Shown piece by piece: positions 1 to 64,000 of a DNA stretch of 64,000 bases. The stretch comes from a virus. The DNA is taken from positions 21,444 to 85,443 of the IMG/VR virus record IMGVR_UViG_3300033153_006243; one strand, given 5' to 3'. The notes under the pieces are model-generated. The model was not told the origin of the DNA. It saw only the letters and a list, made by a program, of their open reading frames with translations, and ran no database searches. Positions within the stretch are counted from its first letter, which is position 1. Each line of letters opens with the position of its first letter. A program made the position numbers and the translations under genes.

Positions 1-521
1 GTTAGAAAAACGAAACCGATCTGCTTTTGGGCTAAAAAATAGGAAGGATATACTTTTTGGTTAGAAACGAGGAATATATTGCTTTCGGGCTCAAAAGCAA
101 AAGTGATCTGCTTTTAGGCCGGGGACTAAGAGTATTCTCCTTTTGGACGGAGGATTAGAACTGATCTGCTTTTTGTCAAGAAGCCAGAAGCGATCTGTTT
201 TTGAGGCAAAAGGGAAAAGTAAAATGTTTTTGAGGCAAAAGGGAAAAGTAAAATGTTTTTGAGGCAAAAGGGAAAAGTAAAATGTTTTTGGCCAGAAAAG
301 TAGAATTGATCTGTTTTTAGGTAAAGTGGCAAAAATGATTTATTTTGGGCCGAAAAGAGGAAACTATTCGTTTTTGGGTAAGAAGGTAAAAATGATCCAC
401 TTTTGGGTAGGAAACGGAAAATGATCCGCCTTTTGAGGGAAAGACGAAACCGATCCACTTTTGGGCTGGAGAACAAAAGCGATCTATTTTTAAGGAAGAA
501 ACCAAAAACGATATATTCCTT
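1..521. repeat. Degenerate 29-bp tandem array (about 18 units, probably continuing upstream of the window)
   Basis: GATC in register at 18,105,163,192,308,394,423,452,481 (multiples of 29 with one 28-bp unit); three identical units at 204-290; core resembles AAAA-N1-2-GATC-N2-3-TTTT. Confidence 0.92.
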
Positions 522-604
522 TGTGAGCTATTTCGATAAACCGCTCTAACGGTAGCGTAAGGGGGGTTTTTGGGATGAAAAGTATCAAGTTTTAGGAGAG
601 GGGC

Positions 605-3064
605 ATGATAACGCTCCATCTCGGCGACTGCCTGGAAGTATTAGGGACGCTGGAGGAGAATAGCGTGGATACGGTGATTACCGATCCCCCGTATGAACTT
701 GGCTTCATGGGGAAGAAATGGGATGGTACGGGAGTCTCCTTCCAGAAAGAGACGTGGAAGGCGGTGCTTAGGGTAGCGAAACCGGGGGCGACGATGCTGT
801 GCTTTGGGGGAACGAGGACATGGCATCGGCTGGCTTGTGCGGCAGAGGACGCGGGATGGCAAATAAGGGATACATGCATGTTTTTGTACGGATCTGGATT
901 TCCAAAATCTTTATCAATATCGAAGCAACTGGATAAGCAGGAGCGGGATAAGTGGTTGAAAGTAGAGAAGGCAACTTACGATATCAACAAACATACTGTA
1001 ATGGTAGCATGGAAAGAGAACTCAAGAACTGCGAAGTCTGCGGGGCTACTATTCGCAAAGAATGGAATCGGAACTGGAATGAATACGCCAAAAAGCGATT
1101 TTGTTCTAGGAAATGCAATGCTATCAATCAATCCCAAAAAATCAAGTGTAAATGCGATCATTGCGGAACTATCTTTGAACGTTCCCCATCACATCTACGA
1201 CAAAAGAAATGGGTATTCTGTTCCAGAGAATGTAGACATAAGCACCTATCGGTCGAAGCCATCTGCGGAATTTGTGGTAAGCAAGCAACCGTGCCTAGAA
1301 GTAGGGCCAGCGGAAAGTATTATTGTTCCCGTCAATGTATGGGGTTGGCAAAGCGGAAATACAATGGGCAATCTCAAGGCCGTCGAAGCCCTGAGGATTT
1401 GGCTTGGAAGCAAAAAGTCCTCAAGGACGCAAACTATAAATGTGCTATGTGCGGCATTGACCGACGACTTGAAGCACATCATATTAAGTCAATCAAAGAC
1501 TTTCCAAACCTTCGACACGATCCAACAAATGGAATGTGTGTCTGCCATGAATGTCATTATTACGGAATCCACGGCGGAGCACCTAATTTCATTCATGGTC
1601 GATATGCTAAGAAGTAAAGCTATTGATAAGGCGAAAGGAGCGAAAAGGAAAGTGGTAGGTAAATCCCGCTCAATAGATTGTATCGAGCGTGGGTATACCA
1701 AAGAGTACAGTACGAAGGCGGAAAATAGTGGTTACGGAACATCTCGCCAATTTGGGCTTGGCCTCCCCATCACCGCCCCCGCGACCGATCTCGCCAAGCA
1801 ATGGAATGGATGGGGTAGTTCCCTTAAGCCCGCATGGGAACCTATACTTGTATGCATGAAACCATTAGACGGGACATACGCGGAAAATGCAGAAAAGCAT
1901 GGTGTGGCTGGATTGAATATCGATGGGGGAAGGATAGAGATACAAGGTAATCCATATAAGCAGGGGTTTAGAAAGGGAATCTATGTTGATAATTACGAAG
2001 CGACCTCTTGGAGGCTACGGAAGAATGGAATCCCGCATACAAAGCTCCCGCACACTCAAGGCCGCTGGCCCGCGAATCTGATACTCTCCCATTCCCTCGA
2101 ATGCCGCCAAGTCGGGGAACAATGGGAATGTGCTGAGGGCTGCCCGGTGAGGATGCTAGACGAGCAGAGCGGGGAGCTGGATGGAAGAGGGAATAAGGGG
2201 CCTAGTATATCAAGGGCGGATGTATATGGATTCACTTTTGTTCATAGCTGCGGAGGGGAATTCTCTCGTGGCGATTCGGGCGGAGCATCTCGATTCTTCT
2301 ACTGTGCGAAGGCGTCGAGGAAGGAACGGAATATGGGGCTTAACAGCATACATACGATAAAGTATAATGTAGGCAAGTCAACTTTAGGGGGCTTGTTATG
2401 CAAAGACGTAAGTATGGTACTGGTAGCATTTCTCGAAAAGGCTACATCAGGATCAATGGTCAGATGGCTCATCGACGAGTCTGGCGAAAGCATCATGGGC
2501 CTGTGCCCGTCGGATTCTTTATCCACCACATTGATGGGGATAAGCAAAATAACCGAATCGAAAATCTCAGACTTATTGATGCCCTTACTCACAAAAGACT
2601 GCATACCGGATGTGAATTGCGGAACGGGGAATGGTGGAAGCCCTGCCGCAAGTGTGGAGAGTTCAAGCAAGTCTCAACGGACTATTATAAGCGAAAGCCA
2701 AGCGGGATTAGTCCGTGGTGTAAAAGCTGTTGCGTTGCCAATGCTGTCTATAATAAGCGACGCCGCAAACTGGAAGCCGCTAACCAATACACATAGTACA
2801 GTAAAGCCTCTTGCCCTCCTAGATTACCTCTGTAAGCTGACTAAGACGCCTACGGGGGGAATCGTTCTCGACCCGTTTATGGGTAGCGGGACTACGGGGA
2901 TAGCGGCGATCAGGATGGGTAGGAAATTCATAGGTATCGAGAAGGATAAGGAGTCGTTTGAGATAGCGAAGATGAGGATAGAGGCGGCGAAACCGGAGGC
3001 GGAGGCGATTAGGTTGGGGATAAAGCCGGAGAATCACCTGCCGGGGATTAAGCCGCTGTTCTGA
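605..3064 (+). CDS. DNA methyltransferase (N6A/N4C, beta class) carrying two in-frame insertions
   Basis: GDCLE start, DPPY, YGSGFPKS, LKPAWEPI, GRWPANLI, SRFFYCAKAS, STVKP and DPFMGSGTT motifs; RBS AGGAG upstream. Confidence 0.95.
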   Translation: MITLHLGDCLEVLGTLEENSVDTVITDPPYELGFMGKKWDGTGVSFQKETWKAVLRVAKPGATMLCFGGTRTWHRLACAAEDAGWQIRDTCMFLYGSGFPKSLSISKQLDKQERDKWLKVEKATYDINKHTVMVAWKENSRTAKSAGLLFAKNGIGTGMNTPKSDFVLGNAMLSINPKKSSVNAIIAELSLNVPHHIYDKRNGYSVPENVDISTYRSKPSAEFVVSKQPCLEVGPAESIIVPVNVWGWQSGNTMGNLKAVEALRIWLGSKKSSRTQTINVLCAALTDDLKHIILSQSKTFQTFDTIQQMECVSAMNVIITESTAEHLISFMVDMLRSKAIDKAKGAKRKVVGKSRSIDCIERGYTKEYSTKAENSGYGTSRQFGLGLPITAPATDLAKQWNGWGSSLKPAWEPILVCMKPLDGTYAENAEKHGVAGLNIDGGRIEIQGNPYKQGFRKGIYVDNYEATSWRLRKNGIPHTKLPHTQGRWPANLILSHSLECRQVGEQWECAEGCPVRMLDEQSGELDGRGNKGPSISRADVYGFTFVHSCGGEFSRGDSGGASRFFYCAKASRKERNMGLNSIHTIKYNVGKSTLGGLLCKDVSMVLVAFLEKATSGSMVRWLIDESGESIMGLCPSDSLSTTLMGISKITESKISDLLMPLLTKDCIPDVNCGTGNGGSPAASVESSSKSQRTIISESQAGLVRGVKAVALPMLSIISDAANWKPLTNTHSTVKPLALLDYLCKLTKTPTGGIVLDPFMGSGTTGIAAIRMGRKFIGIEKDKESFEIAKMRIEAAKPEAEAIRLGIKPENHLPGIKPLF
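920..1612 (+). mobile_element. 693-bp in-frame insertion 1 in the methyltransferase, carrying a nested HNH gene
   Basis: Interrupts the family motif FPKSLxISKAIDK; SKQLDK on the left, SKAIDK on the right; looks AT-richer than flanks; boundaries approximate. Confidence 0.8.
952..1617 (+). CDS. Nested HNH endonuclease with three CxxC..CSxxC zinc fingers (likely start ATG 1009)
   Basis: CEVC..FCSRKC, CDHC..FCSREC, CGIC..YCSRQC, then CAMCG..LEAHHIK..NGMCVCHECH; -1 frame relative to the methyltransferase. Confidence 0.92.
   Translation: MVESREGNLRYQQTYCNGSMERELKNCEVCGATIRKEWNRNWNEYAKKRFCSRKCNAINQSQKIKCKCDHCGTIFERSPSHLRQKKWVFCSRECRHKHLSVEAICGICGKQATVPRSRASGKYYCSRQCMGLAKRKYNGQSQGRRSPEDLAWKQKVLKDANYKCAMCGIDRRLEAHHIKSIKDFPNLRHDPTNGMCVCHECHYYGIHGGAPNFIHGRYAKK
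2340..2368 (+). promoter_or_regulatory. Sigma70-like promoter inside the methyltransferase coding sequence, upstream of nested HNH 2
   Basis: TTAACA(2340-2345)-17 nt-TATAAT(2363-2368); AGGGGG RBS at 2386-2391; ATG at 2398. Confidence 0.75.
2341..2783 (+). mobile_element. About 440-bp in-frame insertion 2 in the methyltransferase, carrying a nested HNH gene
   Basis: Lies between ERNMGL and NTHSTVKP; the host-frame translation is not methyltransferase-like; boundaries approximate. Confidence 0.75.
2398..2796 (+). CDS. Nested HNH endonuclease (HNH_3-like) with C-terminal zinc finger
   Basis: GYIRI..AHRRVW..HHIDGDKQNNRIENLRL..HKRLH, then CRKC..CKSC; -1 frame relative to the methyltransferase. 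Confidence 0.92.
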   Translation: MQRRKYGTGSISRKGYIRINGQMAHRRVWRKHHGPVPVGFFIHHIDGDKQNNRIENLRLIDALTHKRLHTGCELRNGEWWKPCRKCGEFKQVSTDYYKRKPSGISPWCKSCCVANAVYNKRRRKLEAANQYT

Positions 3065-3076
3065 GGAAAACGAAGG

Positions 3077-3400
3077 ATGATTAAGGAATTCGAGGACGGA
3101 AGGGTGCAGATAGAGTTAGATACCGATAGGGATCCCTTCGGGTGGATATCGTGGAAGGGCACTGATGTATGTATGACTATCAAGTGTACTAAGTGCGGGT
3201 TCACGGGGCATGTGGATGCAGAGGGGGCCTATTTCGTCCGTTGCGCCGTATGTGGCCAGATGTATAGGGTACTTGGCTTCGTTATCCTTCAGGCCGTAGA
3301 TACCCTACCGGAATGGATGGGGGAGGATGGGGAACGGATAGCGGATTCTGGTATCGAAAAGGAGGAAATAGAGGAAGCAAAGCAAGACTATGAGAGGTGA
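3077..3400 (+). CDS. Hypothetical zinc-ribbon protein
   Basis: CTKC and CAVC pairs; RBS; tightly packed. Confidence 0.7.
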   Translation: MIKEFEDGRVQIELDTDRDPFGWISWKGTDVCMTIKCTKCGFTGHVDAEGAYFVRCAVCGQMYRVLGFVILQAVDTLPEWMGEDGERIADSGIEKEEIEEAKQDYER

Positions 3401-3746
3401 GGTGATGAGGAGAAGGTTTGCACTATATGTTATTATGGTACTCTTACTGGCATTGGGGGCGTGTGCAGAGAAGCGGGAAGAGAAAATTGACGGAATATAT
3501 AAGGGTTCAGTCTTTGTCGCCGGATATATGATGAACTACTTGAGTTCACAACCCGCACGATGCCATGTACTGGTTTTAATCGACGGTATAGAGAAAGTCT
3601 ATACGTTTTCCTACCAGTCGGCAGAGGTAGCATGGTTGAAGCTTAAGAACTGCCCCAATGGGACGCCTGTAACCGTGATCATGGTAGGCGATAAATTTCG
3701 CGGACTAGAATGGAGTAGAGGTGATTATTACGACGGTAAACGGTAA
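3390..3746 (+). CDS. Putative lipoprotein
   Basis: Basic N-terminus, hydrophobic stretch and LGAC lipobox. Confidence 0.6.
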   Translation: MRGEVMRRRFALYVIMVLLLALGACAEKREEKIDGIYKGSVFVAGYMMNYLSSQPARCHVLVLIDGIEKVYTFSYQSAEVAWLKLKNCPNGTPVTVIMVGDKFRGLEWSRGDYYDGKR

Positions 3747-3778
3747 GTTTCGCATTAGGAATAGAGGAAGGAAGAAGG

Positions 3779-4078
3779 ATGAAGGAAATAGGTAGGATAG
3801 AGATCTGTAGTATATCTAAGGGGGATGTAAGTAGGAAGTGTGAATGGATGGATAGGGGGGACTATAACAAACAAGATTATGTTAGATGTCTCAATCCCGC
3901 CGTCCGTGAGATTAGTACGGTACATATAAGCGATAGCGAGCAGGGAAAGGAACGTCCGGGCGGCGTATTTCGTATCGCCGTCTGCATGGAACATACGGAA
4001 GATGCGGTTATTGGCGGGCTTAACGCCCTACGTGGATGTTATCTACTACTGTCGGATGAGAAGGAGGAAGAGAAATGA
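3779..4078 (+). CDS. Hypothetical protein
   Basis: RBS; ATGA overlap with the next gene. Confidence 0.6.
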   Translation: MKEIGRIEICSISKGDVSRKCEWMDRGDYNKQDYVRCLNPAVREISTVHISDSEQGKERPGGVFRIAVCMEHTEDAVIGGLNALRGCYLLLSDEKEEEK

Positions 4079-4341
4079 ACGGGATGGATAGGAGTATGAT
4101 AATGGAGACGTATAAGTTTGGTAGGACCCCTATCGAGATATGGAGGCATTGTGATACGGGGGAGGAGATCCGGCTAGAGCCAAAGAGGGATAAGATTGAC
4201 TACTGGGGGATGAGTTTCGCCGCGGAGGTGAAGTATTGGGAGGCGAAGGAGGAGGAGTATAGCCTAATCGGGCTAGGGACGAGCCAAAGACTGGCTATCG
4301 AGGACCTACGGAGAAAGATAGAGAAGGAGAACGCCGCTTAG
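4075..4341 (+). CDS. Hypothetical protein
   Basis: AAGGAGG RBS; coupled to the previous gene. Confidence 0.6.
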   Translation: MNGMDRSMIMETYKFGRTPIEIWRHCDTGEEIRLEPKRDKIDYWGMSFAAEVKYWEAKEEEYSLIGLGTSQRLAIEDLRRKIEKENAA

Positions 4342-4367
4342 GAACGTAGAGAGAGGAGGACGGGGGA

Positions 4368-4727
4368 ATGAAGACAAACATCCTATGCAAGGAGATTAGG
4401 CAGGTGGCCACGGGATTCATCGTAGAGGCGCAATGGCCTACTGGAGGGGAGCCGGGCGGATACGGAGAGGTGATCTGTAAGGATATGGAGGAGGTTATCC
4501 GCGTACTGAAGGACTGCCAATGTGTAGATGTAGATGAGGAAATCGTGAACGAAGAACCTGAAGAACGAACAACTAGCGAACTCCTACGTAAATTGGAAAC
4601 CACGATGTTATTGTGGAGGGGGCCGTATGATCATAGGGATTTCGAGGAAGTGATACGTAGGATTGTAGCGCTCTTGCGGCGGCTATATGATAAGAGATGC
4701 TGTGTAAAGGCTGCGGAACGGAGATGA
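4368..4727 (+). CDS. Hypothetical protein
   Basis: GAGGAGG RBS. Confidence 0.6.
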   Translation: MKTNILCKEIRQVATGFIVEAQWPTGGEPGGYGEVICKDMEEVIRVLKDCQCVDVDEEIVNEEPEERTTSELLRKLETTMLLWRGPYDHRDFEEVIRRIVALLRRLYDKRCCVKAAERR

Positions 4728-4897
4728 AGGAGAGGGAACCGAACATTGGGGCGGGAATCCTAGGGAGCCTATTGGAGATATTCGATTGTCCCAAATGCAG
4801 TATGGGATACGCCGGTGGTGCGTGGTGCTATAGCGATAAGAGGGAAGAGGAGATAAGAAGGGAACTGGAACGGAACAATGAGGATACAAAAGAATGA
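4697..4897 (+). CDS. Small zinc-ribbon protein
   Basis: CKGC..CPKC. Confidence 0.5.
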   Translation: MLCKGCGTEMKEREPNIGAGILGSLLEIFDCPKCSMGYAGGAWCYSDKREEEIRRELERNNEDTKE

Positions 4898-4987
4898 ATA
4901 CGCTACCTAACATTCCCAAGCTACCCCACATTACACTATAGTGCAATACATAGTAGCTCTATAGCATAGAATACGAAAAGGAATATC

Positions 4988-5776
4988 ATGGCAAAGAAGA
5001 AGAAACCAAATAGAACACCAAAACCGTCCCCGTCAAAGGCACTGGCGAAAGGAGGAAAGACAGGGAAAGGAACATGGAAGAAATTGGATAAGGAAAGCGG
5101 GGAAAGAGGTATAGAGTTCCCTACGGCTAATAGGGCGGAAACCCCTAGTATACTTGGGTTTGAGGTGCCAAGGGAAAGGGCGCAGAGCTATTCAAGACAG
5201 AAAGGGGATATGGTAGAGGAGATGCTTAGGAAAGGAGCACCGGATATAGTAGCAGCAGCTTCGGTAGGATGGACTATGGATACTGTATTCGCACATATGA
5301 AGGCCCGCCCTGACTTCCGCCTGCGTCTCAAGAAAGCCGTGATCGACTCAATCATGGAGATGGTAGGGAATATCAGGCGCGCAGCGGGGGAAACGAGGGC
5401 ATGGACTGCCGGGGGCTGGTGGTTGGAGCGGTCTCTCCCGGAACTGTTCTCTCTACGCCGTGAGGCGCATGTGAAACATGAGCACGTGGTCAAGGTAGTC
5501 TCCAATCTCCCTAGACCCTCCAGGGCGCAGCAGGATGCCCTACAGGCGAAGATAGTGGATGCGGAGTACGAAGTTAAGGATAAGGGCCGTATAGAGGATT
5601 CTAGGCTCCCTACGGAGGATACCGGCGAGAACCTCGATGCATTAGTGTACAAAAATGTACATAAAGAGGGAGAGACATCTGACGATACAACGCCCGACGC
5701 GACAATGTCCAAAAATGTACATAGGGGGAAGGCCAAGGTAAGGGAGGGGGTAGGGCCTGCGGATGATTGGCCATGA
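4988..5776 (+). CDS. Probable terminase small subunit
   Basis: HTH-like segment (AAASVGWTMDTV) followed by WTAGGWWLERSLPE, the W-x-AAxWxLER pattern seen in phage TerS-like proteins. Confidence 0.65.
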   Translation: MAKKKKPNRTPKPSPSKALAKGGKTGKGTWKKLDKESGERGIEFPTANRAETPSILGFEVPRERAQSYSRQKGDMVEEMLRKGAPDIVAAASVGWTMDTVFAHMKARPDFRLRLKKAVIDSIMEMVGNIRRAAGETRAWTAGGWWLERSLPELFSLRREAHVKHEHVVKVVSNLPRPSRAQQDALQAKIVDAEYEVKDKGRIEDSRLPTEDTGENLDALVYKNVHKEGETSDDTTPDATMSKNVHRGKAKVREGVGPADDWP

Positions 5777-6604
5777 GGGGGGAATAGAGGCGATGAAGCG
5801 AGGGAGCCTATCCATCTGTCCCCGATGCGGTACTAGAATGAATCGGAAGTCCCGTTTTATTCCCCTAATGGCGGGGGAGGGGAGGCTGGAACTAGGGATA
5901 CAGGTGTATATTACTGCACGGAACAGCATAGAGAGAGGATGGAATGGGCGTTAAGGGAGGAAATGAGAGGACGAATATAGGGATGATCCGGGGGGTGTAC
6001 CAGGACTCCTTGGGAATCCTTTTCCCCCCAGTCCCAAACTCCACTAAGGTATTGATACATAAGGACTTATAATTTTAGTAAAAGGTTAGTAAATGACTAC
6101 TATATTGCTTAGTACGGAGAGGTTCATTCGGGGGATAAAAAGGGTAGAGAGGACGATAGAGAAACAGAGGCGGCTGGGAAGGATGGATATGGGCCATAGG
6201 AAGCATAGGAGACATGGAATAGGGACGACGAGGGGAACCGAAGGGATGTATAAGACCGATAGACCCCCCCTCCCTTTGGGGAAAAAACAAAATAGGGAGT
6301 ATATGGGGCTAGGGTACGCCAGTAACAAATCCTGGCCGATTCTAGACGTTTTTAGTATCACTATTGAACCTAAGTAAGGAGGGGGGTTATGGACAAAGAC
6401 TATCGTACCCCCGGCTGGCCCGATATCGTTATCGAGGCCGGTAAGATAACGCAGGTAGTTAGGGGGGGCTATGTTCATCAAACGTTCCATGATTGTACGA
6501 TTCGCATAAGAGGAACTTGGCTTCGGAGCATGAAACAAGAGGTAGCTAGAGGTAGAGGGTAGAAATAGCGGATAGTTCAAAATTGGACATGGGGGATAGA
6601 TGGA

Positions 6605-6832
6605 ATGGTAAAGTTCATTTTTAGTCCGGGGGCTGACGACTACGGGAACATTCAAGCGTTAGAGGGCTGGCTTCAGAACGCAGGGATCGTCTTCGGGAAG
6701 GAGTCCGTGTATTTCTACGGCGAGGGGGCTAGGGTAACGCTGACAGTGGATTCCACCGGGGCACAGGAATCGACAGCGGTAGATATCGCAAAGCGGCTGA
6801 ATGTATCCGATTGCCGTACAGAGAAGGATTAG
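6605..6832 (+). CDS. Hypothetical protein
   Basis: First plausible ORF after the noncoding region. Confidence 0.5.
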   Translation: MVKFIFSPGADDYGNIQALEGWLQNAGIVFGKESVYFYGEGARVTLTVDSTGAQESTAVDIAKRLNVSDCRTEKD

Positions 6833-6981
6833 TATTCTTAGTTTAGTTACGGATGAATCCTTATGCGCATATATAGGAATACGGATACCCGGAAATCGAG
6901 GAGAAAGAGGTCCCGTGGGCGGGGGTTCCATCCATCTAGGTGCGCAAGGCCGAAGAGGCGCGGGAGTAGGGGGGTGAAGAG

Positions 6982-7215
6982 ATGACGGCGCGGGGGCATG
7001 TTCGGGGCTGGCCGTGCGAATACAGGGGGGATAGGTGGGTATATACGGATAATGGGCAGCCGATTGATGGGCGTCGAGCATGTTCCCGGTGTGGTAGGAG
7101 GCCGACTGAGGAGGGGTATGATGCCTGTTTAGGGTTCATTCCGAGAGCTGTATCGGCCTGTTGCGGACATGGCGTCGAGAAGGGGTATACGATTAAGAAG
7201 GAGGCGAAAAGATGA
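6982..7215 (+). CDS. Cys-rich phage protein
   Basis: CSRC..DACLG..ACCGHG. Confidence 0.7.
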   Translation: MTARGHVRGWPCEYRGDRWVYTDNGQPIDGRRACSRCGRRPTEEGYDACLGFIPRAVSACCGHGVEKGYTIKKEAKR

Positions 7216-7664
7216 CAGGTGAATCCGCCGAAATCCATGCGCTTACTGAGGAGGTCCATGGGGCAAAAGGTGCGGAGTTTACATCTAGGGGGAGGCCGAC
7301 CGCGGAAGCGTCTGCGGAACTATTCGCCGCGATGGAGAGGGAAGGCCGGGAGCAAAGGGTGGAGACAGAGAAATGGAATCCCGGATTGGGGGCCGAAGCG
7401 GAGGAAGAGATATTTAGGGAGGATGCGATTCGGAGGGTGGAAGCGGGGAAGGCGGAACGGCGGACGAAAAGGAGACAGAGGGAAATTGGCCGGAAACTCA
7501 AGGGCATAGCGAACGAGTTTGCAGAAGCAATTAACAGGGAGCGGAAACTTGGCTACCCTGTAGTCTATACATTCAAGGGAAGGCTACTTGCGGATGCCAA
7601 GAGGGAGTGTAAGGAGCTTCTGGAGGAGCAAAGGGAGATAGAGGGTGCTAGCAGACTTTATTGA
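7212..7664 (+). CDS. Hypothetical protein
   Basis: ATGA coupling; GGAGG RBS. Confidence 0.6.
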   Translation: MTGESAEIHALTEEVHGAKGAEFTSRGRPTAEASAELFAAMEREGREQRVETEKWNPGLGAEAEEEIFREDAIRRVEAGKAERRTKRRQREIGRKLKGIANEFAEAINRERKLGYPVVYTFKGRLLADAKRECKELLEEQREIEGASRLY

Positions 7665-7830
7665 GGAGGAATACATTATTTATGATGAGACTAAGACATT
7701 TGCAGGGGCCTATAGGCGATTAGGGGACGCTCTTCGGGAGTTCGGGGGGCTAATTTATCGGCATAACCTAAAGTGGCTAGAGCGTCCGGTTGCTTGGCTG
7801 AACCGGAAACTCGAAAGGATCATGAGATGA
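7645..7830 (+). CDS. Hypothetical protein
   Basis: Fills the operon; coupled to the next ATG. Confidence 0.5.
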   Translation: MLADFIEEEYIIYDETKTFAGAYRRLGDALREFGGLIYRHNLKWLERPVAWLNRKLERIMR

Positions 7831-8033
7831 AGAATCTTTGGTTCCCTATACTGAACGTCGTAGGTGGCTTAGTAATGGTAGCGGCCATTATCCTTCCGCT
7901 CGTTAACGCTATGATTAACGGCGGAGCCTTGAACTGGTGGGTATTCGCTTGCGTAGCGGCGGGGATGGGGATGAACACATTTCTTTGGGTGACGATAATG
8001 ATAGCGATTTTTATGATGGCGATTAAGCATTAG
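7827..8033 (+). CDS. Small two-TM membrane protein
   Basis: Two hydrophobic helices from ATG 7827. Confidence 0.6.
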   Translation: MKNLWFPILNVVGGLVMVAAIILPLVNAMINGGALNWWVFACVAAGMGMNTFLWVTIMIAIFMMAIKH

Positions 8034-8047
8034 TAGGAGAAGAACGG

Positions 8048-8278
8048 ATGGAACACAGGGAGTTCTTCGACCCGATCATCGATTGGATTCTTAGGACAAT
8101 GGAGTTAGCCGATCCAGCGATGGATAGGATAGCTAAAATGGCGGACAAGGTTTTCGGTGGGGTGCTCTTTACGGTTCTGATTGCGTCTATATTCGTGATC
8201 TACTTTTGTATAGTAGTTCCGATACATCTATTTATTGGCGTCCTTATTAGGTTTGGGGGGTTAAGGCGGCGGAAATGA
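8048..8278 (+). CDS. Small membrane protein
   Basis: AGGAG RBS; hydrophobic C-terminal half. Confidence 0.6.
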   Translation: MEHREFFDPIIDWILRTMELADPAMDRIAKMADKVFGGVLFTVLIASIFVIYFCIVVPIHLFIGVLIRFGGLRRRK

Positions 8279-8463
8279 TCTGGCCAGAGGATAGAGAAGA
8301 AACTAGGAAATATATTAACTCCCTGCGGATTGAAAATGAGCGGTTAAGACTAAGGCTTGAATCTCTTACCAAGTGGGCATACAAAAAGGCTCGACCGGGT
8401 CTGTGGCTATCGTTTGCGCTAGGAAGGTTTATCGGAAGAAGGGAGAGGCGAAGAGGTGGATGA
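8275..8463 (+). CDS. Hypothetical protein
   Basis: ATGA coupling. Confidence 0.5.
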   Translation: MIWPEDREETRKYINSLRIENERLRLRLESLTKWAYKKARPGLWLSFALGRFIGRRERRRGG

Positions 8464-8505
8464 GAAGCATTATTGGTATTTCGTAGTAGATAGGGGAGAA
8501 GGATA

Positions 8506-8721
8506 ATGGATGGAGTGACTGAACAGGATCTGATGATCTCGGTGAGCTTCCTTATGGGAATGGTATTCTCCGGCATTTTCCATTGGCTTATCTTTGGGAT
8601 CGCTCTTTGGGGGGTTACGAGATTTTTCAGAGGCAGGATTAACGACATGAAAAGACAGCTTACGGTGAGAGGAAGTATAGATGCTCAAGAAGAAGATATT
8701 CACGGAGGACGGGGAGTTTGA
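8506..8721 (+). CDS. Small membrane protein
   Basis: RBS; one TM helix. Confidence 0.55.
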   Translation: MDGVTEQDLMISVSFLMGMVFSGIFHWLIFGIALWGVTRFFRGRINDMKRQLTVRGSIDAQEEDIHGGRGV

Positions 8722-8917
8722 GATTGAGCTGGAGACGGAATTGATAGAGGCCCATGCAGGAATGGACGAGCGGCTAGTCTGGTGCTCCTTTTGCCCGGAA
8801 CTGGGGGCGGCATCCTGCGGGGATACAAAAGGGGAGGCGATTAGGAATATCAAGGAGGCGATAGAGACCCAGTTAGACGCGATGCGGGAGCTTGGAAAGA
8901 GGATGGAGGAAGAATGA
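8681..8917 (+). CDS. HicB-like antitoxin domain protein
   Basis: CPELGAASCGDTKGEAIRNIKEAIE matches the HicB N-terminal pattern. Confidence 0.75.
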   Translation: MLKKKIFTEDGEFEIELETELIEAHAGMDERLVWCSFCPELGAASCGDTKGEAIRNIKEAIETQLDAMRELGKRMEEE

Positions 8918-9612
8918 AGGTAGTCGTTATCGGAGCAGGGCCGAGCGCGACGGTCTATCCTCATGCTAAAGAGATAGATTCGGCGGATAAGGTGGTCCGG
9001 GTGAACTACTACGAGATCAAGGGATACGAGGATCGTGTAGGAACCCGGACGGATATATGGATCACGACCCGTCTTGATTCCCATAAAGGCTTTCGGGACA
9101 ATATGAGGGATTTCTTAATAGATTGGGTTCCCGACGGGATCGATAAGATTGAGGCTATATGGATATATCCGCGAAGGGGAAAGGAGAGATATGGGGATCA
9201 GCTTACTAGAATCCTGGCCCTTCGGCCCGATCTGGAGCCTGTCATAACGGAGCGCGGCTTTGTTACCTATACGAATAAGGAATGCGGGAACGAGGGGACG
9301 AGTATAGCGTCGGGGCGACCGTCCTCTGGGACAATGGCCGTGTTCCTCGCCTTTCAGCGGTTCGATCCGACGGAAATGCTGATTATGGGGTTTGACGCGG
9401 TGCTTACGGATAGCCCTGCCTATATGGACTATTATGGTTCGATTGGGAGGCCAATTTTTCAGAAGGAAAACCCCCGCAGTTCCGGCCATCACTATGATAG
9501 AGAGCGGGCGTTGATATTTAAGACCGCTAGGGAGTTCGATATGGACATGGATGCCGTGGAGCAGTATAGCGGGATTGTGCGTTTCCGAAAGGTAGGGATT
9601 CCGAATGAATGA
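8914..9612 (+). CDS. GT29-like (sialyltransferase-motif) glycosyltransferase
   Basis: VVIGAGPS..IDSADKVVRVN..VGTRTD (L-like), PSSG..MGFD (S-like), HHYDRE (VS-like). Confidence 0.75.
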   Translation: MKVVVIGAGPSATVYPHAKEIDSADKVVRVNYYEIKGYEDRVGTRTDIWITTRLDSHKGFRDNMRDFLIDWVPDGIDKIEAIWIYPRRGKERYGDQLTRILALRPDLEPVITERGFVTYTNKECGNEGTSIASGRPSSGTMAVFLAFQRFDPTEMLIMGFDAVLTDSPAYMDYYGSIGRPIFQKENPRSSGHHYDRERALIFKTAREFDMDMDAVEQYSGIVRFRKVGIPNE

Positions 9613-9991
9613 TATTCTGCTATCCGAAAAGTATCTAGTAAGCAGCCATTGGTATAGAGCAATGGCCGATGAGCTACAAAGGATAAAGCGGGGCCTTGAG
9701 GAAAGCCGGAGGGGGCTTTTTACCCTTGGGAAGACCCCGGAATCGAACCCCGAAATGTTTGGTAGGATTGATAGGGTATCGGGGGCTTGCGACGTGGCTG
9801 TAGCCCATCTCCATCTTACGAAGTTGGGACTAGACTTTGAGGAGAGTATAGCGGGGATAAGCGGTAGGGAGATTAAGGACATCAAGTGCCCTAAATGTGG
9901 GTTCGAGTGGGCGGAGAATCACCCGCGATTCTGTATGGTAGATATAACTTGTCCGTTCTGTGGAAAGGAGAAGGAGGCGGAACTATGGTAA
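9605..9991 (+). CDS. Hypothetical protein with C-terminal zinc ribbon
   Basis: CPKC..CPFC. Confidence 0.6.
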   Translation: MNDILLSEKYLVSSHWYRAMADELQRIKRGLEESRRGLFTLGKTPESNPEMFGRIDRVSGACDVAVAHLHLTKLGLDFEESIAGISGREIKDIKCPKCGFEWAENHPRFCMVDITCPFCGKEKEAELW

Positions 9992-10001
9992 GGAGGAATA
10001 G

Positions 10002-11405
10002 GTGAAAGTTCTCCTAATTGCCTATGACAATGGTTCCTTCATTCACCACTTCCCTTTGGGTTTGGGGTATATTGCATCGGCCCTGCGGGAGGCGGGGCAT
10101 GATGTGGAGATATACAACCAGGATAAGAACCATTGGCCCGACCAGCACCTAGCAACCTATCTCTATCATAATCCAGTTGACGTGGTGGGTCTTGGAATCA
10201 TCGCGGGCTATTATCAATACCAGAAGATACTGGCGATCTCAAAGGCCGTTATGGAGGCGAGAAGCGCGGGAGTAGAATTCCTTTACGTCCTTGGTGGGCA
10301 CGGCCCCTCACCAGAGCCGGAGTTCTTCCTGAAGAAGACGGGCGCGGACGTAGTGGTATTAGGCGAGGGCGAGAGAACCTTTGTTGAGCTTCTCGATGCG
10401 GAGAAGCAGGGGATAGGGAGGGAAGCCGTAAATGGCATCTATTTTCTGGCGGAGGATGGGACGGGGGTAAAAACGGCAGCAAGGCCGCTTATCTCAAATA
10501 TTGATGGGATTCCGTGGCCCGCGTGGGACCTATTCCCGATGGACTATTATTCCCTCATACGGCTATCCCATACGGCGAATGAGGATAGGGTGGCGGCGGT
10601 AGTCTCCGCCCGCGGCTGCCCGTTCAAATGTAATTTCTGCTATCGGCTGGATAAGGGAATCCGGTTGCGGTCGCCTGAACCTATCGTTACGGAGATGCAG
10701 GAATTAAGGTCGAAATACGGAATGAACTACTTTGGCTTTCTTGATGAGCTTTTGATGTTTGGTGAACAAAGGACAATAGCGGTCTCGAATGCGATTGAGG
10801 AAGCTTTCTTCGGATCGGTTAAGTGGGCATGTAATGGGCGGCTGAATTACGCTACCCCGAAGGTACTTAAGGCAATGAAGGATTCGGGATGCGTGGAAAT
10901 CAATTATGGCGTGGAGTGCTTCGACGACGAGGTTCTAAGGAGAATGAATAAGCAGCTTACTACGAGGCAGATTGAGGAGGGGACTAAGGCAACGCTTGAT
11001 TCGGGCATAACTCCGACGCTTAACGTTATGTTCGGGAATCTCGGCGAGACTGAGGAAACGCTATGGAAGACCGTCGAGTTCATGTTGAAGTATGATCCGC
11101 ATGAGACCCTACGGACGATAAGGCCGCTGACCCCCTATCCCGGCTCCCCGCTTTACTATCAGGCGATTGAGATGGGACTGCTCGAAGGGCCGGAGGACTT
11201 CTATGAGAACAAGCATACTAATTCCGATCTAATGAGCGTGAACTTTACCGACATACCCGATGATAGATTCTATGAGCTTCTCCTTCAGGCGAACGGAATG
11301 CTAATTGAGAAATACTACGAGCGCCAGAGAGAGCGGAACGAAGAGGTGCTTGATTCCCTATATCGAAAAAAGGATGCTAGCTTTAGGGGGTTCAGGCAGA
11401 CATGA
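10002..11405 (+). CDS. Cobalamin-binding radical SAM enzyme (class B methylase-like)
   Basis: PLGLGYIASAL and GGHGPS..GEGE B12 domain; RGCPFKCNFC; TPYPGSPLY. Confidence 0.92.
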   Translation: MKVLLIAYDNGSFIHHFPLGLGYIASALREAGHDVEIYNQDKNHWPDQHLATYLYHNPVDVVGLGIIAGYYQYQKILAISKAVMEARSAGVEFLYVLGGHGPSPEPEFFLKKTGADVVVLGEGERTFVELLDAEKQGIGREAVNGIYFLAEDGTGVKTAARPLISNIDGIPWPAWDLFPMDYYSLIRLSHTANEDRVAAVVSARGCPFKCNFCYRLDKGIRLRSPEPIVTEMQELRSKYGMNYFGFLDELLMFGEQRTIAVSNAIEEAFFGSVKWACNGRLNYATPKVLKAMKDSGCVEINYGVECFDDEVLRRMNKQLTTRQIEEGTKATLDSGITPTLNVMFGNLGETEETLWKTVEFMLKYDPHETLRTIRPLTPYPGSPLYYQAIEMGLLEGPEDFYENKHTNSDLMSVNFTDIPDDRFYELLLQANGMLIEKYYERQRERNEEVLDSLYRKKDASFRGFRQT

Positions 11406-11442
11406 AAGTTGATGCGGGGTTACCGAGCTAAGGAGGATTCTT

Positions 11443-11853
11443 ATGTGGCATGATTGGGAATGGTTTAAGGCTGTAATTTGGATGTGGTGTTTAAGGCTTT
11501 TGTTGTGGGGATGCATTGTAATCGGCGTTAGTTGTACCTTTGCATTAGTTGCCACGATAGTTTACTGTATTAAACATTGGAACGATCCGGTTCCTAATTT
11601 GAGTGATCAGTTATTTACAGAGATGCTTAAGGACTACAATGATGGTTGGAGGCCGTCTACTGCTCAATTTGTACCTGGACTTTTCGGGGTACAAGTGAAT
11701 CCGTGGTATAAGAAGTGTCTTTCCCCTTCTAAGTTAGTGAAGTGGTCAGAAGAGGTTCCATTTGATGAGGAACATAAGGAAGAATACCATGAGCGGGCAA
11801 ACCTCGTTCTTGATACAATTTTAACATTAGCGAAGGACGCGATGCACCCATGA
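11443..11853 (+). CDS. Membrane-anchored hypothetical protein (AT-richer cassette)
   Basis: TAAGGAGG RBS; N-terminal TM segment. Confidence 0.65.
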   Translation: MWHDWEWFKAVIWMWCLRLLLWGCIVIGVSCTFALVATIVYCIKHWNDPVPNLSDQLFTEMLKDYNDGWRPSTAQFVPGLFGVQVNPWYKKCLSPSKLVKWSEEVPFDEEHKEEYHERANLVLDTILTLAKDAMHP

Positions 11854-12806
11854 AAGTCAACGTAGTAGGCAAGACAAACTTCCGCTGGCTTTTCCACGGG
11901 TTATCTACGGCCCTTGAGAAGAATATAGATGGGGTGAAGGCGACAAAATTCTATGAGAAGGGCTTCGATCTCTATCACTTCTTCAGGCCGCAGGATTTAA
12001 TGCGGGAGAATTTCTCGTGGGACGTTCCTGCTGTAACCTCCTGTTTCGGGGTAGTCCCCGGTGAGACAGACTACGAGAGCTGTAAGAAGGCTTACGATTA
12101 TTGCGAGAGGATAATCGTCCAGTCTACCCCGAACCGCCAGCATTTCCTCGACATAGGGATTGCCCCGGAGAAGATCGTAGTTATCCCTACGGGTTCCGAT
12201 CCGAACCTATTTGACTTCCAGGAATGGAATATGACTCTTCCGTTTACCGTGGGGTTTGTAGGTAAGTGGTATTGGCATCTCGGAACCGTCGTGGATATTA
12301 AGGGGCTGCATCTACTACGGGATACCTTCTTGGAGCTTGACCGTAGAGGAGTATATGCCCGGCTGTTTTTCCTCGGCCTCGGTTGGGAGAAGACCGTGGA
12401 TGAATTCCGCCAGTTGGGTATAGATGCCTTCAGCATGGAGCGGGACGTGGAGATGAAATGGCCGGAGGACTACCCCCTTTTCTATAACTGGATGGACTGT
12501 GTGATTGTTACGTCAAAGATAGAGGGGGGACCTGCCTGCATCACCGAGGCCCTTTCCTGCGGACGGCCCGTAGTCGGGACGGATGTGGGGATGGTTCACG
12601 ACTTAATTACGAATGGCATAAACGGATATATCTGCGACCGGAGTGCAGATGCTTTGGCGGGGGGAATCATAAAGATTCTACTTAAAAGGGAGTCCCTTGC
12701 GGCGGGGGGTTGGAGGGGGGTTAGGAATTCCGTTGAGGGGCTGACTTACGATAATTGGGTTTGGAGACATAGGGAACTTTATCAGGAGGTGCTGGATGGC
12801 TATTAG
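11850..12806 (+). CDS. GT4-family glycosyltransferase
   Basis: TSKIEGGPACITEALSCGRPVVGTDVG. Confidence 0.9.
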   Translation: MKVNVVGKTNFRWLFHGLSTALEKNIDGVKATKFYEKGFDLYHFFRPQDLMRENFSWDVPAVTSCFGVVPGETDYESCKKAYDYCERIIVQSTPNRQHFLDIGIAPEKIVVIPTGSDPNLFDFQEWNMTLPFTVGFVGKWYWHLGTVVDIKGLHLLRDTFLELDRRGVYARLFFLGLGWEKTVDEFRQLGIDAFSMERDVEMKWPEDYPLFYNWMDCVIVTSKIEGGPACITEALSCGRPVVGTDVGMVHDLITNGINGYICDRSADALAGGIIKILLKRESLAAGGWRGVRNSVEGLTYDNWVWRHRELYQEVLDGY

Positions 12807-13047
12807 GCCGATAGTGAATACGGGCTTGACTGAGCATAAACTAATGAGCGAGATTGACAATTCAATTCGCGGGGGGTTTGTTCTCCTTGCGAAGATTCTT
12901 GCCGTTTGGGTTTGTAGTAATAATCCTAGTCCGGAGGCTACGGCAAAGACTATAGGGGAGAGCATTGAGGACTACGCATATCAAGAGCAGGGACCCCCGC
13001 CTGATCCTATGAACGTTCTGGCCAAAATGAAAGAAAGAAAGGGGTAG
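12796..13047 (+). CDS. Hypothetical protein
   Basis: AGGAGG RBS. Confidence 0.6.
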   Translation: MAIRPIVNTGLTEHKLMSEIDNSIRGGFVLLAKILAVWVCSNNPSPEATAKTIGESIEDYAYQEQGPPPDPMNVLAKMKERKG

Positions 13048-13051
13048 AAAG

Positions 13052-13309
13052 ATGCCTTGGACTGCTAGCGACGCGCCGAGTACGGTTAAGACCCCGGCAA
13101 AGCGTAAGAAGTGGGCGGAGATAGCGAACGCCGTAAGGGAGGAGTGTATTGCCGACGGCGGCGAAGAGAAGGAATGCGATGCCCAAGCAAAGATTGTAGC
13201 AAGCACTACGGTTAAGAAGAAGGCGGAAATGATTCTTCCTACCATGAAGATCGTGGAGATCGCAAGGATAGCCAGAAAAGGGGCAGTCGAGAATGCCGGA
13301 GACGAATAG
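13052..13309 (+). CDS. Small phage protein (MPW..KKWAEIANA type, ChaB/DUF2188-like)
   Basis: N-terminal motif recalled from phage head modules. Confidence 0.55.
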   Translation: MPWTASDAPSTVKTPAKRKKWAEIANAVREECIADGGEEKECDAQAKIVASTTVKKKAEMILPTMKIVEIARIARKGAVENAGDE

Positions 13310-13637
13310 AGCGCCTATGCCGTTTATCGCACCGAAGAGACAGAGGGAAAGAATTGAGCAGGCGAGAACGATGAGGATTAACCTTACCGTCGAGTCGAAC
13401 GCCCATGAGATTCTTAAACGTATAGAGAACGAGATCGGCGGGCGGGTTGAACGAATCGAGATGGCGATTAAGGAGCTTACCGAGGCGATAGAGGACTTAG
13501 AGGGGCTTGAGGAGACATTCGAGATTGAGATGACCTTGCGGCCTAATGCAAAATGGAAGGAACCGAAAGAGAAGAAGCCCTCGTGGATTACGTGGGTATG
13601 GAGGCTGTTTGGGGTTCCAGGGCAGGCTAATCGGTAG
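13293..13637 (+). CDS. Hypothetical coiled-coil protein; 3' end overlaps tRNA-Gln
   Basis: ORF track; operon packing. Confidence 0.55.
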   Translation: MPETNRAPMPFIAPKRQRERIEQARTMRINLTVESNAHEILKRIENEIGGRVERIEMAIKELTEAIEDLEGLEETFEIEMTLRPNAKWKEPKEKKPSWITWVWRLFGVPGQANR

Positions 13638-13687
13638 GCCAACGGACTTTGAATCCGTCAGAGGAGGTTCGATTCCTCCCTCTGGAG
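13616..13687 (+). tRNA. tRNA-Gln(TTG)
   Basis: Acceptor TCCAGGG/CTCTGGA; ACGGA-CTTTGAA-TCCGT; GGAGG-TTCGATT-CCTCC. Confidence 0.88.
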
Positions 13688-13692
13688 CAAAC

Positions 13693-13760
13693 GCGGGTGA
13701 AAGGGTTTTGGCTTGGGATTCCATCCCAGGTATACGCGGGTTCGACTCCCGCCGCCCGCT
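13693..13760 (+). tRNA. tRNA-Gly(TCC)-like RNA lacking a D-arm
   Basis: GCGGGTG/CGCCCGC plus T discriminator; TTGGG-ATTCCAT-CCCAG; GCGGG-TTCGACT-CCCGC; only 13 nt where the D-arm should be. Confidence 0.72.
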
Positions 13761-13774
13761 CTAAGGAGATAGCG

Positions 13775-15175
13775 ATGCTAAAGGCAGAAGAAGAAGTAAT
13801 CAATCTCGCCGATTACTATAAGCCAAATAAGAGGCAATGGCTCGCCCACCAGAGTTCGGCCCTAGTCACCGGGGTCGGCGGCGCGAAGGGGGGCGGCAAG
13901 ACCGTGTTCCTAGTTAGGGAGGGGCTTGAACTGAGTCTCGATGTTCCGGGGAATGTGGGGTTTATTTGCCGACATGAGGCATCCTCATTTATCAAGAATG
14001 TCCTTCCGGTGATGGAGAAGTTTATTCCAAGGAAACTGATTAGGGAGCACAATAGGGTCCAAAAATATATGATCATTAACACCGATATCCCCTCCCTTCC
14101 GAGCAGAATCTATTATGGGGGGTTGAGGCCAACTAGGGGGGTAAGCCCGCTTGATAGGATTAAGGGATTCGGCGGGGGGTTAGGTTGGTTCGCAATAGAC
14201 GAAGCGAGCGAGACGGAGGAGCAGTTCTTCTTGATGCTATTGGGTGAGCTGAAGCTGAACCTTCTAGATAGGCACGGCAAACCTATGATACATAGGGCAA
14301 TGATCTCGACGAATCCCGAACCCGGATGGGTATATCGGAGATTCATCAAGAATCTTCCGCCTGACCATAGTTTCATCCCGTTTCTTCCAAAGGATAATCC
14401 GTTTCTTCCGAAGGATTACGTTAAACGGCTAAGAGCCAACTATCCTCCTGATTGGGTATTGAGGTACCTTGAGGGAATTTGGGCGGTAGAGTCCGATACT
14501 AATAGGGTCATTCCGTATCTGCTGCTTCAGAAGACCATAGATTTGCCGGAATCGGAGAACGGCCCTATACGGCTTGCCGTGGATGTCGCGAGATTCGGCG
14601 GGGATAGGTCGGTAATCGCCCGGAGTAGGGGGCCGAAGGTGAAGATACTATGGAGTAAATCCCATACGGACATGATGGTTGTTGCCGAGAAGGCCGTCCA
14701 GGAATACCGTAGGGAGGTTGCGTATCAACAGGCACAGCATAAGAAGAGGATAGAGGCCGGAAGGGATTCCGAACCTAATAAGGTCGATCTAATTATTGAC
14801 GCCGTTGGTTTGGGGGCGGGCGTGGTTGATCGGGTGAGGGAGATGGACAATAGTATTCGGGTAACGGAGTATATCGGCGGAGCTTCCGCAATGGAACCGG
14901 ATAGGTTCATTAACCTACGGGCGGAAACCTGGTGGAAGATGAGGAAGATGCTTGAGAATGGTGAGGTATGCCTTCCCGACGAGGACGAGCTTCACGCCGA
15001 ACTAACTGCACCGAAATACTCTATCCGTTCCGATCAGAAGATTGCGATAGAGTCTAAGGAGGATTTGAAGAAGCGGGGATTCCGGTCCCCGGATAAGGCC
15101 GATGCTGTAACGATGCTCTTTGGGGCGAAGGTGTTCCCAAAGTTGGATATTCTTATGTTAGGAGGTAGAAGATGA
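13775..15175 (+). CDS. terL: Terminase large subunit
   Basis: GGAKGGGKT Walker A, FAIDEASE Walker B, STNP, VDVARFGGD and SPDKADA; start ATG 13775 after AAGGAG (the upstream extension is tRNA). Confidence 0.95.
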   Translation: MLKAEEEVINLADYYKPNKRQWLAHQSSALVTGVGGAKGGGKTVFLVREGLELSLDVPGNVGFICRHEASSFIKNVLPVMEKFIPRKLIREHNRVQKYMIINTDIPSLPSRIYYGGLRPTRGVSPLDRIKGFGGGLGWFAIDEASETEEQFFLMLLGELKLNLLDRHGKPMIHRAMISTNPEPGWVYRRFIKNLPPDHSFIPFLPKDNPFLPKDYVKRLRANYPPDWVLRYLEGIWAVESDTNRVIPYLLLQKTIDLPESENGPIRLAVDVARFGGDRSVIARSRGPKVKILWSKSHTDMMVVAEKAVQEYRREVAYQQAQHKKRIEAGRDSEPNKVDLIIDAVGLGAGVVDRVREMDNSIRVTEYIGGASAMEPDRFINLRAETWWKMRKMLENGEVCLPDEDELHAELTAPKYSIRSDQKIAIESKEDLKKRGFRSPDKADAVTMLFGAKVFPKLDILMLGGRR

Positions 15176-16503
15176 GTTTCATTTCGAGAATCAAGAAGGC
15201 GGTGGGGGAGCTTGTCGGGAGAAGGTCTTCCCTTGGGGTTCCCTACATGCAGATCGGCGGGATGGGAATAGCATCCCCGAATAAGCCAAAGGAGTATCTC
15301 CAGTTATATGGAAGCATGGTCTGGGTCTATTCCTCAACCTTTGCGATATCGACGGGGGCGGCATCAGTTCCGATCAAGCTCTTCCAGATTAGCAAGGACA
15401 AGAAGGATCGTACTGAGATTCTAGATCACGATCTACTTACCCTTCTTAATAAGCCTAACGCCCATACGACGTGGAGCGAACTAATTGAGGGGACGCTGGT
15501 ATACCTCGAACTTACGGGAGATGCCTATTGGGAGATAGCAAAGCCTGCGGTAGGTAATCCGGGGGGGCTCTACCTTCTGCGGCCCGATAGGGTAAGGGTT
15601 AATCCCTCGGAGGACGGTAAGGCGGTTGCTGGGTATACCTATACCGTAGATGAGGGAAGGAGTAGGAAGAAGATCGCAAACTTCCCGGTGGACGACATTA
15701 TCCACTTCAAGTATTTTAACCCGCTTGACGACTGGCTTGGACAGGGAAGCGCAAAGGCGGCGACGGACACGATAATCCTTGAGCAATATGCTACCCGGTA
15801 TAATCAGGCGTTCTTTAAGAACTTCGGCTCTCCTGCCGGTTTCCTGAAGACCAACCAGCCTATTGATGAAAATGAGGCGGAAAGGCTCGAACGGAAGTGG
15901 GCACAGATGCATTCCGATCCATCAGATTCATTCAAGACCCCGGTACTTCCGGGCGGTATCGAGTATGAGGAGATAGGGCAGACCCCGCGGGGTGCGGAGC
16001 TTCTCGTTCAGCGGAAGGTCTGCCGCGAGGAGCAGCTTAGTTCCTTTGGCGTTCCTCCGGTAAAGGTAGGGTTGTTGGAGAATGCGAAGTACGCAAATTA
16101 TACCCTTCAGGATAGGGCGTTCTTTAGGGATACTATGCGTCCGAGATTGCGGATGATACAGGCGATAATCAACGTCTACCTCGTCCCGCTATTCGGGGAT
16201 AATCTACATTTCGAGTTCGATCTCTCAGAATATCTTGGCGAGGATAAGATACAGCAGATATTAAGGATCGAAAAGAGCATTTCCCTTGGTGCGATGACCC
16301 CGAACGAGGCTAGGAGAGAGCTTGACCTCGGCGAGCCATACGAAGGCGGGGATCAGTTCTATATGAGCACGAAGCTCCAGGCAGTTTCCGAAACTACGGA
16401 GAGCACCCTTGAGGGGGCCGCGCAGAAACTCGGCTATACTTCTGTTGCCCATTGGAAGTCCAGCCTGAAGAAGACCATTGAGGAGGAAGCAAAGCAGGAA
16501 TGA
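15172..16503 (+). CDS. Portal protein (HK97 family)
   Basis: LELTGDAYW, LRPDRV, IIHFKYFNP, FGVPP and TPNEAR motifs. Confidence 0.95.
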   Translation: MSFISRIKKAVGELVGRRSSLGVPYMQIGGMGIASPNKPKEYLQLYGSMVWVYSSTFAISTGAASVPIKLFQISKDKKDRTEILDHDLLTLLNKPNAHTTWSELIEGTLVYLELTGDAYWEIAKPAVGNPGGLYLLRPDRVRVNPSEDGKAVAGYTYTVDEGRSRKKIANFPVDDIIHFKYFNPLDDWLGQGSAKAATDTIILEQYATRYNQAFFKNFGSPAGFLKTNQPIDENEAERLERKWAQMHSDPSDSFKTPVLPGGIEYEEIGQTPRGAELLVQRKVCREEQLSSFGVPPVKVGLLENAKYANYTLQDRAFFRDTMRPRLRMIQAIINVYLVPLFGDNLHFEFDLSEYLGEDKIQQILRIEKSISLGAMTPNEARRELDLGEPYEGGDQFYMSTKLQAVSETTESTLEGAAQKLGYTSVAHWKSSLKKTIEEEAKQE

Positions 16504-17420
16504 AAGTTCCGTCGAAAGCGAAAAAGAAGCTATTCGCCCTGGACGTAATTCGGTTCCGTCTTAGTAGGGCGCGCATGATCCATCTTAGGACGAAACCCAT
16601 GTTCCAGGCTTGGGATAAACAGTGGGTAAGCTATACCCGAAAGAGCGGAATTCTTAATAAGGCCGAAAGGGAGGCTAAGAGAATTAGGGAGGTCCAGGGT
16701 CTAGTTAAGTCCGCAATTCCAATGGAAAAGGGGATGGCTATCGCCCTCGACGATTTCGGGGCGTGGCTGGATGATAGGGTACTTTTTCCATTCGATACCC
16801 CAAAGACTACTACCAAGAGAATCCATGATGGTCTTGTTAAGACGGCGGAGAAGTATGCCCCATTTCCAAAAAGGGGTTTGGGGCTTGCCGTTAGTTTGAG
16901 CCTCCAAGACCCGGCATACGCAGCGATTCTTGAGGGACGAGATAACCTGATAACCGTAGGGACGGCTAAAACCCGATTTGAGCAGATAAAGACTACGATT
17001 AGGGATGAGTTCATTCGGCATGGGAGGAATGCTGAGGAAGTACGGCGCGCCCTGCTTCCCGTTTTTAGGGATGCCTATAGGAACCAGGGATTATTGATAG
17101 CAAGAACCGAAGTTCACCATATTATTGGTAAGGCGAACTTCGAGACCTTTAAGGCGAACGGATTCGAGTTCAAGTCTTGGTATTGCGCCGGGAATAAGCC
17201 TTGTGATGTTTGTCTAGGTAGATGGGCGGAGGGAACCATCCCTTTTGGAGATGCGTGGGGCGATGGGGCTATGGACGCGGGGGATTCCCACCCGAATTGT
17301 TTTTGCATGATAGTACCGGAAAACCAAGGGGCAACTCCCCTACATCCTGTGGCTTTTGAGGGAATAGAAGTCCCGGATGCCGCTCTTGAACGCGGATATT
17401 GGGAGAGGGTTGCTGTTTAA
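16500..17420 (+). CDS. Minor head protein (Mu F / SPP1 gp7-like)
   Basis: IARTE..CDVC..HPNCFC. Confidence 0.85.
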   Translation: MKVPSKAKKKLFALDVIRFRLSRARMIHLRTKPMFQAWDKQWVSYTRKSGILNKAEREAKRIREVQGLVKSAIPMEKGMAIALDDFGAWLDDRVLFPFDTPKTTTKRIHDGLVKTAEKYAPFPKRGLGLAVSLSLQDPAYAAILEGRDNLITVGTAKTRFEQIKTTIRDEFIRHGRNAEEVRRALLPVFRDAYRNQGLLIARTEVHHIIGKANFETFKANGFEFKSWYCAGNKPCDVCLGRWAEGTIPFGDAWGDGAMDAGDSHPNCFCMIVPENQGATPLHPVAFEGIEVPDAALERGYWERVAV

Positions 17421-17442
17421 TCAATAGAATAGGAGAAAGCGA

Positions 17443-18393
17443 ATGAGGATCGAGGATCTCGATTCAGAACGGATTACTAAGCTGACCGACGGGCAGCTCT
17501 ATTCCATGCGGCTGAGGTTCATACAGATTTGGGATCGCTGGTTTACAAAGGGGACTCTACGGCTTAATGCCGCAGGGGGCCTTGACAGGGGGGAACTCCT
17601 GTCAAAGTATCAGGAGCTTGCCTCTGAGATGGGAAGTAGGAACCTAAAATTCAAGAGGCACCATAGTATCGACCGGGCGGCGTCGAAGGCTAAGATGTTC
17701 TTAGGTATTGATGTTCCCTCTCTTCCGACAAAGATAATTTCTGAGGGGTTCGTCTCTCTGGGGAAGGGATTCGTCGAGGATCCGAAGGGTGCTAAGATAA
17801 TCAAAGTCATCGTGAAGGGGGATAAGTCCGCCGCGCTTGAGAAGTACATTGCCAATATCCTAGATGGAATGGGCAAGCCGTTGGAGTTCTCCTTTGGAGA
17901 GCCGGAGGAGACCCATGCAATGGTCTATGACCTTGCCTTGATCCCACGACCTGAAATGGCGATAGTCAAGATTAAGGGGGGAACGGTTCCGGCTTCTTCC
18001 CAGAAGGTTAAGAAGGCCGAAGCTAATTTTGGGTTTGAGATTATGAAGGTAGATGAGGATAAGCATCTTATTGGTGGGGTAATCTACGCTCCTGATGAGG
18101 TTGATTCACAGGGGGATTACACCGATGCTGAAGAAATCTATAAGGCTATGGAATACTTCATGATCAATAGCCAGAAGATCAAGGTAATGCATAAGGGCAG
18201 GCAGATTCGGGCGGCAGTAATTGAAACCTATCAGGTTCCTATAGATTTGGATCTCTATGGTAGGGAGATTAAGAAGGGAACTTGGTGGATGACCGTAAAA
18301 GTTCTTGCCGAACCGGATGTATGGAATGATGTTAAATCAGGGAGATTCGGGGGATTCTCGATGGGTGGTAGGGCTATGGTAGCTGAAGAATAG
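17443..18393 (+). CDS. XkdF-like prohead protease (His and Ser-motif part)
   Basis: GVIYAPDEVDSQGD..MH..GTWW..VKSGRFGGFSMGG. Confidence 0.85.
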   Translation: MRIEDLDSERITKLTDGQLYSMRLRFIQIWDRWFTKGTLRLNAAGGLDRGELLSKYQELASEMGSRNLKFKRHHSIDRAASKAKMFLGIDVPSLPTKIISEGFVSLGKGFVEDPKGAKIIKVIVKGDKSAALEKYIANILDGMGKPLEFSFGEPEETHAMVYDLALIPRPEMAIVKIKGGTVPASSQKVKKAEANFGFEIMKVDEDKHLIGGVIYAPDEVDSQGDYTDAEEIYKAMEYFMINSQKIKVMHKGRQIRAAVIETYQVPIDLDLYGREIKKGTWWMTVKVLAEPDVWNDVKSGRFGGFSMGGRAMVAEE

Positions 18394-18403
18394 AATATTT
18401 GAT

Positions 18404-18432
18404 TTGACTTTTTACATGATTTCTGTTATAAT
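18404..18432 (+). promoter_or_regulatory. Strong sigma70-type promoter
   Basis: TTGACT-17-TATAAT with extended TG. Confidence 0.85.
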
Positions 18433-18706
18433 ATAGGCGCAAGAGAATACCGGCGGGTCGCCGGGATTTTAAGCCTATGGAGATGGAGAGAAAATCTCCT
18501 CTGTGAAGTAGGAACCTTAGCGCAAGGGGGAAGGGAGGTTAGTAGAAAGTTAATCTCTTTCCCACGCGCGCGAGGAGACCAGGAAAGGAATAGGCCAGGC
18601 TCGTATAGCAGGCCGTTCGCAGCGTTGGGAATCTACTCGTATAGTAGACCCGCAGCACTGGAAACAAATCGGTGCTGCGGGTTTTTTGTTGCCCTCGAAA
18701 GGAGGG
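18433..18706 (+). ncRNA. Structured leader or small RNA upstream of scaffold and capsid genes
   Basis: Several hairpins, duplicated CTCGTATAG, a terminator, and a hairpin over the SD. Confidence 0.55.
18648..18687 (+). terminator. Intrinsic terminator or attenuator
   Basis: ACCCGCAGCACTG/CGGTGCTGCGGGT stem followed by a T run. Confidence 0.85.
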
Positions 18707-18714
18707 AACCTATA

Positions 18715-20154
18715 TTGCCAGAAGCAAAGAGAAAGTTAAAGAACATCCAGCCGGAGGAAATTTCCCTTGTGGACTTTCCGGCGAATATGATCCCGTTCTT
18801 CTTTATCAAGCAGGACGAAAGGCTTGAGAAGGCAGAAGCGTTGAGCCTTGCAATTGGATCCGACGGAACCGCCGCCGGGACAGAGATTCAGGTCAACGGA
18901 AAGAAAATCAAGGATCTCAAAGAGTTTAGCTTTTCCTATTGGGTTCCTGATACTCCTACTGCGGAGGTATCGGAGACAATGGGGGATCAGTTAGCTCCTA
19001 TGATTACCGCAACTTGGGCGGTAAAAGGGGACAAAGCGGGGTTTAGGCATATCTACGGGATTAGCAAGGCGGAGATTGACGAGGCAAGGAAACTTTCGGG
19101 GGAATTGAACGACGCCGAGGAAATGAAGAAGGCATCGGCGCTTCTTGAGACCTATAGGGAGGACCTTCCATCCGATCTTGCCGGGGCGATGCAGTTCTTG
19201 ATTAGTAAGGCCCGTGGACAGGGACAGGGAGTTGGGGGTCCGCGACAGGGGGATGGTGGCGCGGATAAGTGTGTATGCCCCGATTGCGGGGCGGAATACC
19301 CACATGATAGAGGAACGCCATGTAATGAACAGACCTGCCCGGAATGTGGTGCTACGTTAGTAGGCAAGGCCAAGGGGGGGCCAGTTCCTCCGCATACATC
19401 TCCAAAGGCCCCTGAAGATATGGCTTGGAGTAAGCCGAAGGATTCCGAGCTGAAGGATTCCCATTACGCTTGGATTGACCCGGAATATGCAAGCGGGGAA
19501 TCCGAAGATAAAAGTAAGCGGAAACTTCCTCACCACCTACCTGATGGCAGGGTGGTCTGGCGCGGGGTTGCTGCCGCTGCCCAAAGGCTTGACGGAACTG
19601 ATATCCCCGAAGGTGATATGGCAGGGGTAAGGAAGCATCTTGAACGGCATTATACCCAATTTGATAAGACGCCTCCGTGGAAAGTTGAAAAAGGAGATGA
19701 AGAGATCGATACAACCGAAGTTTCTAAGGCGCGGGTAAAAATGCTAAAGGAACTCGAAGACTCCTTGGGAGCCGCATCGAAGATCATACGGGACCTAGCG
19801 GAATCCTTTAAGCCCGTCCAGAAGGACGAGGAGGGGGATACCGCCGGGGACGCCGCGGACGCTTCGGAGGGAACCGAGGATAAGACCGAGGACGCCGCTT
19901 CGGCGGGCGATAAGGATGGAACTACTGCGGTGGCTGAGCAGGGAACCCAGGCAGGCGACGCTAAGGACGGCGATGCGAAGGCCGAGGGAGCCGAAGAGGC
20001 CAGCGGAGGGGCGGGGGAAGATAAGACCGAAGCCTCCGCATCATTGTATACTCCCGAATTCGCCGAGACTATTGCTTCAACAGTAGGTACAGCGGTTTCG
20101 GAAAGTGTAGGTAGATTACTTGGTACTAATGACAAAGAAGGGAATTCAGAATGA
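18715..20154 (+). CDS. Head maturation/scaffold protein: protease EISLVDFPAN segment, zinc ribbon, acidic tail
   Basis: TTG start after AAGGAGG; EISLVDFPAN; CVCPDC..CPEC; KLPHH..VWRGV domain; precedes the capsid gene. Confidence 0.8.
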   Translation: MPEAKRKLKNIQPEEISLVDFPANMIPFFFIKQDERLEKAEALSLAIGSDGTAAGTEIQVNGKKIKDLKEFSFSYWVPDTPTAEVSETMGDQLAPMITATWAVKGDKAGFRHIYGISKAEIDEARKLSGELNDAEEMKKASALLETYREDLPSDLAGAMQFLISKARGQGQGVGGPRQGDGGADKCVCPDCGAEYPHDRGTPCNEQTCPECGATLVGKAKGGPVPPHTSPKAPEDMAWSKPKDSELKDSHYAWIDPEYASGESEDKSKRKLPHHLPDGRVVWRGVAAAAQRLDGTDIPEGDMAGVRKHLERHYTQFDKTPPWKVEKGDEEIDTTEVSKARVKMLKELEDSLGAASKIIRDLAESFKPVQKDEEGDTAGDAADASEGTEDKTEDAASAGDKDGTTAVAEQGTQAGDAKDGDAKAEGAEEASGGAGEDKTEASASLYTPEFAETIASTVGTAVSESVGRLLGTNDKEGNSE

Positions 20155-21281
20155 ACGAAATCGAATTCCAGAAGGCTTTGTCTGACGGGATTACTAAAGC
20201 GGTTGATGAGGCGCTTGCGCCTTTGAAGAAGACCGTCCGGAAATCCTCTGGTGCTACTGAGGTTATTGAGGTAAATCGGGTTCGCCCCTTTTCCATTGCC
20301 AAGTATTTCCGTGGTGCATGGAAAGGGAACTGGACTGATGCCAACTTGGAGAAATCCGAGTACGTCAAGATGAATAAGGCTCTTGGCGGGGGCACTGGTG
20401 CAGGTGGCGGGTTCCTGGTTCCACCTGAGTATTCCAGCGAAATCATCGAGCTTGCGAGGGCACAAGCCGCCGTTCGCAATATGCCTGGTGTTCGCACCGT
20501 GAATATGAAAGGGGACCAACTCAATATCGTGGCACAGTCAGGCGCAGGCACGGCCTACTGGGTAGGTGAGAATAAAGAGAAGACCTCTGCCGATGCTACG
20601 TTTGAGCAGAAGTCTCTCGTCCTGAAGAAATGCGCGGCCCTGACCTACGTCTCTAATGAGCTTTTGGATGACGCAGATCCTGCGGTCGATGACATAATCA
20701 AGGGCGACCTTAGTATAGTTCTTAGTCTTGCTGAGGATATTGCGTTCCTTGAAGGCGCAGGGGGCGCGGCTCCAAGCGGGCTGTTTACTACGGCGAATGT
20801 AGGATCAACTACAGTAGCCGGACTCGTTAGCTATGACAATCTAATCGACGCGATTGACGACATCGAAGGGAATAATGGCATACCTAACGGCTGGCTGATG
20901 CATCCGAGCGCGAAGAACAGCGTCCGTAAGCTCAAGGACGGCGAGGGCCGTTTCGTTTGGGATAGTGGCGACGTGACGAAGAAAGAGCCGCCTTCTCTAT
21001 TTGGATTGCCTATAGGACTCTCGACTCAGATCTCTACGACCTGTAATGAGACGACCGGGGCGCTTGATGCTTCTGGTACGGATTACACCTATATCGTCCT
21101 TGGCGATTGGAGACAGTTCATGATCGGTCAGAAGGCTGGGGAGGCAATCGTAATTGAGGCTAATGCTCAAGATACGACCTCCTGGACTTATGACCAAACG
21201 TCCTTCAGAGCGGTTCTGAGGACGGATTGTCTAGTAAGACAGCCTACTCATTTCCACATTTTGAAGGCTGTCAACTTCTAA
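20151..21281 (+). CDS. Major capsid protein (HK97 fold)
   Basis: GGFLVPPEYS, AYWVGE, VSNELLDD, LKDGEGRF and GDW motifs. Confidence 0.95.
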   Translation: MNEIEFQKALSDGITKAVDEALAPLKKTVRKSSGATEVIEVNRVRPFSIAKYFRGAWKGNWTDANLEKSEYVKMNKALGGGTGAGGGFLVPPEYSSEIIELARAQAAVRNMPGVRTVNMKGDQLNIVAQSGAGTAYWVGENKEKTSADATFEQKSLVLKKCAALTYVSNELLDDADPAVDDIIKGDLSIVLSLAEDIAFLEGAGGAAPSGLFTTANVGSTTVAGLVSYDNLIDAIDDIEGNNGIPNGWLMHPSAKNSVRKLKDGEGRFVWDSGDVTKKEPPSLFGLPIGLSTQISTTCNETTGALDASGTDYTYIVLGDWRQFMIGQKAGEAIVIEANAQDTTSWTYDQTSFRAVLRTDCLVRQPTHFHILKAVNF

Positions 21282-21298
21282 GAAAGGAGTGAGAACTG

Positions 21299-21703
21299 AT
21301 GAGTAAAGAAATCACCGAATATATTGATTTCCAGATTGGACTCGCTCCTCAGGACATAGCTCACGATACGGCTACTGACTCTAGTACGTTCTTTGCAATA
21401 GCGAATTACGATAGATTCGCAGCCGTAGCCTCTTGCGAGGCGCTGGGAGCGGCTACGGACACACTGAAGGTACAGCTCTTGCAGGCAACCGATTCTTCGG
21501 GAACTAGCAAGACGACCGTCGGTGACGCGGGAACATATACCGGGGCAGTTTCCGGTCCCGCCGAGTGCAACGCACGGGGCGACGAGTTCACTTCTGGTTA
21601 TGGATACGTCGGGGTTCGGGTTACTCCCGATCCCGATGACGACGCGGCCAAGATGTGCGCGGCATTCATAATGAGGGGTCGAGCTAAGGTCGAGCCCGTC
21701 TAA
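21299..21703 (+). CDS. Putative head-associated structural protein
   Basis: Directly after the capsid gene; AAGGAG RBS; beta-rich. Confidence 0.7.
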   Translation: MSKEITEYIDFQIGLAPQDIAHDTATDSSTFFAIANYDRFAAVASCEALGAATDTLKVQLLQATDSSGTSKTTVGDAGTYTGAVSGPAECNARGDEFTSGYGYVGVRVTPDPDDDAAKMCAAFIMRGRAKVEPV

Positions 21704-21712
21704 GTAACAACT

Positions 21713-21766
21713 AACGGGGAAGGGGGCTAGTAACCCCTTAAGGTGAAGTCCCCCCTTCCCCGTTTT
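21713..21766 (+). terminator. Terminator-like long hairpin
   Basis: AACGGGGAAGGGGG/CCCCCTTCCCCGTT with a short T run. Confidence 0.6.
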
Positions 21767-21845
21767 ACTCATGCCTTAAATGGCTACTCGAACTCGATTC
21801 TGCTTTGTCGGGTTCCGGGGCAACCAATGAGAAAGGAAAAGCAAA

Positions 21846-22211
21846 TTGGCTCTCCCATACCTACCGAAAGTCTACCGCTCTGAGGGCGGAGACCGGATCA
21901 CAATATCGACCGGGGGTAACATTGTTTTCGGGGCGACGAGAACTACCGCTTCGGGGAACATTACGCTTACCACCGCGTCGTCAATCATACAGACTATTGA
22001 CCCCGCGTCTACGGCCCGAACTGTTACGCTTCCTGCCGAAGCGGATGCGGACGGATTCATCTATATGATCGCGAACGAGGCAAGCGATGCTACAGTTGTT
22101 ACGATCAAGGATGATGGTGGATCAACGGTCTGCACACCCACGCAGAATGAGGCGGCCCTATGCTTCTGTGACGGGACGGCCTGGGTTGGTCTCGTCGGCG
22201 ACTGGAGCTAA
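21846..22211 (+). CDS. Putative head decoration or fibre protein
   Basis: Thr-rich; RTVTLPA motif; position in the head module. Confidence 0.65.
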   Translation: MALPYLPKVYRSEGGDRITISTGGNIVFGATRTTASGNITLTTASSIIQTIDPASTARTVTLPAEADADGFIYMIANEASDATVVTIKDDGGSTVCTPTQNEAALCFCDGTAWVGLVGDWS

Positions 22212-22243
22212 CCTCCATACCTTTTTGAAAGGAGGTTAGTTCT

Positions 22244-23014
22244 ATGCAAAACTGGAAGCTAATGTCGCGGGCGGTCCCGTTTGGTGACTATATTCGCCTT
22301 GCGGGGTATAACCTGCACGTCCACGGTGAGTCCTCTGCCGTTGCGAATTCCTTTGAGGACCTATCGGCGAGGGGTGCCGATAACGACTATATTACGGGTA
22401 CTTCCGGGGTTCAGCTCGTTTTTCGTTCCACTAGCGCCCAAGACGCGGCGGCGGGAACGGGGGCGCGGACAGTTGCCCTTACCTACCTCGATGAGAATTG
22501 GGATAGGCAAATTGAAACCGTCACGTTAAGCGGAACTACTCCGGTTGCGACTACGGCAACCGATATCCTACGGGTATGCGAGTTAGAGGTAATGACCGTA
22601 GGAACTAATGGGAGTCCCGTGGGGACGATTATCCTTACCGAGGTAGGCGGCGTAACGAAGCGCTATCTAGTTCTCAGGCCGGGCGATAACCATAGTCGTT
22701 GCGGGTACTTCTACGTTCCGAGGGACACGGCCTACTTCATCACTGGAGTAAATGCGGGAACTACGTCTACGGATACCAACCTCATGCAGATTAGGCTCTA
22801 TATGGAGCGACGGGAATCCGCTACGTCCGATCCTATCGAGGGGTTCTACAATCTCGTTTCATTCAAGTCGGCGAGTAAGGTGTTTGATTTAGATGCGCCG
22901 ATTATGATCGGCGAGAAGTGTAGGGTCCGGGTTAAGGCGATTTCCGCAACGACCGGAGCGGGCTATTGTGAGCTACGAGGCTACTTCGCCCCGGCGCACC
23001 AGACCCCAACATAA
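22244..23014 (+). CDS. Virion structural protein
   Basis: STSAQD..GTGARTV..LD..ETVTLSGTT pattern; AAGGAGG RBS. Confidence 0.65.
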   Translation: MQNWKLMSRAVPFGDYIRLAGYNLHVHGESSAVANSFEDLSARGADNDYITGTSGVQLVFRSTSAQDAAAGTGARTVALTYLDENWDRQIETVTLSGTTPVATTATDILRVCELEVMTVGTNGSPVGTIILTEVGGVTKRYLVLRPGDNHSRCGYFYVPRDTAYFITGVNAGTTSTDTNLMQIRLYMERRESATSDPIEGFYNLVSFKSASKVFDLDAPIMIGEKCRVRVKAISATTGAGYCELRGYFAPAHQTPT

Positions 23015-23027
23015 ACGGAGGTGACTG

Positions 23028-23873
23028 GTGGCAGTAGGTACTTATGCGTTGACTACGCTGGATAACCTAAAGCTCCATCTCGAAATCTCCGCCTCCTCTG
23101 ATGATTCGCTATTAGAGGATCTGATAGACAAGGCTACGGACATGATCGAGCGGGAAACACACCGCTTGCTCATGTCCCGTAGTTACACGAAGGAGCAGTA
23201 CAACGGGAATGGATGGGGTGATCTTATCCTCCGTCAATATCCCGTGACCGCCGTAGCTAGGCTAGCAATCGGGGAGGCTACGGCCCTGACTATTAAGGGG
23301 ACTACGGCAAGCGTTACACAGGCGCTCGTCAACGTGACCTCTACGGCAGTAAACTGCATCGAGGTAGCTTCAACGACGACGACGAACGAGATCGACTTCG
23401 CGACTTACGCGACGCTGGCGGATGTGAATACTGCGATCAACGCGCTTGCGAATTGGTCATCGACGGTGGTCTCGGCCTATTCCGGGTTTGTCTCTTCGGA
23501 ACTTATTCAGCAGGGCGGGCTTAACGCGAGGAACGGGACGGCAGTATCTCTCCTGATTCCCAACCGGGGGGAAAACAGTTTTGACGTAGACTGGGATAGG
23601 GGAATAATCTCCGTCGATTCCGGGTTCACGAAGGGGGAAAGGATCTGGATTGATTACACAGCGGGGTATTCGACTATTCCCGACGCGCTGGAGCAGGCAT
23701 GTATTGACCTCGCCTCGTCGCTTTATCATAGCAGGGATAAGGATCTCGGCGTAGCGTCTGAGAAGATAGGTGACTATTCCTATTCCCGCGCATCAGGAGT
23801 AGGCAGCGTGGACATTCCCGATAGAGTGAAAAGGGCACTTGGGCCGTTTACGAAATACACACCGTTCGGATAA
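23028..23873 (+). CDS. Head-tail adaptor (gp6-like) with inserted domain
   Basis: LTTLDNLKLHL..IERET; YTAGY..P..LEQAC; SEKIGDYSYS. Confidence 0.85.
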   Translation: MAVGTYALTTLDNLKLHLEISASSDDSLLEDLIDKATDMIERETHRLLMSRSYTKEQYNGNGWGDLILRQYPVTAVARLAIGEATALTIKGTTASVTQALVNVTSTAVNCIEVASTTTTNEIDFATYATLADVNTAINALANWSSTVVSAYSGFVSSELIQQGGLNARNGTAVSLLIPNRGENSFDVDWDRGIISVDSGFTKGERIWIDYTAGYSTIPDALEQACIDLASSLYHSRDKDLGVASEKIGDYSYSRASGVGSVDIPDRVKRALGPFTKYTPFG

Positions 23874-23898
23874 GGGAATTTCTTATGGGGCACTCTAC

Positions 23899-25209
23899 AT
23901 GAAACAGCGGACTTCGGGCGTTACGAAAACCTTGGGGCGGCACAAGAATAGGCCGAGGAGACTGAGGGGGAAGAAATTCCACCTCTTCCTTCGTTCCCAT
24001 CAGGCGGATGACTACTGGCCCCTGTATAGCGAATTGCTAAAAGAGGGGGCGATCCCGCAGTTTATCGAGATACAGCGGTCGCGTCCGGACGACGATGCGA
24101 ACGCAGCGTTCCTCGCGAATAAAGGAATCCCGCTATTCAGTACGACGTGGGAGGAGCCGCAGGAGTTCTCGGCGAGTATGGTCCAGGAGAACTATAACGG
24201 TTTCGACATCGAGGGGATAACCAAGTTCGCCCGTTGGCGCTGGCGTAGAGGCGGAGCCAAGATGGACTATATCATCCTTGCCAGAACCAACTGGATTCTA
24301 CACCGATACGAGAAGTTCTTTAAGGAGAATAGACCGGACTACATAGTGACCTGGGGGGATATGGCCCATGACTCCGCAGCGATCAAGGCGCTTGCGGACA
24401 AACTGAAAATCCCCCATTTGCTTTTCGAGGGGGGGTTCCTGCCGAACTCTATGTGCCTTGACGGCGGGGGGATGTATTACACGCCGGAAAGCGACTGGAA
24501 TGGGATATGGGAAAACCAAAGCGAACCTACGGCGGACGAGAGGATACGAATTAAGAAGCTGATGGATCAGTGGCGGCAAAAGGATATGTCGAAATACAAT
24601 AACAAGACCGCCTTTACCGAAATCGAAACGGGGGTAGATTGTAGGGCACTGGCCCCGAAGGGTAAGAAGATCATGCTTATCGTCTGCCAGACTACTGGGG
24701 ATGCAACGATGTATTTCCCACGGGTCCTGGTGGATAACAAGCTCTCCCTGACGAATCTCGTTCTTCGGACGATGGCGGGGATGACGGACTGGCATATTTT
24801 GGTCAAGCCCCATCCCCATGAGCGGCACGACGACTTGGCTTTGATGGTTAATCCCTACGAGGGCATCGACATTATCCCAAAGGCGTCGCCGCATTCCGCT
24901 TTGAGGGCGGCAGATATGGTTATTACGATTAACTCGACGATGGGATTCGAGGCGTTGGGGTACGGAATCCCGGTGATAACCTTTGGGGACAACTTCTATA
25001 CGGGAAAGGGGCTGACATGGGATATAAGGCGGGCGGATAGGCGACTGAAGGAACAGCTTCGTACTGCAATAGATCAGGCGAAGCCGCCAGATATGAACGA
25101 AGTGTACTCCCTGTTTAATCTAGTCGCGTATAAGTTCCTATTCCTCTTCGGCTATAACAACGGGAGGCTGATAGATGCAGCCAAAAGCGCTCGTCAACAT
25201 TGTAGGTGA
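23899..25209 (+). CDS. Capsule-synthesis KpsS/KpsC-like glycosyltransferase
   Basis: FEGGFLP, Q..GD, VKPHP and TINSTMGFEAL..GIPVITFG motifs; start uncertain (ORF open from 23839). Confidence 0.8.
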   Translation: MKQRTSGVTKTLGRHKNRPRRLRGKKFHLFLRSHQADDYWPLYSELLKEGAIPQFIEIQRSRPDDDANAAFLANKGIPLFSTTWEEPQEFSASMVQENYNGFDIEGITKFARWRWRRGGAKMDYIILARTNWILHRYEKFFKENRPDYIVTWGDMAHDSAAIKALADKLKIPHLLFEGGFLPNSMCLDGGGMYYTPESDWNGIWENQSEPTADERIRIKKLMDQWRQKDMSKYNNKTAFTEIETGVDCRALAPKGKKIMLIVCQTTGDATMYFPRVLVDNKLSLTNLVLRTMAGMTDWHILVKPHPHERHDDLALMVNPYEGIDIIPKASPHSALRAADMVITINSTMGFEALGYGIPVITFGDNFYTGKGLTWDIRRADRRLKEQLRTAIDQAKPPDMNEVYSLFNLVAYKFLFLFGYNNGRLIDAAKSARQHCR

Positions 25210-26143
25210 GACGATCAATGGGTGGATTTTCAGGGCAATGGCCGACGCCATCGCGAAATCTGCGGAGAAGTTCGAGGTACGGATAACCGAGAAGCCCGTT
25301 TCCGATGCAGACCTATACCATTTCTTCCGCCCCCAAGAGATGAACATGCTCCTCTCCGGCGGATGGGAGGGAAGGGCAGTGACGACGCTTCACGGGTTCC
25401 TTCCGGGAGCTACGGACTTTAAGACGTGCGAGCTGGCCTATTCCCAGGCGGAAAGGGTTATCTGCGTCTCCTTGGGCTGTAGGAACTATCTAGTCGAAAA
25501 TGGAATCCCTATGCACAAGACGGAAGTTATACACGCGGGGGTAGATCACGAGAAATTCAAGATGTTCTCCTGGCCAGCTAACCACTTTACGATTGGGGTC
25601 GTCGGTCGCCTATATCCCTTCCACGGGAGTATTGTAGACAATAAGGGGGGTAAGCTCGTCTTGGAGGTAACAAAAAGGCTAAAGAGTAGGCTTACCGACC
25701 TTATGCTCTTGATAGTCGGGGAGGCGTGGGGTCCCCTCTGTAATTCGCTTGCGAACCTTCCGGCACCCTTCGAGTTTTGGAACCGGGAATTGAACTGTAA
25801 CTATGATCACTACCCCATGCTCTATAACCGAATGGACTGCCTACTTGTCGCGTCGAAGCACGAGGGAGCCCCCGTTCCCGCATACGAAGCGATGGCCTGC
25901 GGGAGGCCCGTCGTAGGTCCGAGGATAGGCACTCTCCCTGAAATTGTAGAGGATGACAAAACCGGATACCTCGTTGACCGCGACCCGGAACAGATGGCGG
26001 ACGCGCTACTGAAGATCGCTAAGGCACGGGGAAGATGGGCGAAGCGCAACTTCTCCTTCTGTCAGAATAAGGTTAAGGAATTCACGTGGGACAACTGGGG
26101 AAGGATGCATGAGGAAGTATATATGGAGGCCCTAGATGCCTGA
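25175..26143 (+). CDS. GT4 glycosyltransferase, paralog of 11850-12806
   Basis: Shared DLYHFFRPQ; SKHEGAP..EAMACGRPVVG. Confidence 0.9.
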   Translation: MQPKALVNIVGETINGWIFRAMADAIAKSAEKFEVRITEKPVSDADLYHFFRPQEMNMLLSGGWEGRAVTTLHGFLPGATDFKTCELAYSQAERVICVSLGCRNYLVENGIPMHKTEVIHAGVDHEKFKMFSWPANHFTIGVVGRLYPFHGSIVDNKGGKLVLEVTKRLKSRLTDLMLLIVGEAWGPLCNSLANLPAPFEFWNRELNCNYDHYPMLYNRMDCLLVASKHEGAPVPAYEAMACGRPVVGPRIGTLPEIVEDDKTGYLVDRDPEQMADALLKIAKARGRWAKRNFSFCQNKVKEFTWDNWGRMHEEVYMEALDA

Positions 26144-26453
26144 CGATGTGAAGCAGTTTACCGAAAAGGATCTCGAAGATACGGCGTTCAAGGTATCGGT
26201 ACTAACTCAGCTCGAAAGGCTTAAGCCCATCGAGGAGAAGCTGATAACCATGAACGGAAGATGCGCGGAGAGGCTAGAGATGATCCACGGTAATGAAATC
26301 TCCATGACCCAACTAGACGGGAAGGTTGATAGCCTGAACGATAATGTAAAGTTCTGGCGTAAGGTGGTATTCATCATACTAGGCTTCATCGGAACCCTAT
26401 CCGCTGGGATTGGTGGCGTTCTCGCCTATATGAAAGCCGCCAACGGAGGCTAA
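26136..26453 (+). CDS. Coiled-coil protein with C-terminal TM (holin/XhlA-like)
   Basis: Heptad region followed by a hydrophobic helix. Confidence 0.5.
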   Translation: MPDDVKQFTEKDLEDTAFKVSVLTQLERLKPIEEKLITMNGRCAERLEMIHGNEISMTQLDGKVDSLNDNVKFWRKVVFIILGFIGTLSAGIGGVLAYMKAANGG

Positions 26454-26454
26454 G

Positions 26455-26781
26455 ATGATTGGGCCGCTTTCTGACGTAGTGAACGTCTGGAGGAAAACCT
26501 ATACGAGTGACGGAAAGGGAGGGCATACAGCAACCGAATCGTCCATTGGTCCCTATAGATGCAGAATCTATACCGAAAGGGGTTCCTATTTTCGCGGGGA
26601 AAGGGGACCGGAACCTGCGGGGACAATGAAGATCATTGGACCTACCGGGACGCTTCAGGACGGGGATAGGATTGAGCATAGCCCAAGCGGGACGAACTAT
26701 ATCCTACGGAAGGTACGGGACGTAATGGGTTCCATGAGTGCCCATCATATCGAGGGCGCAATCGAGGAATGGCAGGAATAA
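26455..26781 (+). CDS. Head closure protein
   Basis: DGKGG motif; size and synteny. Confidence 0.7.
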   Translation: MIGPLSDVVNVWRKTYTSDGKGGHTATESSIGPYRCRIYTERGSYFRGERGPEPAGTMKIIGPTGTLQDGDRIEHSPSGTNYILRKVRDVMGSMSAHHIEGAIEEWQE

Positions 26782-27185
26782 TGAAGACGGAATGGATAGT
26801 AGACTACAGCAAGCTTAAGGACTATATGGCCAACGTCAAGCATAAGGTGGAGAACGAGGGGGAGCGGGAACTAATGAAGCTTGCAGGGCCGATAGTTAAA
26901 AGGGCAAAGGAGCTTGCGCGTAAGGGTCCTACGAAGAATATGTCACAGACAACCCATGCCGCATTTATGACAGGGGAGGGATTCGGGGGGCGGCAGAGTG
27001 CGGTATTGGGGTTACTTATAGGAACCCCGATGTATTACGCATACTTCCAAGAGATGGGGTTTACCCATTGGAAGTCGAGGGCGTGGATAAGGAACCAATT
27101 CCTTGCACCGGCAGTAAACCAGGGATTCCCCGCGTTTGTCGATGGGGTTAAGGGAATGGTAAATAAATGGATAGCGTTCTTCTAA
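26769..27185 (+). CDS. HK97 gp10-like tail completion protein
   Basis: YAYFQEMG..FLAPA. Confidence 0.75.
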   Translation: MAGIMKTEWIVDYSKLKDYMANVKHKVENEGERELMKLAGPIVKRAKELARKGPTKNMSQTTHAAFMTGEGFGGRQSAVLGLLIGTPMYYAYFQEMGFTHWKSRAWIRNQFLAPAVNQGFPAFVDGVKGMVNKWIAFF

Positions 27186-27186
27186 A

Positions 27187-27615
27187 ATGGCAAGCCTGAT
27201 TGAATATACGAATAATGCGATATACGCCGCGCTTGCGGCGGACTCCGCGCTGGAGACGGCTATAGGCGTTTCAGGTAGAATCCAACGCGGATATCAGGGG
27301 GCCAAGATAACGGTCCCTGGGATTGTCTACCAGATCGACGGACAGCAGAAGCTATTGGCTGAGGTGACGGAGCCAAGGCGGGTAGACGTTCTTATATCCT
27401 GCTATCACGGCGTTGACTTGGGTTCGCCCTCAAGTTGCGCCTCAATAGCGGAGGCGGCCTTCGCCGTATTGAACGACAATGTGACACTGACCGCCACAGG
27501 ATCCAAGATTTATTTTTCGGATTGTACGCCAATTCTAGGCGCTCCCATCTGGAGCGAACCGGAAAGAGCATATCGACAGGACTTCCACGTTGAAGTCTAC
27601 TTACGTGCCGACTAA
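27187..27615 (+). CDS. Tail terminator protein
   Basis: AIYAAL..P.IVY; synteny. Confidence 0.7.
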   Translation: MASLIEYTNNAIYAALAADSALETAIGVSGRIQRGYQGAKITVPGIVYQIDGQQKLLAEVTEPRRVDVLISCYHGVDLGSPSSCASIAEAAFAVLNDNVTLTATGSKIYFSDCTPILGAPIWSEPERAYRQDFHVEVYLRAD

Positions 27616-27633
27616 CCAAAAGGAGATAAACAA

Positions 27634-28134
27634 GTGGCTGTTGATGATGATAATGTAATCATTGGACCAATAAAAATCGAGTATTCGCTTGATGGAGATA
27701 ATTGGACCGATGTAGGCATTACGAATGGTGGCTTCGAGATCCGTAAGGAAGAGGAGATCGTCGAGACCCTAAGTGATCAGGGTATCGGCGTCCTCGACAA
27801 GAATCGAAGTCTTGTCCGCCAGTTCCTGAAGTTTACGATTAACGAGGTGCTAACGACCTCCCTCGTCAAGTTAGCCTTCGGAATGGAATCCTCGCCTGAT
27901 ACGGCGATGGATTACGTCTCGTCGGTTCCGAAGAGATACTTCAGGGTAACTGGGAAGAGCGTGACGGGGACAATGAAGATATACACCAGCAAAGAATGTT
28001 GGGTTGGTGGAAATACCCCCACCCTCATGCTCGCGAGAGACGCGGCTGCCGGAATCGAAATCGAGGCCGAAGAGAAACCGACCATAGACGATACGACCGG
28101 AAAGACGACGTTCGGCGTCTGGAGTGATAGTTAA
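27634..28134 (+). CDS. Major tail tube protein
   Basis: DVGITNGG motif; synteny. Confidence 0.75.
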   Translation: MAVDDDNVIIGPIKIEYSLDGDNWTDVGITNGGFEIRKEEEIVETLSDQGIGVLDKNRSLVRQFLKFTINEVLTTSLVKLAFGMESSPDTAMDYVSSVPKRYFRVTGKSVTGTMKIYTSKECWVGGNTPTLMLARDAAAGIEIEAEEKPTIDDTTGKTTFGVWSDS

Positions 28135-28159
28135 ACCCTAATACATAGGGAGCAAGAGT

Positions 28160-28651
28160 ATGCCTGAAGAAGCGGGAACGGTTACGGTACAGTCTATCGT
28201 AGACGAGGGGAAGGTATCCCTCGATCCGATTGAACCTACGCCGAGATCGAGAACAGTGGAAATCGGGGGCAAAAAAATCGAGATTACCCCCGTCAAGGTA
28301 AGGAACTGGAGTGGATTTACCTCTGCGCTATCCTCCTTGGCGAAGCTGTTCGAGGCGAAGAGGGGGGAGATGTTTAAGGAGGAGGAGAAGTTTTCCGCTT
28401 CCCTTTTCCTGGATGCCCTCAGCGACTGCGGGGGGGATATCATTTCTATTCTCTCCGGTATGACGGGAATCGCAAAGGAGGACCTTGAGGATGCAGACTT
28501 GGCAGGAATGATCGGGCTAATCGATGCATGGCTTGAGGTGAACGATGCGGAGAGGGTGGCAGAACGTTTTTTCGCTCTATCGGGAAGGATCAGGGGAACG
28601 AGAAAGGCCCTACAAGAACTGTCGAAGAAGGTAGCGACTTCAGCCAGTTAA
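28160..28651 (+). CDS. Tail assembly chaperone G
   Basis: Between tube and tape measure; contains a slippery site. Confidence 0.8.
   Translation: MPEEAGTVTVQSIVDEGKVSLDPIEPTPRSRTVEIGGKKIEITPVKVRNWSGFTSALSSLAKLFEAKRGEMFKEEEKFSASLFLDALSDCGGDIISILSGMTGIAKEDLEDADLAGMIGLIDAWLEVNDAERVAERFFALSGRIRGTRKALQELSKKVATSAS
28567..28573 (+). other. -1 programmed frameshift site T-TTT-TTC
   Basis: In-frame X XXY YYZ heptamer; the -1 frame stays open to 28905. Confidence 0.8.
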
Positions 28652-28695
28652 TTGCGATTTTTCTTCAGGCGTACTCTTATACCCTCGATGAGGTT

Positions 28696-28905
28696 ATGGA
28701 GATGCCTGTGGTAACTTTCTTTCAGATGGTAAGCCACGGGATACGGACGAAGGGGGCTGACCTCGCTATCTATGCGAGAGCGACCCAACTTGCCGTCGGT
28801 AGCATACTAGGCGGTAAGAAAGGTCTCCAGGCGTTTGAGCAATATCTCGACATACTGCAAGGCAGGCGGGGGATTACGGTCGAGGAGGTTCTTAGGAGAC
28901 TCTAG
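28696..28905 (+). CDS. C-terminal part of the frameshifted GT chaperone
   Basis: Same frame as the -1 product; YTLDEVMEMP motif. Confidence 0.7.
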   Translation: MEMPVVTFFQMVSHGIRTKGADLAIYARATQLAVGSILGGKKGLQAFEQYLDILQGRRGITVEEVLRRL

Positions 28906-31499
28906 TGGCCAATGTTGAGGGCATCTACGTCAAGGTAGTTGCCGACATCAAGCAATTCATGACGGGCATAGATAAAACTATGGCCAAGACGGAAGCCTTC
29001 GCAAGGAAGGCACGTGCCGCGTCTATGGCCGTCGCCGCTATCGGGGCTGCCGCGACTGCGGCCTTCGCCCTCTCCGTCAAGACCGCCGCCCAGTTCCAGC
29101 AGGAGCTAGCGAATACCCAATCCGTAGCGAATGCGACCAAAGTGGAATTAGGGAGGCTACGCGACGCTGCGGAGGACTTCGGGCGTACTACGATATTCAC
29201 GGCAAAACAGGCGGCTGCCGCGATGTATGATCTTGCTTCCGCTGGATTGGATACCACAGAGATTATCGAGACCCTTCCGGGAGTCATCGCCCTTGCCGCC
29301 GCTACACAGAACGACCTTGCTTTTACTTCCCAGCTTGTGACCGCATCCCTTAAGCAGTTCGGCCTCGCGACCTCGGAATCCGAGAGGATTGCGAACGTTA
29401 TGGCGGCAACTATCTCGAAAACGAAGGCCACAATGGACAAGCTGGCCTCATCAATGGCTTATATCGGCCCGATTGCAAGCGCCATAGGGATGTCTCTTGA
29501 GGAAACCGCCGCCTCCCTGGGTCTACTTTACGATGCAGGATTCGAGGCGTCGATGGCAGCAACGGGATTGAGGATGGGAATCGCGCAACTCCTCGGCCCG
29601 ACCCCAAAGGCTACTAAGCTTCTTGCTCAGATGGGCCTGACTGCTCAGGATGTAAACGTCGAAATTCATGGGCTTGCTAATGTCATTGATAAATTAAGAG
29701 AAGCCGACATAGGCGCGACGGAAGCCTTCGAGATATTCGGGAACAGATCCGCCGCCGCGATGCTTAGCTTGACAAAGCAGGGAGGAGGGGCGCTTCGAGA
29801 ACTAACTAAGGAAATTACAGGAACCGATGATGCCGCACGAATGTCCGCTCAGCAGCTTGATACCCTGCCGGGAAGAGGAAAGCTTTTGCTATCCGCCCTT
29901 GAGGGTCTGAAGATTGAGATTGGAACCTACCTTGTTCCTGCTCTTGAAGGCTTAACGGATAAATTAACAACGATAGTAAACGCAGTCACCAATTATTTAA
30001 AAGAGCATCCGGCGGTGGGTAAGGCACTAACCTTTCTCGGTTCAACTCTTGGTATAATCGCTACAGTTCTAGGGACTATCGGAATTATTCTAGCCCCAGC
30101 TATTTATACCCTTAAAAGCATAAAGGTCGTGCTTATTGCGCTAGGCGTTAAGATAAAGGTTATAGTGGGGTTTCTTCTTTCCATCCCATCGGCCATCGCG
30201 GCGATCCTAGTCGCTGGGGCTGCCCTTCTTGCTTGGGTAGTCGCCTTCCCGATACATTTTGTCCGTACAACGTCCAGAGTGAAGACCGCGCTACTTGGAA
30301 TTGGGGAGGCTATAACCGAACTTCTTGAACAGTTCTTTAATCTTCTTGGGAAAATCCCCATCGTCAGCAAGGTATTTGAGAAACTAGCGGGGATTATCGA
30401 AAAGGTCGGGGATAAATTTGGGAAGGCAAAAGAAAAGGAGGAGAAGTTCCGTGCGGCGCTCGAATGGACCGAGGAGGAAGTCGAAGGGGTCGGAGAGGGG
30501 CTTGAAAAGGTAGGGGATAAGGTAGACGAGACCGCGAATAAGGTGAATGCCGCCGCGAATACTATGAAGGACGGCTTTGATGGGGTTGCCAATGCGGTAG
30601 GCGGAATGGCCGACCAGTTTGACGATGTAGAAAATAACGTTACAAATCTGACGAAGGCCCTTGAGACTTATGAGGAGTTTATCGAAAGGATAAATGCGGA
30701 GCGGGAGAGGGCGGCGAATGAGGAGAAGAATCTAGCCCGCTACCAGAAGGAAAGCCTTAAGGCGTTCAAGGAATCCGCGGTTGGGCGGATGCTTGGACTC
30801 AAAGAGGAAGCAGTAGGCCGCACTAAGGAAATCTACGAGTATAAGGCTAGGGAAGCAAGGGAGAAATATGTCGAGGATCGGCTTGCAAAATATCGGGAAA
30901 GATGGGGGGATAAACTTAGTGAGAAGAGAGAGAAGTCCGAAAGATCGAGGGCGGAAGCTACGGCGAAGGCTATGTTTCCTATGTATGATAAGTTAAACGA
31001 GCTTTTAGAGAAGAGAAAGGCCACGCTAATCGAGAAGTATGGGGAGGAGTCCGTTAAGAAGATCGACCTAACAAAGACCCTTCCTATGGGATTAAGGGAA
31101 ATGATAGATGCAGCGAAGGGGAAGCAAAGGGCTGAGGTCGATTGGGATGTGGTGCTTAGGGGTCGGGGGGCAGAAATGGTTAGCGAGGCTAGAACTAAGA
31201 ATATGATAGACGCGCTTAGTACCGCCGTTACCGCGGGCATAAAAATGGCAGTAGAAACCCCAAGGGGATTTATACCAAAAGTTTCAAAGCCCGAAGTAGA
31301 AGCCAAACCCGTATCTGTTGAAGCCCAAAGGCAAATGAATCGGGAAATGATCAAGGGAACATTTACGGATCCCTTTACCCGTCTCGTATTCCAAAATACC
31401 TGGAACATCAAGGACGTAACCTTACAGGAACTGATCAAGAAATCCGCTAAGGAGCTTGAGGATCAGGTCAAAGCGGGAACGGCAAACGCGGGGGATTGA
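28905..31499 (+). CDS. Tape measure protein (TP901-like core)
   Basis: TIFTAKQAAAAMYDLASAG, YIGPIAS, AATGLR; long helical protein. Confidence 0.95.
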   Translation: MANVEGIYVKVVADIKQFMTGIDKTMAKTEAFARKARAASMAVAAIGAAATAAFALSVKTAAQFQQELANTQSVANATKVELGRLRDAAEDFGRTTIFTAKQAAAAMYDLASAGLDTTEIIETLPGVIALAAATQNDLAFTSQLVTASLKQFGLATSESERIANVMAATISKTKATMDKLASSMAYIGPIASAIGMSLEETAASLGLLYDAGFEASMAATGLRMGIAQLLGPTPKATKLLAQMGLTAQDVNVEIHGLANVIDKLREADIGATEAFEIFGNRSAAAMLSLTKQGGGALRELTKEITGTDDAARMSAQQLDTLPGRGKLLLSALEGLKIEIGTYLVPALEGLTDKLTTIVNAVTNYLKEHPAVGKALTFLGSTLGIIATVLGTIGIILAPAIYTLKSIKVVLIALGVKIKVIVGFLLSIPSAIAAILVAGAALLAWVVAFPIHFVRTTSRVKTALLGIGEAITELLEQFFNLLGKIPIVSKVFEKLAGIIEKVGDKFGKAKEKEEKFRAALEWTEEEVEGVGEGLEKVGDKVDETANKVNAAANTMKDGFDGVANAVGGMADQFDDVENNVTNLTKALETYEEFIERINAERERAANEEKNLARYQKESLKAFKESAVGRMLGLKEEAVGRTKEIYEYKAREAREKYVEDRLAKYRERWGDKLSEKREKSERSRAEATAKAMFPMYDKLNELLEKRKATLIEKYGEESVKKIDLTKTLPMGLREMIDAAKGKQRAEVDWDVVLRGRGAEMVSEARTKNMIDALSTAVTAGIKMAVETPRGFIPKVSKPEVEAKPVSVEAQRQMNREMIKGTFTDPFTRLVFQNTWNIKDVTLQELIKKSAKELEDQVKAGTANAGD

Positions 31500-31502
31500 C
31501 GA

Positions 31503-31949
31503 ATGGCTCTTGAATATAATATGGGAATCAAGCCGAGTGGAGGAGCCTTCACCGCCTTCCCCGCTTCCGTTACCCTACAGGAGTTCACCGTTGGTCAGGA
31601 TACGATCTCGAATGAACACCAGGTTCCGCTCGCCGAAGGTATAGTTAGGACGGGATGGCGGCCCGGCGCGGTTACCATTACTATACGAGGAAGGGTAACC
31701 CAGACTTCCCACGTTGCGGCCCTTGATGATATCCAGGAGATCAGGAACCTCTTCCTTGATAACTCGAACTATAGGCTTGTCCGCTACCGGACGGGAAGCA
31801 CGGATCAGGAATACTGGGAGGAGTGCTATACAGAAAGCTTTCGTTGGCCACGCGACCGAAAACCCCCACGGGTTATTGACTGGCAGGCAACCGTGATAGC
31901 GAGCGATCCTGAGCATTACCAGGCAACTCCGCTTGCTCAGGACCCCTGA
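31503..31949 (+). CDS. Distal tail protein-like
   Basis: Follows the tape measure gene; ITIRG..ASDP. Confidence 0.7.
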   Translation: MALEYNMGIKPSGGAFTAFPASVTLQEFTVGQDTISNEHQVPLAEGIVRTGWRPGAVTITIRGRVTQTSHVAALDDIQEIRNLFLDNSNYRLVRYRTGSTDQEYWEECYTESFRWPRDRKPPRVIDWQATVIASDPEHYQATPLAQDP

Positions 31950-31963
31950 TAGTCCTTGAGATA

Positions 31964-32019
31964 CGATTCTAAGTGCCCAGGACGCCCATAGCAGGACTTT
32001 AATCTCCTAGATGTACGAT
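31964..32019 (+). promoter_or_regulatory. 56-bp promoter-like element shared with 46131-46186
   Basis: 38/56 ungapped identity by manual alignment; ends in TACGAT. Confidence 0.6.
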
Positions 32020-32050
32020 TAGAACTTAAGCCTGTAGAAAGCAAATTACG

Positions 32051-32677
32051 ATGGGAACAGCGGCAGTAATTGGCAATGGCGCGGGAATGCTAAAGGAGGA
32101 GAGGTTGGGGGGGCTCATAGACTCCTTTGACGCCGTAGTCCGCGTGAACTGGTATCGCATTAGGGGCTACGAGGAATTCGTCGGCTCCCGAATAGACTAC
32201 TGGGTTACTGATCTTCGTCCCGTAAAACACGGCCCGCCGGAGAATCTTGATCAGATCAAGGAGGTTTGGATCTACCCGTTCTACGAATTCTCGCCGGAGA
32301 CCCATCAAGGCCACATCAAGTTCTGTCCCGATACGGAAATCGTTTCCAACAAGAAGTTCTATATGTGGACGTATGGCTTCATTCCAGGGAAAAGGTGGCC
32401 GTCGAATGGGTTTGGCGCACTGATGTATACCTTAACGAGGCTGAAGCCCTCTAAGCTCCTTTTAGCCGGGTTCGATTCCCTTCTCGACCCTACCGTTGCG
32501 TATACCTACTACTACGGTAAAATCGGCGTCAGTTCTAGGGAGGGAACCGGATTTGATATAGCACACTCGAACCATAGCCTTAAGGACGAGAATAGGGCAT
32601 TTACAGAATTCACCCAAGATGGATATAGAGAAGAATGGAGGCGTAACGGATGCCAGCTCTTGATCTCTCAGTCGTAA
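32051..32677 (+). CDS. Second GT29-like glycosyltransferase
   Basis: VIGNG..IDSFDAVVRVN..VGSRID; PSNG..AGFD; HSLKDE. Confidence 0.75.
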   Translation: MGTAAVIGNGAGMLKEERLGGLIDSFDAVVRVNWYRIRGYEEFVGSRIDYWVTDLRPVKHGPPENLDQIKEVWIYPFYEFSPETHQGHIKFCPDTEIVSNKKFYMWTYGFIPGKRWPSNGFGALMYTLTRLKPSKLLLAGFDSLLDPTVAYTYYYGKIGVSSREGTGFDIAHSNHSLKDENRAFTEFTQDGYREEWRRNGCQLLISQS

Positions 32678-33444
32678 TCTCCACGATGGGAAGGCCAAGG
32701 CTATTCGACCTCTGCTTAAGATCATTGGTAATGACGGAAATGAATCCGTCCCGATGGGAGATTGTCGTAATTGACGACGGGAGCCTCCCGCTAGATAAGG
32801 ATCGGAACCGTGCTATAGTCAACTGGGTACGGGCGGAATCTCCCGTTGCCATCTCGTATTTCTACCGCTCGATAAACATAGGTAGGCCGAACAATGTCGC
32901 GCTGCCGAGAAACTGTGGGCTTAGAAAGGCTAGGGGGAAATATATTGCCTTTGTAGACGGAGATTGCGTATTCGTCAGCGATGTGATTCGGCGGGCGATG
33001 GACTGGATTAAGATGCTGGAGGAGACCGGCGTCCCTACGTTCATGACAAGCGGGGATTGGGATAGGATATCAAAGGATTCAGGAGGGCGCTTCCATCGGA
33101 ATATGTCCATCGGAAATGTCTCCTGTTCGCATAGGGGGGCGACCTCAAGCGTTCCGTTCGGCCCCTGGTTCTCCGTTGACCGCGAGGTGCTGCTACGGAT
33201 CAACGGATTCGACGAGAGGTTTAGTACCTACGGCGGCGAGGACGAGGATATAGTATCGCGGCTAATGCGACTGCACTACCGTCCGTTCCGGGATACCCAG
33301 GTAATAGCGATTCATCTATATCATGATCCCGGAATAGCAGGGCAGGATAAGGAGCAGCACCAAAGGCAGAAGGAATGGATTCGCGAAAAGACCAACGTCC
33401 GTAACGAGGGGGTAGAATGGGGAATTTTATGCCTACCGAAATAG
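32650..33444 (+). CDS. GT2 glycosyltransferase
   Basis: SVVIST, VIDDGS, RNCG, FVDGD, GFDERF..YGGEDED. Confidence 0.9.
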   Translation: MPALDLSVVISTMGRPRLFDLCLRSLVMTEMNPSRWEIVVIDDGSLPLDKDRNRAIVNWVRAESPVAISYFYRSINIGRPNNVALPRNCGLRKARGKYIAFVDGDCVFVSDVIRRAMDWIKMLEETGVPTFMTSGDWDRISKDSGGRFHRNMSIGNVSCSHRGATSSVPFGPWFSVDREVLLRINGFDERFSTYGGEDEDIVSRLMRLHYRPFRDTQVIAIHLYHDPGIAGQDKEQHQRQKEWIREKTNVRNEGVEWGILCLPK

Positions 33445-33743
33445 AGAAGACGTTCCCTCACCGTAAGATAGACGAGAAGGGACTGAAGGCGCGGGCTGAA
33501 GCCCTTAAGGATATGTCTGAATCCGTGAAGAAAAAGGTTGATCGGATTAACGGGCAGATTTCGGATCTTACCATCATGAAGAAGGAGATTCGCTACGAAT
33601 GGGTAGAGGCCGTTTGGCGGCTAGGGGTGATCCCCGGAAACGTAAGTGAGTTCAAGGTGCTTGCGGTGACGAAGGATGGACGGAACGTAGGCTGGAGCCT
33701 AAAGGAGCCGGAGTTCAAGGAGATTGATAGCGATGGAAAGTAG
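33417..33743 (+). CDS. Hypothetical protein
   Basis: Operon packing. Confidence 0.55.
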   Translation: MGNFMPTEIEKTFPHRKIDEKGLKARAEALKDMSESVKKKVDRINGQISDLTIMKKEIRYEWVEAVWRLGVIPGNVSEFKVLAVTKDGRNVGWSLKEPEFKEIDSDGK

Positions 33744-34281
33744 GATCATAGAGTCCGGGCCGATTGGCGGCGCTGCCGTTGTCTCGTCGGAAGGACTCTC
33801 CAAGTCGAGGGAGATATGGCCGGAAAGCAGCCCGGCCCCTAAGATCACGAAGGACCCTATCGTCATCGAGCGGGTGAAGATAGACCCGCAGGAGCTTGAG
33901 GCGGTTTCCGCTACCGTCATCTCGGATACCGAGAGGATGCTTACGGCCTTGAGGAATACGGAAAGCAAGATGGACGAAATCGTCGAGAAGGAATTCGAGG
34001 GGAATAGGCAGAAGGCGTTCGAGAACAGTAAGGAATACAAGGCGCTTTGGAAAGTTCATAGGGGTACGGTGATGGACTGGGGGTCGGATATATCGAGGGC
34101 GAAGCTCCACGTAGGCAGGATTCCAACATGGGGGAGGAAGCCAAAGATCATGGCGTTGGGAACCGATGGGAAGACCAGGACATGGGAAAAGGGACAGGTT
34201 GGATTTAGAGCCGAGGCGCAGATCGTTCCTAAGCCTCTGGGTTCCCCTAGTTCCGGTGGATTGGAAGGGGAGACTCCCTAA
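33724..34281 (+). CDS. Hypothetical protein
   Basis: Operon packing; TAATG coupling to the next gene. Confidence 0.6.
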   Translation: MIAMESRIIESGPIGGAAVVSSEGLSKSREIWPESSPAPKITKDPIVIERVKIDPQELEAVSATVISDTERMLTALRNTESKMDEIVEKEFEGNRQKAFENSKEYKALWKVHRGTVMDWGSDISRAKLHVGRIPTWGRKPKIMALGTDGKTRTWEKGQVGFRAEAQIVPKPLGSPSSGGLEGETP

Positions 34282-37200
34282 TGGCCGACTATAGGCAGAG
34301 CTGGTTCTTTTATCGAATATCTAGCGCTTGGATGGGGCTCCCTATGACCTTCTATGGGGGCTACTATCATAACCCAGTTCAATATGGATTCCTTGACGCG
34401 CCGACAAGCTATACCCTAGATGATCTTGGCTTTCTAAGAACGGGAGGTATACACGAATGGACATACCAGAAGAATAGTATCCCTATATTCCTCAGAAGGG
34501 ATAACTGCGATAACTTTACTGACGGGGAGGTAGAGAATTATTGGACTATAACGAATAATGGGGGTTCGGGAATATATGAAACTAACTCTCCGGTGGTTGC
34601 TACTTGGCCTGCGTGGTTTTATATTGCTGGGAGCTATGGGGGGGGAATGCGTAGGCAGGATGCCGTTGGACACGACCCGATGTCAACGGGGCACATGTGG
34701 GTAGATACATTTACCCACGGCGAGATGATACGGAATTTGAATAATAACGATACCGAATTCTGGGTAGCAGCACGTCTCTGTCCAAGAGGTGGACCAACTG
34801 CAACAACAGGTACGATTGGAGCATGGTCTATATTCAATTCCGATGACTATTATACTTCGGGACTCTTCCTCTTTCCCGACCATGACGGCGGGTGGGGGGT
34901 AAATAAGAGATATAACCGAATCGAGATAGGTCTTACCTACGATTCCTCAATCGGCGGATCAAATGTAGGTATCTGGTTTGCGGCATCTGCCTGGGATCCA
35001 GATGCAGGGGACGATATAAGGGACCATAATGTCGAAGAGGTACTTGATACGACAGATGGTCCTGTTGAGGTAATGATCCAGCGTAGGAATATTAGCGGCA
35101 TTACGGCGGATTGGTATGTCTATTATCGTATTCACGGTTCCGTTGGCGGACCGAACGACTGGGGGGCTTGGCAGGAGGCGGACGATGCGGGGGTAAAGGC
35201 AGTAATCGCCGCTTGGGGGACCGCCTGGACAGACCCCGGTAGGCTAGACCAAAGCGTTACCTGTTACTGCGGAACATATGCGTATACCCAGAACGCCGGG
35301 TTAGATAACGAGCGGGCGTTCTTCGGAAGATTCCAGTATGGGCTTAACCCGTCTGATCCGGCGTCTAACCAGCTATATCTTGAGGACCATTTAGCATCCG
35401 AGGAGATCGAGTTTAAGGAGGTTCTCACCGGGACCCCGTATGCCTATTGGGATATGAGCACATTTGACCATACTATTACCAATACATTAGTAACAAATGT
35501 CTTCGGTATCGAAGGATCCGCGAAGAACGATCTTGTCCAGTTTGCCTACGATATTGATAACGACAATACGCCGTCCTATTCTGCCTATAAGACCCTTGCC
35601 CAAATGCAGGCAGAACCGGATAAGCATGGGAAGTATTTCCATCTGAAGGCGAAGTTGATTGATGGCGCAGGAGCGCCTACTCCCTATGGTGGGGTTGTCT
35701 TTCCGGGGTCTTCTGATAATGAGGGGGAATATAGTTTTTTCGATTATGATGCCTCGACGACCCCAGAGTTCGGGATAACGACCTGTGTATTCAAGTATGG
35801 GCCGGACTTCACATTCGAGGGTTCCCCGACTAGCGGCGGTCCACCCCTTTCCGTTAATTTCTGGCCGATAATAGAGTCAAGTGCGACAGTAGTTTCCTCA
35901 TGGGATTTCGGCGATCCCGATAGCGGAACGCTTAATTACTCGATGGAAACGACACCAACCCACGTCTACAATGATTATGGGGTCTATTCGGTCGCCCTTA
36001 CCTGCGAGAATCCGTATACTTGGACTACGGTAACCCGATCTGATTATATCACCGTAATCGAACCACAGATAACCTACGCCGTAGATTTCGAGGGATCGCC
36101 GACTAGCGGGTATACCCCACTTAACGTCCAATTCTACGAGACGGGAAGCAACAAGATGGCAAAGGCGTGGTCCTGGGACTTTGGGGACGGACAGACCTCG
36201 GCAAACGCCAACCCGTTCCATCTCTATTCCGAGGCCGGGGTATATACCGTAGCGATGACGGGGACTAGCGTAGACGATGATTCCGATACCGAGACTAAGG
36301 TTAATTATATTACGGTAATCGACGAGGGGTCGCCCGGCCCGCAGCCGAACTTCTATTACGAAAGCTCCCCGATAGATTCACGGGGGGGTATTGCCCCGTA
36401 CCATGTTCACTTCTATGATGCATCGTCGAATAATCCCGACACCTGGAGCTGGGACTTTGATGGGGATGGGGTCGAAGATAGTACCCTCCAGAATCCAAGC
36501 TATACCTACGATTCGGCGGGGACCTATTCGGTTACTTTGGGGGTTTCGCGGGACGGGGGTTCCGTGAACTCGTTTACCTGGGGGAATCTGATTAACGTCG
36601 AAAGCTCATGGGCTCCTTCGGTTTCGGATTCCTACGAATACGGATTCAAGATATGGCATCTCCCCTCGGCGAGCAGATATCTTGAGGGGGGACGGCACTT
36701 AATCTCTGATAATGCAGTAAAGCACTTCTCATGCTCCTATCTTGCTCGCGGGGGATTGGGCGGAGCGCGTCTAGTCTTAGCGAAGGAATGGACGAACCGG
36801 GCGTCAGAAGCTATAGAGATCGGGGACCCCATCGCCCTAATGAAGAAAAACTCCTCCGCCTATTCCGAGGAGGCTGGCTATATCCAGGTCTGGTACTACG
36901 GATACGTTTCCGAAATATCGAGCGATGCGGGATCGGACGAAGTTACCTACATCCTTGAGGGGCCGATGGGTAGGCTCGCCGGGATATATCCAGGCGGTAA
37001 TTCGGACGACGATAAAACCATTTTCTATAAAACCCATATTTATAACATCTATACGGAGAACCCGAACGACCCCCGGCTTCTAGAATCAAGCTTCGTCATT
37101 GATAAGAACAACATCGAGGACATCGTAAAGGACCTATACGACCGATACCTCGCGACGCTAACCTTTTCGGAGAACCCGAACGATCTTGTCTATGGGGCGA

Positions 37201-38708
37201 GGGGAGTTACCCCTAGATTCTATTCGGAGGCGACCGCGGCGACTACGAACATTTTCTCCCTTCGCCTTGATGGGGAGCAGAGCCTTTGCGAGATAATGGA
37301 TCAGCTCTGCATCCTCGCCGGGGATTACGTTTGGGGCGTCGATGTAAGATGCCATTATGGAGGTAGCCCCGAATCTATTGTCTACGTTGAGCCGGTATTC
37401 TTCTTCCGTAAGAGATCGAGAGATGCCGGATACCCCGCAACTGCCTCCTTTGCCTTTGGAGATAGATCCTACCCGCTAACTAGCATCACCGAGACGGAAT
37501 CCCGCAGATACCTATATAACGAACTCGCCCTTGAGGGCGGGTATATGTACGGCGGGCTACCCTATGTCGTTCCCTATGCGAGAGTGTGGAGACATGCAGG
37601 GTCCATTGCTAAGTACGGCAAACGGCGAATCTCGATGTGCTTCCCGATGGCAAAGACCTATACCCAGGCGGAGCAGTATATCAACGAGTTCTTCTCTAAG
37701 TATTCCTTCCCCCACAAGTTCTACAGCGTTACTCAGATAGGATCGACGGAGCGGATACAGCCGTGGCGAATGGAATACTATATCAATGGGGACGGCGACT
37801 GGACGCCGGAGGGCGGCCACATTATGCTGAAGAACGAAAGCGGAGGGGTCGTCGGGGTCTACGAGTTCGACGAAAGTACCCTAAACATTCTAGGCCCCAC
37901 ATCTGTCTGGACGGTAGAGCTTGGTCCAAGGAATCCAAAGCTGAAATCCGGGATTTCCACCCTGACTACATCGGGCCTAGGTGGCTCCCTACATATCGGT
38001 CCTGATGTAAGCACCCAAGCCCGCAAGACACAAGAAGCCATTACCCAGGACGACTACGATACTCCATATAAGCCGGTTTACTTAGGATACGCCCAGGTAT
38101 TATCGGGGGATTACGACGCCGATCTGAAGGATTATCTCTATACCATCATGCCGATTCAGGATCCTACGGGCATAATTGGCGTGGAACCGGAACGGATGGG
38201 GGAGTCTATCTCCGGCGTACTCAATATCCAGAGCGTCCTAATCATGCCTTCAGTTGCGGGGCACGGGAACCTTTCATATAGCGCGAGGAAGATCGTTCCG
38301 GGAACGATAGTGAACTACTATCGCGGGTGGAACCCAATAAAGCGCTCTTCATATTACTATATCGCGGAGCAAGGCCAGAGGCTTGTTGCATACAGCATCA
38401 ACCCCGTGAATAAGGGGGTTGTATCCACATTCACGGTAACGGCGGATATCCCGCCAGAAAGCGCATTCTATAATGGGCTCCGGTACGACCATGTTGCTCC
38501 GACCGTACAGACGTTCATCCAGGGTGGTGAGAAGGAAGACTGGACCGTTTGGGCCTCCTGGACAATGGATGATAACCCGAAGCTTCACGTCCACGGAAGA
38601 ACCGTAGATAACCTTCCCCGCAGTACGGCTAGCCTAACTGTGGATCTCTGGTTCCTCGGCAATATTGAAAAGAGGAGCGACTGGGGATTCGCCTGGCCCA
38701 TACTATAA
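34281..38708 (+). CDS. Large tail tip/adhesin protein with three PKD domains
   Basis: Three W(S)WDFGD..P.H/Y.Y..G.Y.V.L repeats; hub-like C-terminal half. Confidence 0.85.
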   Translation: MADYRQSWFFYRISSAWMGLPMTFYGGYYHNPVQYGFLDAPTSYTLDDLGFLRTGGIHEWTYQKNSIPIFLRRDNCDNFTDGEVENYWTITNNGGSGIYETNSPVVATWPAWFYIAGSYGGGMRRQDAVGHDPMSTGHMWVDTFTHGEMIRNLNNNDTEFWVAARLCPRGGPTATTGTIGAWSIFNSDDYYTSGLFLFPDHDGGWGVNKRYNRIEIGLTYDSSIGGSNVGIWFAASAWDPDAGDDIRDHNVEEVLDTTDGPVEVMIQRRNISGITADWYVYYRIHGSVGGPNDWGAWQEADDAGVKAVIAAWGTAWTDPGRLDQSVTCYCGTYAYTQNAGLDNERAFFGRFQYGLNPSDPASNQLYLEDHLASEEIEFKEVLTGTPYAYWDMSTFDHTITNTLVTNVFGIEGSAKNDLVQFAYDIDNDNTPSYSAYKTLAQMQAEPDKHGKYFHLKAKLIDGAGAPTPYGGVVFPGSSDNEGEYSFFDYDASTTPEFGITTCVFKYGPDFTFEGSPTSGGPPLSVNFWPIIESSATVVSSWDFGDPDSGTLNYSMETTPTHVYNDYGVYSVALTCENPYTWTTVTRSDYITVIEPQITYAVDFEGSPTSGYTPLNVQFYETGSNKMAKAWSWDFGDGQTSANANPFHLYSEAGVYTVAMTGTSVDDDSDTETKVNYITVIDEGSPGPQPNFYYESSPIDSRGGIAPYHVHFYDASSNNPDTWSWDFDGDGVEDSTLQNPSYTYDSAGTYSVTLGVSRDGGSVNSFTWGNLINVESSWAPSVSDSYEYGFKIWHLPSASRYLEGGRHLISDNAVKHFSCSYLARGGLGGARLVLAKEWTNRASEAIEIGDPIALMKKNSSAYSEEAGYIQVWYYGYVSEISSDAGSDEVTYILEGPMGRLAGIYPGGNSDDDKTIFYKTHIYNIYTENPNDPRLLESSFVIDKNNIEDIVKDLYDRYLATLTFSENPNDLVYGARGVTPRFYSEATAATTNIFSLRLDGEQSLCEIMDQLCILAGDYVWGVDVRCHYGGSPESIVYVEPVFFFRKRSRDAGYPATASFAFGDRSYPLTSITETESRRYLYNELALEGGYMYGGLPYVVPYARVWRHAGSIAKYGKRRISMCFPMAKTYTQAEQYINEFFSKYSFPHKFYSVTQIGSTERIQPWRMEYYINGDGDWTPEGGHIMLKNESGGVVGVYEFDESTLNILGPTSVWTVELGPRNPKLKSGISTLTTSGLGGSLHIGPDVSTQARKTQEAITQDDYDTPYKPVYLGYAQVLSGDYDADLKDYLYTIMPIQDPTGIIGVEPERMGESISGVLNIQSVLIMPSVAGHGNLSYSARKIVPGTIVNYYRGWNPIKRSSYYYIAEQGQRLVAYSINPVNKGVVSTFTVTADIPPESAFYNGLRYDHVAPTVQTFIQGGEKEDWTVWASWTMDDNPKLHVHGRTVDNLPRSTASLTVDLWFLGNIEKRSDWGFAWPIL

Positions 38709-38754
38709 TAAGATTTTTCCTATCACGAATCCCTCTTTTTAGGGGTATAATAAT

Positions 38755-39132
38755 ATGAAGGCCGACGACATTGACGCCGCGGACTGCGAACGGATAGTAA
38801 GGCTCTTCCAGCCCCTAATGCTACTTTCCGACTGGAGAATTGAGGTTAAGGACGGGGAGACTAGCAAGGAGGAAAGGGCCGAGGCGTATATCAACGGAGG
38901 GGCTAAAAGCCTCCTAATCCGGGTATTCTCCGATTGCGAGGCTGGAAGAAATGAAATTATGGTTCCCGTTGAGGAGACTATCCTACACGAAATGCTTCAT
39001 GGGGTTCTTAATGATTTCTGTGAAAGCAGGGAACTTAAGGAAGATGATGAAGATTGGCTTTGCGACAGGTTCGCCGCTATTCTCTATAGGGTCTGGAGGA
39101 ACGCGGATCGCCTAACGGCCCAATCGGAGTAA
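38755..39132 (+). CDS. HExxH metallopeptidase-like protein
   Basis: TILHEMLH. Confidence 0.65.
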   Translation: MKADDIDAADCERIVRLFQPLMLLSDWRIEVKDGETSKEERAEAYINGGAKSLLIRVFSDCEAGRNEIMVPVEETILHEMLHGVLNDFCESRELKEDDEDWLCDRFAAILYRVWRNADRLTAQSE

Positions 39133-39137
39133 GCCTT

Positions 39138-40235
39138 ATGTTGTACCAAAAGGTCTGCGAATATTGCGGGGAGCCGTTTGAAACTAGGGAATACCGGAGA
39201 AGATACCACCCGGAATGCGCGAGGAAATATAAGCGGGAACGGGCAAAGGAACTTCGGCGGGAAGATAGGAGGAGGAATAAGCAGGAGTTCACCTGCTCCC
39301 TTTGTGGTAAGAAGTATACGATCTCGATGTTGGGGAAGAACCTCGACGACTACAAACGGGCATGTCCATCCTGCCGACCAAAGCTTGCTCATGAGAGTAA
39401 GAAGAAAAAGGAAGAAGAACTATTTAGGGAGCTTAAGGAAACCCAGGAATGGTATGACAAGTGGCCCGTCCTTGAAGGCGACTGGATAGTCTCTGCGGAT
39501 TTCCACGGCCACCGCCTCTTCCTCCCGATGCTAAAGAGGCTCATTACGATAGCCAAGAAGTTCGGGATACGGAACCTGCTCATCAACGGCGACCTCTTTG
39601 ACGTGAATACCCTACAGCATTACGATATCTACGTCAAGGACTCCAACGTCCATAAGGAGATGGTGGCGGTTAGGAAGGTCATCGAGATTATCTTTATGCA
39701 TTTCGACCGGGTAATCTGGACGATGGGAAACCACGACCTACGACTCCTTCGGGTAATGCAATTCGAGGTTACGCCGGAAGACTTAGGCAGACGGATATGT
39801 GATAAGATGGATTCCGGGGAGCTCCAGGCTTCGCTCTATCCCTACGCGGTAATCAAGGGGAAGTTCGGGGACTACCGAATCACCCACCCGAATTCCTATG
39901 GAAATAGGACGGGAACCGTACCTAGAGCCTTATGCCATAAGTACCACAAGCACTGTATCGTTACCCACGGGCATCATGGGGGGATGGAATGGGATGATAG
40001 CGGCGACTACATGGCGATAGACCTTGGGGCGATGACCCATCATCAGCTTCATCCCTACATAATGTTCAGCGATACGACGCATAAGAGATGGAATCGGGAC
40101 TTCGGGATGGTCTACCGGGGGTCCTGGTATAGATTCACCGATCATCCCGCAGCGACCGATTGGGACTTCTGGCTAAAGGCGGTTGACCCGCGCAAGCTGG
40201 AGGGGAGAGAGAGAAAAGAGGAGATGCCCATTTGA
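39138..40235 (+). CDS. Calcineurin-like metallophosphoesterase with N-terminal zinc fingers
   Basis: ADFH, NGDLFD, GNHD, THGH; CEYC, CSLC, CPSC. Confidence 0.85.
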   Translation: MLYQKVCEYCGEPFETREYRRRYHPECARKYKRERAKELRREDRRRNKQEFTCSLCGKKYTISMLGKNLDDYKRACPSCRPKLAHESKKKKEEELFRELKETQEWYDKWPVLEGDWIVSADFHGHRLFLPMLKRLITIAKKFGIRNLLINGDLFDVNTLQHYDIYVKDSNVHKEMVAVRKVIEIIFMHFDRVIWTMGNHDLRLLRVMQFEVTPEDLGRRICDKMDSGELQASLYPYAVIKGKFGDYRITHPNSYGNRTGTVPRALCHKYHKHCIVTHGHHGGMEWDDSGDYMAIDLGAMTHHQLHPYIMFSDTTHKRWNRDFGMVYRGSWYRFTDHPAATDWDFWLKAVDPRKLEGRERKEEMPI

Positions 40236-40260
40236 CTTTTCTTTACAAATGGGGTATAAT
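40232..40260 (+). promoter_or_regulatory. Sigma70-type promoter of the tRNA operon
   Basis: TTGACT-17-TATAAT. Confidence 0.85.
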
Positions 40261-40269
40261 GATAGAACG

Positions 40270-40410
40270 TTGGGGGCAGTATCCGCCCCTAAGCCGGGCC
40301 GCTAGGCGAGGATACTTCGCCGAGTGCCGTAGGTCAATCGGCCTGTGACGGCGGGTTATACGATTGGCACGACGAACCTTCTGCGGAAGGGGATGGCCGG
40401 TGGCCCGGTT
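40270..40410 (+). ncRNA. Unassigned structured RNA with complementary hairpin loops
   Basis: Loops AGTATCC and GGATACT; 12-bp closing stem 40292-40303/40399-40410. Confidence 0.7.
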
Positions 40411-40419
40411 ATAAAATTC

Positions 40420-40493
40420 GCCGGAGTAGCTCAACTAGGTAGAGCAGTCGCCTTGTAAGCGAAACGTTGAGGGTTCAATTCCTTCCTCCGGCC
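40420..40493 (+). tRNA. tRNA-Thr(TGT)
   Basis: GCCGGAG/CTCCGGC; loop CTTGTAA. Confidence 0.92.
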
Positions 40494-40496
40494 CCT

Positions 40497-40760
40497 ATGA
40501 AATTCAAAATCTACGGCAGGGAATCCTGTCCCAAATGCCAATCTACCCGGCGTAAGATTTTCCACCTGCTCAAGCGGATAGGAATAGAGGCGGCGATATC
40601 CTATATCGAGATGGATACGGTGGATGGGATGGCGGAGGCGATGTGGGACGATGCCTATGAAGTACCTACTACGATCCTCTCGCTTGGCGGGGCGGAGATA
40701 TCCCGATGGAACGGACGGATTCCTAAGTCCGATGAATTGATTAAGGCGATGGGGGAATAG
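40497..40760 (+). CDS. Glutaredoxin/thioredoxin-like protein
   Basis: YGRESCPKC..VPT; start ATG 40497 after the tRNA. Confidence 0.8.
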   Translation: MKFKIYGRESCPKCQSTRRKIFHLLKRIGIEAAISYIEMDTVDGMAEAMWDDAYEVPTTILSLGGAEISRWNGRIPKSDELIKAMGE

Positions 40761-40824
40761 CTCTAATTGGGAGAGCGGCTGGTTTGCACCCAGTATGTTC
40801 GGGATTCGATTTCCCGTTCCTCCA
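40751..40824 (+). tRNA. tRNA-Ala(TGC)
   Basis: G3:U70 acceptor; loop TTTGCAC; overlaps the glutaredoxin stop. Confidence 0.9.
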
Positions 40825-40830
40825 CAATAT

Positions 40831-40913
40831 GCGGGTGTAGTCTTTAGGACGTCAAGAGACTAGGGCATTGCGCAATGCCTGAGTGGAAAATCAAATCTCC
40901 TCCACCCGCTCCA
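40831..40913 (+). ncRNA. Aberrant tRNA-Gly-like RNA with encoded CCA
   Basis: GCGGGTG/CACCCGC-T-CCA; 8-nt loop TTGCGCAA; no TTCG T-loop. Confidence 0.6.
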
Positions 40914-40919
40914 ATTTTT

Positions 40920-40991
40920 AGCATCGTAGCGCAACGGTAGCGCAGCTCCCTGTTAAGGAGATGATTGGAAGTTCGAATCTTCCCGATGCTG
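40920..40991 (+). tRNA. tRNA-Asn(GTT)
   Basis: AGCATCG/CGATGCT; loop CTGTTAA. Confidence 0.92.
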
Positions 40992-40996
40992 CTGAC

Positions 40997-41070
40997 GGTT
41001 ACGTAGACTGGCGAAGTAAGTCACTTTCCTGTCAAGGAGGAGATCGCGGATTCAAATTCCGCCGTAACCG
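40997..41070 (+). tRNA. tRNA-Asp(GTC)
   Basis: GGTTACG/CGTAACC; loop CTGTCAA. Confidence 0.85.
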
Positions 41071-41078
41071 CCTTTAAT

Positions 41079-41149
41079 TGCGGAGTGGAGCACTGGAGGC
41101 TCATGGGTCTCATACGCCCATTAAGGAGGTTCGATTCCTCCCTCCGCTA
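41079..41149 (+). tRNA. tRNA-Met(CAT), initiator-like
   Basis: 1:72 mismatch; loop CTCATAC. Confidence 0.85.
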
Positions 41150-41203
41150 CTATGGGGGCCCGGCTGTGACCCAGGAGATGGGAGTTCAATTCTCCCCATC
41201 CAG
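41150..41203 (+). pseudogene. tRNA-His(GTG) 3' remnant
   Basis: CTGTGAC loop and GGGAG-TTCAATT-CTCCC T-arm; no D-arm or matching 5' acceptor. Confidence 0.55.
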
Positions 41204-41328
41204 ACTCGATAGTATCATTACCAGATATACATTAGTGGATAGGTTTTTATCAAGGTAGTATATGTCCTTTACCAGAGGTAAGGGACCCACAAAGGCTTCT
41301 GCCGCTGAGCCGTATCGGCGGCATACTA

Positions 41329-41399
41329 GCGGAGCTGGTGTAATGGTAGCATCCTTGCCTTCCAAGCAAAGGGTGGGGGTTCGAATCCCCCGTTCCGCT
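41329..41399 (+). tRNA. tRNA-Gly(TCC)
   Basis: GCGGAGC/GTTCCGC; loop CTTCCAA. Confidence 0.92.
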
Positions 41400-41405
41400 C
41401 CTATT

Positions 41406-41479
41406 AGGTTTTTGATATAGTAATAACACGGTAGGTTCTAACCCCGTAGCCGGGAGCTCAATTCCTATAAGGTCTGCCA
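41406..41479 (+). pseudogene. Decayed Gln-type tRNA with CTA anticodon
   Basis: Standard tRNA spacing ending in GCCA; loop TTCTAAC; D- and T-stems mismatched. Confidence 0.6.
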
Positions 41480-41702
41480 ACTTAGGAGAACAAGGGAATG
41501 GAAAAGAAATGGGAAGAAGATTCTAGTGGGGTCGGGAAACTTGCAGCAAGAATAGCGGTAAGGAAATTAAAAATAATGCTAAAGGTTTTTCAAAAGGAGG
41601 CTAAAGAAAAAGAACAGGTGAGTAGTGCAATAGGCAAACATACCAACATATAATCGATTCCTCTAGGGCCTGCCGACTTAGGAGAACAAGGGAATGGAAA
41701 AG
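41461..41702 (+). repeat. 46-bp direct repeat pair (41461-41506 and 41657-41702)
   Basis: ATTCCT.TA.GG.CTGCC.ACTTAGGAGAACAAGGGAATGGAAAAG twice, 4 mismatches. Confidence 0.9.
41498..41653 (+). CDS. 51-aa hypothetical protein between the repeats
   Basis: MEKKWEEDSSG..HTNI*, using the duplicated RBS and ATG. Confidence 0.55.
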   Translation: MEKKWEEDSSGVGKLAARIAVRKLKIMLKVFQKEAKEKEQVSSAIGKHTNI

Positions 41703-42599
41703 CCCCACGGGATTATGTTCCACCATTTCCACGGGGGAGAGCATCCGAAGCAGCAAGGATCCATTTCGGAATCCGAATTCAACGGCCTACTCGATTTCTA
41801 TTCCAGGGATCACGCCATCCTCAGCGCGGATGAATGGAAAAGACGGGCGTTCTGTCAAACGCTCAACGAGAATGATGTCTGCCTTACCTTCGACGATGGA
41901 CTCCGGTGCCAGTACGACCTCGCGCTCCCCATTCTAAAGGATAGAGGGCTTACGACGTTCTGGTTTGTCTATACCGGGGAGCCGTGGGTAGAAATATACC
42001 GTAGGTTTCGGCATGAATTCTTCGATTCCATTGATAACTTCTACGCCGAATTCTATCGGCAGGCGAAGCTACAAGGGCTTGGAAATCTGTTCGACCGGAT
42101 ACCCATGCCCCTTAACTACCTTTCGGAATATAAGTTCTATTCGGATTCCGATAGACGATTCCGCTGGGTTCGGGATAGGGTTCTAAGCAAAGAACAGTTC
42201 GGTAGGATCATGCGCTCCTTAATGAATAGTAAAGATACAGACCCCGTAAAGCTAGCGGAGGGCCTAATAATGGGCGCAGAAGAATTCCAGGAATTGGTGA
42301 ATAGTGGGAACGTCGTCGGGCTCCATTCCCATAATCACCCGACGAACATGGCAGAGTTAGGCGAGAGGGAGCAGCTCAAGGAATACTATTTCAATCAATC
42401 CCACATCCTCGGCGCGACGGGGATTCTAGCAGACTCTATGTCCCATCCAAGCAATAGTTATAGCGAGAAAACCCTACGGCTCCTAAAAGCAATCGAAATA
42501 TCGCTAGGCTTCCGGGCGAACATGGAGGATGGGTACGGTTCTCTCTTGGAGATGCCGAGAGAGGATCATGCGAACATAATGAGGAGGATGAGGGAATAA
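41694..42599 (+). CDS. Polysaccharide deacetylase (CE4/NodB-like)
   Basis: LTFDDG; GLHSHNH. Confidence 0.9.
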   Translation: MEKPHGIMFHHFHGGEHPKQQGSISESEFNGLLDFYSRDHAILSADEWKRRAFCQTLNENDVCLTFDDGLRCQYDLALPILKDRGLTTFWFVYTGEPWVEIYRRFRHEFFDSIDNFYAEFYRQAKLQGLGNLFDRIPMPLNYLSEYKFYSDSDRRFRWVRDRVLSKEQFGRIMRSLMNSKDTDPVKLAEGLIMGAEEFQELVNSGNVVGLHSHNHPTNMAELGEREQLKEYYFNQSHILGATGILADSMSHPSNSYSEKTLRLLKAIEISLGFRANMEDGYGSLLEMPREDHANIMRRMRE

Positions 42600-43393
42600 G
42601 GATTACGGTGTTCACCGGGAACCAGCCGAGACATATCGCCCTAATCGAGAGGCTTGCGGAGAACCATAGGATATTCGTAGTGCAGGAGGTTACTACCCTC
42701 TTCCCCGGCTACGTTGAGGATTTCTATTGCAAGTCAAAAGCAATGCAAGAATATTTCGGTTATGTCCGCAGAGCTGAGCGGGAAATTTTCGGCCTTCCCC
42801 GCCTCCTTCCCGCCGGGGTTCGGGGGATTGCGATAAAGGCGGGGGATTTGAGGCTGATAGACCCCGACTACATCGATAGCGCCCTAGAATCGGATTTTTA
42901 TATTGTCTTCGGGAGCAGCCTAATCAAGGGCTGGCTCCTTACGTTTCTCCAGGATCATTACGCAATTAACATTCACATGGGGATAGCGCCGCAGTATCGG
43001 GGGAGTTCCTGCAATTTCTGGGCGCTATACGACAGACACCCCGAACTGGTAGGTGCGACGATACAAACCCTAGCAAAAAAGGTAGACGAGGGGGAGATTC
43101 TTTTTCACGCACTACCCGCAGTTGAGGAGGTAAACCCGTTCGTCCTCGGAATGAAGAGCGTCATGGCGGCGCACATTGGGCTAACAAAAGCTATTAAAGG
43201 CGGGGAGATATTCAAAATGGAACCCGTTAGGCAGGACCTAAGTAAGACAATCCGGGTCACACGAAATAGGGACTTCACCGACAAAGTTGCCGAAGACTAT
43301 CTACTCCTTAGCCCCCGATTTACTAATGGCGATCACGAGAAGGTACACAATAGGGCAATAGGCGATTTCGTCCGGCCTTTTATTCTAAATTAG
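42596..43393 (+). CDS. Formyltransferase-fold protein (possible ATA start; GTG 42608 is the alternative)
   Basis: INIHMGIAPQYRG..GATI..VDEGEIL. Confidence 0.85.
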   Translation: MRITVFTGNQPRHIALIERLAENHRIFVVQEVTTLFPGYVEDFYCKSKAMQEYFGYVRRAEREIFGLPRLLPAGVRGIAIKAGDLRLIDPDYIDSALESDFYIVFGSSLIKGWLLTFLQDHYAINIHMGIAPQYRGSSCNFWALYDRHPELVGATIQTLAKKVDEGEILFHALPAVEEVNPFVLGMKSVMAAHIGLTKAIKGGEIFKMEPVRQDLSKTIRVTRNRDFTDKVAEDYLLLSPRFTNGDHEKVHNRAIGDFVRPFILN

Positions 43394-43395
43394 AT

Positions 43396-43470
43396 ATGGA
43401 CGTAGCGCAGTTTAGTCAGCGCACCTGCCTTGGAAGCAGGGGGTCGGAGGTTCGAATCCTCCCGTCCATA
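43396..43470 (+). tRNA. tRNA-Pro(TGG)
   Basis: ATGGACG/CGTCCAT; CCTGC-CTTGGAA-GCAGG. Confidence 0.92.
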
Positions 43471-43507
43471 CGAAAGAGGCCCCTTTGGTTCTCCGAATAC
43501 TTTCCTT

Positions 43508-43816
43508 TCATCTCAACAGGTAGAACCCTACGATCATCAGCGCAACCCCAGCCCACTGTCTCATCCCGAACTCCGCAGCAACTCCAAGGTGAACGAGCAT
43601 CAAGTTATGGCCAAACAGCATTAAGGAATCGTAAAGCAGGCCATCTCTTACAAGGTTCTTCGAGAAGTAGCTGACGACGGTCCATAAGCTAATCATCCCG
43701 CAGAGGATCATAAAGGCGAACCACCTGCCCCCGTAGAGATTGTTCTGCCGCGAAAGCCAGGCGTAGAATCCGTAGTAGATAAGAACCGGCGGAACCCACC
43801 AGAGCTGACGAAGCAT
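43508..43816 (-). CDS. Small four-TM membrane protein (SMR/DMT-like)
   Basis: Four hydrophobic segments; QWAGVALMIVG. Confidence 0.65.
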   Translation of the reverse strand: MLRQLWWVPPVLIYYGFYAWLSRQNNLYGGRWFAFMILCGMISLWTVVSYFSKNLVRDGLLYDSLMLFGHNLMLVHLGVAAEFGMRQWAGVALMIVGFYLLR

Positions 43817-44201
43817 TTCCTACTTCTCCCTTCTTCGCCTTGGCATATGTACCATGTAGTGCTTCTTTTACTTCCGCCGACGACGGAATCTACGTAGACT
43901 TCTAACTTCGGCTTTCATTTGCTTGCCTCATCCGCTCTAGGTTTCTTGGGCATGGGTTACTCCTTTCTGTGCCCGATAAGCAGATGCGCAATGAATAGTA
44001 GCCAAAGAAGCATAATAGCGATTTCATGTCTCAACACTTCCTTCCTCCTTTCAGGGTATCCAGCCCAGCCCTCTAGCTACAAACGCGGCTACCAGGGCTC
44101 CGGTGCAGATTGCTAGGAGTAGGTCATTCAGGAATTGGAGCACGAGATTTCCCTCCTTGCGCCCAGGGTGCGGTTAGCCAACGGTATCATTTCTCTTCCT
44201 T

Positions 44202-44672
44202 TCATAACGTCAGTAGCGCTTCCCTAAGCTCCATCTCTATCTTAACCATTTCCCTCCGTGAGATACCAAGCATATCCCTCATCGTTGTCCTAATCGTCTT
44301 CGTTCTTTTCGTCCCCCTTGTTCCCGCCCATTCATTCATCGTCTTAGCCGTATGGAGAACCTTTCGGGCGATAGGGGATAGGTCCACTTCCGCCAGCCAC
44401 TTTTGCTCCCATATCCCTTCCAGGATTTCGCAGTCCTCATCAGAGGTCCGGGGCAGCCTCATGCTCTTCTGCCTTAGCTTCTGCTTCAGGAGAAATACGA
44501 GAAACGTAGTGAACTTCGCCCCCCGGTTCTCGTCAAACTTCTGCCCGGCTAGGAGATAGATAAGCACTCCCTCCTGGATAAGGTCCTCCACCTCAAGCAG
44601 GGAGGGAAAGGCGGCGACCTCTACGGCCTCCTTGACTATCAGGCCCATTACTTCGTCAAGGGTCGGTATCAT
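44202..44672 (-). CDS. Sigma70 region-2-like phage sigma factor
   Basis: EDLIQEG..KFDENRGAKFTTF. Confidence 0.75.
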   Translation of the reverse strand: MIPTLDEVMGLIVKEAVEVAAFPSLLEVEDLIQEGVLIYLLAGQKFDENRGAKFTTFLVFLLKQKLRQKSMRLPRTSDEDCEILEGIWEQKWLAEVDLSPIARKVLHTAKTMNEWAGTRGTKRTKTIRTTMRDMLGISRREMVKIEMELREALLTL

Positions 44673-45094
44673 CTCTGCTCCTCCTGCTTCCTAAGATCGG
44701 GATGAATTCCCCTACCGGAAGTTACGTTCTGCGGCGGTCTCGGTATGAATAGTGCCCAGGACTGCATATCGCTGGGGAGCGCATCGTCTACCTCGCATAC
44801 GGCAACCTGCTTTACGTCCACCCCTATTTTTCTAATCTTCGAATAGAGAAAGGACGCTATCGTTTCGGTGGTATACGGATCACGCATATTGGCAGCAAAT
44901 AGGGTTCCCGCAAGGGAACTAATTGCCGTTTTGATAACACTTCTATTCACTACCACTCCGCCCTCTAGCTTAGTAGTGGCGCAGGTAACATTAACCTTCC
45001 AGGTATGGGCATGGATATCGGTGGTATCGGGCGGGTGATAGTGCTTTGCCTCAAAGGTTTCGACTACGTTCAGGACGAATAGTCCTTCAATCAT
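44669..45094 (-). CDS. QueD/PTPS-like T-fold protein
   Basis: FEAKH..HAHTWKVNV..TTETIA..VAVCE. Confidence 0.75.
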   Translation of the reverse strand: MIEGLFVLNVVETFEAKHYHPPDTTDIHAHTWKVNVTCATTKLEGGVVVNRSVIKTAISSLAGTLFAANMRDPYTTETIASFLYSKIRKIGVDVKQVAVCEVDDALPSDMQSWALFIPRPPQNVTSGRGIHPDLRKQEEQR

Positions 45095-45582
45095 CTTTTA
45101 GCTCCTTTCGGCCAAACAAAATCAATATATCTTAGAGGGAAATCAAAGTGCGGCGCGTTCCTCAAGCGGAGATTCCACGCTGCATCTTTTACGGTAGATA
45201 GATCGGCTACGGAAAGAATCCAATCCCTCCCGTTCGTCGTTGTATCAAATCCTTTCTTCTCAAGAATATCCTGTAGTAGCAAAAGGAAGAGTCCGAGATG
45301 GGCGATCTCCCCCCACCGCTGATCCGCGCAAAGAACCAACGACAAAGATTCAGCCTTCTTCACATTTAATCTATCTCCATAACCCATGATTTTCGGGGCC
45401 TTGTCGAAGGCTCCCGCCTTTGCTAACGCCTCCTTAATCTCGGCGATGCCGGAGGTAAGAACCCTAGCCCGTTCTTGTTGTTCAGGGCTCTTATAAATAA
45501 TGGAATCTGTTTTGCAAAGATCTATGAACCATTCCGCTTCTTTCAGTACCGCCTCAACCCCGTCTGAGTAGTTCTCACTCAT
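45091..45582 (-). CDS. Hypothetical protein, paralog of the next gene
   Basis: MSENYSDG..GIAEIKEAL. Confidence 0.65.
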   Translation of the reverse strand: MSENYSDGVEAVLKEAEWFIDLCKTDSIIYKSPEQQERARVLTSGIAEIKEALAKAGAFDKAPKIMGYGDRLNVKKAESLSLVLCADQRWGEIAHLGLFLLLLQDILEKKGFDTTTNGRDWILSVADLSTVKDAAWNLRLRNAPHFDFPLRYIDFVWPKGAKR

Positions 45583-45586
45583 GTTC

Positions 45587-45868
45587 CTATTCCCTTTCTC
45601 TTATATGGGCATCCCATGCTATATCAATCAAAGAACCACACCGCCTACATTGGGCAAGCTCGCCTGGGTTATCCTTTAGAGCCTCTAGCTTATCCAACGC
45701 CGCCTTAATCTCGGCGATGCCGTCGCGAAGGTCGTCTGCCTTTTTACAGTTTTCTGCCTTCATCGGATTCCGCGTTGATAGACGCGGGATTTCTGATAGA
45801 TAAAAGTTCATTGTACTAGCCGCGTTTTCCAGCACCGCCTTAGCCCCATCACTAAAGTTCTCACTCAT
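45587..45868 (-). CDS. Hypothetical protein
   Basis: MSENFSDG..GIAEIKAAL. Confidence 0.65.
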   Translation of the reverse strand: MSENFSDGAKAVLENAASTMNFYLSEIPRLSTRNPMKAENCKKADDLRDGIAEIKAALDKLEALKDNPGELAQCRRCGSLIDIAWDAHIRERE

Positions 45869-46083
45869 GATTCTAGCTCCTTCTCCCTAATCTTTGGCCT
45901 ACAGAATATCCGCCCCTCACATAGGGCGGCCTCGAATTTCCCTTTATCGATCCATTGCCGGATGGCCTGAATAGTTACTACCATGTTCGCCGCCCACCAT
46001 TGGGTCGTATGATATCCCCCGTCCGCCACCTGCGTTAGCGTAATCTCCCTTCCCGATTCCCTCAGCCTATCCTTGAGACTCAT
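45865..46083 (-). CDS. Small HTH/excisionase-like DNA-binding protein
   Basis: TTQWWAANMVVTIQAIRQWIDKGKF. Confidence 0.5.
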   Translation of the reverse strand: MSLKDRLRESGREITLTQVADGGYHTTQWWAANMVVTIQAIRQWIDKGKFEAALCEGRIFCRPKIREKELES

Positions 46084-46130
46084 GATTCCTCCTTTTCGTC
46101 CTCTAATGGCCTAACTCCTTTTCATGGTAA

Positions 46131-46186
46131 ATTATACATCCAAAGCCCTAAAGTCCCGCCATGGGGCGCATAGGCCCCTAGAATCG
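46131..46186 (-). promoter_or_regulatory. 56-bp promoter-like element (copy 2)
   Basis: CGATTCTA..GGACTTTA..GATGTATAAT on the minus strand. Confidence 0.6.
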
Positions 46187-46205
46187 CCCCCTATGGCCAT
46201 CATGT

Positions 46206-47033
46206 CTACGTTCCCGATATAAGTCCATTGAAATACGCATCAACGTCCTCTGGCGTCGCTTTACGTGCCGAGTGGTGTGTTCGCCGTTTCATCTCTATAG
46301 TCCCGAACCCGGAACCGGCGGATATCTTCTCCCCGATCTCCTTTGTCGTCTCGACAAATGCGGCACGCAGAAGCTGAATCCTAGACATATCTACTTCCCC
46401 CATGACCCGTTCGACTTCGGCTTTGCTCCACTTAGCAGCGTACTTAAGCTTTACCGCCAGCTCGCGGGCCTCCTTGTAGAATGAGACAAGCTTATCCCCC
46501 ACGTTCTGCGGAAGCCCGTTCTCCACCCTGATCCCCCTAGCCTCCCTCAGAACCTTACGGATGCCGAGGACATCTGCGTTAGCAATAGCGCAGTGTAGCC
46601 GTTTTACAATATCTGCGGCTTCCTGCCAGACGAGATGCCCGGTTCTTAGGTCATTCGAGGCAATGGGGTAGATGCCGTACCACATCCTTGCCGAAGTATG
46701 CTTCGCGCCCTTGTTGTACGCGGTGATCCTCCCCTCACATTCCTTTAGAACATCGAGCATCTCCTGTCCCTTCCTGTACGGAAAGAAGAAACCGAAGGGG
46801 CCTTGGAACCCTGTCTTCGATAGTCTGCTGAGTATGGTCTTACGTAGCTTCCTTACCGCCTTATCTTCCTTCACGCTCGGACAGGACATCCTGATCTCCC
46901 AGCCCCCGGCCTCTGCCTCGCCGTCCGCCACGGGTTCCTGGAAGTCCCGCCGCTTGAGGGTACGGCATCCCTTCATGCTTATCTTGAAACCGACTATGTA
47001 CCCCGCCTCCAGGTACGTTTTCTCGTTAGTCAT
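46206..47033 (-). CDS. Hypothetical protein
   Basis: AGGAGG RBS; 275 aa. Confidence 0.7.
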   Translation of the reverse strand: MTNEKTYLEAGYIVGFKISMKGCRTLKRRDFQEPVADGEAEAGGWEIRMSCPSVKEDKAVRKLRKTILSRLSKTGFQGPFGFFFPYRKGQEMLDVLKECEGRITAYNKGAKHTSARMWYGIYPIASNDLRTGHLVWQEAADIVKRLHCAIANADVLGIRKVLREARGIRVENGLPQNVGDKLVSFYKEARELAVKLKYAAKWSKAEVERVMGEVDMSRIQLLRAAFVETTKEIGEKISAGSGFGTIEMKRRTHHSARKATPEDVDAYFNGLISGT

Positions 47034-47281
47034 TTCTCCTCCTTCTTTGCTTTTGTTATACCAGGAAAAGACTGAATCTGTTTTATTATGTTAAGCAGGT
47101 GGGGATGCTCCCTGGTTCCAAGATCTAAATAGGAAGCCTCCGCTAAATCGTGAGCTTCCTTCGTCCAGTTCTTTTTCTGGCTGTGCCGCTTTCTTTCATC
47201 TTCGACATCTTTTCTCCACTTCCAACAGCGCGGCTTCAACGGCTTACGCTCCATCACTAACTCCTTTCCTTTTCTGGCCAC
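47030..47281 (-). CDS. Hypothetical protein
   Basis: Operon packing; likely start at MERKP. Confidence 0.5.
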   Translation of the reverse strand: MARKGKELVMERKPLKPRCWKWRKDVEDERKRHSQKKNWTKEAHDLAEASYLDLGTREHPHLLNIIKQIQSFPGITKAKKEEK

Positions 47282-47913
47282 GGCAGGCCATAGTCTACCC
47301 GCCTAATCTTTGCCATCCTCCCGTCGGGATGGTGGAATACGACGCCCTCGAATCCCGGCCACTTGATCAAGAATTCTCTGATGGACTGGAATGTCCGCGG
47401 GCATAGGGGGAGCTGGTCATATCCGTGCCTCTCCATCGTCCAGTTCCTCCAGCCATGGTGATTCCCGTTTATCTTCGGCCCCATCAGCTCGTAGGTTCCG
47501 TCAGGGAAATACCCAAGTTCGACCATTCTCTTCGCGGCCTGGAAATGCTTCTCGTCCGCGGAATCACCGACGGGGATCCATCCCGGCCAGTGCCCGGTAT
47601 ACATATCCGGCCTTCCCTCACAAGCCTCCCATTCCGGCGGGGCGGGCTTGAAGTCTGCGGGATACCAGGGAGCCCCCCGCCTCCGCGCCCCCTTCGTTAC
47701 CTTCCTATCGTACCTACGGAAGAATCTGACATTATCCCGGACCATCACCGCGGTTCCGTCCCACTTGACTGTAGCAACACCTTCCCCCCTAGAAACCCAT
47801 TCGCATTTCGGATTTATCCGCGATGTCATGACGGAGCGCTTCGGCCCGGGGGTATAGTAGGAATCCGGGCGCTCCTCGAATATCCTGACGAACAATAGCG
47901 GTATCTTCTTCAT
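47257..47913 (-). CDS. RNA-ligase-like nucleotidyltransferase (DUF5565-like)
   Basis: KWDGT, YELMGPKING and EGVVF..MAKI motifs. Confidence 0.7.
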   Translation of the reverse strand: MKKIPLLFVRIFEERPDSYYTPGPKRSVMTSRINPKCEWVSRGEGVATVKWDGTAVMVRDNVRFFRRYDRKVTKGARRRGAPWYPADFKPAPPEWEACEGRPDMYTGHWPGWIPVGDSADEKHFQAAKRMVELGYFPDGTYELMGPKINGNHHGWRNWTMERHGYDQLPLCPRTFQSIREFLIKWPGFEGVVFHHPDGRMAKIRRVDYGLPWPEKERS

Positions 47914-48160
47914 TTCTCCTCCTTCTTTCCGGCAGCCAGTTCTTACACCAGCGCTGTCCTTGTACTATCTTATCCTTTGCACATCTAGCATGAAAGCGGC
48001 AGGTCCGGCAGGTCTCCTCCCGTTCCCTCTTTCGTAATTCCTTAAGCTTATTCAAAGCATCTCGAAATCCGCTTGCTCTTTCAACTCCAGTCGCCCATTC
48101 AAAATATTCTCTCCGCTCTTGAAGATATTTGCTTAGTTCCTCAATCAAGTCCTCTCTCAT
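47789..48160 (-). CDS. Hypothetical protein
   Basis: GGAAGG RBS; CRTC..C..C; 3' part overlaps the next gene. Confidence 0.5.
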   Translation of the reverse strand: MREDLIEELSKYLQERREYFEWATGVERASGFRDALNKLKELRKREREETCRTCRFHARCAKDKIVQGQRWCKNWLPERRRRNEEDTAIVRQDIRGAPGFLLYPRAEALRHDIADKSEMRMGF

Positions 48161-48243
48161 TTCACCTTCCTCCGAAATGCTATCTTCCGCCTAATACCAA
48201 CGAACTATCCTATCCCCCCTCCGCTCCTCGTGCATTAACTTTT

Positions 48244-48660
48244 TCATTCTATCTCCTCCACGGTTCCGTTGGGAAAGATGATCTTAACCGGAACCCCGGA
48301 CTTCCTAGCGTACGTCACGGTCGCCCACGTTCCGGAACGCCGGGTCTCCCCATCCCTCTTTGGAATTGCGATAAGTACGTCAATCTCCTTTACCATCTCC
48401 CTATTCCTTTTAAGATACGGCCTTTCGGGGCGGATAAATCCCGACTTGCAGAATGCCCTATAGGTTAGTACGTCAGGGGGATGGATAATTATATCCCTAA
48501 CTCCCAGGGTCTCGGCGGTCTCATGGGCCTCCGCATCTACACCTACGCAGTCGCCGTGGTGTAGCTGCTCCGGTGGCCCCATCTCCTCAAGCATCCTCTC
48601 AAGGGATACAAGCTGCTTCAACGTCATCCCCTCCCGCGTTCCCGTAATTCCTACCTTCAT
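48244..48660 (-). CDS. SLOG/YspA-like nucleotide-binding protein
   Basis: GITGTR..HGDCVGVD..RNREMV..SGTWAT. Confidence 0.75.
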   Translation of the reverse strand: MKVGITGTREGMTLKQLVSLERMLEEMGPPEQLHHGDCVGVDAEAHETAETLGVRDIIIHPPDVLTYRAFCKSGFIRPERPYLKRNREMVKEIDVLIAIPKRDGETRRSGTWATVTYARKSGVPVKIIFPNGTVEEIE

Positions 48661-49265
48661 TCGGGTTCCTCTTCCTTTCTCCATTCGATTAGTTTCCTCA
48701 TTACCTCTTCCTCCTCCGCCTGGATTTCTATATCGTCCTCGATTCGGGTTTTCTCCCAATCTCGAATCCGTACCCTCGCTTCGTTCGCGAATATCTCATT
48801 CATTTTTCTCTCCTGTTGGAACGCTTTAGTCCAATCAAACGCAACCATATCCGCCTGCGGCTCCCGCATCCGCCCGAACGCCTTCGACGATAGCGGGGGC
48901 CTTTCGCCAAGTAGTCTTTTCCATTGGAGATGATGGGCTACCTCATGAGCGGCAACATAGACCATTACGTCCTGAAGGTCCTCCATTATAAGGGTTAATT
49001 GATCGTGCCCACGATAATGTCTTCGTAGCGTATAGGGAAACGTAATCTTAGTCCGCATTAGCCATTCTTGATAATACTTCGTTATCCTTGCCTTTGCCGT
49101 TTCAAAAACGGGGTGATATTCCCCCGTCCAGAGGCTTTGCCTTCCCCGTCCCCACTTCATCTCGACGAGGAACTCGGTGGTCGGGGAGTCTACCGCGAAC
49201 TGTTCTGCCTTCCATCGGATGAAGTCGGCGGCTAGGGCAAAGAATTTGGGGTGCCTAACCTTCAT
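48657..49265 (-). CDS. HExxH protein
   Basis: AAHEVAHHLQ. Confidence 0.6.
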   Translation of the reverse strand: MKVRHPKFFALAADFIRWKAEQFAVDSPTTEFLVEMKWGRGRQSLWTGEYHPVFETAKARITKYYQEWLMRTKITFPYTLRRHYRGHDQLTLIMEDLQDVMVYVAAHEVAHHLQWKRLLGERPPLSSKAFGRMREPQADMVAFDWTKAFQQERKMNEIFANEARVRIRDWEKTRIEDDIEIQAEEEEVMRKLIEWRKEEEPE

Positions 49266-49677
49266 CTATCCTTCTCCTCTTGATTTTCTTCAGCTCTATC
49301 GGACGCCTCTCCTCAACATGGCATATCCCGCCTCGATCCCACCAAACCTCCCCGCCGAACCAGGAACCGTCCTCGTTCTGATATAATGATAATGGCTTCC
49401 TCCCTCCGGCTTCGACGCCTATCGCCTGTACGATTTTCTCGAAACCCTTTTGGATTCTTGCCGAGGGTATCTCCCTTCTCGCCAGAACGTAGGTTACGGC
49501 ATAAATTACTTCGCCGATCTCTACGGCGTCCCCTACCATTAGGCTTCCCAACTCCCCCCTAAGGCCGTTGATCCTTCGCCTCTCCGCTAAGCCACCCTCC
49601 CCCTCGATTCGCTTTCTACTCGGCTTAACCGAGGATGGCCTTTTCTTCTTGCTTTCAATCAGTTTCCTAATCGCCAT
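49255..49677 (-). CDS. Hypothetical protein
   Basis: AGGAG RBS. Confidence 0.55.
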   Translation of the reverse strand: MAIRKLIESKKKRPSSVKPSRKRIEGEGGLAERRRINGLRGELGSLMVGDAVEIGEVIYAVTYVLARREIPSARIQKGFEKIVQAIGVEAGGRKPLSLYQNEDGSWFGGEVWWDRGGICHVEERRPIELKKIKRRRIDEG

Positions 49678-49685
49678 CTCTTCTC

Positions 49686-49886
49686 CTATTCGACGTTGAC
49701 AAACTTCATCGCCGTCTGTAACAGATGATTATAGTCGCCCGTTGTCGCCTCTTTAAAGAAGTCGTCCGCCGCATCTTCATGCCCCGCCCTTCTTAGTGCC
49801 TTCCTTACCGCACCCAGGATCGAGAAGGCATTCCCGTCCCTTCCGGTAAGCTGAACTGTTACGTCCGTGTATTTCGGTTCCATCAT
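49686..49886 (-). CDS. Small conserved phage protein
   Basis: LTGRDGNAFSILG..GDYNHLL. Confidence 0.75.
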   Translation of the reverse strand: MMEPKYTDVTVQLTGRDGNAFSILGAVRKALRRAGHEDAADDFFKEATTGDYNHLLQTAMKFVNVE

Positions 49887-49914
49887 GTCTCCTCCTTTGC
49901 GCCCGTAGACGCTG

Positions 49915-50112
49915 TTATAGCTGGGTTTGCATCCAGCGGTTAAGGGCTTGATTCTGCTTTTGGATAGCGCGCCGTTCCTTTGCTCGGTCTCGCCTATAGG
50001 CTCTCAGCGCTTTAACAGCAGCACTCCACTTACCTTGTTCGCGGTAACGCTGGAGCATTGCGAATACTCGGCCCTCGCGCTCGTCGAGCTTATCCTGATC
50101 TGTCAAGATCAT
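49915..50112 (-). CDS. Hypothetical protein
   Basis: GGAGG RBS. Confidence 0.5.
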   Translation of the reverse strand: MILTDQDKLDEREGRVFAMLQRYREQGKWSAAVKALRAYRRDRAKERRAIQKQNQALNRWMQTQL

Positions 50113-50189
50113 CTCTCAAAACCCTCCAACTAGCGCTATTCTTGCGGCGTATATGCCTAGCGTTAAGGCTAGGCCGATGAAAATGGCGA

Positions 50190-50423
50190 TTAGGGCGTCG
50201 AGCATGGGGTCTCCTTTGCTATACGTTGCCAAGCGACTTGTGAGCAGGTGCGGTAAAGTATGCCTTGTGCGTAAATCATGCCAGCTTTCCACGCAGGCCA
50301 TTCGTCGCTATGATCGTTTGTTGGGGCTACCTGCTCGGTGGTGTCTCCTATTTCAATCTCGCGCTTGACTTGCGCATCGAAGCGGTCAATTATCTCATTT
50401 ACAAGAGCAAATTGGTCTGCCAT
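50190..50423 (-). CDS. Hypothetical protein
   Basis: Operon packing. Confidence 0.5.
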   Translation of the reverse strand: MADQFALVNEIIDRFDAQVKREIEIGDTTEQVAPTNDHSDEWPAWKAGMIYAQGILYRTCSQVAWQRIAKETPCSTP

Positions 50424-50507
50424 TTGTCCATCACCGCCTTTCTAGGCTTGAGTAGTGCCGCTGGAGGTCTTGAGCCTCCTGGGGCCTTGAGCCCAGCGGC
50501 AAGGGTG

Positions 50508-50735
50508 CTAGTGAACCAATCTCCTATGCTCTCGACGGAATTCTTCTTCTCGCATGTCAGCAGCAATTCCGTTGATTACTTGCTGCGCCTTATCCAGCGC
50601 CGTCCGTTGCTCATGGGTAAAGGTGTCAACTGTCGACAATTCGTGCGAAAGAACTTGTCCAAGTAGATTAGATATCGCTTGGAGCCGCGCAGTAACGAGG
50701 GCGCTACCTACCGGATACCATCCATCTAAAGCCAT
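50508..50735 (-). CDS. Hypothetical protein
   Basis: AAGGAGG RBS. Confidence 0.55.
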   Translation of the reverse strand: MALDGWYPVGSALVTARLQAISNLLGQVLSHELSTVDTFTHEQRTALDKAQQVINGIAADMREEEFRREHRRLVH

Positions 50736-50928
50736 TATCTACTCACCTCCTTATTAAAGAAGATCACCAGTCCATCCAACTCCCTATCCCAGAATACTAC
50801 GGGCTCCTCGTCCGACGCCGCCCCGCTAACCGTAAGCTGCGCGGCGTCCCCGTCGTCGTCGATGTCCGTCAACGTCGGGAATATTTCGACCTCCTGCCAG
50901 CTATGTACTCTCCTCATCTTACTCCTCC

Positions 50929-51138
50929 TCATATCAGGTCGATTACATTCTCTTTCTGCACTATCCCCTTCACAAACTGACGCCAAGAATCATAGACGCA
51001 AATACACTCGTCGCTAAAGACAACGAAGTGCCCATCGCTCGGCCTCTCCTTGACTATTAGCCACACCCTACCGCTGCGGTTAAGTGCCTGCCCTCTGAAA
51101 ATCTTCGCCGCCGTTTTCGCCTCCACCTCATCAAACAT
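50929..51138 (-). CDS. Hypothetical protein (likely start MFDEVEAK)
   Basis: GGAGGAG RBS. Confidence 0.5.
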   Translation of the reverse strand: MFDEVEAKTAAKIFRGQALNRSGRVWLIVKERPSDGHFVVFSDECICVYDSWRQFVKGIVQKENVIDLI

Positions 51139-51308
51139 TGCTTCTCCTCCTCCGTCTCCTCGGTTTCCGTTTTCCGTATCCCTTATCATCATGCCTAAAG
51201 AATACACCCCTACTTCATGAAAGCAAAGGACCAAAAATAAAAAAATACCATCAATCGACGTAAGTCCTTACTACATAAGGGAAAATAGCGACGAAATTTC
51301 TTTTGATC

Positions 51309-52253
51309 TTACCCCAAAACTGGACTGAAAGCCGGGGCCGAGGGAATCATCCGTACCAATTCCCCCCTTCCTAGCGAGTCGGGGTCCTCGCCTTCAGGGA
51401 GCCGCAATACACGGACATCGGAGACAAACGGAAGCATCTCCTTAGCCGCCTTTAGCGCGTATCCGTAAGCGTCGGAATCCCACGCAAATACGAGCTGCAT
51501 CGGGCGGAGAACCTTTATGAGCAGGAGCCTTCTCACCGGGGAAAGGTTCGTCCCAAATGTAGCGAAGCTCCCCTCCCCGATACGCCACTGATCAAATACG
51601 CCCTCCACAATGATTACCCTCCGCACCCTTTCCTCCGGATAGGGATAGAGCATCTCATTTATTTCTTTGAACCCATTAGCAGTGAGCCAAGAAGCCCGCG
51701 CCCTCCCAGATACATCCCTTCCCTGAAATCCGCGAACCTCCGTTCCCCTATAAATCGGGACGATGAGCCGGTATCCCCAGCGGCCCCCCGTAGGACAGTA
51801 GAGAACATTATGGTCGATACAGGTCTTGAGGGTGATTCCCCGTCTCTCCAGGAATGCGCGGAGCCATCGATTTTTCCGGATAGTTCCCGCGGAAACGGGG
51901 ACGGCCTCGTTGGGAATTTTCTCAACGGGATCGCGGGGCTTAGAGATTAGCTGTCGGTCAAGGATTTCCCTAACCTTCGATAGCGCGTCCTCCTCCGCGA
52001 CGGGGGCCTCAACCCCCAGGAATCCGAGGTACTCGTCAACCGGGATTCCCAGGGCCTTCGCGAGGCGGGACGGAGTTCCCCGACTCCCGCATTTCCAGCA
52101 TGAGAAATTTCCGGGGGGGAATACCCCACAATGAAACCCGGAATCATAGCAGAACGGACAGGCAATGCCGACGCAGCGGAGGGTAACATCCTTAGTGAGG
52201 GAGGCGGGTATCCCCTTATGCTCGAAGAATTCGGCGAGGTCCTTGCGGGTCAT
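51309..52253 (-). CDS. DnaG-type DNA primase
   Basis: CPFC..CWKC zinc finger; FQGR; IVEGVFD; DSD; DPD Toprim motifs. Confidence 0.9.
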   Translation of the reverse strand: MTRKDLAEFFEHKGIPASLTKDVTLRCVGIACPFCYDSGFHCGVFPPGNFSCWKCGSRGTPSRLAKALGIPVDEYLGFLGVEAPVAEEDALSKVREILDRQLISKPRDPVEKIPNEAVPVSAGTIRKNRWLRAFLERRGITLKTCIDHNVLYCPTGGRWGYRLIVPIYRGTEVRGFQGRDVSGRARASWLTANGFKEINEMLYPYPEERVRRVIIVEGVFDQWRIGEGSFATFGTNLSPVRRLLLIKVLRPMQLVFAWDSDAYGYALKAAKEMLPFVSDVRVLRLPEGEDPDSLGRGELVRMIPSAPAFSPVLG

Positions 52254-52260
52254 CTTCGCC

Positions 52261-53556
52261 TCATATAAACGGACGGATTACGGAATCCTCTGATACGGGG
52301 GGCCGCTTCCTCTTTGCGTATGGATTCCTAATCCGTCGATTCGCCATCTCGCAGTAATCCGGGTTGAGGTCTAGGCCGATAAATCTTCTATTCAGTTTCC
52401 AAGCAACCACACCCACCGTACCTGAACCAGCAAAGGGGTCGAGGACGAGGCAGGGATCAAGTTTCTGATCCGGCGGGGGGATATAGTATTTTTGCATTTT
52501 CGTAACCCACTGCACCTCAAAATCGACCACGCTATCCCATACCTTGATGTGCCTTTCCTTCCACTCGCCCTCACAGGAACAGGTGGGTTGCCATCCATTG
52601 GCGTGACCACGCCTAACGGGGCTATCATAATCTCGTGGTGACTTTTCTTTCTCCATCACCCTCTCTTGCGGAGCCCCACATTTCTGGCAGCACCCCTTCT
52701 CGCTCGTTCCCGCCTTAATCAGAGGCATTACCAATCCCTCTGGAAACGTAGCGAAGTGGGCCTCCTTGAATCCCGCCGGGTTTACAATTAGTGCTAACGG
52801 GTCGCCCCCCTCATTCCATAGGCCCCGCCACGACTCGAAGAACCAATCGGAATTCCGGCGGCTACGACCAGAGGACGGCCCCCAACGTTCTCCCATCTCC
52901 TCTACGGCATCCGGTTCCGAGCGCTTTCCGCCCATCTCTACGCCATGCCAACCGGATTTACACCGTTCAACCGTAGAACCCTTCAGCCTTACTTTGACTG
53001 CCTCCCCATCATAAAAGTATCGGGCGCTTTTGGTTAGCAGGAAAATATATTCCACGGCGCTCGTCGGCCTATCCTTACAGCTCTCAGGCATTGCCGATCT
53101 TTTGAGCCACGGGATCATGCTCCGTAAATACCAGCCGTCCGCCTGGAGAGCTATCGCAAGCCTCGCTGGAATCATGCATAGATCTTTAGGCTTGAGGCTG
53201 TCCACGAAACGACGCTGCTTACCCTTAAAAGCTTTTAGGGTTGCCTGTGAGTCAAGCGGGCCAACCTTATTGCCCCCGCCGTGCGTAGAGGCGGCAGAGT
53301 ACGAATCGCCCATCACCAACCACAGCGTCCCGTCCTTCCTAAGCACCCGCCTTACCTCCCGGAACACCTTAACCATCTTCTCGATATAGGCTTCCAGGGT
53401 TTTCTCAAGGCCATATTGCCCCTCTACATTATACGATCTTAACCCCCAATAAGGGGGAGAAGTTATGCAGCACTGAACACTTTCGCCCGGCAGCTTTGCC
53501 AAGCCTTCCAGTACGTCGAAACAATGTACCTTCCCTAGTTCCAAATTCAATTTCAT
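52261..53556 (-). CDS. DNA methyltransferase (N4C/N6A, beta class)
   Basis: TSPPYWGLR, HFATFP, DPFAGSGT. Confidence 0.95.
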   Translation of the reverse strand: MKLNLELGKVHCFDVLEGLAKLPGESVQCCITSPPYWGLRSYNVEGQYGLEKTLEAYIEKMVKVFREVRRVLRKDGTLWLVMGDSYSAASTHGGGNKVGPLDSQATLKAFKGKQRRFVDSLKPKDLCMIPARLAIALQADGWYLRSMIPWLKRSAMPESCKDRPTSAVEYIFLLTKSARYFYDGEAVKVRLKGSTVERCKSGWHGVEMGGKRSEPDAVEEMGERWGPSSGRSRRNSDWFFESWRGLWNEGGDPLALIVNPAGFKEAHFATFPEGLVMPLIKAGTSEKGCCQKCGAPQERVMEKEKSPRDYDSPVRRGHANGWQPTCSCEGEWKERHIKVWDSVVDFEVQWVTKMQKYYIPPPDQKLDPCLVLDPFAGSGTVGVVAWKLNRRFIGLDLNPDYCEMANRRIRNPYAKRKRPPVSEDSVIRPFI

Positions 53557-55106
53557 TTCCTACCCTCCAGATATGAGAATAGTTCCTCCCTAAGATCCTT
53601 TCCTTCCTTGTTAATCGCAAGCATCCGGGAATCGAAGCTCCCCTCCATCAGTAGGTCAATGAATACACAGGTATCTGCCCGCTGTCCTCCCCTTAGTATC
53701 CTCCCCTCTGATTGGTCCCGTAGGATAGCCGAGGGAACGTTGGAATAGTATATCTCAAGACTCGCCACCTGAAGCCCGTCTATCCCTTCCCCCCCGCTCT
53801 GTGGCTGGGCTATCATAATCTGCGCGTCCCCCTTCTCAAATCGTTCCATCCCGATCTCTCTCTCCCTCGTCGGTATCTCCCCACGTAGCGAGGCGAACTC
53901 CGCACCTATCCTATCGCACATCTCCTCCAGCATCCTCCCCTCCATAACGAATCTATGAAAGATAATCACCTGTTCATTCAGTGCCCGGATGAGCTCGGCC
54001 AGGTCGTCTATCTTCGGGTTGGACTTCAGAATTACCTCCTCCCCTTTCGGCCCTATGAACCCCCCGGCGATCTGGAATAGCCGCATCGCCTTCGACTCCG
54101 GGGAGAACTTCCATGCCTTATCCCCCAATTCCGCCTTGAGTTCCTCGGAGACGGATCTAAAGAGCCTCCATTGTTCCTTACTCGGCTCCACCCATCTCGT
54201 TTGGTAGATAGCTGGCGGGAGGCCCAGCATTTCCTTCCGCTCATAGGTCAGCACCGAATCCCTTAGCCTACCCATAATTTCCCTTTTCGCCCCGTCCTTC
54301 GGATACCAGTTCCACCCCATATAGTCCTCGTCAAAATATTTACTGCGAAAGGCGAAGAAGTTATAGCCAAGAGAAGCTCCCCCGTCCAGTATGTTCATCT
54401 CGGACCATAAGTCCAGCGTAGCCCGATTCACCGGGGTCGCGGTTAGTTCAATTACCCACTTCACTCTTTGGGATAGCTTTGCCGCGATTTTCGTCTGGAT
54501 AGCATTATAATTCCGTAGATGGTGTGCCTCGTCTAGGATAAGCCCATCTATCCCGATATCGTCGAAAAGGGACGGGTCAATGGCGTATTTCCTAGAGACT
54601 TTACTATCCGGCGATGTTCTTCTTCGTATTATGCTATGCTTCGTCTCTACCTTCGTACCAAACATATTCTTGAGGGACTCGTAATTGGTAACGATAAGAT
54701 TTACGGAGGATTTCTCAAGCTGCCCCCGCTTCTCCTCCCCCGTCCCAACAAGTTCCTCGATTTCTACCCCCGCCTTCGCCGCCTGTTTTCGCCACGTACG
54801 CTTTACAGGATTCGGGCAGACAACCAATATCTTTCTACAACCCCATAGCCCCATCATCCAAATCGAGGTAAGAGTTTTTCCCGAACCTATCCCGTGCCAG
54901 TAGGCAATGTGGTCCCTGCCGTCCACCCCAAAGGCCATCGAAACGCGCTGATGATGATAGGGATCAAGGGTAAAGTCGATTCCCTTGAATTCCCTTTCGA
55001 GTTCCTCCGGGGCAATCCGTTTGTAATCTACGGCATAAAGCCTCTCTTTAGGAACGGATTCCCCACAGACTTCCTTCAGGGTTTCCTTTAGCCAGTCATC
55101 ACTCAA
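53553..55106 (-). CDS. SNF2-like helicase
   Basis: GSGKT, DEAH, TATP, QSEGRILRGGQ. Confidence 0.9.
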   Translation of the reverse strand: MSDDWLKETLKEVCGESVPKERLYAVDYKRIAPEELEREFKGIDFTLDPYHHQRVSMAFGVDGRDHIAYWHGIGSGKTLTSIWMMGLWGCRKILVVCPNPVKRTWRKQAAKAGVEIEELVGTGEEKRGQLEKSSVNLIVTNYESLKNMFGTKVETKHSIIRRRTSPDSKVSRKYAIDPSLFDDIGIDGLILDEAHHLRNYNAIQTKIAAKLSQRVKWVIELTATPVNRATLDLWSEMNILDGGASLGYNFFAFRSKYFDEDYMGWNWYPKDGAKREIMGRLRDSVLTYERKEMLGLPPAIYQTRWVEPSKEQWRLFRSVSEELKAELGDKAWKFSPESKAMRLFQIAGGFIGPKGEEVILKSNPKIDDLAELIRALNEQVIIFHRFVMEGRMLEEMCDRIGAEFASLRGEIPTREREIGMERFEKGDAQIMIAQPQSGGEGIDGLQVASLEIYYSNVPSAILRDQSEGRILRGGQRADTCVFIDLLMEGSFDSRMLAINKEGKDLREELFSYLEGRK

Positions 55107-56109
55107 TTCCTACCCTCATCAGGTCTTGAATATCAATCATGCCTACGGGCTTACCACCGCCATCGACAACGGGGATCTCGTCCACTTTATGTTCCTTCAT
55201 AAGGGCATAGGCATCAAGGGCGCTATGGCCTAAAGAAATAGTAATGGGATTCTCCGACATCGGTTTTCCAACATTGGGGACAACGTGGGTTCCTTTCACC
55301 AGGTTTGATTCTTCGAGGTAGGAGATTATCCATCTTCTTACATCTCCATCCGTCATTATTCCTTTCAATACCCCGTCAAGATTGACTACACAGATAGCCC
55401 CCCCTTTAGCCTCTGTAATCTTCTGGAGGGCCTCCCGAATCGAACACATACTAACACAAGTAGCAAACTCCTTCCGCATCACATCGGAAGCCTTCAGGTT
55501 CCTTAGCCCTATTCCCCCGCCTGGATGGGTTTCGCAGAATTTATTCTCGTCGATTCCCGCCCGCCTCATTAGGCAGATACAGATTGCATCCCCTACCGCC
55601 ATCATCGCGGTAGTCGATAGGGAGGGAATAATGGGGTCCTTTATCGGCCCCGTCCAAAGAAGGATAGATGCCCTCCGCGCAAGACGGGATTCCCTATTCG
55701 TAGTTACGACAAAGATAAACATCACCGGTATCCTCTTCCGTAGGTACTCCATTAAATCTACTAACTCTTTCGTTTCCCCGGATGCGGAGAAAATGAAGAG
55801 GATATCATATATAGTTAATGATGCAACGTCCCCATGTTTCGCTTCAGTCGGGTGGAGGAACGGCCCAGTCGAATATCCCAGGCTCGCTAAGGTTGCCCGG
55901 AATTTTTCGGCGACGAACCTAGATTTACCTACACCAGAAACGTAGATGATCCCCTCGTTTTCCTCGATGCTTTTCACTACCCCCTCGATAGCGTTCGGAA
56001 GGCTTACCATGCCCGCCATCTCCTCCATGATTTCACTTAGCCCCATAAAGTAGTTCTCCGTTATTTTCGCGACGCTCATCACATCCACCCCCATTCTACA
56101 TAACTCCAC
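55099..56109 (-). CDS. kpsF: KpsF/GutQ-family arabinose-5-phosphate isomerase (SIS plus two CBS domains)
   Basis: GVGKS..FLHPTEAKHGD..SASGET..STTAMMAVGDA..HPGG..TDGDVRR. Confidence 0.9.
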   Translation of the reverse strand: MELCRMGVDVMSVAKITENYFMGLSEIMEEMAGMVSLPNAIEGVVKSIEENEGIIYVSGVGKSRFVAEKFRATLASLGYSTGPFLHPTEAKHGDVASLTIYDILFIFSASGETKELVDLMEYLRKRIPVMFIFVVTTNRESRLARRASILLWTGPIKDPIIPSLSTTAMMAVGDAICICLMRRAGIDENKFCETHPGGGIGLRNLKASDVMRKEFATCVSMCSIREALQKITEAKGGAICVVNLDGVLKGIMTDGDVRRWIISYLEESNLVKGTHVVPNVGKPMSENPITISLGHSALDAYALMKEHKVDEIPVVDGGGKPVGMIDIQDLMRVGIE

Positions 56110-56378
56110 GGCCTAGTTAAATACATCTGTAACGCAACGAGGGACATTTCCATCAACGGCTCCGGGTCCCTGAATACCGCGAGATGCGCTTCTCCCTCCC
56201 TCAATCTCTCTTCCTCCTCTTCGGTTATATCCCCGATAACGAACCGTCGCGGGAACGCCTCCCCGAAAAATGTTAGCATTCTCGCCTTACCGACATCCTC
56301 GATAATCCAATCCTTTCCCTCGATTCTCCTCGTCGAGGAAAGTGCCTCTCTAATCCTTTTCCACACCTTGTCGTTCAT
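56079..56378 (-). CDS. Hypothetical protein
   Basis: Operon packing. Confidence 0.5.
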   Translation of the reverse strand: MNDKVWKRIREALSSTRRIEGKDWIIEDVGKARMLTFFGEAFPRRFVIGDITEEEEERLREGEAHLAVFRDPEPLMEMSLVALQMYLTRPWSYVEWGWM

Positions 56379-57735
56379 GGGGTTTACTCCATAAGGCGAA
56401 TTGTCCCGTCTCGAATTGCCTCCTCACGACGCACTTGCCAAACTGGGGGCCTGAACGGTTCGCCGAAACGTATAGAATGGCCTCTTCGCTCGCATTATCC
56501 CGTTGCTGCCTATTCTGCCAGATGGCGATACCGAGGTCGATGTTCCCCGCCTTACGAATATCCTCGGCGAAATCGTCCATTTTTGGTTCGCCCGACGATA
56601 CTGCCTGCCGCCGCACTTGGGATGCAGTCACCATCAGGAGATTCCTTTCGTCGGCCACCCGCTTATGCCAGATATACAGTTCGTTAAGGCGGTGACGTAA
56701 GTCCTCATTGCTCTTCGATGTCGTACTCATCAGGTCCGCATAATCGTTCAGGATTACGTCCGGCGTAAAGTTCTCAAACGTCTCAAGCTGGTTAAGGTAT
56801 CTCTCGATCTCCTCTGGCGTCGCCGCACCCATCGCATATTTCTTTAGGATTAGTCTCCCCTCGTGCGTAAGGATTTCCTTTCGCTTCTTCTTCACTGCAT
56901 CCTGATCAAATATAGTAGGTCTGAACTCCCGCCTTCGGATATATCTCCCCCTATTATCCTCCCCAAGCTCCCAATCGAAGAATTCAATCTCTCTTCCCTC
57001 CTCAGTGGAAACAAAGCTCCCAAAGGCCATATCGTATCTATCCTCCATCTCCTCCATCGTCATCTCATGGGAAATGTGAAGTACCTTCAAACCCCGTAGC
57101 ATCGCGTACTTCCCGATATGAATCAGGAACCATGACTTCCCCGACTTAAACGCCCCCTGTATACAAACGAGCTTCTTCCTCTTAAGGTAACCTATCATCT
57201 TATCCAGGTCGTCAATCCCCCAGGACATTAGCTTATCAGTCTCTTCCTTCTTGAATCTAATTGGTATTTTCGTAGGGGAATAGACGAGCCCCTTATCGTC
57301 CGTCCCCACCCCGGACTTCAGCGCCTTATACATCAAAAGCTGGGCTTCTACAAACTGCTCCTTCGAGAGAAGTTCCGCAAACTTAATTGAGGCCGACTCA
57401 AGCTCCCTTAGCCGAACGTAGTCGCTATACCTCTTAAGAATATAGTTTCGGTTAGGCGGGCCGAGTGCCTCCAGCTTGGCGACGTAGGAAAGGAGGAGTT
57501 CTTTTTCGCTATTCGGCATATCGAGGGCCTCGCGGACGATCTCGTCCTCGATATGCTGTTTGGGGGCCGCCCCGCAGGCGTCGAAGAACTGGATGCATAG
57601 CTTAATTAGTGTCCTCGCGGCGGCGGAGGTGAACTGCTCCGGCTTAAGGGTTTGCCTTATGGTTTTCAGAAAGTCGGCGTCGGAGATGCATAGCTTAATC
57701 ACCGAGTCCTGATAAGTCTGTTCAAGAACCTTCAC
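56350..57735 (-). CDS. DnaB-like replicative helicase
   Basis: GAFKSGKS, ISHEM, DYADLM, TASQ, NRSG. Confidence 0.9.
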   Translation of the reverse strand: MKVLEQTYQDSVIKLCISDADFLKTIRQTLKPEQFTSAAARTLIKLCIQFFDACGAAPKQHIEDEIVREALDMPNSEKELLLSYVAKLEALGPPNRNYILKRYSDYVRLRELESASIKFAELLSKEQFVEAQLLMYKALKSGVGTDDKGLVYSPTKIPIRFKKEETDKLMSWGIDDLDKMIGYLKRKKLVCIQGAFKSGKSWFLIHIGKYAMLRGLKVLHISHEMTMEEMEDRYDMAFGSFVSTEEGREIEFFDWELGEDNRGRYIRRREFRPTIFDQDAVKKKRKEILTHEGRLILKKYAMGAATPEEIERYLNQLETFENFTPDVILNDYADLMSTTSKSNEDLRHRLNELYIWHKRVADERNLLMVTASQVRRQAVSSGEPKMDDFAEDIRKAGNIDLGIAIWQNRQQRDNASEEAILYVSANRSGPQFGKCVVRRQFETGQFALWSKPHERQGVEKD

Positions 57736-58121
57736 TCAGGGGCTCCTCCTGATATACAAAGCATCTTCTCGCGAAGTAGTTTTAAGACATCTTTAGCTAT
57801 GTCAACTATACCTCCGTAGAACGCCGTTCTATGTTTACTATCACTAGGGCACCGCCCCCCTCCCCCTATATTATACCGGGCAATTGTTTTTACTATCCAC
57901 TTCTCTAATTCTACTTCTGGTATATTGCTACGAAGATATTTTAGGATATCTCCCGCCATAGCGTACTGCCCTTCATTAAACGCCGCCCCCACCTCATTGC
58001 CCCGCTCTATTTGCTCCCATCTATCCATATCGGCTAGGCGTATTCTATGGTTCAAATTCTTCTCTAATATAACTCCTAGATGAACATTATCTAGCATCAC
58101 TCCACCTCCTTTTAGAATCAT
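57732..58121 (-). CDS. Hypothetical protein (AT-richer)
   Basis: AGGAGG before the internal ATG (MLDNV). Confidence 0.55.
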   Translation of the reverse strand: MILKGGGVMLDNVHLGVILEKNLNHRIRLADMDRWEQIERGNEVGAAFNEGQYAMAGDILKYLRSNIPEVELEKWIVKTIARYNIGGGGRCPSDSKHRTAFYGGIVDIAKDVLKLLREKMLCISGGAPE

Positions 58122-58243
58122 TTATCTTCTCTTCTATCATCCAACTATGTCCCTCCGCAGTCAGCGTCCATCGGCAGACGCCGAAGAACCCCAATTCCCA
58201 ATCAAGATACGGGGGTTCAAGAAACCTACTTGGAATAAGCGGA

Positions 58244-58450
58244 TTAGGCATCCATAGGCTCCTCCGAAATATATGGCGGGGTTGCGCCAAACTGGGAGGC
58301 AAGTATGGCTATCGCACAACAACCCCTCTCGCGATTACGCTTATCATACGTCCTCATCCACCAAGCGCAGTCCTTCCCCATACAATGACAAGAGGTGTCC
58401 TCCGGCCCTATTGCAAGCAGAGGGCAGATCAAATCGCTCGCCCTTTCCAT
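58244..58450 (-). CDS. Small Cys-rich phage protein
   Basis: CPLL..C..CAWW..CAI. Confidence 0.65.
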   Translation of the reverse strand: MERASDLICPLLAIGPEDTSCHCMGKDCAWWMRTYDKRNRERGCCAIAILASQFGATPPYISEEPMDA

Positions 58451-58452
58451 CT

Positions 58453-59643
58453 CTATTCCCCCTTAAAAAATACAGGCATTACTACATATTTATATCTCCC
58501 ATCGTCCATCCGAACCGAAGCAGGAAGCGTTGGCTCCTTTACCATGAACGGAATAGTCGTCTCGTCCAGCTCCTTTTTCACCGCGGCTAGGAAGTCCTCA
58601 AGGAAATGGGGGTTAAACCCGATCTCCATTGGACTACCTTTATACGTGCCGCCGGGAATCAACGCCACCGCCTTCATCCCTTCGCTATCCTCTGCATCAA
58701 GATTGATTCCCTTTCGGCTTAGCTTAAACCTGACAGCAGGAGAATCCCGGTTCACTGCCACCGAAACCGCATCAAGAGCATCCCCCAATGCAGCAATCGG
58801 AAGGTTTACACAGATATAACCCTTATCTATGCCGTCGAATACTGTCTGGCATGGGGGGAATTGCCCTTCGATAGTACGGGTGGCCACCTCTCCCTTCGGC
58901 GTCTGGAAGACAACTACGTTTTCCAAGTCGGGGAATATCCTAACTTCCCCCTTTCCGTCAACCATTCCCCGAAGCGCCTTAATCGCCTGGATCGGCAAGA
59001 TGGCCTCGAATGGAACTACCTCCCTCTCTATGGGCTTCTTTCCGTCATCTAGAAGGTTTCTCTTCAGAATCGAAGAAGTAGGGTTCAGCTCGTATCTCGC
59101 AATCCTCTTCATATCCGTCGCAGTCAGGCAGATTTTCTTACCCTTCTCGACACTAAGGAGGAGGCCGTTCAGTGCATATCTCTTCCGTTCCCTTGCCATT
59201 GCAAAACTCGTGAGCCGGATACCCTTGAGAATCTCCGCCCCCGGAACTACAACTGATGATCCTTCCGCTTGCGGGACTTCGGGATAGTCGGCGGGATCGT
59301 CCGCCAGAATCTCCACTTCCCCGCCGCCTGCTACATCCAGGAGGACACGGCTTCCCACAGCTTCGTCATCCGGGGTACGAATAGTGATAAGCCCCTTCGC
59401 CGCACTAGCCGGTCCCAGGAGTCCTATGTAAGGGCAGGCGATGTTTCCCTCTTCGACGATCTCCGCGTCTAGATTCACCCGTATCCCTACCTCTAGATCG
59501 GTCGTAGTCGCCGTTATCTTCCCTCCCCCCGCCTCCAGAAGTACGTCCGCCAATATCGGCTTGAAGTGGTTCTTCTTGGAAATTACCGGCCCCAATAGGG
59601 ATAACGACTTCTTCAACACCTTAGAATCCACGACGATCTTCAT
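58453..59643 (-). CDS. dnaN: DNA polymerase III beta sliding clamp
   Basis: TTDLEVGI, RYALNG, ATDMKR, GQFP, IGFNPHFL, YVVMPV. Confidence 0.93.
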   Translation of the reverse strand: MKIVVDSKVLKKSLSLLGPVISKKNHFKPILADVLLEAGGGKITATTTDLEVGIRVNLDAEIVEEGNIACPYIGLLGPASAAKGLITIRTPDDEAVGSRVLLDVAGGGEVEILADDPADYPEVPQAEGSSVVVPGAEILKGIRLTSFAMARERKRYALNGLLLSVEKGKKICLTATDMKRIARYELNPTSSILKRNLLDDGKKPIEREVVPFEAILPIQAIKALRGMVDGKGEVRIFPDLENVVVFQTPKGEVATRTIEGQFPPCQTVFDGIDKGYICVNLPIAALGDALDAVSVAVNRDSPAVRFKLSRKGINLDAEDSEGMKAVALIPGGTYKGSPMEIGFNPHFLEDFLAAVKKELDETTIPFMVKEPTLPASVRMDDGRYKYVVMPVFFKGE

Positions 59644-59838
59644 CTATTCCTCCTTCTCTATAATTTCTTCCGTGTAATCAAACCATGACGGGAACTCAAA
59701 ATTCCAAGCGTGCATAAAATCGGCCTCTCCATTTGCGATCCGTCTTGCCTTAATCTTCGCAAATTTCTCGTTCCTTGCCCGTACTTCGATCCTTCGATCA
59801 CAATGAATATTAGTTGAGACCTTAACGAGATACTTCAC
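59644..59838 (-). CDS. Hypothetical protein
   Basis: AGGAGG RBS. Confidence 0.55.
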   Translation of the reverse strand: MKYLVKVSTNIHCDRRIEVRARNEKFAKIKARRIANGEADFMHAWNFEFPSWFDYTEEIIEKEE

Positions 59839-60032
59839 TTCTACTCCTCCTTTGCTATCACGATTTTCCGAATCCAGAATCTAAGTTTCATTCTCAAGGC
59901 GTCCAAGTCCATCCGCTCCCCCGGTGTCAGGCCGTTCTCCTCGTCGTCTGACTTATTACGGAGGAAAGTATGTATCCTCCTAAGCGTCCATAGCCTATCT
60001 CTCATAGAACTCCCTTTCACCTTATTATACCC

Positions 60033-60818
60033 CTAGAATCTACTTCCGGGGAAAAGTTTCTGGAGATATTGTACGAAATATGAACTCCAGAATTGCGAAC
60101 TCGACAGCATCCCAAACCGAACCAGGCCGGGGGCGGCATAATCAATTAGAGCACGAAATACTATTCCCACCAGTTCGTCCTCATCCGTCGGGACCTTCCC
60201 GATATAAACCTTCAGCCGCTTTGCCGCTATGACAAAATTTCGATATTCATAGGATGGGTTCGACAATTCTAATGTCTTTCCAGATACTAACGGGCCGTAG
60301 GATGCTATCAGTTTCCCGGTCAGTTCGGGATTCTCGTCCCGTATCGGCTGCGGATCCTCCCTCTCCCACCATAGCTTTTTCCCCTCCTTCTGCGCCTTGA
60401 GGATCGCTTTCAAAAATGATTCTAGATTCTTGTATCCGTGGTTCATCACAGGACTTCCCCAAAGATGCCTTCCCCCCCGGCACACATCGAGATAGATATA
60501 GATTCTCTCGATAATCTCCGTATGGCTGAAGGAAAGCAGGGCTATCCGCAATCCCTTTCGGAAGGCCGCGGAATCCTCCTGTTGCTGGTTCCTGGTCTCC
60601 TTTGGCGATAGGGGACGGGATAGTTCGTTCCAAGCGGATAGGATGGTACATTCATCCTCCGTTAGCGGTGGCTGCTTCTCCTCCCTCTTCCTACCAAGAA
60701 TCTTTCGGGGACCCCTCGATTCTACCGGGGTGATCTTGATTCTACCCATCCCCGCCCACCCACGAATGAAGGCTTCAACGGGAATCTCTATCTCAAGCCT
60801 TATTTTCTTTTTGTCCAT
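60033..60818 (-). CDS. Hypothetical protein, possibly replication initiator-related
   Basis: AGGAGG RBS; heads the replication operon. Confidence 0.6.
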   Translation of the reverse strand: MDKKKIRLEIEIPVEAFIRGWAGMGRIKITPVESRGPRKILGRKREEKQPPLTEDECTILSAWNELSRPLSPKETRNQQQEDSAAFRKGLRIALLSFSHTEIIERIYIYLDVCRGGRHLWGSPVMNHGYKNLESFLKAILKAQKEGKKLWWEREDPQPIRDENPELTGKLIASYGPLVSGKTLELSNPSYEYRNFVIAAKRLKVYIGKVPTDEDELVGIVFRALIDYAAPGLVRFGMLSSSQFWSSYFVQYLQKLFPGSRF

Positions 60819-61133
60819 TATTTTTTCCTCCTATTATACCATAAATGGCTTCAACTTCATAAAACTGAACCCCACATATATATCCCTATATACCCTTCTT
60901 TTCTCCCCCCTGATTTCCCCCGATTTCCACCACCCCACCCCCCCTCTAAAGAGGGGGGTGGTGGGATGGATTGGAAAGACACGGGGAGGAATATTCAGGT
61001 TGGGGGGAGGAAAGGAAAAAGAGGGGATATGAAAATATAGAAAAATAGAATGGAAAAAATCTAGACTATTAGTATTGAAATAGATATTCACCCGGCAAGC
61101 CTTTAGGCTAGAGAAGTTTATCCGTCCATCTTG

Positions 61134-61201
61134 TTATACCAGAAAAATTTTCCATCCGTTCGGATTTTTTTCCTACGGATGGATTTATTCTTGGGTATAA
61201 T
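61134..61201. promoter_or_regulatory. Back-to-back divergent promoter pair
   Basis: ACGGATGGA-N10-GGTATAA on both strands. Confidence 0.7.
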
Positions 61202-61245
61202 CAAGTGTAGGGCAACTCTTCCCCGATTCCTTTTGGAGGTGGCCG

Positions 61246-62304
61246 ATGAAGATTGATCGAGCAAAGTTAGTCGGAGTTCTTGAATCTCTATCCCCCCTAG
61301 CATCCGCCGATTTGCTGACGGCGTTCAGCCGACATGCGGCGTTCCTTGGGGACAGGGTGCTTGCTACGGATACGATGGTATGGGGAGAGATGAATTCCCC
61401 GGTTGATATGAGGATTGCCCTTGACGTTCCGAAGTGGCTTGCCCTTCTCAAGTCCCTGAAGAAGCATAAGAGCGTCGAGATCGCCGTAGATGAAACGGGG
61501 AATCGAGTAGAATTAAAGGCCCCTCGGCATTCCTCGAAGCATATCTCCACAGTTTCCGTTGATGCCTTTCCTGAACGGCCTTCTCCGTCGGACAAGGCTT
61601 CCCCTTGGGATATGGATGCCGAGGAGGACGAGAGTACATTTTGCATCGGCCTTGAGAAGTGTGCGGCCCTTGCGGCTCAGGCAGGCGGGGAATACGGGGC
61701 TATCTACCTCTCCGAGGATGGGATGTACGCGACAGATCGCTATCGCGCCTGCTGGTTCCCGTTTGCCTTCCCGCATCTCAAGGGGGGGAAGTGGGTGGTA
61801 CTCCATCTTCGGTTCGTAGATATGCTGAGGAAGTGGGGCGTCCCGGAGAGTCTAAGGCTAGAGGGAGGGGTTATCGAGGCGGCATACGAAGATAAGAAAC
61901 TTTCCGGTAGGTTTAGGGAGGAGAAGTTCCCCGAACCCCTGATTAAGCTTCTCCATGAGGGAAGTAAGTCTGAGTTCAGTCCCTACCCCGACGATTTGGG
62001 GGGGGCATTATCGCGGCTTGCGTTGGTGAGGGCGGACACGAAGGAGGAATCGGGGCTTAAGATTAGCGGGGGTGGCTGGAGACTGGTACACCAGGGCGTC
62101 GCCGGAGAGGTGAGCGAGAATCTCATAGGGAAATATGATGTTGAGGCTCCGATTGATCTGGAGATATATTCCGGGTTCTTCACCGAGGCGATAGGGAGGA
62201 CGGATCAGTGGGTAGTGGTAGATTCGGGGGATTCGGCGAAATTCTACTTCCGGGACGAGGATACCGGATTTATAGAAATGGTGGCGGTTGGAAAGGGAAA
62301 GTGA
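61246..62304 (+). CDS. Divergent sliding-clamp (DnaN-like) protein
   Basis: MKIDRAKL, VLATD, DAFP, YATDRYR and KFP; 352 aa; directly upstream of the polymerase. Confidence 0.7.
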   Translation: MKIDRAKLVGVLESLSPLASADLLTAFSRHAAFLGDRVLATDTMVWGEMNSPVDMRIALDVPKWLALLKSLKKHKSVEIAVDETGNRVELKAPRHSSKHISTVSVDAFPERPSPSDKASPWDMDAEEDESTFCIGLEKCAALAAQAGGEYGAIYLSEDGMYATDRYRACWFPFAFPHLKGGKWVVLHLRFVDMLRKWGVPESLRLEGGVIEAAYEDKKLSGRFREEKFPEPLIKLLHEGSKSEFSPYPDDLGGALSRLALVRADTKEESGLKISGGGWRLVHQGVAGEVSENLIGKYDVEAPIDLEIYSGFFTEAIGRTDQWVVVDSGDSAKFYFRDEDTGFIEMVAVGKGK

Positions 62305-62307
62305 TTC

Positions 62308-64000
62308 GTGCCTATTAAGAGTTTACTAAGTGCCTGTGAGGTATGTTCCCTGAAGAACTCTTGCCAGAGCCCTAAGATCGATCCCTACGGCGAAGGTGGG
62401 AGGAGGATTCTCATCATTGGGGAGGCCCCTGGTAAGCAGGAGGATGCACAGGGAATACCCTTCGTCGGCCTTTCCGGTAGGAAGCTGAAGAAGAATCTTA
62501 GAGCTGCGGGCATCGATCTCGATAGGGACTGCGTGAGGACGAACATAGTCCAGTGTTTCCCCGGAAATTCCTCCGTGAACTTCGATCAGGCGAGGAAGTG
62601 CTGGGAAAGGTTGGAAAAGCAGATAGAGGAGGCCAATCCCGATCTTATCATTGCCCTTGGGGGTAAGTCTGTTTCCTTCCTATTGGACGAACTGTGCGGG
62701 TACTCTGCGGGGGGGATCAATATCTCAAGTCTTCGGGGACAGATTATTCCGGTAAGGAAACTGGATTGTTGGATGCTCTGTGAGTTTCATCCGGCATATC
62801 TTCTTAGGCAGGAGGACCCCGTACTTGACAGACTGATGGTTAGGGATTTCGGGGAGGCCGTCGGGAGGATGAAGGAACCACTACCGGAACTTCTTGATCC
62901 AAAGGGATTCGAGATAATTGAATTGGTAGGGCGGGCGGAAACTGTTTTCGACGGGCTTATCTCTATGGGTTCTAAGGTTTCATTCGACTATGAGACTACG
63001 GCGCTATCCCCGTTTGTAGCGGGAGCGGATATTCTCGGTGTCGGGTTTGCTAATAATCCTAACGGGGGGTATTTTCTTCCATTGCTTTTGGGGAAGTGGT
63101 CGAAAGGGGACTATAAGGAGATAGAGAGATTGTGGAGGGGGTTCCTTTCCTCCGGCCTCGAATTCGTAGCACAGCATCAGATGTTTGAGCGGATATGGTC
63201 GGTGGAGAAGTTCGGGGTGAACCCCAATATCGAACTTGATACTATTCTCCTTGCCCATATTAAAGATGAGCGGCGGGGGATTAAGGGACTTGGGTTCCAG
63301 GTGTTCTCGAATTACGGAGATATCTATAAGGGCAGGATGGATAGGAAGGCAATAGTCTCCGAGACACTGGAATCGGTAGCGGAGTATTGCTGTTTGGATG
63401 CCCGTTATACCCTACGGCTTGCGGGGGATTATCTTTCGGGGATGGATGTAGAGGATATCAAGGCTTATGGGGTGTTTCAGAATTCGGTTCCCGTCTTGGC
63501 GGAGATGACGGCGAACGGGGTGAAAATTGATCTTGATGTGATGTCCCGGATATCTGACGAAGTTCAGGGGAAGAAGGATTCCCTTGAAAAGCGGCTAAAA
63601 GATTCCCCGATAGTCAAACCCTTTACGAAGAGGGGAAAGCAGTTTAATCCCGCATCCTCCCCGAATATTTCCGAATTGCTTTATAAGATACATGGGCTGG
63701 TTCCGGTTAGAAAGACGGCGAAGGGGGAACCATCTGCGGCTACACCCGCACTCAACCAGCACCTTCTCGATAGAGATCTAGATAAGGGTATGAGGGAATT
63801 CATCGAGCTTATCCTTCAGTATAAGAAGATGAGCAAGATGGAGTCTACATATACTGATAGCTTTATCAAGGCAGCAGATCAGGACGGGATTCTACACCCG
63901 AACTTCCTCCTACATACGACGGAGACGTATAGAAGCTCGTCTACCGAGCCTAATATCCAACAAGTTCCGAGGAGGGATGATGAGTTGAGCTTCGACCGTA
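62308..64000 (+). CDS. Family A DNA polymerase with N-terminal UDG family-4-like domain (truncated by window end)
   Basis: Manual translation from GTG 62308: [29 protein letters not shown] (ExoI), [18 protein letters not shown]. Confidence 0.92.

Follow-up and report, generated by a model that had tools for sequence, protein, structure and literature searches.

Two unrelated HNH endonuclease genes nested in a second frame of one viral DNA methyltransferase gene

Introduction

Free-standing homing endonuclease genes of the T4 seg/mob kind consist of an autonomous promoter and an open reading frame (ORF), cut alleles that lack them and involve no splicing. HNH genes hidden inside DNA methylase genes are the systems closest to the one described here. 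The ShiLan domain of actinobacteriophage DNA methylases was reported by Gosselin et al. (2023; PMC9957025) and by Arsenault, Gosselin and Gogarten (2025; PMC11855218). In the latter paper it was presented as a splicing-free hidden HNH, together with a second, different insertion in Pacc40 gp60. Promoters are not mentioned there, and leaderless translation was proposed on general grounds (PMC11855218).

The present locus is a methylase gene in a 64,000-nucleotide stretch of DNA from an uncultivated virus (the window). An earlier note on this DNA had named a ShiLan precedent, which does exist (PMC11855218, PMC9957025), and had proposed that two HNH genes in the methylase represent a third strategy besides RNA and protein splicing. 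The strategy is not new: it was published in 2025 and several mycobacteriophage GenBank records annotate an HNH nested in a methylase. The window elements are two new and widespread families of ShiLan-type hidden HNH insertion.

Sequence analysis

Coordinates are those of the window and all features lie on the + strand. The reference for insertion-free alleles was P0127 (406 aa), the closest such relative. Relatives of the endonucleases were collected via the HNH protein, so that the sample is not biased towards open host frames. As a null model for stop avoidance, the HNH protein was kept, synonymous codons were redrawn from local codon usage and host-frame stops were counted.

Results

The host methyltransferase

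The host ORF (605..3064; 819 aa), with the Shine–Dalgarno sequence AGGAGAGGGG just 5' of its start, encodes a beta-class N6-adenine/N4-cytosine DNA methyltransferase. The assignment rests on motif order, with motif IV (DPPY; residues 27–30) N-terminal and motif I (DPFMGSGTTG) near the C-terminus; on the Pfam family N6_N4_Mtase, which matched both ends of the ORF (4.8e-31); and on the fold, the core of the AF2 model resembling CcrM, M.RsrI and M.BceJIV (Foldseek). The pLDDT was above 90 in this core and below 50 in much of both inserts. Mycobacteriophage methylases matched the protein at 39–47% identity. A megablast search of the first 12 kb of the window against cultured phages gave no match.

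In an alignment of 48 methylases, insertion carriers included, the motif I glycines and residues H730, T732 and K734 were invariant (48/48), and the motifs 3' of the insertions were unchanged in insertion-bearing alleles. Diversity at exon codon positions 1/2/3 was 0.24/0.19/0.54. The third-position variation and the invariant motifs indicate purifying selection for a full-length methylase.

These data bear on the possibility that the methylase is enzymatically unneeded and that its frame is open merely to avoid transcriptional polarity or to keep ribosomes crossing the HNH starts. According to the ShiLan authors the methylase is dispensable in some phages (PMC11855218). The host gene is truncated in one relative (L072), and in another (P0086) the methylase N-terminus is fused in frame to an HNH, so that broken host frames do occur. 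Against this, the catalytic and SAM-binding motifs that flank the insertions are invariant across the 48 diverged sequences and exon variation is concentrated at the third position, and we regard an unneeded enzyme as improbable.

The two insertions

Insertion 1 (926..1618; 231 codons, residues 108–338) and insertion 2 (~2339..2785; ~149 codons, residues ~579–727) were delimited by BLASTP against P0127, with an uncertainty in the limits equal to the length of the flanking repeats; both are free of stops in the host frame. The earlier note had put them at about 231 and 147 codons. Insertion 1 lies directly 3' of the GSGFPKS..SK motif, where a region of variable length begins. Insertion 2 lies between ERNxG(L) and NxH(P/S)TVKP, in a loop of a few to more than 40 residues in insertion-free relatives. 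Both sites are variable regions of the insertion-free enzyme. As had also been claimed, each insertion holds a complete and different HNH gene in the −1 frame of the host [(952 − 605) mod 3 = 2 and (2398 − 605) mod 3 = 2], assigned to Pfam HNH_2 and HNH_3, respectively. The two proteins are unrelated (BLASTP E = 6.2).

The HNH1 ORF (1009..1617) encodes 202 aa from its ATG. An alternative start, GTG 952 (952..1617; 221 aa), follows AGGAG at 939–943. The stop TAA (1615–1617) sits within the host codons AGT-AAA (S337–K338). The protein carries several CxxC zinc fingers and, C-terminal to them, an HNH motif, and matched HNH_2 at 8.6e-5 and PHROG phrog_1271 (HNH endonuclease) at 3e-24. All invariant columns of the family alignment (39/39) are present in the window HNH1, and a search with the family profile hit the solved structure 5h0m, a phage HNH endonuclease.

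The 5' leader of insertion 1 (926..1008) codes in the host frame only and holds a promoter remnant. Its peptide is conserved and helix-like, with an invariant E and an invariant W, and AF2 predicted a helix over residues 105–125 (pLDDT ~75–85). Nucleotide diversity at host codon positions 1/2/3 was 0.40/0.26/0.55, a three-base periodicity with a permutation P of 1e-4. This periodicity and the invariant residues indicate that the host frame is translated into insertion 1.

The HNH2 ORF (2398..2796) encodes 132 aa, comprising an HNH_3 domain (Pfam 1.5e-18) and a C-terminal CxxC..CxxC zinc ribbon; its stop TAG (2794–2796) sits within the host codons CAT-AGT (H730–S731). A phmmer search of HNH2 against solved structures gave no match. 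For residues ~580–655 of insertion 2, read in the host frame, the AF2 pLDDT was 81–94. Such a confident fold is unlike a disordered passenger loop, and constraint from the other frame on the underlying alignment may have produced it artificially.

Both insertions are flanked by imperfect direct repeats of host sequence. At site 1 the 5' copy SKQLDKQERDKW (920..955) resembles the host segment 3' of the insertion, and the 3' copy SKAIDKAKGAKR (1613..1648) runs on into normal host sequence. Both copies align to the same residues of P0127, 112–118 (SKAIDK; BLASTP); they are alike at the protein level, because the serine codons differ (TCG versus AGT). Across the HNH1 family the 5' copy co-varies with the host type. 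At site 2 both junction copies align to the same empty-allele residues, NDHPTVK (BLASTP against P0127).

One alternative is that each insert is an intron of an unrecognised kind, self-splicing or host-assisted, and is lost from the RNA; the open frame would then be incidental or a stopgap before splicing. HNH-bearing group I introns are common in phages, and the starts of the insertions resemble the sequence after the site, a likeness that the ShiLan authors raised as a possible sign of an intron. Here, however, the likeness is at the amino-acid level, with different serine codon families. Rfam searched up to E = 10 gave no intron family, the sole match being a chance lncRNA at E = 9.4. Outside the HNH ORFs there remain just 83 nt in insertion 1 and 59 nt in insertion 2, which are occupied by promoter and Shine–Dalgarno sequences; since promoter, leader and ORF nearly fill each insertion, a ribozyme core would not fit. 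An intron, moreover, needs neither a length divisible by three nor a stop-free frame, yet the nested relatives described below keep both, and the leader has the codon periodicity of the host frame. Splicing of the RNA is on this evidence highly improbable.

Post-translational excision of the host-frame peptides, whether by a non-canonical intein or by proteolysis and religation, would need just such an open frame, and true inteins occur in the same methylase family in actinophages (PMC9957025). Pfam, however, found methylase families only in the 819-aa protein and no Hint/intein domain. The junctions are also wrong for known intein chemistry (Q...K with A at +1 for insertion 1; L...T with N at +1 for insertion 2). 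In the overlap, finally, amino-acid identity is 0.39–0.43 for the host-frame peptide and 0.64 for the HNH, and a catalytic splicing domain would evolve otherwise. Excision is thus given even less credence than an intron. The earlier note had likewise seen neither.

Selection for an open host frame

Synonymous resampling of the window genes, a check proposed in the earlier note, gave means of 4.4 (HNH1) and 4.0 (HNH2) host-frame stops, and zero stops with P(0) = 0.004 and 0.008. When the codons were shuffled with the element's own codon usage kept, P(0) was 0.014 and 0.096, respectively.

The family-wide evidence is far stronger than that from the window alone. Each of the 24 HNH1 relatives (54–68% identical) is contained in a longer ORF (offset +1) that has no stop across the element, against 5–31 in the other frame. 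Three close relatives (56–64% identical) in bacterial metagenome-assembled genomes (MAGs) and one in E. coli phage BUCT618 are likewise nested in an open host frame. Among the HNH2 relatives (50–77% identical), 13 of 14 are nested in the same way without host-frame stops. Frequent host-frame stops in homologous inserts, named beforehand as evidence against the reading, were therefore not seen. The free-standing HNH2 relative (L009; 74% identical) has seven stops in the corresponding frame. Codon resampling gave 3–9.5 expected stops per nested element, and P(0) did not exceed 0.022 in any of them. Both insertions are a whole number of codons, and divisibility of the length by three is kept together with the open frame in 41 diverged nested relatives. 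We conclude from these comparisons that the open host frame is maintained by selection and not by chance.

Within the overlap, diversity at HNH codon positions 1/2/3 was 0.28/0.24/0.45 for HNH1 and 0.32/0.23/0.52 for HNH2. Together with the identities given above, this pattern points to the HNH as the dominant coding constraint, the host-frame peptide apparently evolving as a passenger.

The −1 frame is the stop-poor frame, with ~2–4 stops expected against 13–19 in the other. The shared relative frame, which had been put forward as evidence of a general class, does not carry that weight: each family has one origin (n = 2–3), the stop-poor frame is favoured, and the +1 frame is used by a nested HNH_3 at site 1 of L016 and by the HNH within the methylase of Mycobacterium phage Molly. 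For the same reasons the common frame was rejected as a sign of a common mechanism.

Promoters and expression

The HNH2 cassette contains a sigma-70-type promoter (2340..2368; TTAACA, 17 nt, TATAAT; 11/12 consensus bases), which reads L-N-S-I-H-T-I-K-Y-N in the host frame. It is kept in place among relatives, with scores of 12/12 in L007 and L008, 11/12 in L011 and L016 and 10/12 in L010, and a promoter of this type is recognisable 5' of the free-standing relative L009. It is followed by a Shine–Dalgarno sequence (AGGGGG, 2386..2391; AGGAGG in relatives) 6 nt 5' of ATG 2398, read in the host frame as a conserved L-G-G.

The HNH1 cassette has a degenerate promoter (975..1002; CTTACG, 16 nt, TGTAAT; 8/12) that ends 6 nt before ATG 1009. 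In 12 of the 21 HNH1 family members, window included, TTGACA/TTGATA-16-TATAAT-like boxes (11–12/12) are found 6 nt 5' of the ATG, the layout expected of a leaderless mRNA in most HNH1 relatives. ATG 1009 has no clear Shine–Dalgarno sequence in the window. Given this context and the 8/12 promoter, HNH1 may here be weakly expressed or in decay.

Each HNH protein would be a separate product, translated in the −1 frame from a transcript that initiates within the methylase gene. As its promoter has decayed in the window, HNH1 may instead use the methylase mRNA, with translation perhaps beginning at GTG 952 following AGGAG. We infer expression of both HNHs, and the exact mode for HNH1.

That the HNHs lack starts of their own and are programmed −1 frameshift products fused to the methylase N-terminus is the least probable reading: although both window HNHs and their nested relatives are in the −1 frame and P0086 is an in-frame fusion of this kind, the HNH frame is closed by a stop 3–57 nt 5' of each start, the short open stretches before the starts contain no slippery heptamer, conserved promoters with a Shine–Dalgarno or leaderless layout precede the ATGs, the free-standing L009 has the same upstream region, the −1 preference is accounted for by the stop-poor frame, and L016 and the Molly type are in the +1 frame. 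Ribosomal bypassing between the duplicated junction motifs was also rejected, in view of their separation (447–693 nt), the lack of a stop after the 'take-off' and the periodicity of the leader.

Distribution and mobility

Homologues of insertion 1 were found at the same site in BUCT618, 24 IMG/VR loci and 74 protein clusters, and site 2 is occupied in 13 IMG/VR loci. A search of viral contigs with the single HNH1 sequence recovered no relatives; the 24 loci were then recovered with the family alignment. BUCT618 is without insertion 2 and L003–L014 are without insertion 1. More than 7,600 shorter relatives were matched, the closest of which (406 aa) lack both insertions, as alignment confirmed for P0127. 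Carriers of HNH1/HNH2-type elements comprise the uncultivated virus, an E. coli phage, and Pseudomonadales and Phycisphaeraceae MAGs. Each of the 74 further protein clusters is annotated as one long methylase, in agreement with the earlier statement that one-frame annotation misses such elements.

One protein relative, P0015, carries both insertions. P0002, P0004, P0021, P0024, P0048 and P0068 are long-form methylase relatives, and Pfam found no match in the extra host-frame segments of long relatives.

HNH identity was uncorrelated with exon identity (rho = 0.14, p = 0.23); in L069 and L070, for instance, the HNHs are 93% identical and the exons 49%. As this independence is combined with empty alleles in the nearest exon relatives, the elements evidently move horizontally between methylase alleles. 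Their patchy distribution and a phylogeny at odds with that of the host gene are those of homing elements. The earlier view of mobile cassettes read through by the host frame at variable positions of the enzyme is supported.

Discussion

The explanation that we favour, with good though not full confidence, is that two unrelated HNH cassettes of free-standing type were inserted in variable regions of the methylase, are translated through without splicing and spread by homing. Each cassette would comprise its own promoter, a start signal and the HNH ORF. Host-frame stops would have been purged mainly by synonymous codon choice in the HNH gene, so that ribosomes read through to give an 819-aa methylase with two extra peptide segments from which nothing is spliced. 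Spread among diverged methylase alleles would most likely occur by endonuclease-triggered repair. The 819-aa methylase is expected to be active and both HNHs to cut empty alleles. Simple homing does not account for the imperfectly repeated host sequence that flanks both insertions.

The inserted host-frame segments could be more than passengers, namely protein segments under selection of their own. The conserved amphipathic leader helix, the protein-level copies of the displaced host segment and the confident fold in insertion 2 lead to this reading, which we nevertheless consider unlikely. If it were true, new methylase domains would arise by overprinting from homing-endonuclease genes, and the flanking copies would act as a designed 'adaptor' letting a free-standing endonuclease gene and its promoter settle inside a coding sequence.

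With tolerated insertion as the preferred reading, the splicing-free dual-coding lifestyle is not confined to a few mycobacteriophages. At least four further HNH lineages share the strategy in the same methylase superfamily, and ~100 instances were found, spanning viruses or prophages of Proteobacteria, Planctomycetes and Actinobacteria. Standard gene callers show nearly all of them as one long methylase; long methylases with an unassignable middle part call for inspection in every frame. The resampling provides the first quantitative evidence that synonymous codon choice in an HNH gene keeps the host frame open, with the free-standing relative as a natural control. The expression of hidden HNHs was left as an open question by the ShiLan authors, and a cassette-borne promoter that is itself translated within the methylase offers a concrete answer.

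Comparison with known systems

Inteins and HNH-carrying group I introns such as I-HmuI are, like the window elements, mobile endonuclease elements in conserved genes; they leave the host protein functional, as the window elements probably do. They do so by means of a splicing domain or a ribozyme; neither was found in the window elements, which would leave a tolerated peptide. The HNH2 relative of L009 is of the free-standing type, as in the T4 seg/mob class. Classical free-standing endonuclease genes are intergenic, whereas the window elements are embedded in a coding sequence, whose translation continues across them in a second frame.

A gene-within-gene HNH is annotated in the methylases of Mycobacterium phages Molly, Lamina13, StellaBean and Applejack (GenBank). 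The Molly-type insertion follows GSGFPKS directly, which is the place of insertion 1, and its host frame is open. It differs in its +1 frame, in its unrelated HNH and in its copies, which are 97–100% identical; because these genomes are high in G+C, stops are rare there in every frame. Pacc40 gp60 is likewise a methylase with a different hidden HNH-like ORF, free-standing relatives of which lie just 5' of the methylases of phages Sashimi and Tiff81 (PMC11855218, section 3.6), paralleled for HNH2 by L009. Its site, its host methylase (a helicase–methylase fusion) and its HNH family are different, and it is represented by a single phage.

The ShiLan insertion shares most with the window. It lies in the same methylase superfamily, has no host-frame stop, holds a complete zinc-finger HNH in a third frame with its stop in the last bases of the insertion, is without intein or intron signature, and is patchy and horizontally transferred; its first residues resemble those after the insertion site. 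Unlike ShiLan, the window gene contains two nested HNHs. Here, in addition, sigma-70 promoters were identified inside host codons, and a statistical test of stop avoidance was made with a free-standing relative for comparison. ShiLan hosts are actinophages, and the window-type hosts are not. The HNH family also appears to differ: tblastn with HNH1 (E ≤ 1e-5) matched only three phage records, none from a mycobacteriophage, though the two HNHs may be remotely related. Both window insertions show every ShiLan-type feature except recognisable homology to the ShiLan HNH, and the window elements and ShiLan thus appear to be members of the same functional class and not of the same sequence family.

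Methylase gene and nested open reading frames

The window was taken from an uncultivated virus record of 85,443 bases. On its forward strand, an open reading frame at 605-3064 encodes a methylase of 819 aa, which is matched by N6_N4_Mtase at both ends (Pfam, 4.8e-31; PHROGs concurs) and carries motif IV (DPPY) in its N-terminal part and motif I (DPFMGSGTTG) in its C-terminal part. Nested within it on that strand are two HNH endonuclease frames, each in the -1 frame: HNH1 at 952/1009-1617 (HNH_2, 8.6e-5; phrog_1271 'HNH endonuclease', 3e-24) and HNH2 at 2398-2796 (HNH_3, 1.5e-18). The two proteins show no relationship to one another. The HNH1 family profile matches 5h0m, a solved phage HNH endonuclease, and the positions at which Cys, His and Asn are invariant in the family alignments are all intact in HNH1 and HNH2.

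More than 7,600 shorter relatives match the middle exon of the methylase, and the closest of these, methylases of 406 aa, lack both insertions. In the BLASTP alignment to the insertion-free homologue P0127, residues 108-338 (926-1618) and ~579-727 (2339-2785) were left unmatched. The reading frames, the domain matches and this alignment confirm the earlier note's observation of one methylase carrying two nested HNH genes.

A degenerate tandem repeat array with a 29-bp period (188-465) lies in low-G+C sequence (36-38%) just 5' of the methylase gene; three identical units occupy 196-290, and the period is not divisible by 3. The window also holds eight virus tRNA genes (Gln, Thr, Ala, Asn, Asp, Met, Gly and Pro) at 13616-13688 and 40420-43471, seven of the eight in a cluster at 40.4-43.5 kb.

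Insertion sites and predicted structure

Both insertion sites are variable across the methylase family. Site 1 is the start of a region wholly absent from some members, and site 2 is a loop of a few to >40 residues in insertion-free members. The methylase was modelled with AF2 using an input alignment of 48 sequences. The core was predicted with a pLDDT of >90 and matches CcrM, M.RsrI and M.BceJIV, and values of <50 were obtained at insert residues 144-271 and 660-695. Read in the host frame, the first half of insertion 2 (2342-2569, residues ~580-655) was predicted as strands and helices with a pLDDT of 81-94; despite these high values, the evolution of this segment is that of a passenger to the HNH frame. 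The values may be artefactual, owing to constraint on the alignment from the other frame, or may reflect a real fold.

Both insertions lie between imperfect direct repeats of host coding sequence, which show in the translated sequence: SKQLDKQERDKW and SKAIDKAKGAKR at site 1, and NSIHTIK and NTHSTVK at site 2. At each site, the 5' and 3' copies match one and the same stretch of the empty allele P0127. Across the family, the 5' copy at site 1 changes along with the host type, and its Ser codons are of a different family; the likeness at site 2 partly coincides with a -10 box (K-Y-N = AAG TAT AAT). The repeats may be a trace of how the elements insert, or may be adaptive in letting the enzyme fold.

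Stop avoidance in the host frame

For resampling, the HNH proteins were recoded with synonymous codons drawn from local usage and stops in the methylase (host) frame were counted. Recoding of HNH1 and HNH2 gave means of 4.4 and 4.0 host-frame stops, with probabilities of none of 0.004 and 0.008, respectively; the observed number is 0 in both.

Relatives were ascertained through the HNH protein, so that the sample is not biased to open host frames. All 24 viral loci with an HNH1 relative (54-68% identical) have it nested in a longer open reading frame at the same offset, as do three close MAG loci (56-64% identical) and the E. coli phage BUCT618. Host-frame stops number 0 in these relatives (24 viral, 3 MAG and BUCT618), against 5-31 in the third frame. 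HNH2 relatives (50-77% identical) are nested likewise at the same methylase site in 13 of 14 viral loci. By codon resampling, 3-9.5 stops are expected per nested member, with P(0) <= 0.022 for every one. The open host frame is more than chance.

The sole non-nested HNH2 locus among the 14, L009, encodes a protein 74% identical to HNH2 of the window and has 7 stops in the corresponding frame. Here (L009:3001-4387) the free-standing gene lies just upstream of a different N6_N4 methylase (SPPY motif) and overlaps its start by 17 nt, and the HNH2 family is thus associated with methylase genes also in its free-standing form. The comparison of the nested copies, all stop-free, with this free-standing relative shows that the open host frame belongs to nested copies, where selection keeps it, and does not simply follow from the HNH protein sequence.

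The earlier note had taken the common -1 frame of the two elements as a sign of a general class. It is best explained as the stop-poor frame: ~2-4 stops are expected in it versus 13-19 in the alternative frame, and the HNH_3-type element at site 1 of the related locus L016 is in the +1 frame.

Coding constraint in the two frames

Variation in the overlap tracks the HNH codons (third positions 0.45-0.52, second positions 0.23-0.24), and protein identity there is 64% in the HNH frame versus 39-43% in the host frame. The host-frame peptide in the overlap is mostly a passenger needing only the absence of stops. The first 26 codons of insertion 1, 5' of the HNH frame, show three-base periodicity in the host frame (0.40/0.26/0.55; permutation P = 1e-4), with invariant Glu and Trp and hydrophobic positions at helix-like spacing, evidence that ribosomes reading the methylase frame enter insertion 1. 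The methylase motifs 3' of the insertions are invariant in insertion-bearing alleles, which argues that selection acts on the full-length protein. The proposal that the methylase is translated through its insertions by dual coding is well supported by this comparative evidence (stop avoidance, leader periodicity and downstream motifs).

On sequence grounds, splicing is improbable: for an intron, Rfam gave no intron family match at E up to 10 and just 83 nt (insertion 1) and 59 nt (insertion 2) lie outside the HNH frames, and for an intein, Pfam found no Hint domain in the methylase and the junction residues do not suit splicing chemistry.

Proposed expression of the nested HNH genes

The best promoter match in the HNH2 region (TTAACA, 17 nt, TATAAT; 11/12) lies on the forward strand at 2340-2368, at the 5' edge of insertion 2, followed by a putative Shine-Dalgarno sequence (AGGGGG; AGGAGG in relatives) 6 nt 5' of ATG 2398. 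Relatives have it in the equivalent position (12/12 in L007 and L008; 10-11/12 in L010, L011 and L016), and the sequence can still be recognised upstream of the free-standing gene in L009; the promoter is thus part of the HNH2 cassette. In nested copies the methylase frame reads through it (G-L-D/N ... K-Y-N).

Of 21 HNH1 family members, the window among them, 12 have TTGACA/TTGATA and a TATAAT-like box spaced by 16 nt, with 11-12 of 12 positions matching. The -10-like box always ends 6 nt 5' of the ATG, a leaderless mRNA layout. The promoter in the window (975-1002, forward strand) is decayed (8/12), and only here is the HNH frame open back to GTG 952, with AGGAG 8 nt before it; the HNH1 gene of the window may thus have low expression or rely on the methylase mRNA for its translation. 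We infer that the HNH genes are expressed from cassette-borne promoters.

Distribution and mobility

A further 74 protein clusters carry insertion 1; the gene call in each is one methylase, 455-1053 aa long, and one of the clusters (P0015) has insertion 2 besides. Among 13 carriers of insertion 1, HNH and exon identities were uncorrelated (rho = 0.14, p = 0.23), and between loci L069 and L070 the HNH is 93% identical and the exons only 49%. Such uncoupling is the pattern that an element produces when it moves among diverged alleles.

In cluster P0086 (339 aa, from a 1353-nt contig), an HNH1 relative continues in frame from the methylase N-terminus and the leader of insertion 1; the frame fusion is either a genuine decayed allele or the result of an assembly indel. 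Six insertion 1 carriers of 814-1053 aa (P0002, P0004, P0021, P0024, P0048 and P0068) contain additional host-frame segments, ~150-300 aa long, that Pfam does not match and that are candidates for further nested elements.

Comparison with other nested HNH genes and known systems

Other nested HNH genes occur in this methylase superfamily. Locus L016 (1751-3604) is a doubly invaded methylase with the host frame open through both insertions: the site 1 element is a reading frame of 157 aa (2118-2588), and site 2 holds an insertion 2 relative in the -1 frame. Locus L072 (2576-4810) has insertion 1 and a second nested HNH-like frame (4252-4701; phrog_1271, 2e-13) at a third site, between FFKSII and YRSKASK; its host frame ends without HPTVKP and the motif I exon, and a different methylase gene is next. 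In the Mycobacteriales MAG locus L084 (1734-3125; genome 66% G+C), an HNH1 relative is nested with the host frame open and the HNH frame open for 344 codons; the insertion lies before GSGFP, not after, which suggests a different site or a rearranged gene.

The hidden out-of-frame HNH architecture has been published for the ShiLan domain and Pacc40 gp60 (PMC9957025; PMC11855218), and several mycobacteriophage records annotate an HNH gene within the methylase, directly 3' of GSGFPKS. The claim of a new class is unsupported, as a description of the class appeared in 2025. New here are two further families of hidden HNH insertion and how widely they occur, a single gene doubly occupied by nested HNH genes, the quantitative demonstration of stop avoidance and the promoters embedded in host codons. 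Flanking repeat copies are common to both window insertions and ShiLan, where the authors saw a repeat of this kind over 11 residues (PMC11855218). Compared with ShiLan and Pacc40 gp60, the elements in the window are of the same functional kind but belong to different sequence families and other hosts.

Follow-up and report, generated by a model that had tools for sequence, protein, structure and literature searches.

The ShiLan domain is a hidden, out-of-frame HNH insertion in gp65, a DNA methylase of mycobacteriophages (Gosselin et al. 2023, PMC9957025; Arsenault, Gosselin & Gogarten 2025, PMC11855218). Its HNH protein comprises 195 aa with two zinc fingers and begins with a GTG codon for which leaderless translation has been proposed; no RBS was detected, and the 2025 paper left open how an out-of-frame nuclease of this kind is expressed (PMC11855218). 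In gp60 of Pacc40, another hidden endonuclease occupies a different methylase site, and its free-standing relatives are found beside methylase genes of other phages (PMC11855218). Inteins with the homing endonuclease in another frame or on the other strand have been described as well (bioRxiv 10.1101/2025.01.02.630785).

Here we analyse an HNH gene nested in a methylase gene of a metagenomic virus. The window, a stretch of 64,000 nucleotides from the IMG/VR record IMGVR_UViG_3300033153_006243, contains a long methylase frame interrupted by two insertions (Table 1). Insertion 2, with which this work is mainly concerned, is a real and conserved example of the ShiLan-type hidden HNH element, whose first description dates from 2025 (PMC11855218); what is new is its HNH family, the site at which it is inserted and its conserved expression cassette. 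We consider it probable that it represents a mobile homing endonuclease gene of the free-standing HNH type, which resides in a phage methylase site and is translated through by its host, the nuclease being expressed separately.

According to this scenario, the element would lodge at a conserved site of the methylase, apparently with neither RNA nor protein splicing. The length of the insert is divisible by three and no stop interrupts the methylase frame within it, so that translation of the methylase would continue straight through, adding 149 residues between the target-recognition region and motif X of the enzyme. The conservation of a sigma-70-type promoter at the edge of the insert, and of the Shine-Dalgarno (SD) sequence and ATG behind it, suggests that these signals would drive the nuclease, whose frame would terminate within motif codons of the methylase itself. 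The variant of this motif with His-Ser(AGY) would travel with the element and provide the stop at the window locus, and homing, to judge from the distribution of the element, would spread it between divergent methylases.

Table 1. Coordinates of the methylase gene, its two insertions and the signals of the nested HNH gene in the window.
Feature	Coordinates	Strand	Description
Host methylase gene	605..3064	+	819-codon open frame, beta-class (CcrM-like) N6/N4 DNA methyltransferase; two insertions read through
Insertion 1	952..1617	+	second, unrelated nested HNH (HNH_2, Cys-rich zinc-ribbon-like motifs), same frame relation
Insertion 2	2339..2785	+	447 nt, 149 codons, residues 579-727 by 62-protein alignment
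-35 hexamer TTAACA	2340..2345	+	within Leu-Asn-Ser codons
-10 hexamer TATAAT	2363..2368	+	within Lys-Tyr-Asn codons; 17-nt spacer from -35
Shine-Dalgarno AGGGGG	2386..2391	+	6 nt, then ATG 2398-2400
HNH endonuclease gene	2398..2796	+	132 aa, HNH_3 core and C-terminal Cys-rich zinc ribbon
Junction stop position	2785..2787	+	acT AAy gives TAA in seven relatives; CAA here (acC AAt)
C-terminal methylase segment	2786..3064	+	motif X NTHSTVKP, then AdoMet motif DPFMGSGTT
His-Ser codons CAT AGT	2792..2797	+	methylase motif; contain HNH stop TAG

The host methylase, the nested HNH gene and its relatives

The host frame matches the Pfam profile PF01555 (N6_N4_Mtase) with 108.9 bits against a cut-off of 26.7, and CcrM (6PBD) is the top Foldseek match of the methylase model (E 4.6e-6). 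Its motifs include DPPY at residues 27-30 and, towards the C-terminus, the AdoMet motif DPFMGSGTT near residue 756, which is of the FxGxG type. The same virus encodes a second methylase (52261-53556, minus strand), which is insert-free and of another subtype; we considered it as a target of the nuclease and rejected it, as HFATFP replaces HPTVKP in this different subtype.

Insertion 2 separates the conserved Gly of ...ERxxG from the Asn of NxH(P)TVKP. In the host frame the left junction is ...ERNMG LNSIHTIKYNVGKSTLGGLLCKDV... and the right junction ...KPLT NTHSTVKP, and the distance from RFF to the His amounts to 164 residues in the window versus 15 in insert-free relatives. The insertion is missing from 70 of the 73 relatives sampled.

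The nuclease is read one base behind the methylase frame. Its ORF matches PF13392 (HNH_3) over residues 23-63 (E 1.5e-18, 66.6 bits versus a curated cut-off of 24.8) as well as 21 PHROG families, 16 of them annotated as HNH endonuclease; the methylase-frame peptide of the same insertion has no match in Pfam or PHROG. The N-terminus MQRRKYG is kept in the relatives, and a PDB sequence search with the HNH protein returned nothing at E <= 1. Across the nested copies, amino acid identity is 71% in the HNH frame versus 45% in the host frame, and variation gathers at the wobble positions of the HNH codons (113 of 127). The dN/dS ratio is 0.42 for the HNH frame versus 0.99 for the methylase frame, the latter value being biased because the synonymous sites of the host are first positions of HNH codons. 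Selection thus acts on the HNH frame.

The same layout at the same site is found in about 45 distinct relatives from viral metagenome contigs and in one bacterial MAG. Layout, site and frame offset are shared by 11 of the 14 close relatives first found, and the same arrangement occurs in 33 further distinct proteins; the HNH of L014 is displaced upstream by about 12 codons. The MAG copy (L277) exhibits 81% identity and comes from a genome labelled Deltaproteobacteria. A free-standing HNH copy of 74% identity (L008) is located directly 5' of another methylase. HNH identity shows no correlation with host identity (r = 0.01) and is the higher of the two in 43 of 55 pairs, and this failure to track the host fits horizontal movement of the element. 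In a tblastn search of 50,697 phage records with the HNH protein, identity to any named phage did not exceed 38.6%; Mycobacterium is outside the ten commonest organism names, beyond which there are 23 further names.

The His-Ser motif and the end of the nuclease gene

In the 62-protein alignment NxHPTVKP is the consensus, in which H, T, V, K and P do not vary and N hardly does, and Pro follows the His in 69 of the 73 relatives sampled, in agreement with the original prediction that this is the usual motif of the family. In the window Ser takes the place of Pro, and the HNH stop TAG (2794-2796) is composed of the T of CAT (His, 2792-2794) and the AG of AGT (Ser, 2795-2797), so that the nuclease gene ends inside host codons, as had also been proposed. 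The suggested co-occurrence of HSTVKP with the insert was likewise found: none of the 70 insert-free relatives sampled has Ser, and of the 74 matches to the His-Ser(AGY) pattern in IMG/VR 51 carry the nested HNH. By these counts the His-Ser(AGY) variant is tightly linked to the insert. There are also 13 insert-free methylase alleles with His-Ser(AGY), in varied linker contexts.

The proposal that the change from Pro to Ser creates the HNH stop holds for the window and for 24 of 33 distinct relatives, in which caT AGy is the first in-frame stop, but the change is not needed for termination, which elsewhere takes place at acT AAy or gtT AAr. The upstream junction TAA ends the HNH in seven of the 33 members with Ser(AGY). 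CAA replaces this TAA in the window, which makes the HNH ORF three codons longer, and it is only because the junction TAA is lacking that the TAG is used at all. Other nested members stop at the Val-Lys codons (gtT AAr), and in some nested members, whose HNH ORF ends elsewhere, the His is followed by Pro or Ala. In the family as a whole, Ser is dispensable for HNH termination.

The original suggestion that the change may also remove the nuclease's own target has a rival: Ser(AGY) may merely be what the donor or targeted allele contained, acquired by co-conversion or reflecting the specificity of the nuclease, and not an adaptive recoding for the stop or for immunity. All eight Ser variants first examined are AGY; as every Pro codon is two changes away, a single origin is suggested, and a search of the collection for Ser TCN yielded no nested copy. 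The insert-free His-Ser(AGY) alleles, the members with Pro or Ala that terminate the HNH without trouble, and the seven Ser(AGY) members already stopped by the upstream TAA agree with this explanation. Against it, the TAG of caT AGy is the first in-frame stop in most of the relatives, and a two-base change adjoining the insertion point could block recognition, yet neither argument is decisive. We regard the donor-allele explanation as a serious contender, falling just short of an even chance. The tie of the element to a specific two-base recoding of the motif makes the question of immunity versus co-conversion testable.

Expression signals and the open host frame

The original prediction placed a promoter and an RBS within host codons at the left end of insertion 2, and the comparison with relatives agrees with it: both hexamers are conserved, as are the distance between them and the SD, while the sequence of the spacer varies. 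As the alignment places the start of the insert at nt 2339, the second base of the insert is the first of the -35 hexamer. The promoter site scores 11 of 12, the best among seven promoter-like sites in 500-3300, and this score is reached by 0.03% of 3,293 background 90-nt windows. The match to TTGACA-17-TATAAT is at least 10 of 12 in 25 of 33 distinct relatives versus 0.6% of background windows, and weak (6-8 of 12) in eight of the 33; it is perfect in three of the 33 and in the MAG copy L277. The relatives mostly have TTGACA at the -35 place and TATAAT or a one-off variant at the -10 place, with a spacer of 16-18 nt. Two layouts recur. In the first, the -10 hexamer lies 14-32 nt 5' of the ATG, usually with an SD of the GGAGG type; in the second it lies only 5-8 nt 5' of the ATG, which looks leaderless. 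AGGAGG occupies the SD place in L006, L009, L010, L277 and others. Transcription is predicted to start near 2375, and we infer that a sigma-70-type promoter together with the SD would express the nuclease separately from the methylase. The positions originally given for all of these features proved correct on direct reading, but the description of the insert as "triple-use DNA" was too strong, since each base has two uses, as part of a methylase codon and of either the promoter/RBS or an HNH codon or stop.

The hexamers sit exactly at the edge of the element, as might also be expected if the 5' end of the insert were a nuclease or recombination site rather than a promoter. We find this improbable, as both hexamers fit the sigma-70 consensus and are separated by 16-18 nt that vary in sequence, and their relation to the SD and ATG is fixed in two sensible layouts.

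The C-terminal segment of the methylase can be made solely by translation through insertion 2. Stops in the host frame across the insertion number zero here and in every nested relative, versus seven in the corresponding frame of the free-standing copy L008. Remoter free-standing HNH relatives have 1-31 such stops; the exceptions are L020 and L021, which are nested in another frame. These two have the nuclease ORF overprinted in that frame and represent an example of the intein type. By synonymous resampling, a +1 frame free of stops over 132 HNH codons has P ~0.007 at this single locus, and just 0.8% of the 132-codon windows in the long ORFs of the window are stop-free in the +1 frame. Activity of a methylase with a 149-residue insert beside HxTxKP is assumed only from the selection that holds this frame open.

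The presence of two large insertions in one enzyme, and of a second, insert-free methylase of another subtype in the virus record, could be taken to mean that the methylase is a dead gene, whose open frame is due to chance or is a relic. This seems very unlikely, given the probability of about 0.007 per insert, the complete lack of host-frame stops in some 45 diverged copies, and the retention of all catalytic motifs in the parts of the methylase that flank the inserts, as seen in the 62-protein alignment. HNH ORFs are often carried by group I introns of phages (discussed also in PMC11855218) and divergent introns can escape Rfam models, but we give hardly any credence to a self-splicing group I-like intron, cut from the methylase mRNA together with its HNH ORF: the Rfam search of 500-3300 revealed no real family even at E <= 10 (a single chance-level lncRNA match was on the opposite strand), the 59 nt of the insert outside the HNH ORF are too little for a ribozyme core, and a spliced intron needs no open host frame, yet the frame is open in the nested copies and closed by seven stops in the free-standing one. 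The idea that protein splicing excises the insert as an unusual intein is the least probable of all, as the in-frame position in a conserved motif, with a Ser shortly after the insert, is countered by the lack of any Hint/intein domain in the Pfam search, by termini that are Leu and Thr instead of Cys/Ser ... His-Asn, by the dN/dS of about 1 and 45% identity of the host-frame peptide, whose model has no fold match, and by the existence of members in which Pro or Ala follows the His.

If, as we prefer, the methylase is translated through insertion 2, it carries the host-frame peptide. In the AlphaFold model of the full protein, the first half of this peptide (residues 581-650) unexpectedly attains pLDDT values of 85-94, and insertion 1 has values of 25-45. 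Such a prediction would argue against the peptide being an unconstrained spacer, from which high confidence is not expected. Modelled alone, the peptide is of lower confidence than within the full protein, and a Foldseek search with the isolated model matched no known fold (best E 0.1). Identity in the +1 frame is 44.5% among nested copies, and between nested copies and L008 it is 30% where 39% is predicted, a difference confounded by the lower nucleotide identity to L008. It is tempting, although in our opinion rather doubtful, to regard the host-frame peptide as a folded module, or else His-Ser(AGY) as a heritable mark of immunity that is installed by the element and able to outlive it, the latter being suggested by the 13 insert-free Ser(AGY) alleles. 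Were the peptide a folded module, about 130 codons would encode two structured proteins in two frames.

Comparison with other hidden endonucleases

Insertion 1 has a homologous nested HNH copy in E. coli phage BUCT618, and a tblastn search with its HNH returned only BUCT618 and two weak matches, with no mycobacteriophage among them. Annotation presents each methylase of this kind as one long protein, BUCT618 being an example, and overlooks the nuclease genes.

Inteins with an overprinted endonuclease resemble insertion 2 in that the nuclease ORF lies on an open segment of the host frame; their segment is removed from the protein by the surrounding intein, whereas insertion 2 has no splicing domain. 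The gene mobE (Gibb & Edgell 2007, as cited in bioRxiv 10.1101/2025.01.02.630785) is reportedly an HNH gene lying within nrdA of phage Aeh1. Like insertion 2, it is described as an HNH of the free-standing type that sits in a conserved phage gene together with expression signals of its own, with no intron or intein; however, mobE is said to split its host gene into two separately translated pieces, whereas the host frame of insertion 2 is continuous. Pacc40 gp60 shares with insertion 2 the free-standing relatives that adjoin methylase genes (here L008), but its host is a divergent helicase-methylase, its nuclease is less certain, and no expression signals have been described for it.

The ShiLan domain is similar to insertion 2 in most respects. 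Both are inserted at a conserved site of a phage methylase of the PF01555 type and leave the methylase frame free of stops, with a complete HNH in another frame; both lack the signature of an intron or intein (for insertion 2, according to computational tests); both are disjunct in distribution and do not follow the host gene; and in both cases Ser or Thr is found just after the site in invaded alleles and Pro in uninvaded ones. The site of the ShiLan domain, whose start duplicates a downstream motif, looks more like that of insertion 1 than that of insertion 2, a comparison that rests on the text of the paper because the mycobacteriophage methylases that match the window (Rimmer and DrDrey) are devoid of the ShiLan domain. 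The nucleases differ, with HNH_3 and a zinc ribbon in 132 aa here versus 195 aa with two zinc fingers in ShiLan, and so do their carriers, which are actinophages for ShiLan, and metagenomic viruses and a Deltaproteobacteria-labelled MAG for the insertion 2 family. The hidden-HNH design thus reaches beyond actinophages, and among CcrM-like methylases it is repeatedly found at their most conserved motif. Unlike ShiLan, the insertion 2 family has a consensus promoter with an SD, or a -10 hexamer 5-8 nt before the ATG, and for this one lineage the comparison of sequences suggests a clear answer to the question of how a hidden HNH nuclease is expressed: from a consensus promoter of the host type at the edge of the insert, followed by an SD or a leaderless layout, all written within codons that the methylase must read.

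The nested nuclease gene and its conservation

The methylase frame of the window matches the N6/N4 DNA methylase family PF01555 in the Pfam search (108.9 bits), and the short ORF nested in it one frame off matches the HNH_3 endonuclease (E 1.5e-18). Relatives free of the insert read RFFYCAKASxxERGEGNxHPTVKP, in agreement with the original prediction that this family usually has NxHPTVKP, and their gap from RFF to the His is 15 residues; in the window it is 164. The alignment of 62 proteins fixes the ends of insertion 2, the in-frame insert that holds the HNH gene, as listed in the table: RFF (563-565) and H730 do not vary in it, and N728 hardly does. On re-reading of the sequence, the promoter hexamers, the ribosome-binding site, the ATG and the stop codon all lie where they had been predicted.

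Coordinates of the methylase gene, its insertions and other features in the window
Feature	Position	Description
Repeat array	1-540	degenerate repeat units of ~29 bp, with GATC in their cores, immediately 5' of the methylase gene
Methylase open frame	605-3064	819 codons, uninterrupted
Insertion 1	952-1617	different nested HNH, Cys-rich, zinc-ribbon-like, HNH_2
Insertion 2	2339-2785	447 nt, residues 579-727, from the 62-protein alignment
-35 hexamer	2340-2345	TTAACA, followed by a 17-nt spacer
-10 hexamer	2363-2368	TATAAT
Shine-Dalgarno	2386-2391	AGGGGG, six bases before the ATG
HNH ORF	2398-2796	132 aa, ATG at 2398
Second methylase of the virus	52261-53556 (-)	PF01555, 431 aa, SPPY/HFATFP subtype, without insertion

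With the HNH protein as query, viral contigs yielded 14 loci (50-77% identity); in 11 of them the HNH is nested at the identical methylase site, with the identical frame offset and the methylase frame open throughout. Three further loci (L074, L101 and L062) add to those at this insertion site, and a MAG labelled Deltaproteobacteria carries an 81%-identical copy with the layout of the window. In one locus (L014, 2959-3381) an HNH of the same family is nested about 12 codons upstream, between ARFF and YTSKA; its host frame is open and the normal HPTIKP motif is retained. Another (L008, 3001-3396) holds a free-standing copy, 74% identical, immediately upstream of a different methylase (3380-4387) of another subtype (SPPY ... 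HFATFP), whose start it overlaps by 17 nt. Every nested copy is devoid of stops in the +1 frame, whereas this free-standing copy has seven; remoter free-standing relatives have 1-31, the exceptions being two loci (L020/L021) whose ORF is nested in the second alternate frame and which are accordingly open there. Taken by itself, the window has a probability of 0.007 of zero stops under synonymous resampling, and only 0.8% of 132-codon windows from its long ORFs are stop-free in the +1 frame.

The HNH stop codon and the Pro-to-Ser change

In every copy the stop of the HNH ORF lies no more than a few bases from the conserved His codon, and it takes one of three forms: a TAA that joins the final T of the insert to the host Asn codon (acT|AAy), a TAG within caT AGy, or a TAA across the Val-Lys pair (gtT AAr). 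In the window the stop is TAG, read from the T of the His codon CAT and the AG of the Ser codon AGT, and the ORF relies on it because the junction reads CAA (acC AAt) rather than TAA, as in seven relatives. The proposal that the Ser change makes the HNH stop is true of the window and of 24 of the 33 distinct Ser(AGY) members, in which TAG is the first stop, but it does not extend to the members with Pro (L011, L012/13, L062) or Ala (L002, L006); their HNH stops elsewhere, and Ser is therefore not required for termination.

The expected co-occurrence of HSTVKP with the insert was borne out, and the sequence comparisons point to a strong link. A DNA pattern for Asn-x-His-Ser(AGY)-Thr-Val-Lys-Pro, searched across the whole collection, matched 74 times; 51 of these matches have an HNH of this family directly upstream according to an HMM built for it, with 33 distinct full-length HNH proteins among them, all with no host-frame stops. 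In a sample of methylase relatives, the 70 insert-free alleles have Pro (68) or Ala (2) and never Ser, and both Ser alleles contain the nested HNH. The eight Ser variants first examined are all AGY, which is two changes away from every Pro codon, and a control search for Ser-TCN found only 7 methylase alleles, none with this HNH. Elsewhere, 13 insert-free His-Ser(AGY)-Thr-Val-Lys-Pro alleles occur in varied linker contexts (L147, L149, L150, L152, L158, L159, L166, L168, L177, L178, L192, L202, L212), and these may once have hosted the element, may resist it or may be targets that it has not invaded. The observation behind the original prediction is confirmed, and its interpretation as a whole is partly supported. 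The suggestion in it that the change may also remove the target of the nuclease corresponds to the first of three readings that these data fit: a recoding for immunity, a co-converted donor flank, or simply the state of the targeted allele.

Expression, constraint and mobility

Fifty-nine of the 447 nt of insertion 2 precede the HNH start, and its second base is the first base of the -35 hexamer. The promoter-like site scores 11/12, the highest in 500-3300, and in the relatives both hexamers are conserved within this segment, which does not code for the HNH, with a variable spacer between them. Of the 13 members of the first set, 7 score at least 10/12, with the full consensus TTGACA-17-TATAAT in L006 and L007; in the larger set, 25 of the 33 distinct members do so, three of them at 12/12. 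The corresponding fractions of 3,293 background windows taken from these loci are 0.6% for a score of 10 or more and 0.03% for 11 or more. In one layout, to which the window belongs, 14-32 nt separate the -10 from the ATG and an AGGAGG-type Shine-Dalgarno is usually present; in the other the gap is only 5-8 nt, the spacing that would be expected of a leaderless mRNA. The claim of a promoter and ribosome site inside host codons is supported by this conservation, and there is strong comparative evidence for a putative internal promoter in insertion 2, with a predicted start near 2375.

In eight members, 113 of 127 variable sites are third positions of HNH codons, and for the same DNA dN/dS is 0.42 in the HNH frame and 0.99 in the methylase frame (amino acid identity 71% and 45%, respectively), which argues that the nuclease is the constrained product of the overlapping DNA. 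The methylase-frame peptide is constrained to remain open, at least. HNH identity does not follow that of the host methylase (r = 0.01); in 43 of 55 pairs the HNH is the more similar of the two, a pattern that fits a horizontally moving element.

When the full methylase was modelled with the 62-protein alignment, the core was confident and matched CcrM (6PBD), M.BceJIV and other beta-class enzymes, and insertion 1 had pLDDT 25-45. A surprise was the first half of insertion 2 in the methylase frame (residues 581-650, nt 2345-2554), which reached 85-94. Modelled alone with 37 host-frame insert sequences, insertion 2 forms a small alpha/beta unit followed by helices (pLDDT 64-86 over ~80 residues), with no match to a solved fold (best Foldseek E 0.1). 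The high pLDDT may be an artefact, because it is mostly the overlapping HNH frame that accounts for the conservation fed into the modelling. Insertion 2 is very unlikely to be an intein, as Pfam finds no Hint domain, the intein end residues are absent and the host-frame peptide is fast-evolving. As an intron it fares no better: no real Rfam family matches at E <= 10 (the lone match is a chance-level lncRNA on the opposite strand), the non-ORF sequence is too short for a ribozyme core, and RNA splicing would make the open host frame unnecessary.

Relation to other hidden nucleases

A 66.5%-identical copy of insertion 1 occupies the same site in the methylase of E. coli phage BUCT618 (L001, 2542-4443, OM735461), a gene annotated as a single 620-aa 'site-specific DNA-methyltransferase' with the nuclease gene uncalled. 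A related methylase with His-Ser as TCN (L227, ~8440-9030; also L238) contains, between SRF and FKYCAKA, a different Cys-rich HNH-like ORF, out of frame and with one internal stop. Several kinds of nested nuclease seem to have these methylases as a hot spot. A high-GC phage (L021, 2617-3198, and L020, 2-565) has an out-of-frame HNH_3-like ORF within an apparent intein of a PolA-type DNA polymerase, in agreement with the 'non-canonical inteins' of bioRxiv 10.1101/2025.01.02.630785.

An HNH nested in a methylase is a kind already published. The ShiLan domain of mycobacteriophage methylases, described in 2023 as an enigmatic mobile in-frame insert (PMC9957025), was shown in 2025 to hide an out-of-frame HNH, with the same Pro versus Ser/Thr difference after the site as in the family of the window (PMC11855218); in a second hidden case, Pacc40, free-standing relatives adjoin methylases (PMC11855218). 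The expression mode of the ShiLan HNH is open, because it has no detectable RBS (PMC11855218). What is new here is an HNH family and an insertion site, directly before motif X (NxHPTVKP), that both appear from the published description to differ from those of ShiLan, together with the occurrence outside actinophages, the conserved predicted promoter with its Shine-Dalgarno or leaderless cassette, the placement of the HNH stop in host motif codons, and the collection-wide linkage to Ser(AGY).

Follow-up and report, generated by a model that had tools for sequence, protein, structure and literature searches.

Introduction

Extra small RNAs that still lack an explanation have been recognised in phage tRNA clusters from T4 onwards. 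The T4 genes rnaC (species 1) and rnaD (species 2) specify two non-tRNA RNAs that lie in the tRNA cluster, on the same strand as the tRNAs, and are described in the T4 annotation as 119-139 nt long, presumably cut from the same precursor and of unexplained function. Both lie at the cluster's end, and rnaC, which has a tRNA-like T-arm, is strongly folded (z = -4.6). We know of no complementary loop pair in either.

Loop pairing and tRNA-adjacent multi-helix folds are features of other described RNAs. RNA I and RNA II of ColE1 carry fully complementary 7-nt loops that form a 7-bp loop-loop helix, and RNA nanorings have been designed from them; these loops belong to two antisense transcripts that regulate plasmid replication. 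The phi29 packaging RNA (pRNA; RF00044) carries mutually complementary loops of 4 nt on one RNA, and their pairing drives intermolecular rings. YrlA RNAs (RF02553), which are tRNA mimics, have an end-to-end long stem that closes a multi-helix module and are sometimes found beside phage tRNAs. ROOL and GOLLD are large phage-associated RNAs located near tRNAs that self-assemble into homo-oligomers (PMC12286853).

Here we describe a locus in a phage record of 85,443 bp from IMG/VR, within a stretch of 64,000 nucleotides (the window). A non-coding stretch of ~150 nt lies between a promoter and tRNA-Thr, the first gene of a tRNA operon. As with T4 rnaC and rnaD, the RNA shares a phage cluster and a coding strand with tRNA genes but is not a tRNA itself; it differs from them in standing at the head of the cluster, directly behind the promoter, and in having no tRNA-like T-arm. 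Our preferred reading, to which we assign a probability of about 0.5, is that a stable structured RNA forms the leader of the operon, would be released from it by RNase P, and would be held together, or joined to further copies, by pairing between two of its loops.

Genomic context

The record comes from a tailed phage: it encodes a large terminase, a portal, a major head protein and a tape-measure protein. The last two products of its structural module are a PKD-domain fibre protein of 1,475 aa and a 365-aa metallophosphoesterase (39138-40235), the N-terminal ~90 aa of which contain four conserved cysteine pairs and look like a zinc ribbon. The promoter, the RNA and tRNA-Thr come next. Downstream of tRNA-Thr, on the same strand, come a thioredoxin-fold ORF and then tRNA-Ala, Asn, Asp, Met and Gly; beyond tRNA-Gly lie a deacetylase and a formyltransferase-like gene (sugar-modifying ORFs) and then tRNA-Pro. 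The RNA and six tRNA genes form a contiguous run on one strand, and terminator prediction found none on the + strand anywhere in 39800-43800. The stretch that specifies the RNA is a GC island, at 61-63% versus ~51% phage-wide.

Other spacers of the operon also hold folded sequence. The spacer between tRNA-Ala and tRNA-Asn (40831-40913) has a cloverleaf-like predicted fold (-31.1 kcal/mol, z = -3.2) whose acceptor-like stem of 7 bp precedes UCCA; CCA is not encoded in the genes for tRNA-Thr and tRNA-Ala. In the position of an anticodon arm it can be modelled either with an 8-nt loop or with a GCGC loop on a 7-bp stem, it contains no canonical T-loop, and neither ARAGORN nor Rfam reports it. The spacer between tRNA-Met and tRNA-Gly (41151-41328) includes a canonical-looking T-arm (GGGAG-UUCAAUU-CUCCC, ~41180-41196) with no surrounding tRNA, together with two strong hairpins at ~41264-41286 and ~41300-41323. 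These elements could represent either additional small RNAs or the remains of tRNAs.

Promoter and predicted fold

The features of the locus, from the promoter to the first tRNA, are as follows.

40230-40260, + strand: sigma-70-type promoter, comprising ATTTGACTTTT (extended -35), TTGACT at 40232-40237, a 17-nt spacer and TATAAT at 40255-40260
40266-40269, + strand: predicted transcription start and short unpaired 5' end, placed by the usual -10 to +1 spacing (6-8 nt)
40270-40292, + strand: H1, 5'-terminal GC-rich hairpin with a stem of 7-8 bp and the loop AGUAUCC at 40278-40284 (pair probability p 0.91-1.00)
40271-40277 / 40285-40291, + strand: predicted pairs of the H1 stem in the minimum-energy (MFE) fold
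40292-40303 / 40399-40410, + strand: P2, 12-bp closing stem with 3 G.U pairs (p = 0.88-1.00, except for the terminal A-U pair shared with H1, p 0.52)
40305-40321, + strand: H2, 5 bp (40305-40309 / 40317-40321) with the loop GGAUACU at 40310-40316
40328-40374, + strand: P4, long irregular arm formed by CGU/ACG, GUCAAUCG/CGAUUGGC and GCCUGU/GCGGGU (p = 0.53-0.89)
40377-40390, + strand: P5, CCTTC-TGCG-GAAGG, 5 bp (40377-40381 / 40386-40390; p = 0.96-0.98)
40411-40419, + strand: AU-rich single-stranded spacer, 9 nt ahead of tRNA-Thr
40420-40495, + strand: tRNA-Thr(UGU), first tRNA of the operon (ARAGORN and Rfam)

The two hexamers of the promoter (40232-40260) match the consensus at 11/12 positions, and the -35 hexamer and the metallophosphoesterase stop codon overlap. 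An earlier sequence-only reading of this stretch had the RNA starting just downstream of a consensus promoter, and this holds: TATAAT ends at 40260, H1 begins at 40270, and only ~3-4 unpaired nucleotides would separate the predicted transcription start from H1. The pattern ATTTGACTTTT-N12-16-TATAAT occurs twice in the window (at 18402-18432 and in the promoter of the RNA) where 0 are expected, and the whole 85-kb record contains the same two copies and no third. Since the extended form occurs exactly twice in the record against an expectation of 0, and the other copy fronts capsid genes, we take 40232-40260 to be a genuine promoter of the phage.

The second copy of the promoter is likewise followed by an ORF-free structured leader, of ~190 nt (window 18402-18625; MFE -70.8 kcal/mol, z = -3.0), with an ORF (18625-20154) and the gene for the major head protein downstream of it. 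No similarity was found between the two promoter-linked leaders, and R1, a covariance model built from the single RNA sequence and its fold, matches only itself in the genome.

The RNA (40268-40415, + strand) has a predicted MFE of -75.3 kcal/mol, and the MFE and centroid structures are the same. Its stability corresponds to z = -3.8, and 0/200 dinucleotide shuffles were as stable; the - strand folds at -57.5 kcal/mol (z = -2.5). Because 8/46 modelled pairs are G.U and the opposite strand is much less stable, the fold signal is at the level of RNA and specific to the + strand, not that of a DNA palindrome. Appending the tRNA leaves the fold unchanged. Good folding is expected of GC-rich sequence in general, and another segment of the window is more stable than this one.

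The predicted architecture is a 5' hairpin (H1) joined to a four-way junction of H2, P4 and P5 closed by P2, with pair probabilities of 0.9-1.0 for H1, P2, H2 and P5. H1 and P2 share a nucleotide and so have zero spacer, H2 starts 1 nt past P2, and P5 ends in a UNCG-type tetraloop, C(UGCG)G. The internal pairing of P4 is the least certain part, with alternatives within a few kcal/mol. All sequence elements named in the sequence-only reading are present, each where it was placed or within one base of that position. Its hairpins 1 and 2 recur in the fold, as do the 12-bp stem closing a multibranch domain (40292-40303 with 40399-40410), which here encloses the four-way junction, and the CCTTC-TGCG-GAAGG hairpin. 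Two other pairings fared less well. Both strands of its GCCGT/ACGGC helix exist (40326-40330 and 40348-40352) but fall outside the minimum-energy fold, and the two segments that it paired as a pseudoknot, GTCAATCG/CGATTGGC (40333-40340 and 40361-40368), are present but form a nested helix in the MFE structure. This nested helix is topped by GCCUGU/GCGGGU within a P4 domain of -20.5 kcal/mol. GCCGU/ACGGC combined with the pseudoknot constitutes one of the near-energy alternatives of P4 and is not favoured; a pseudoknot is thus possible in these models and is not needed to explain the fold. An 11-nt tetraloop receptor was also considered, from CCUAAG at the H1/P2 junction, and was rejected by eye: the partner strand is unfit and a GAAA loop is absent.

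Loop-loop complementarity

The loops of H1 (AGUAUCC) and H2 (GGAUACU) are exact reverse complements over 7 nt, as the sequence-only reading had proposed for AGTATCC and GGATACT and as can be read directly from 40278-40284 and 40310-40316. The closing pairs that flank them are non-complementary, and the match is therefore limited to the loops. As a plain duplex, the two loops have a predicted energy of -7.8 kcal/mol. The energy model adds two further pairs to H2, G40310.U40316 and G40311-C40315 (p ~0.9), which reduce its loop to 3 nt, so a 7-bp kissing interaction would need to displace both of them.

How often such a match arises by chance was estimated from first-order Markov simulations of the window, under a strict definition of two hairpins of >=5 bp, <=120 nt apart, with fully complementary 7-nt loops. 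The expectation is 0.033 per 64-kb strand and ~8e-5 for this 150-nt gap, figures that depend on taking the hairpins as given, because a looser definition yields ~1.2 counts per window by chance, and that concern a complementarity spotted post hoc in a scan of very many windows. We take the hairpins as given because their pair probabilities justify it. The value for the gap agrees with the simple 4^-7 for two given 7-nt loops, and the expectation falls to 0.007 in the simulations if stems as long as those observed are required. On balance, we consider it quite probable that the loop complementarity has been selected. The loop 7-mers show no enrichment of trans targets within the phage.

Two geometries appear compatible with pairing. 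H1, P2 and H2 could stack as a rod of ~25 bp, given that helices joined by the shortest linkers usually stack, and the complementary loops would then lie at opposite ends; such a rod would favour pairing of successive copies head to tail. In the other geometry, opening of the weak U-A pairs at the H1 base would let H1 and H2 bend inwards and form a triangle with P2, for which rough lengths give ~49 A to span against ~52 A available.

The length of the match sets the RNA beside the described loop-pairing systems in different ways. Like phi29 pRNA, it carries mutually complementary loops on one RNA, of 7 rather than 4 nt. The match is as long as that of ColE1 RNA I and RNA II, but in the present case a single sense transcript of a tRNA operon carries the two loops.

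Coding potential and known RNA families

The stretch is without a credible ORF: the frames that overlap the gap are all started by TTG or GTG, span 37-63 codons, and in two cases continue into the tRNA gene. Rfam 15 at gathering scores over the whole window placed no family at the RNA, and at E <= 10 over 40200-40500 on both strands found only the tRNA. The sequence-only reading could match the RNA to none of tmRNA, SRP, RNase P, 5S or 6S, and had proposed an Rfam comparison; the Rfam 15 result agrees with it for those five even at E <= 10 and adds no other known family.

ARAGORN, run with default and relaxed thresholds, with introns and in tmRNA mode, reported nothing on the + strand, and its sole relaxed call was a spurious one on the minus strand at the 70% threshold. 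T-loop and D-loop motifs are absent from the RNA. We therefore rejected a tRNA, tmRNA or YrlA identity, given that no cloverleaf was detectable by ARAGORN or Rfam. The RNA does share with YrlA the end-to-end long stem that closes a multi-helix module, but the sole YrlA match scores 13.2 bits (E = 6.5) and lies in the true tRNA-Thr, at its D-arm, outside the RNA. ROOL and GOLLD share its phage-linked, tRNA-adjacent niche, but are several-fold larger than ~150 nt and gave no Rfam match here; they oligomerise, whereas oligomerisation of the present RNA is hypothetical. Hammerhead, twister, twister-sister, pistol, hatchet, HDV-like, hairpin and VS ribozymes were likewise rejected, with no match to a family model at E <= 10 over 40200-40500. 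As far as models can tell, the RNA belongs to no described tmRNA, SRP, RNase P, 5S, 6S, pRNA, YrlA or ROOL/GOLLD family and to no class of self-cleaving ribozyme.

The general proposal of the sequence-only reading, a compact RNA with a tertiary fold, stands to the extent that the RNA is promoter-driven, non-coding and strongly folded, with a likely loop-loop contact. The roles it suggested, a ribozyme or a multimerising RNA of the pRNA type, are unsupported: no self-cleaving family is matched at E <= 10, the phi29 pRNA family is unmatched, and the phage has an ordinary large terminase.

Search for relatives

No homologue of the RNA was found across viral, metagenome, genome and cultured-phage collections by pattern, protein, BLAST or covariance-model searches. 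BLAST against 50,697 cultured-phage records at E <= 1e-5 matched only the tRNA portion, and the RNA alone, searched against the same 50,697 records at E <= 10, returned only noise. A pattern of the loops with their closing pairs gave 42 matches in viral contigs, all of them coding or due to chance; with both closing pairs it gave one chance match, inside a coding region, in metagenome contigs and 0 in genome contigs. A 20-mer from P4 and a 27-mer from tRNA-Thr each had 0 matches in viral contigs. Compared with the T4 cluster with filters off, R1 revealed no homology (best 3.4 bits, E = 1.4), and a paralogue search of the whole 85-kb record with R1 recovered only the RNA itself.

The promoter pattern occurs at 117 loci in viral contigs, over which R1 scored at best <=17 bits (E ~0.1), at unrelated sites. 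A few of the 117 loci show the layout of promoter, leader and tRNA, and their leaders are unrelated. In an unrelated phage of 94.6 kb (IMGVR_UViG_3300021387_001034), the 12.6-kb stretch examined contains four ATTTGACTTTT..TATAAT promoters, and behind one of these a strongly folded leader of ~380 nt without ORFs (4325-4830; -113.7 kcal/mol) precedes a tRNA-Thr(CGU); R1 found no match in this stretch.

Further searches were anchored on six proteins, five from the window and one from the rest of the record. For the metallophosphoesterase, a single viral relative was found at 32% identity, and neither tRNAs nor an R1 match accompany it; its best relative among 5.8 billion proteins (48% identity) is on a 2.9-kb JGI contig, and a metagenome scan with the metallophosphoesterase alignment found none. 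The thioredoxin-like and formyltransferase-like proteins gave no relatives as anchors. Identities were only 24-25% for the portal against IMG/VR and ~30% for the terminase against cultured phages, the terminase and phosphoesterase both staying at <=35%, and TnpB had only uninformative matches of 34% identity in GTDB genomes. By these protein comparisons, the phage is an orphan lineage.

Discussion

This RNA is of a known kind, the extra small structured RNAs of phage tRNA clusters; what is new is a fold without detectable relatives. We consider it a singleton candidate of the T4 rnaC/rnaD type, and a probably real, clean and testable RNA with an unusual perfect loop-loop match, represented by a single sequence.

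The transcription start, release by RNase P, stability and loop pairing are steps that we infer. Host RNA polymerase would initiate at ~40266-40268 from the near-consensus promoter, and the nascent RNA would fold with H1 atop the 12-bp P2, which closes the four-way junction with H2, P4 and P5. RNase P cleavage at tRNA 5' ends is universal, and a cut at the 5' end of tRNA-Thr (40419/40420) would free an RNA of ~145-155 nt. Release of a leader by processing, as proposed here, is also the biogenesis assumed for T4 rnaC and rnaD. The released RNA should persist because both of its ends are buried in helices, and it would be made in step with the tRNAs. Pairing between the H1 and H2 loops would either clamp the 5' hairpin on the core within one molecule or link copies. 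The product might then act in trans during infection, for instance by decoying or scaffolding host or phage factors directed at tRNAs, which is a guess. At roughly even odds, we prefer an RNA that has its own role to a cis-acting leader, a chance structure, a ribozyme or a packaging RNA.

The first alternative is a purely cis-acting leader that shields a long, largely untranslated tRNA transcript from 5' decay. 5'-terminal stem-loops are established stabilisers of bacterial transcripts, and the RNA lies directly behind its promoter with ~3-4 unpaired nucleotides before H1. The structured leader of ~190 nt behind the twin promoter at 18402-18432 may even indicate a habit of this phage. For simple stabilisation, however, the 5' hairpin alone suffices, and a reading in which one hairpin is enough leaves the four-way junction and the perfect 7-nt loop match unexplained. 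The two leaders are moreover dissimilar, R1 matching only itself. Variants in which the leader aids escape from premature (Rho-type) termination, or guides processing, and is functionless once released are weighed jointly with protection from decay; neither by eye nor by Rfam was a boxA-like or put-like motif recognised. We regard these cis-acting readings, taken together, as possible but unlikely.

It is less probable still that the structure arose by chance, as a GC-rich spacer between a promoter and a tRNA with coincidentally matching loops. The negative homologue searches provide no conservation support, the pairing of P4 is ambiguous, and loosely defined pairs of complementary loops arise about once per window in random sequence. 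Under the strict definition, however, the expectation is 0.033 per strand and ~8e-5 for the gap, and a chance structure would also have to account for a fold of z = -3.8 with a strand bias and 8 G.U pairs, for a local GC island inside a tightly packed phage genome, and for a P5 hairpin with a C(UNCG)G cap.

There are known cases of self-cleaving ribozymes associated with phage tRNAs, and a compact RNA with several helices and a tertiary contact has the overall appearance of one that could process the operon transcript, but no ribozyme family of Rfam 15 matched the 301-nt query at E <= 10, no catalytic core motif was recognised by eye, and RNase P already covers the single cut needed, making this reading very improbable. 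A packaging RNA of the phi29 type is scarcely credible: the two mutually complementary loops are indeed the feature behind pRNA rings, but the pRNA model is unmatched, the virus type, packaging machinery and genomic location (here a tRNA operon) differ, and the ordinary large terminase, portal and tape-measure tail give no hint of an RNA-dependent motor.

The rod geometry raises the prospect of a self-assembling RNA unit. Each rod would kiss the next copy and not itself, producing dimers, rings or filaments with P4 and P5 pointing outward. We think this improbable; if true, it would amount to a small phage-made assembly of RNA only, co-produced with tRNAs.

The importance of the RNA is unproven, as it is a single sequence with no conservation support. 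It is experimentally tractable, being short, having its own sigma-70 promoter and making one sharp prediction, the 7-bp loop-loop pairing. Should the pairing be intermolecular, the RNA would provide a very small natural RNA-only assembly; should it be intramolecular, it would show a phage locking the 5' end of a stable RNA.

With a non-canonical tRNA-like RNA in this operon and an RNA ligase gene in its genome, the phage may also suit the study of phage-host conflicts over tRNAs. The ligase (PF09414) and a TnpB-type protein are encoded to the left of the window (record 1-20000; 5478-6095 and 17929-19128), together with RecA/UvsX-like and gp32-like proteins, a clamp-loader subunit and an SbcCD-like pair. 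The presence of an RNA ligase with tRNA genes suggests tRNA repair. More broadly, and as a guess, the tRNAs, the RNA at 40831-40913, the RNA ligase and the adjacent phosphoesterase hint at a tRNA-directed conflict.

Two further elements of the window were observed in passing. On the - strand at 215-283, three ATTTTACTTTT words lie 29 nt apart and are part of an array with a 29-bp period. The strongest fold of the window, at ~60880-61030, is an imperfect palindrome with C-rich and G-rich arms (-77 to -83 kcal/mol on either strand). It separates two divergent ORFs, 60033-60818 (-) and 61246-62304 (+), and is a possible origin or operator region.
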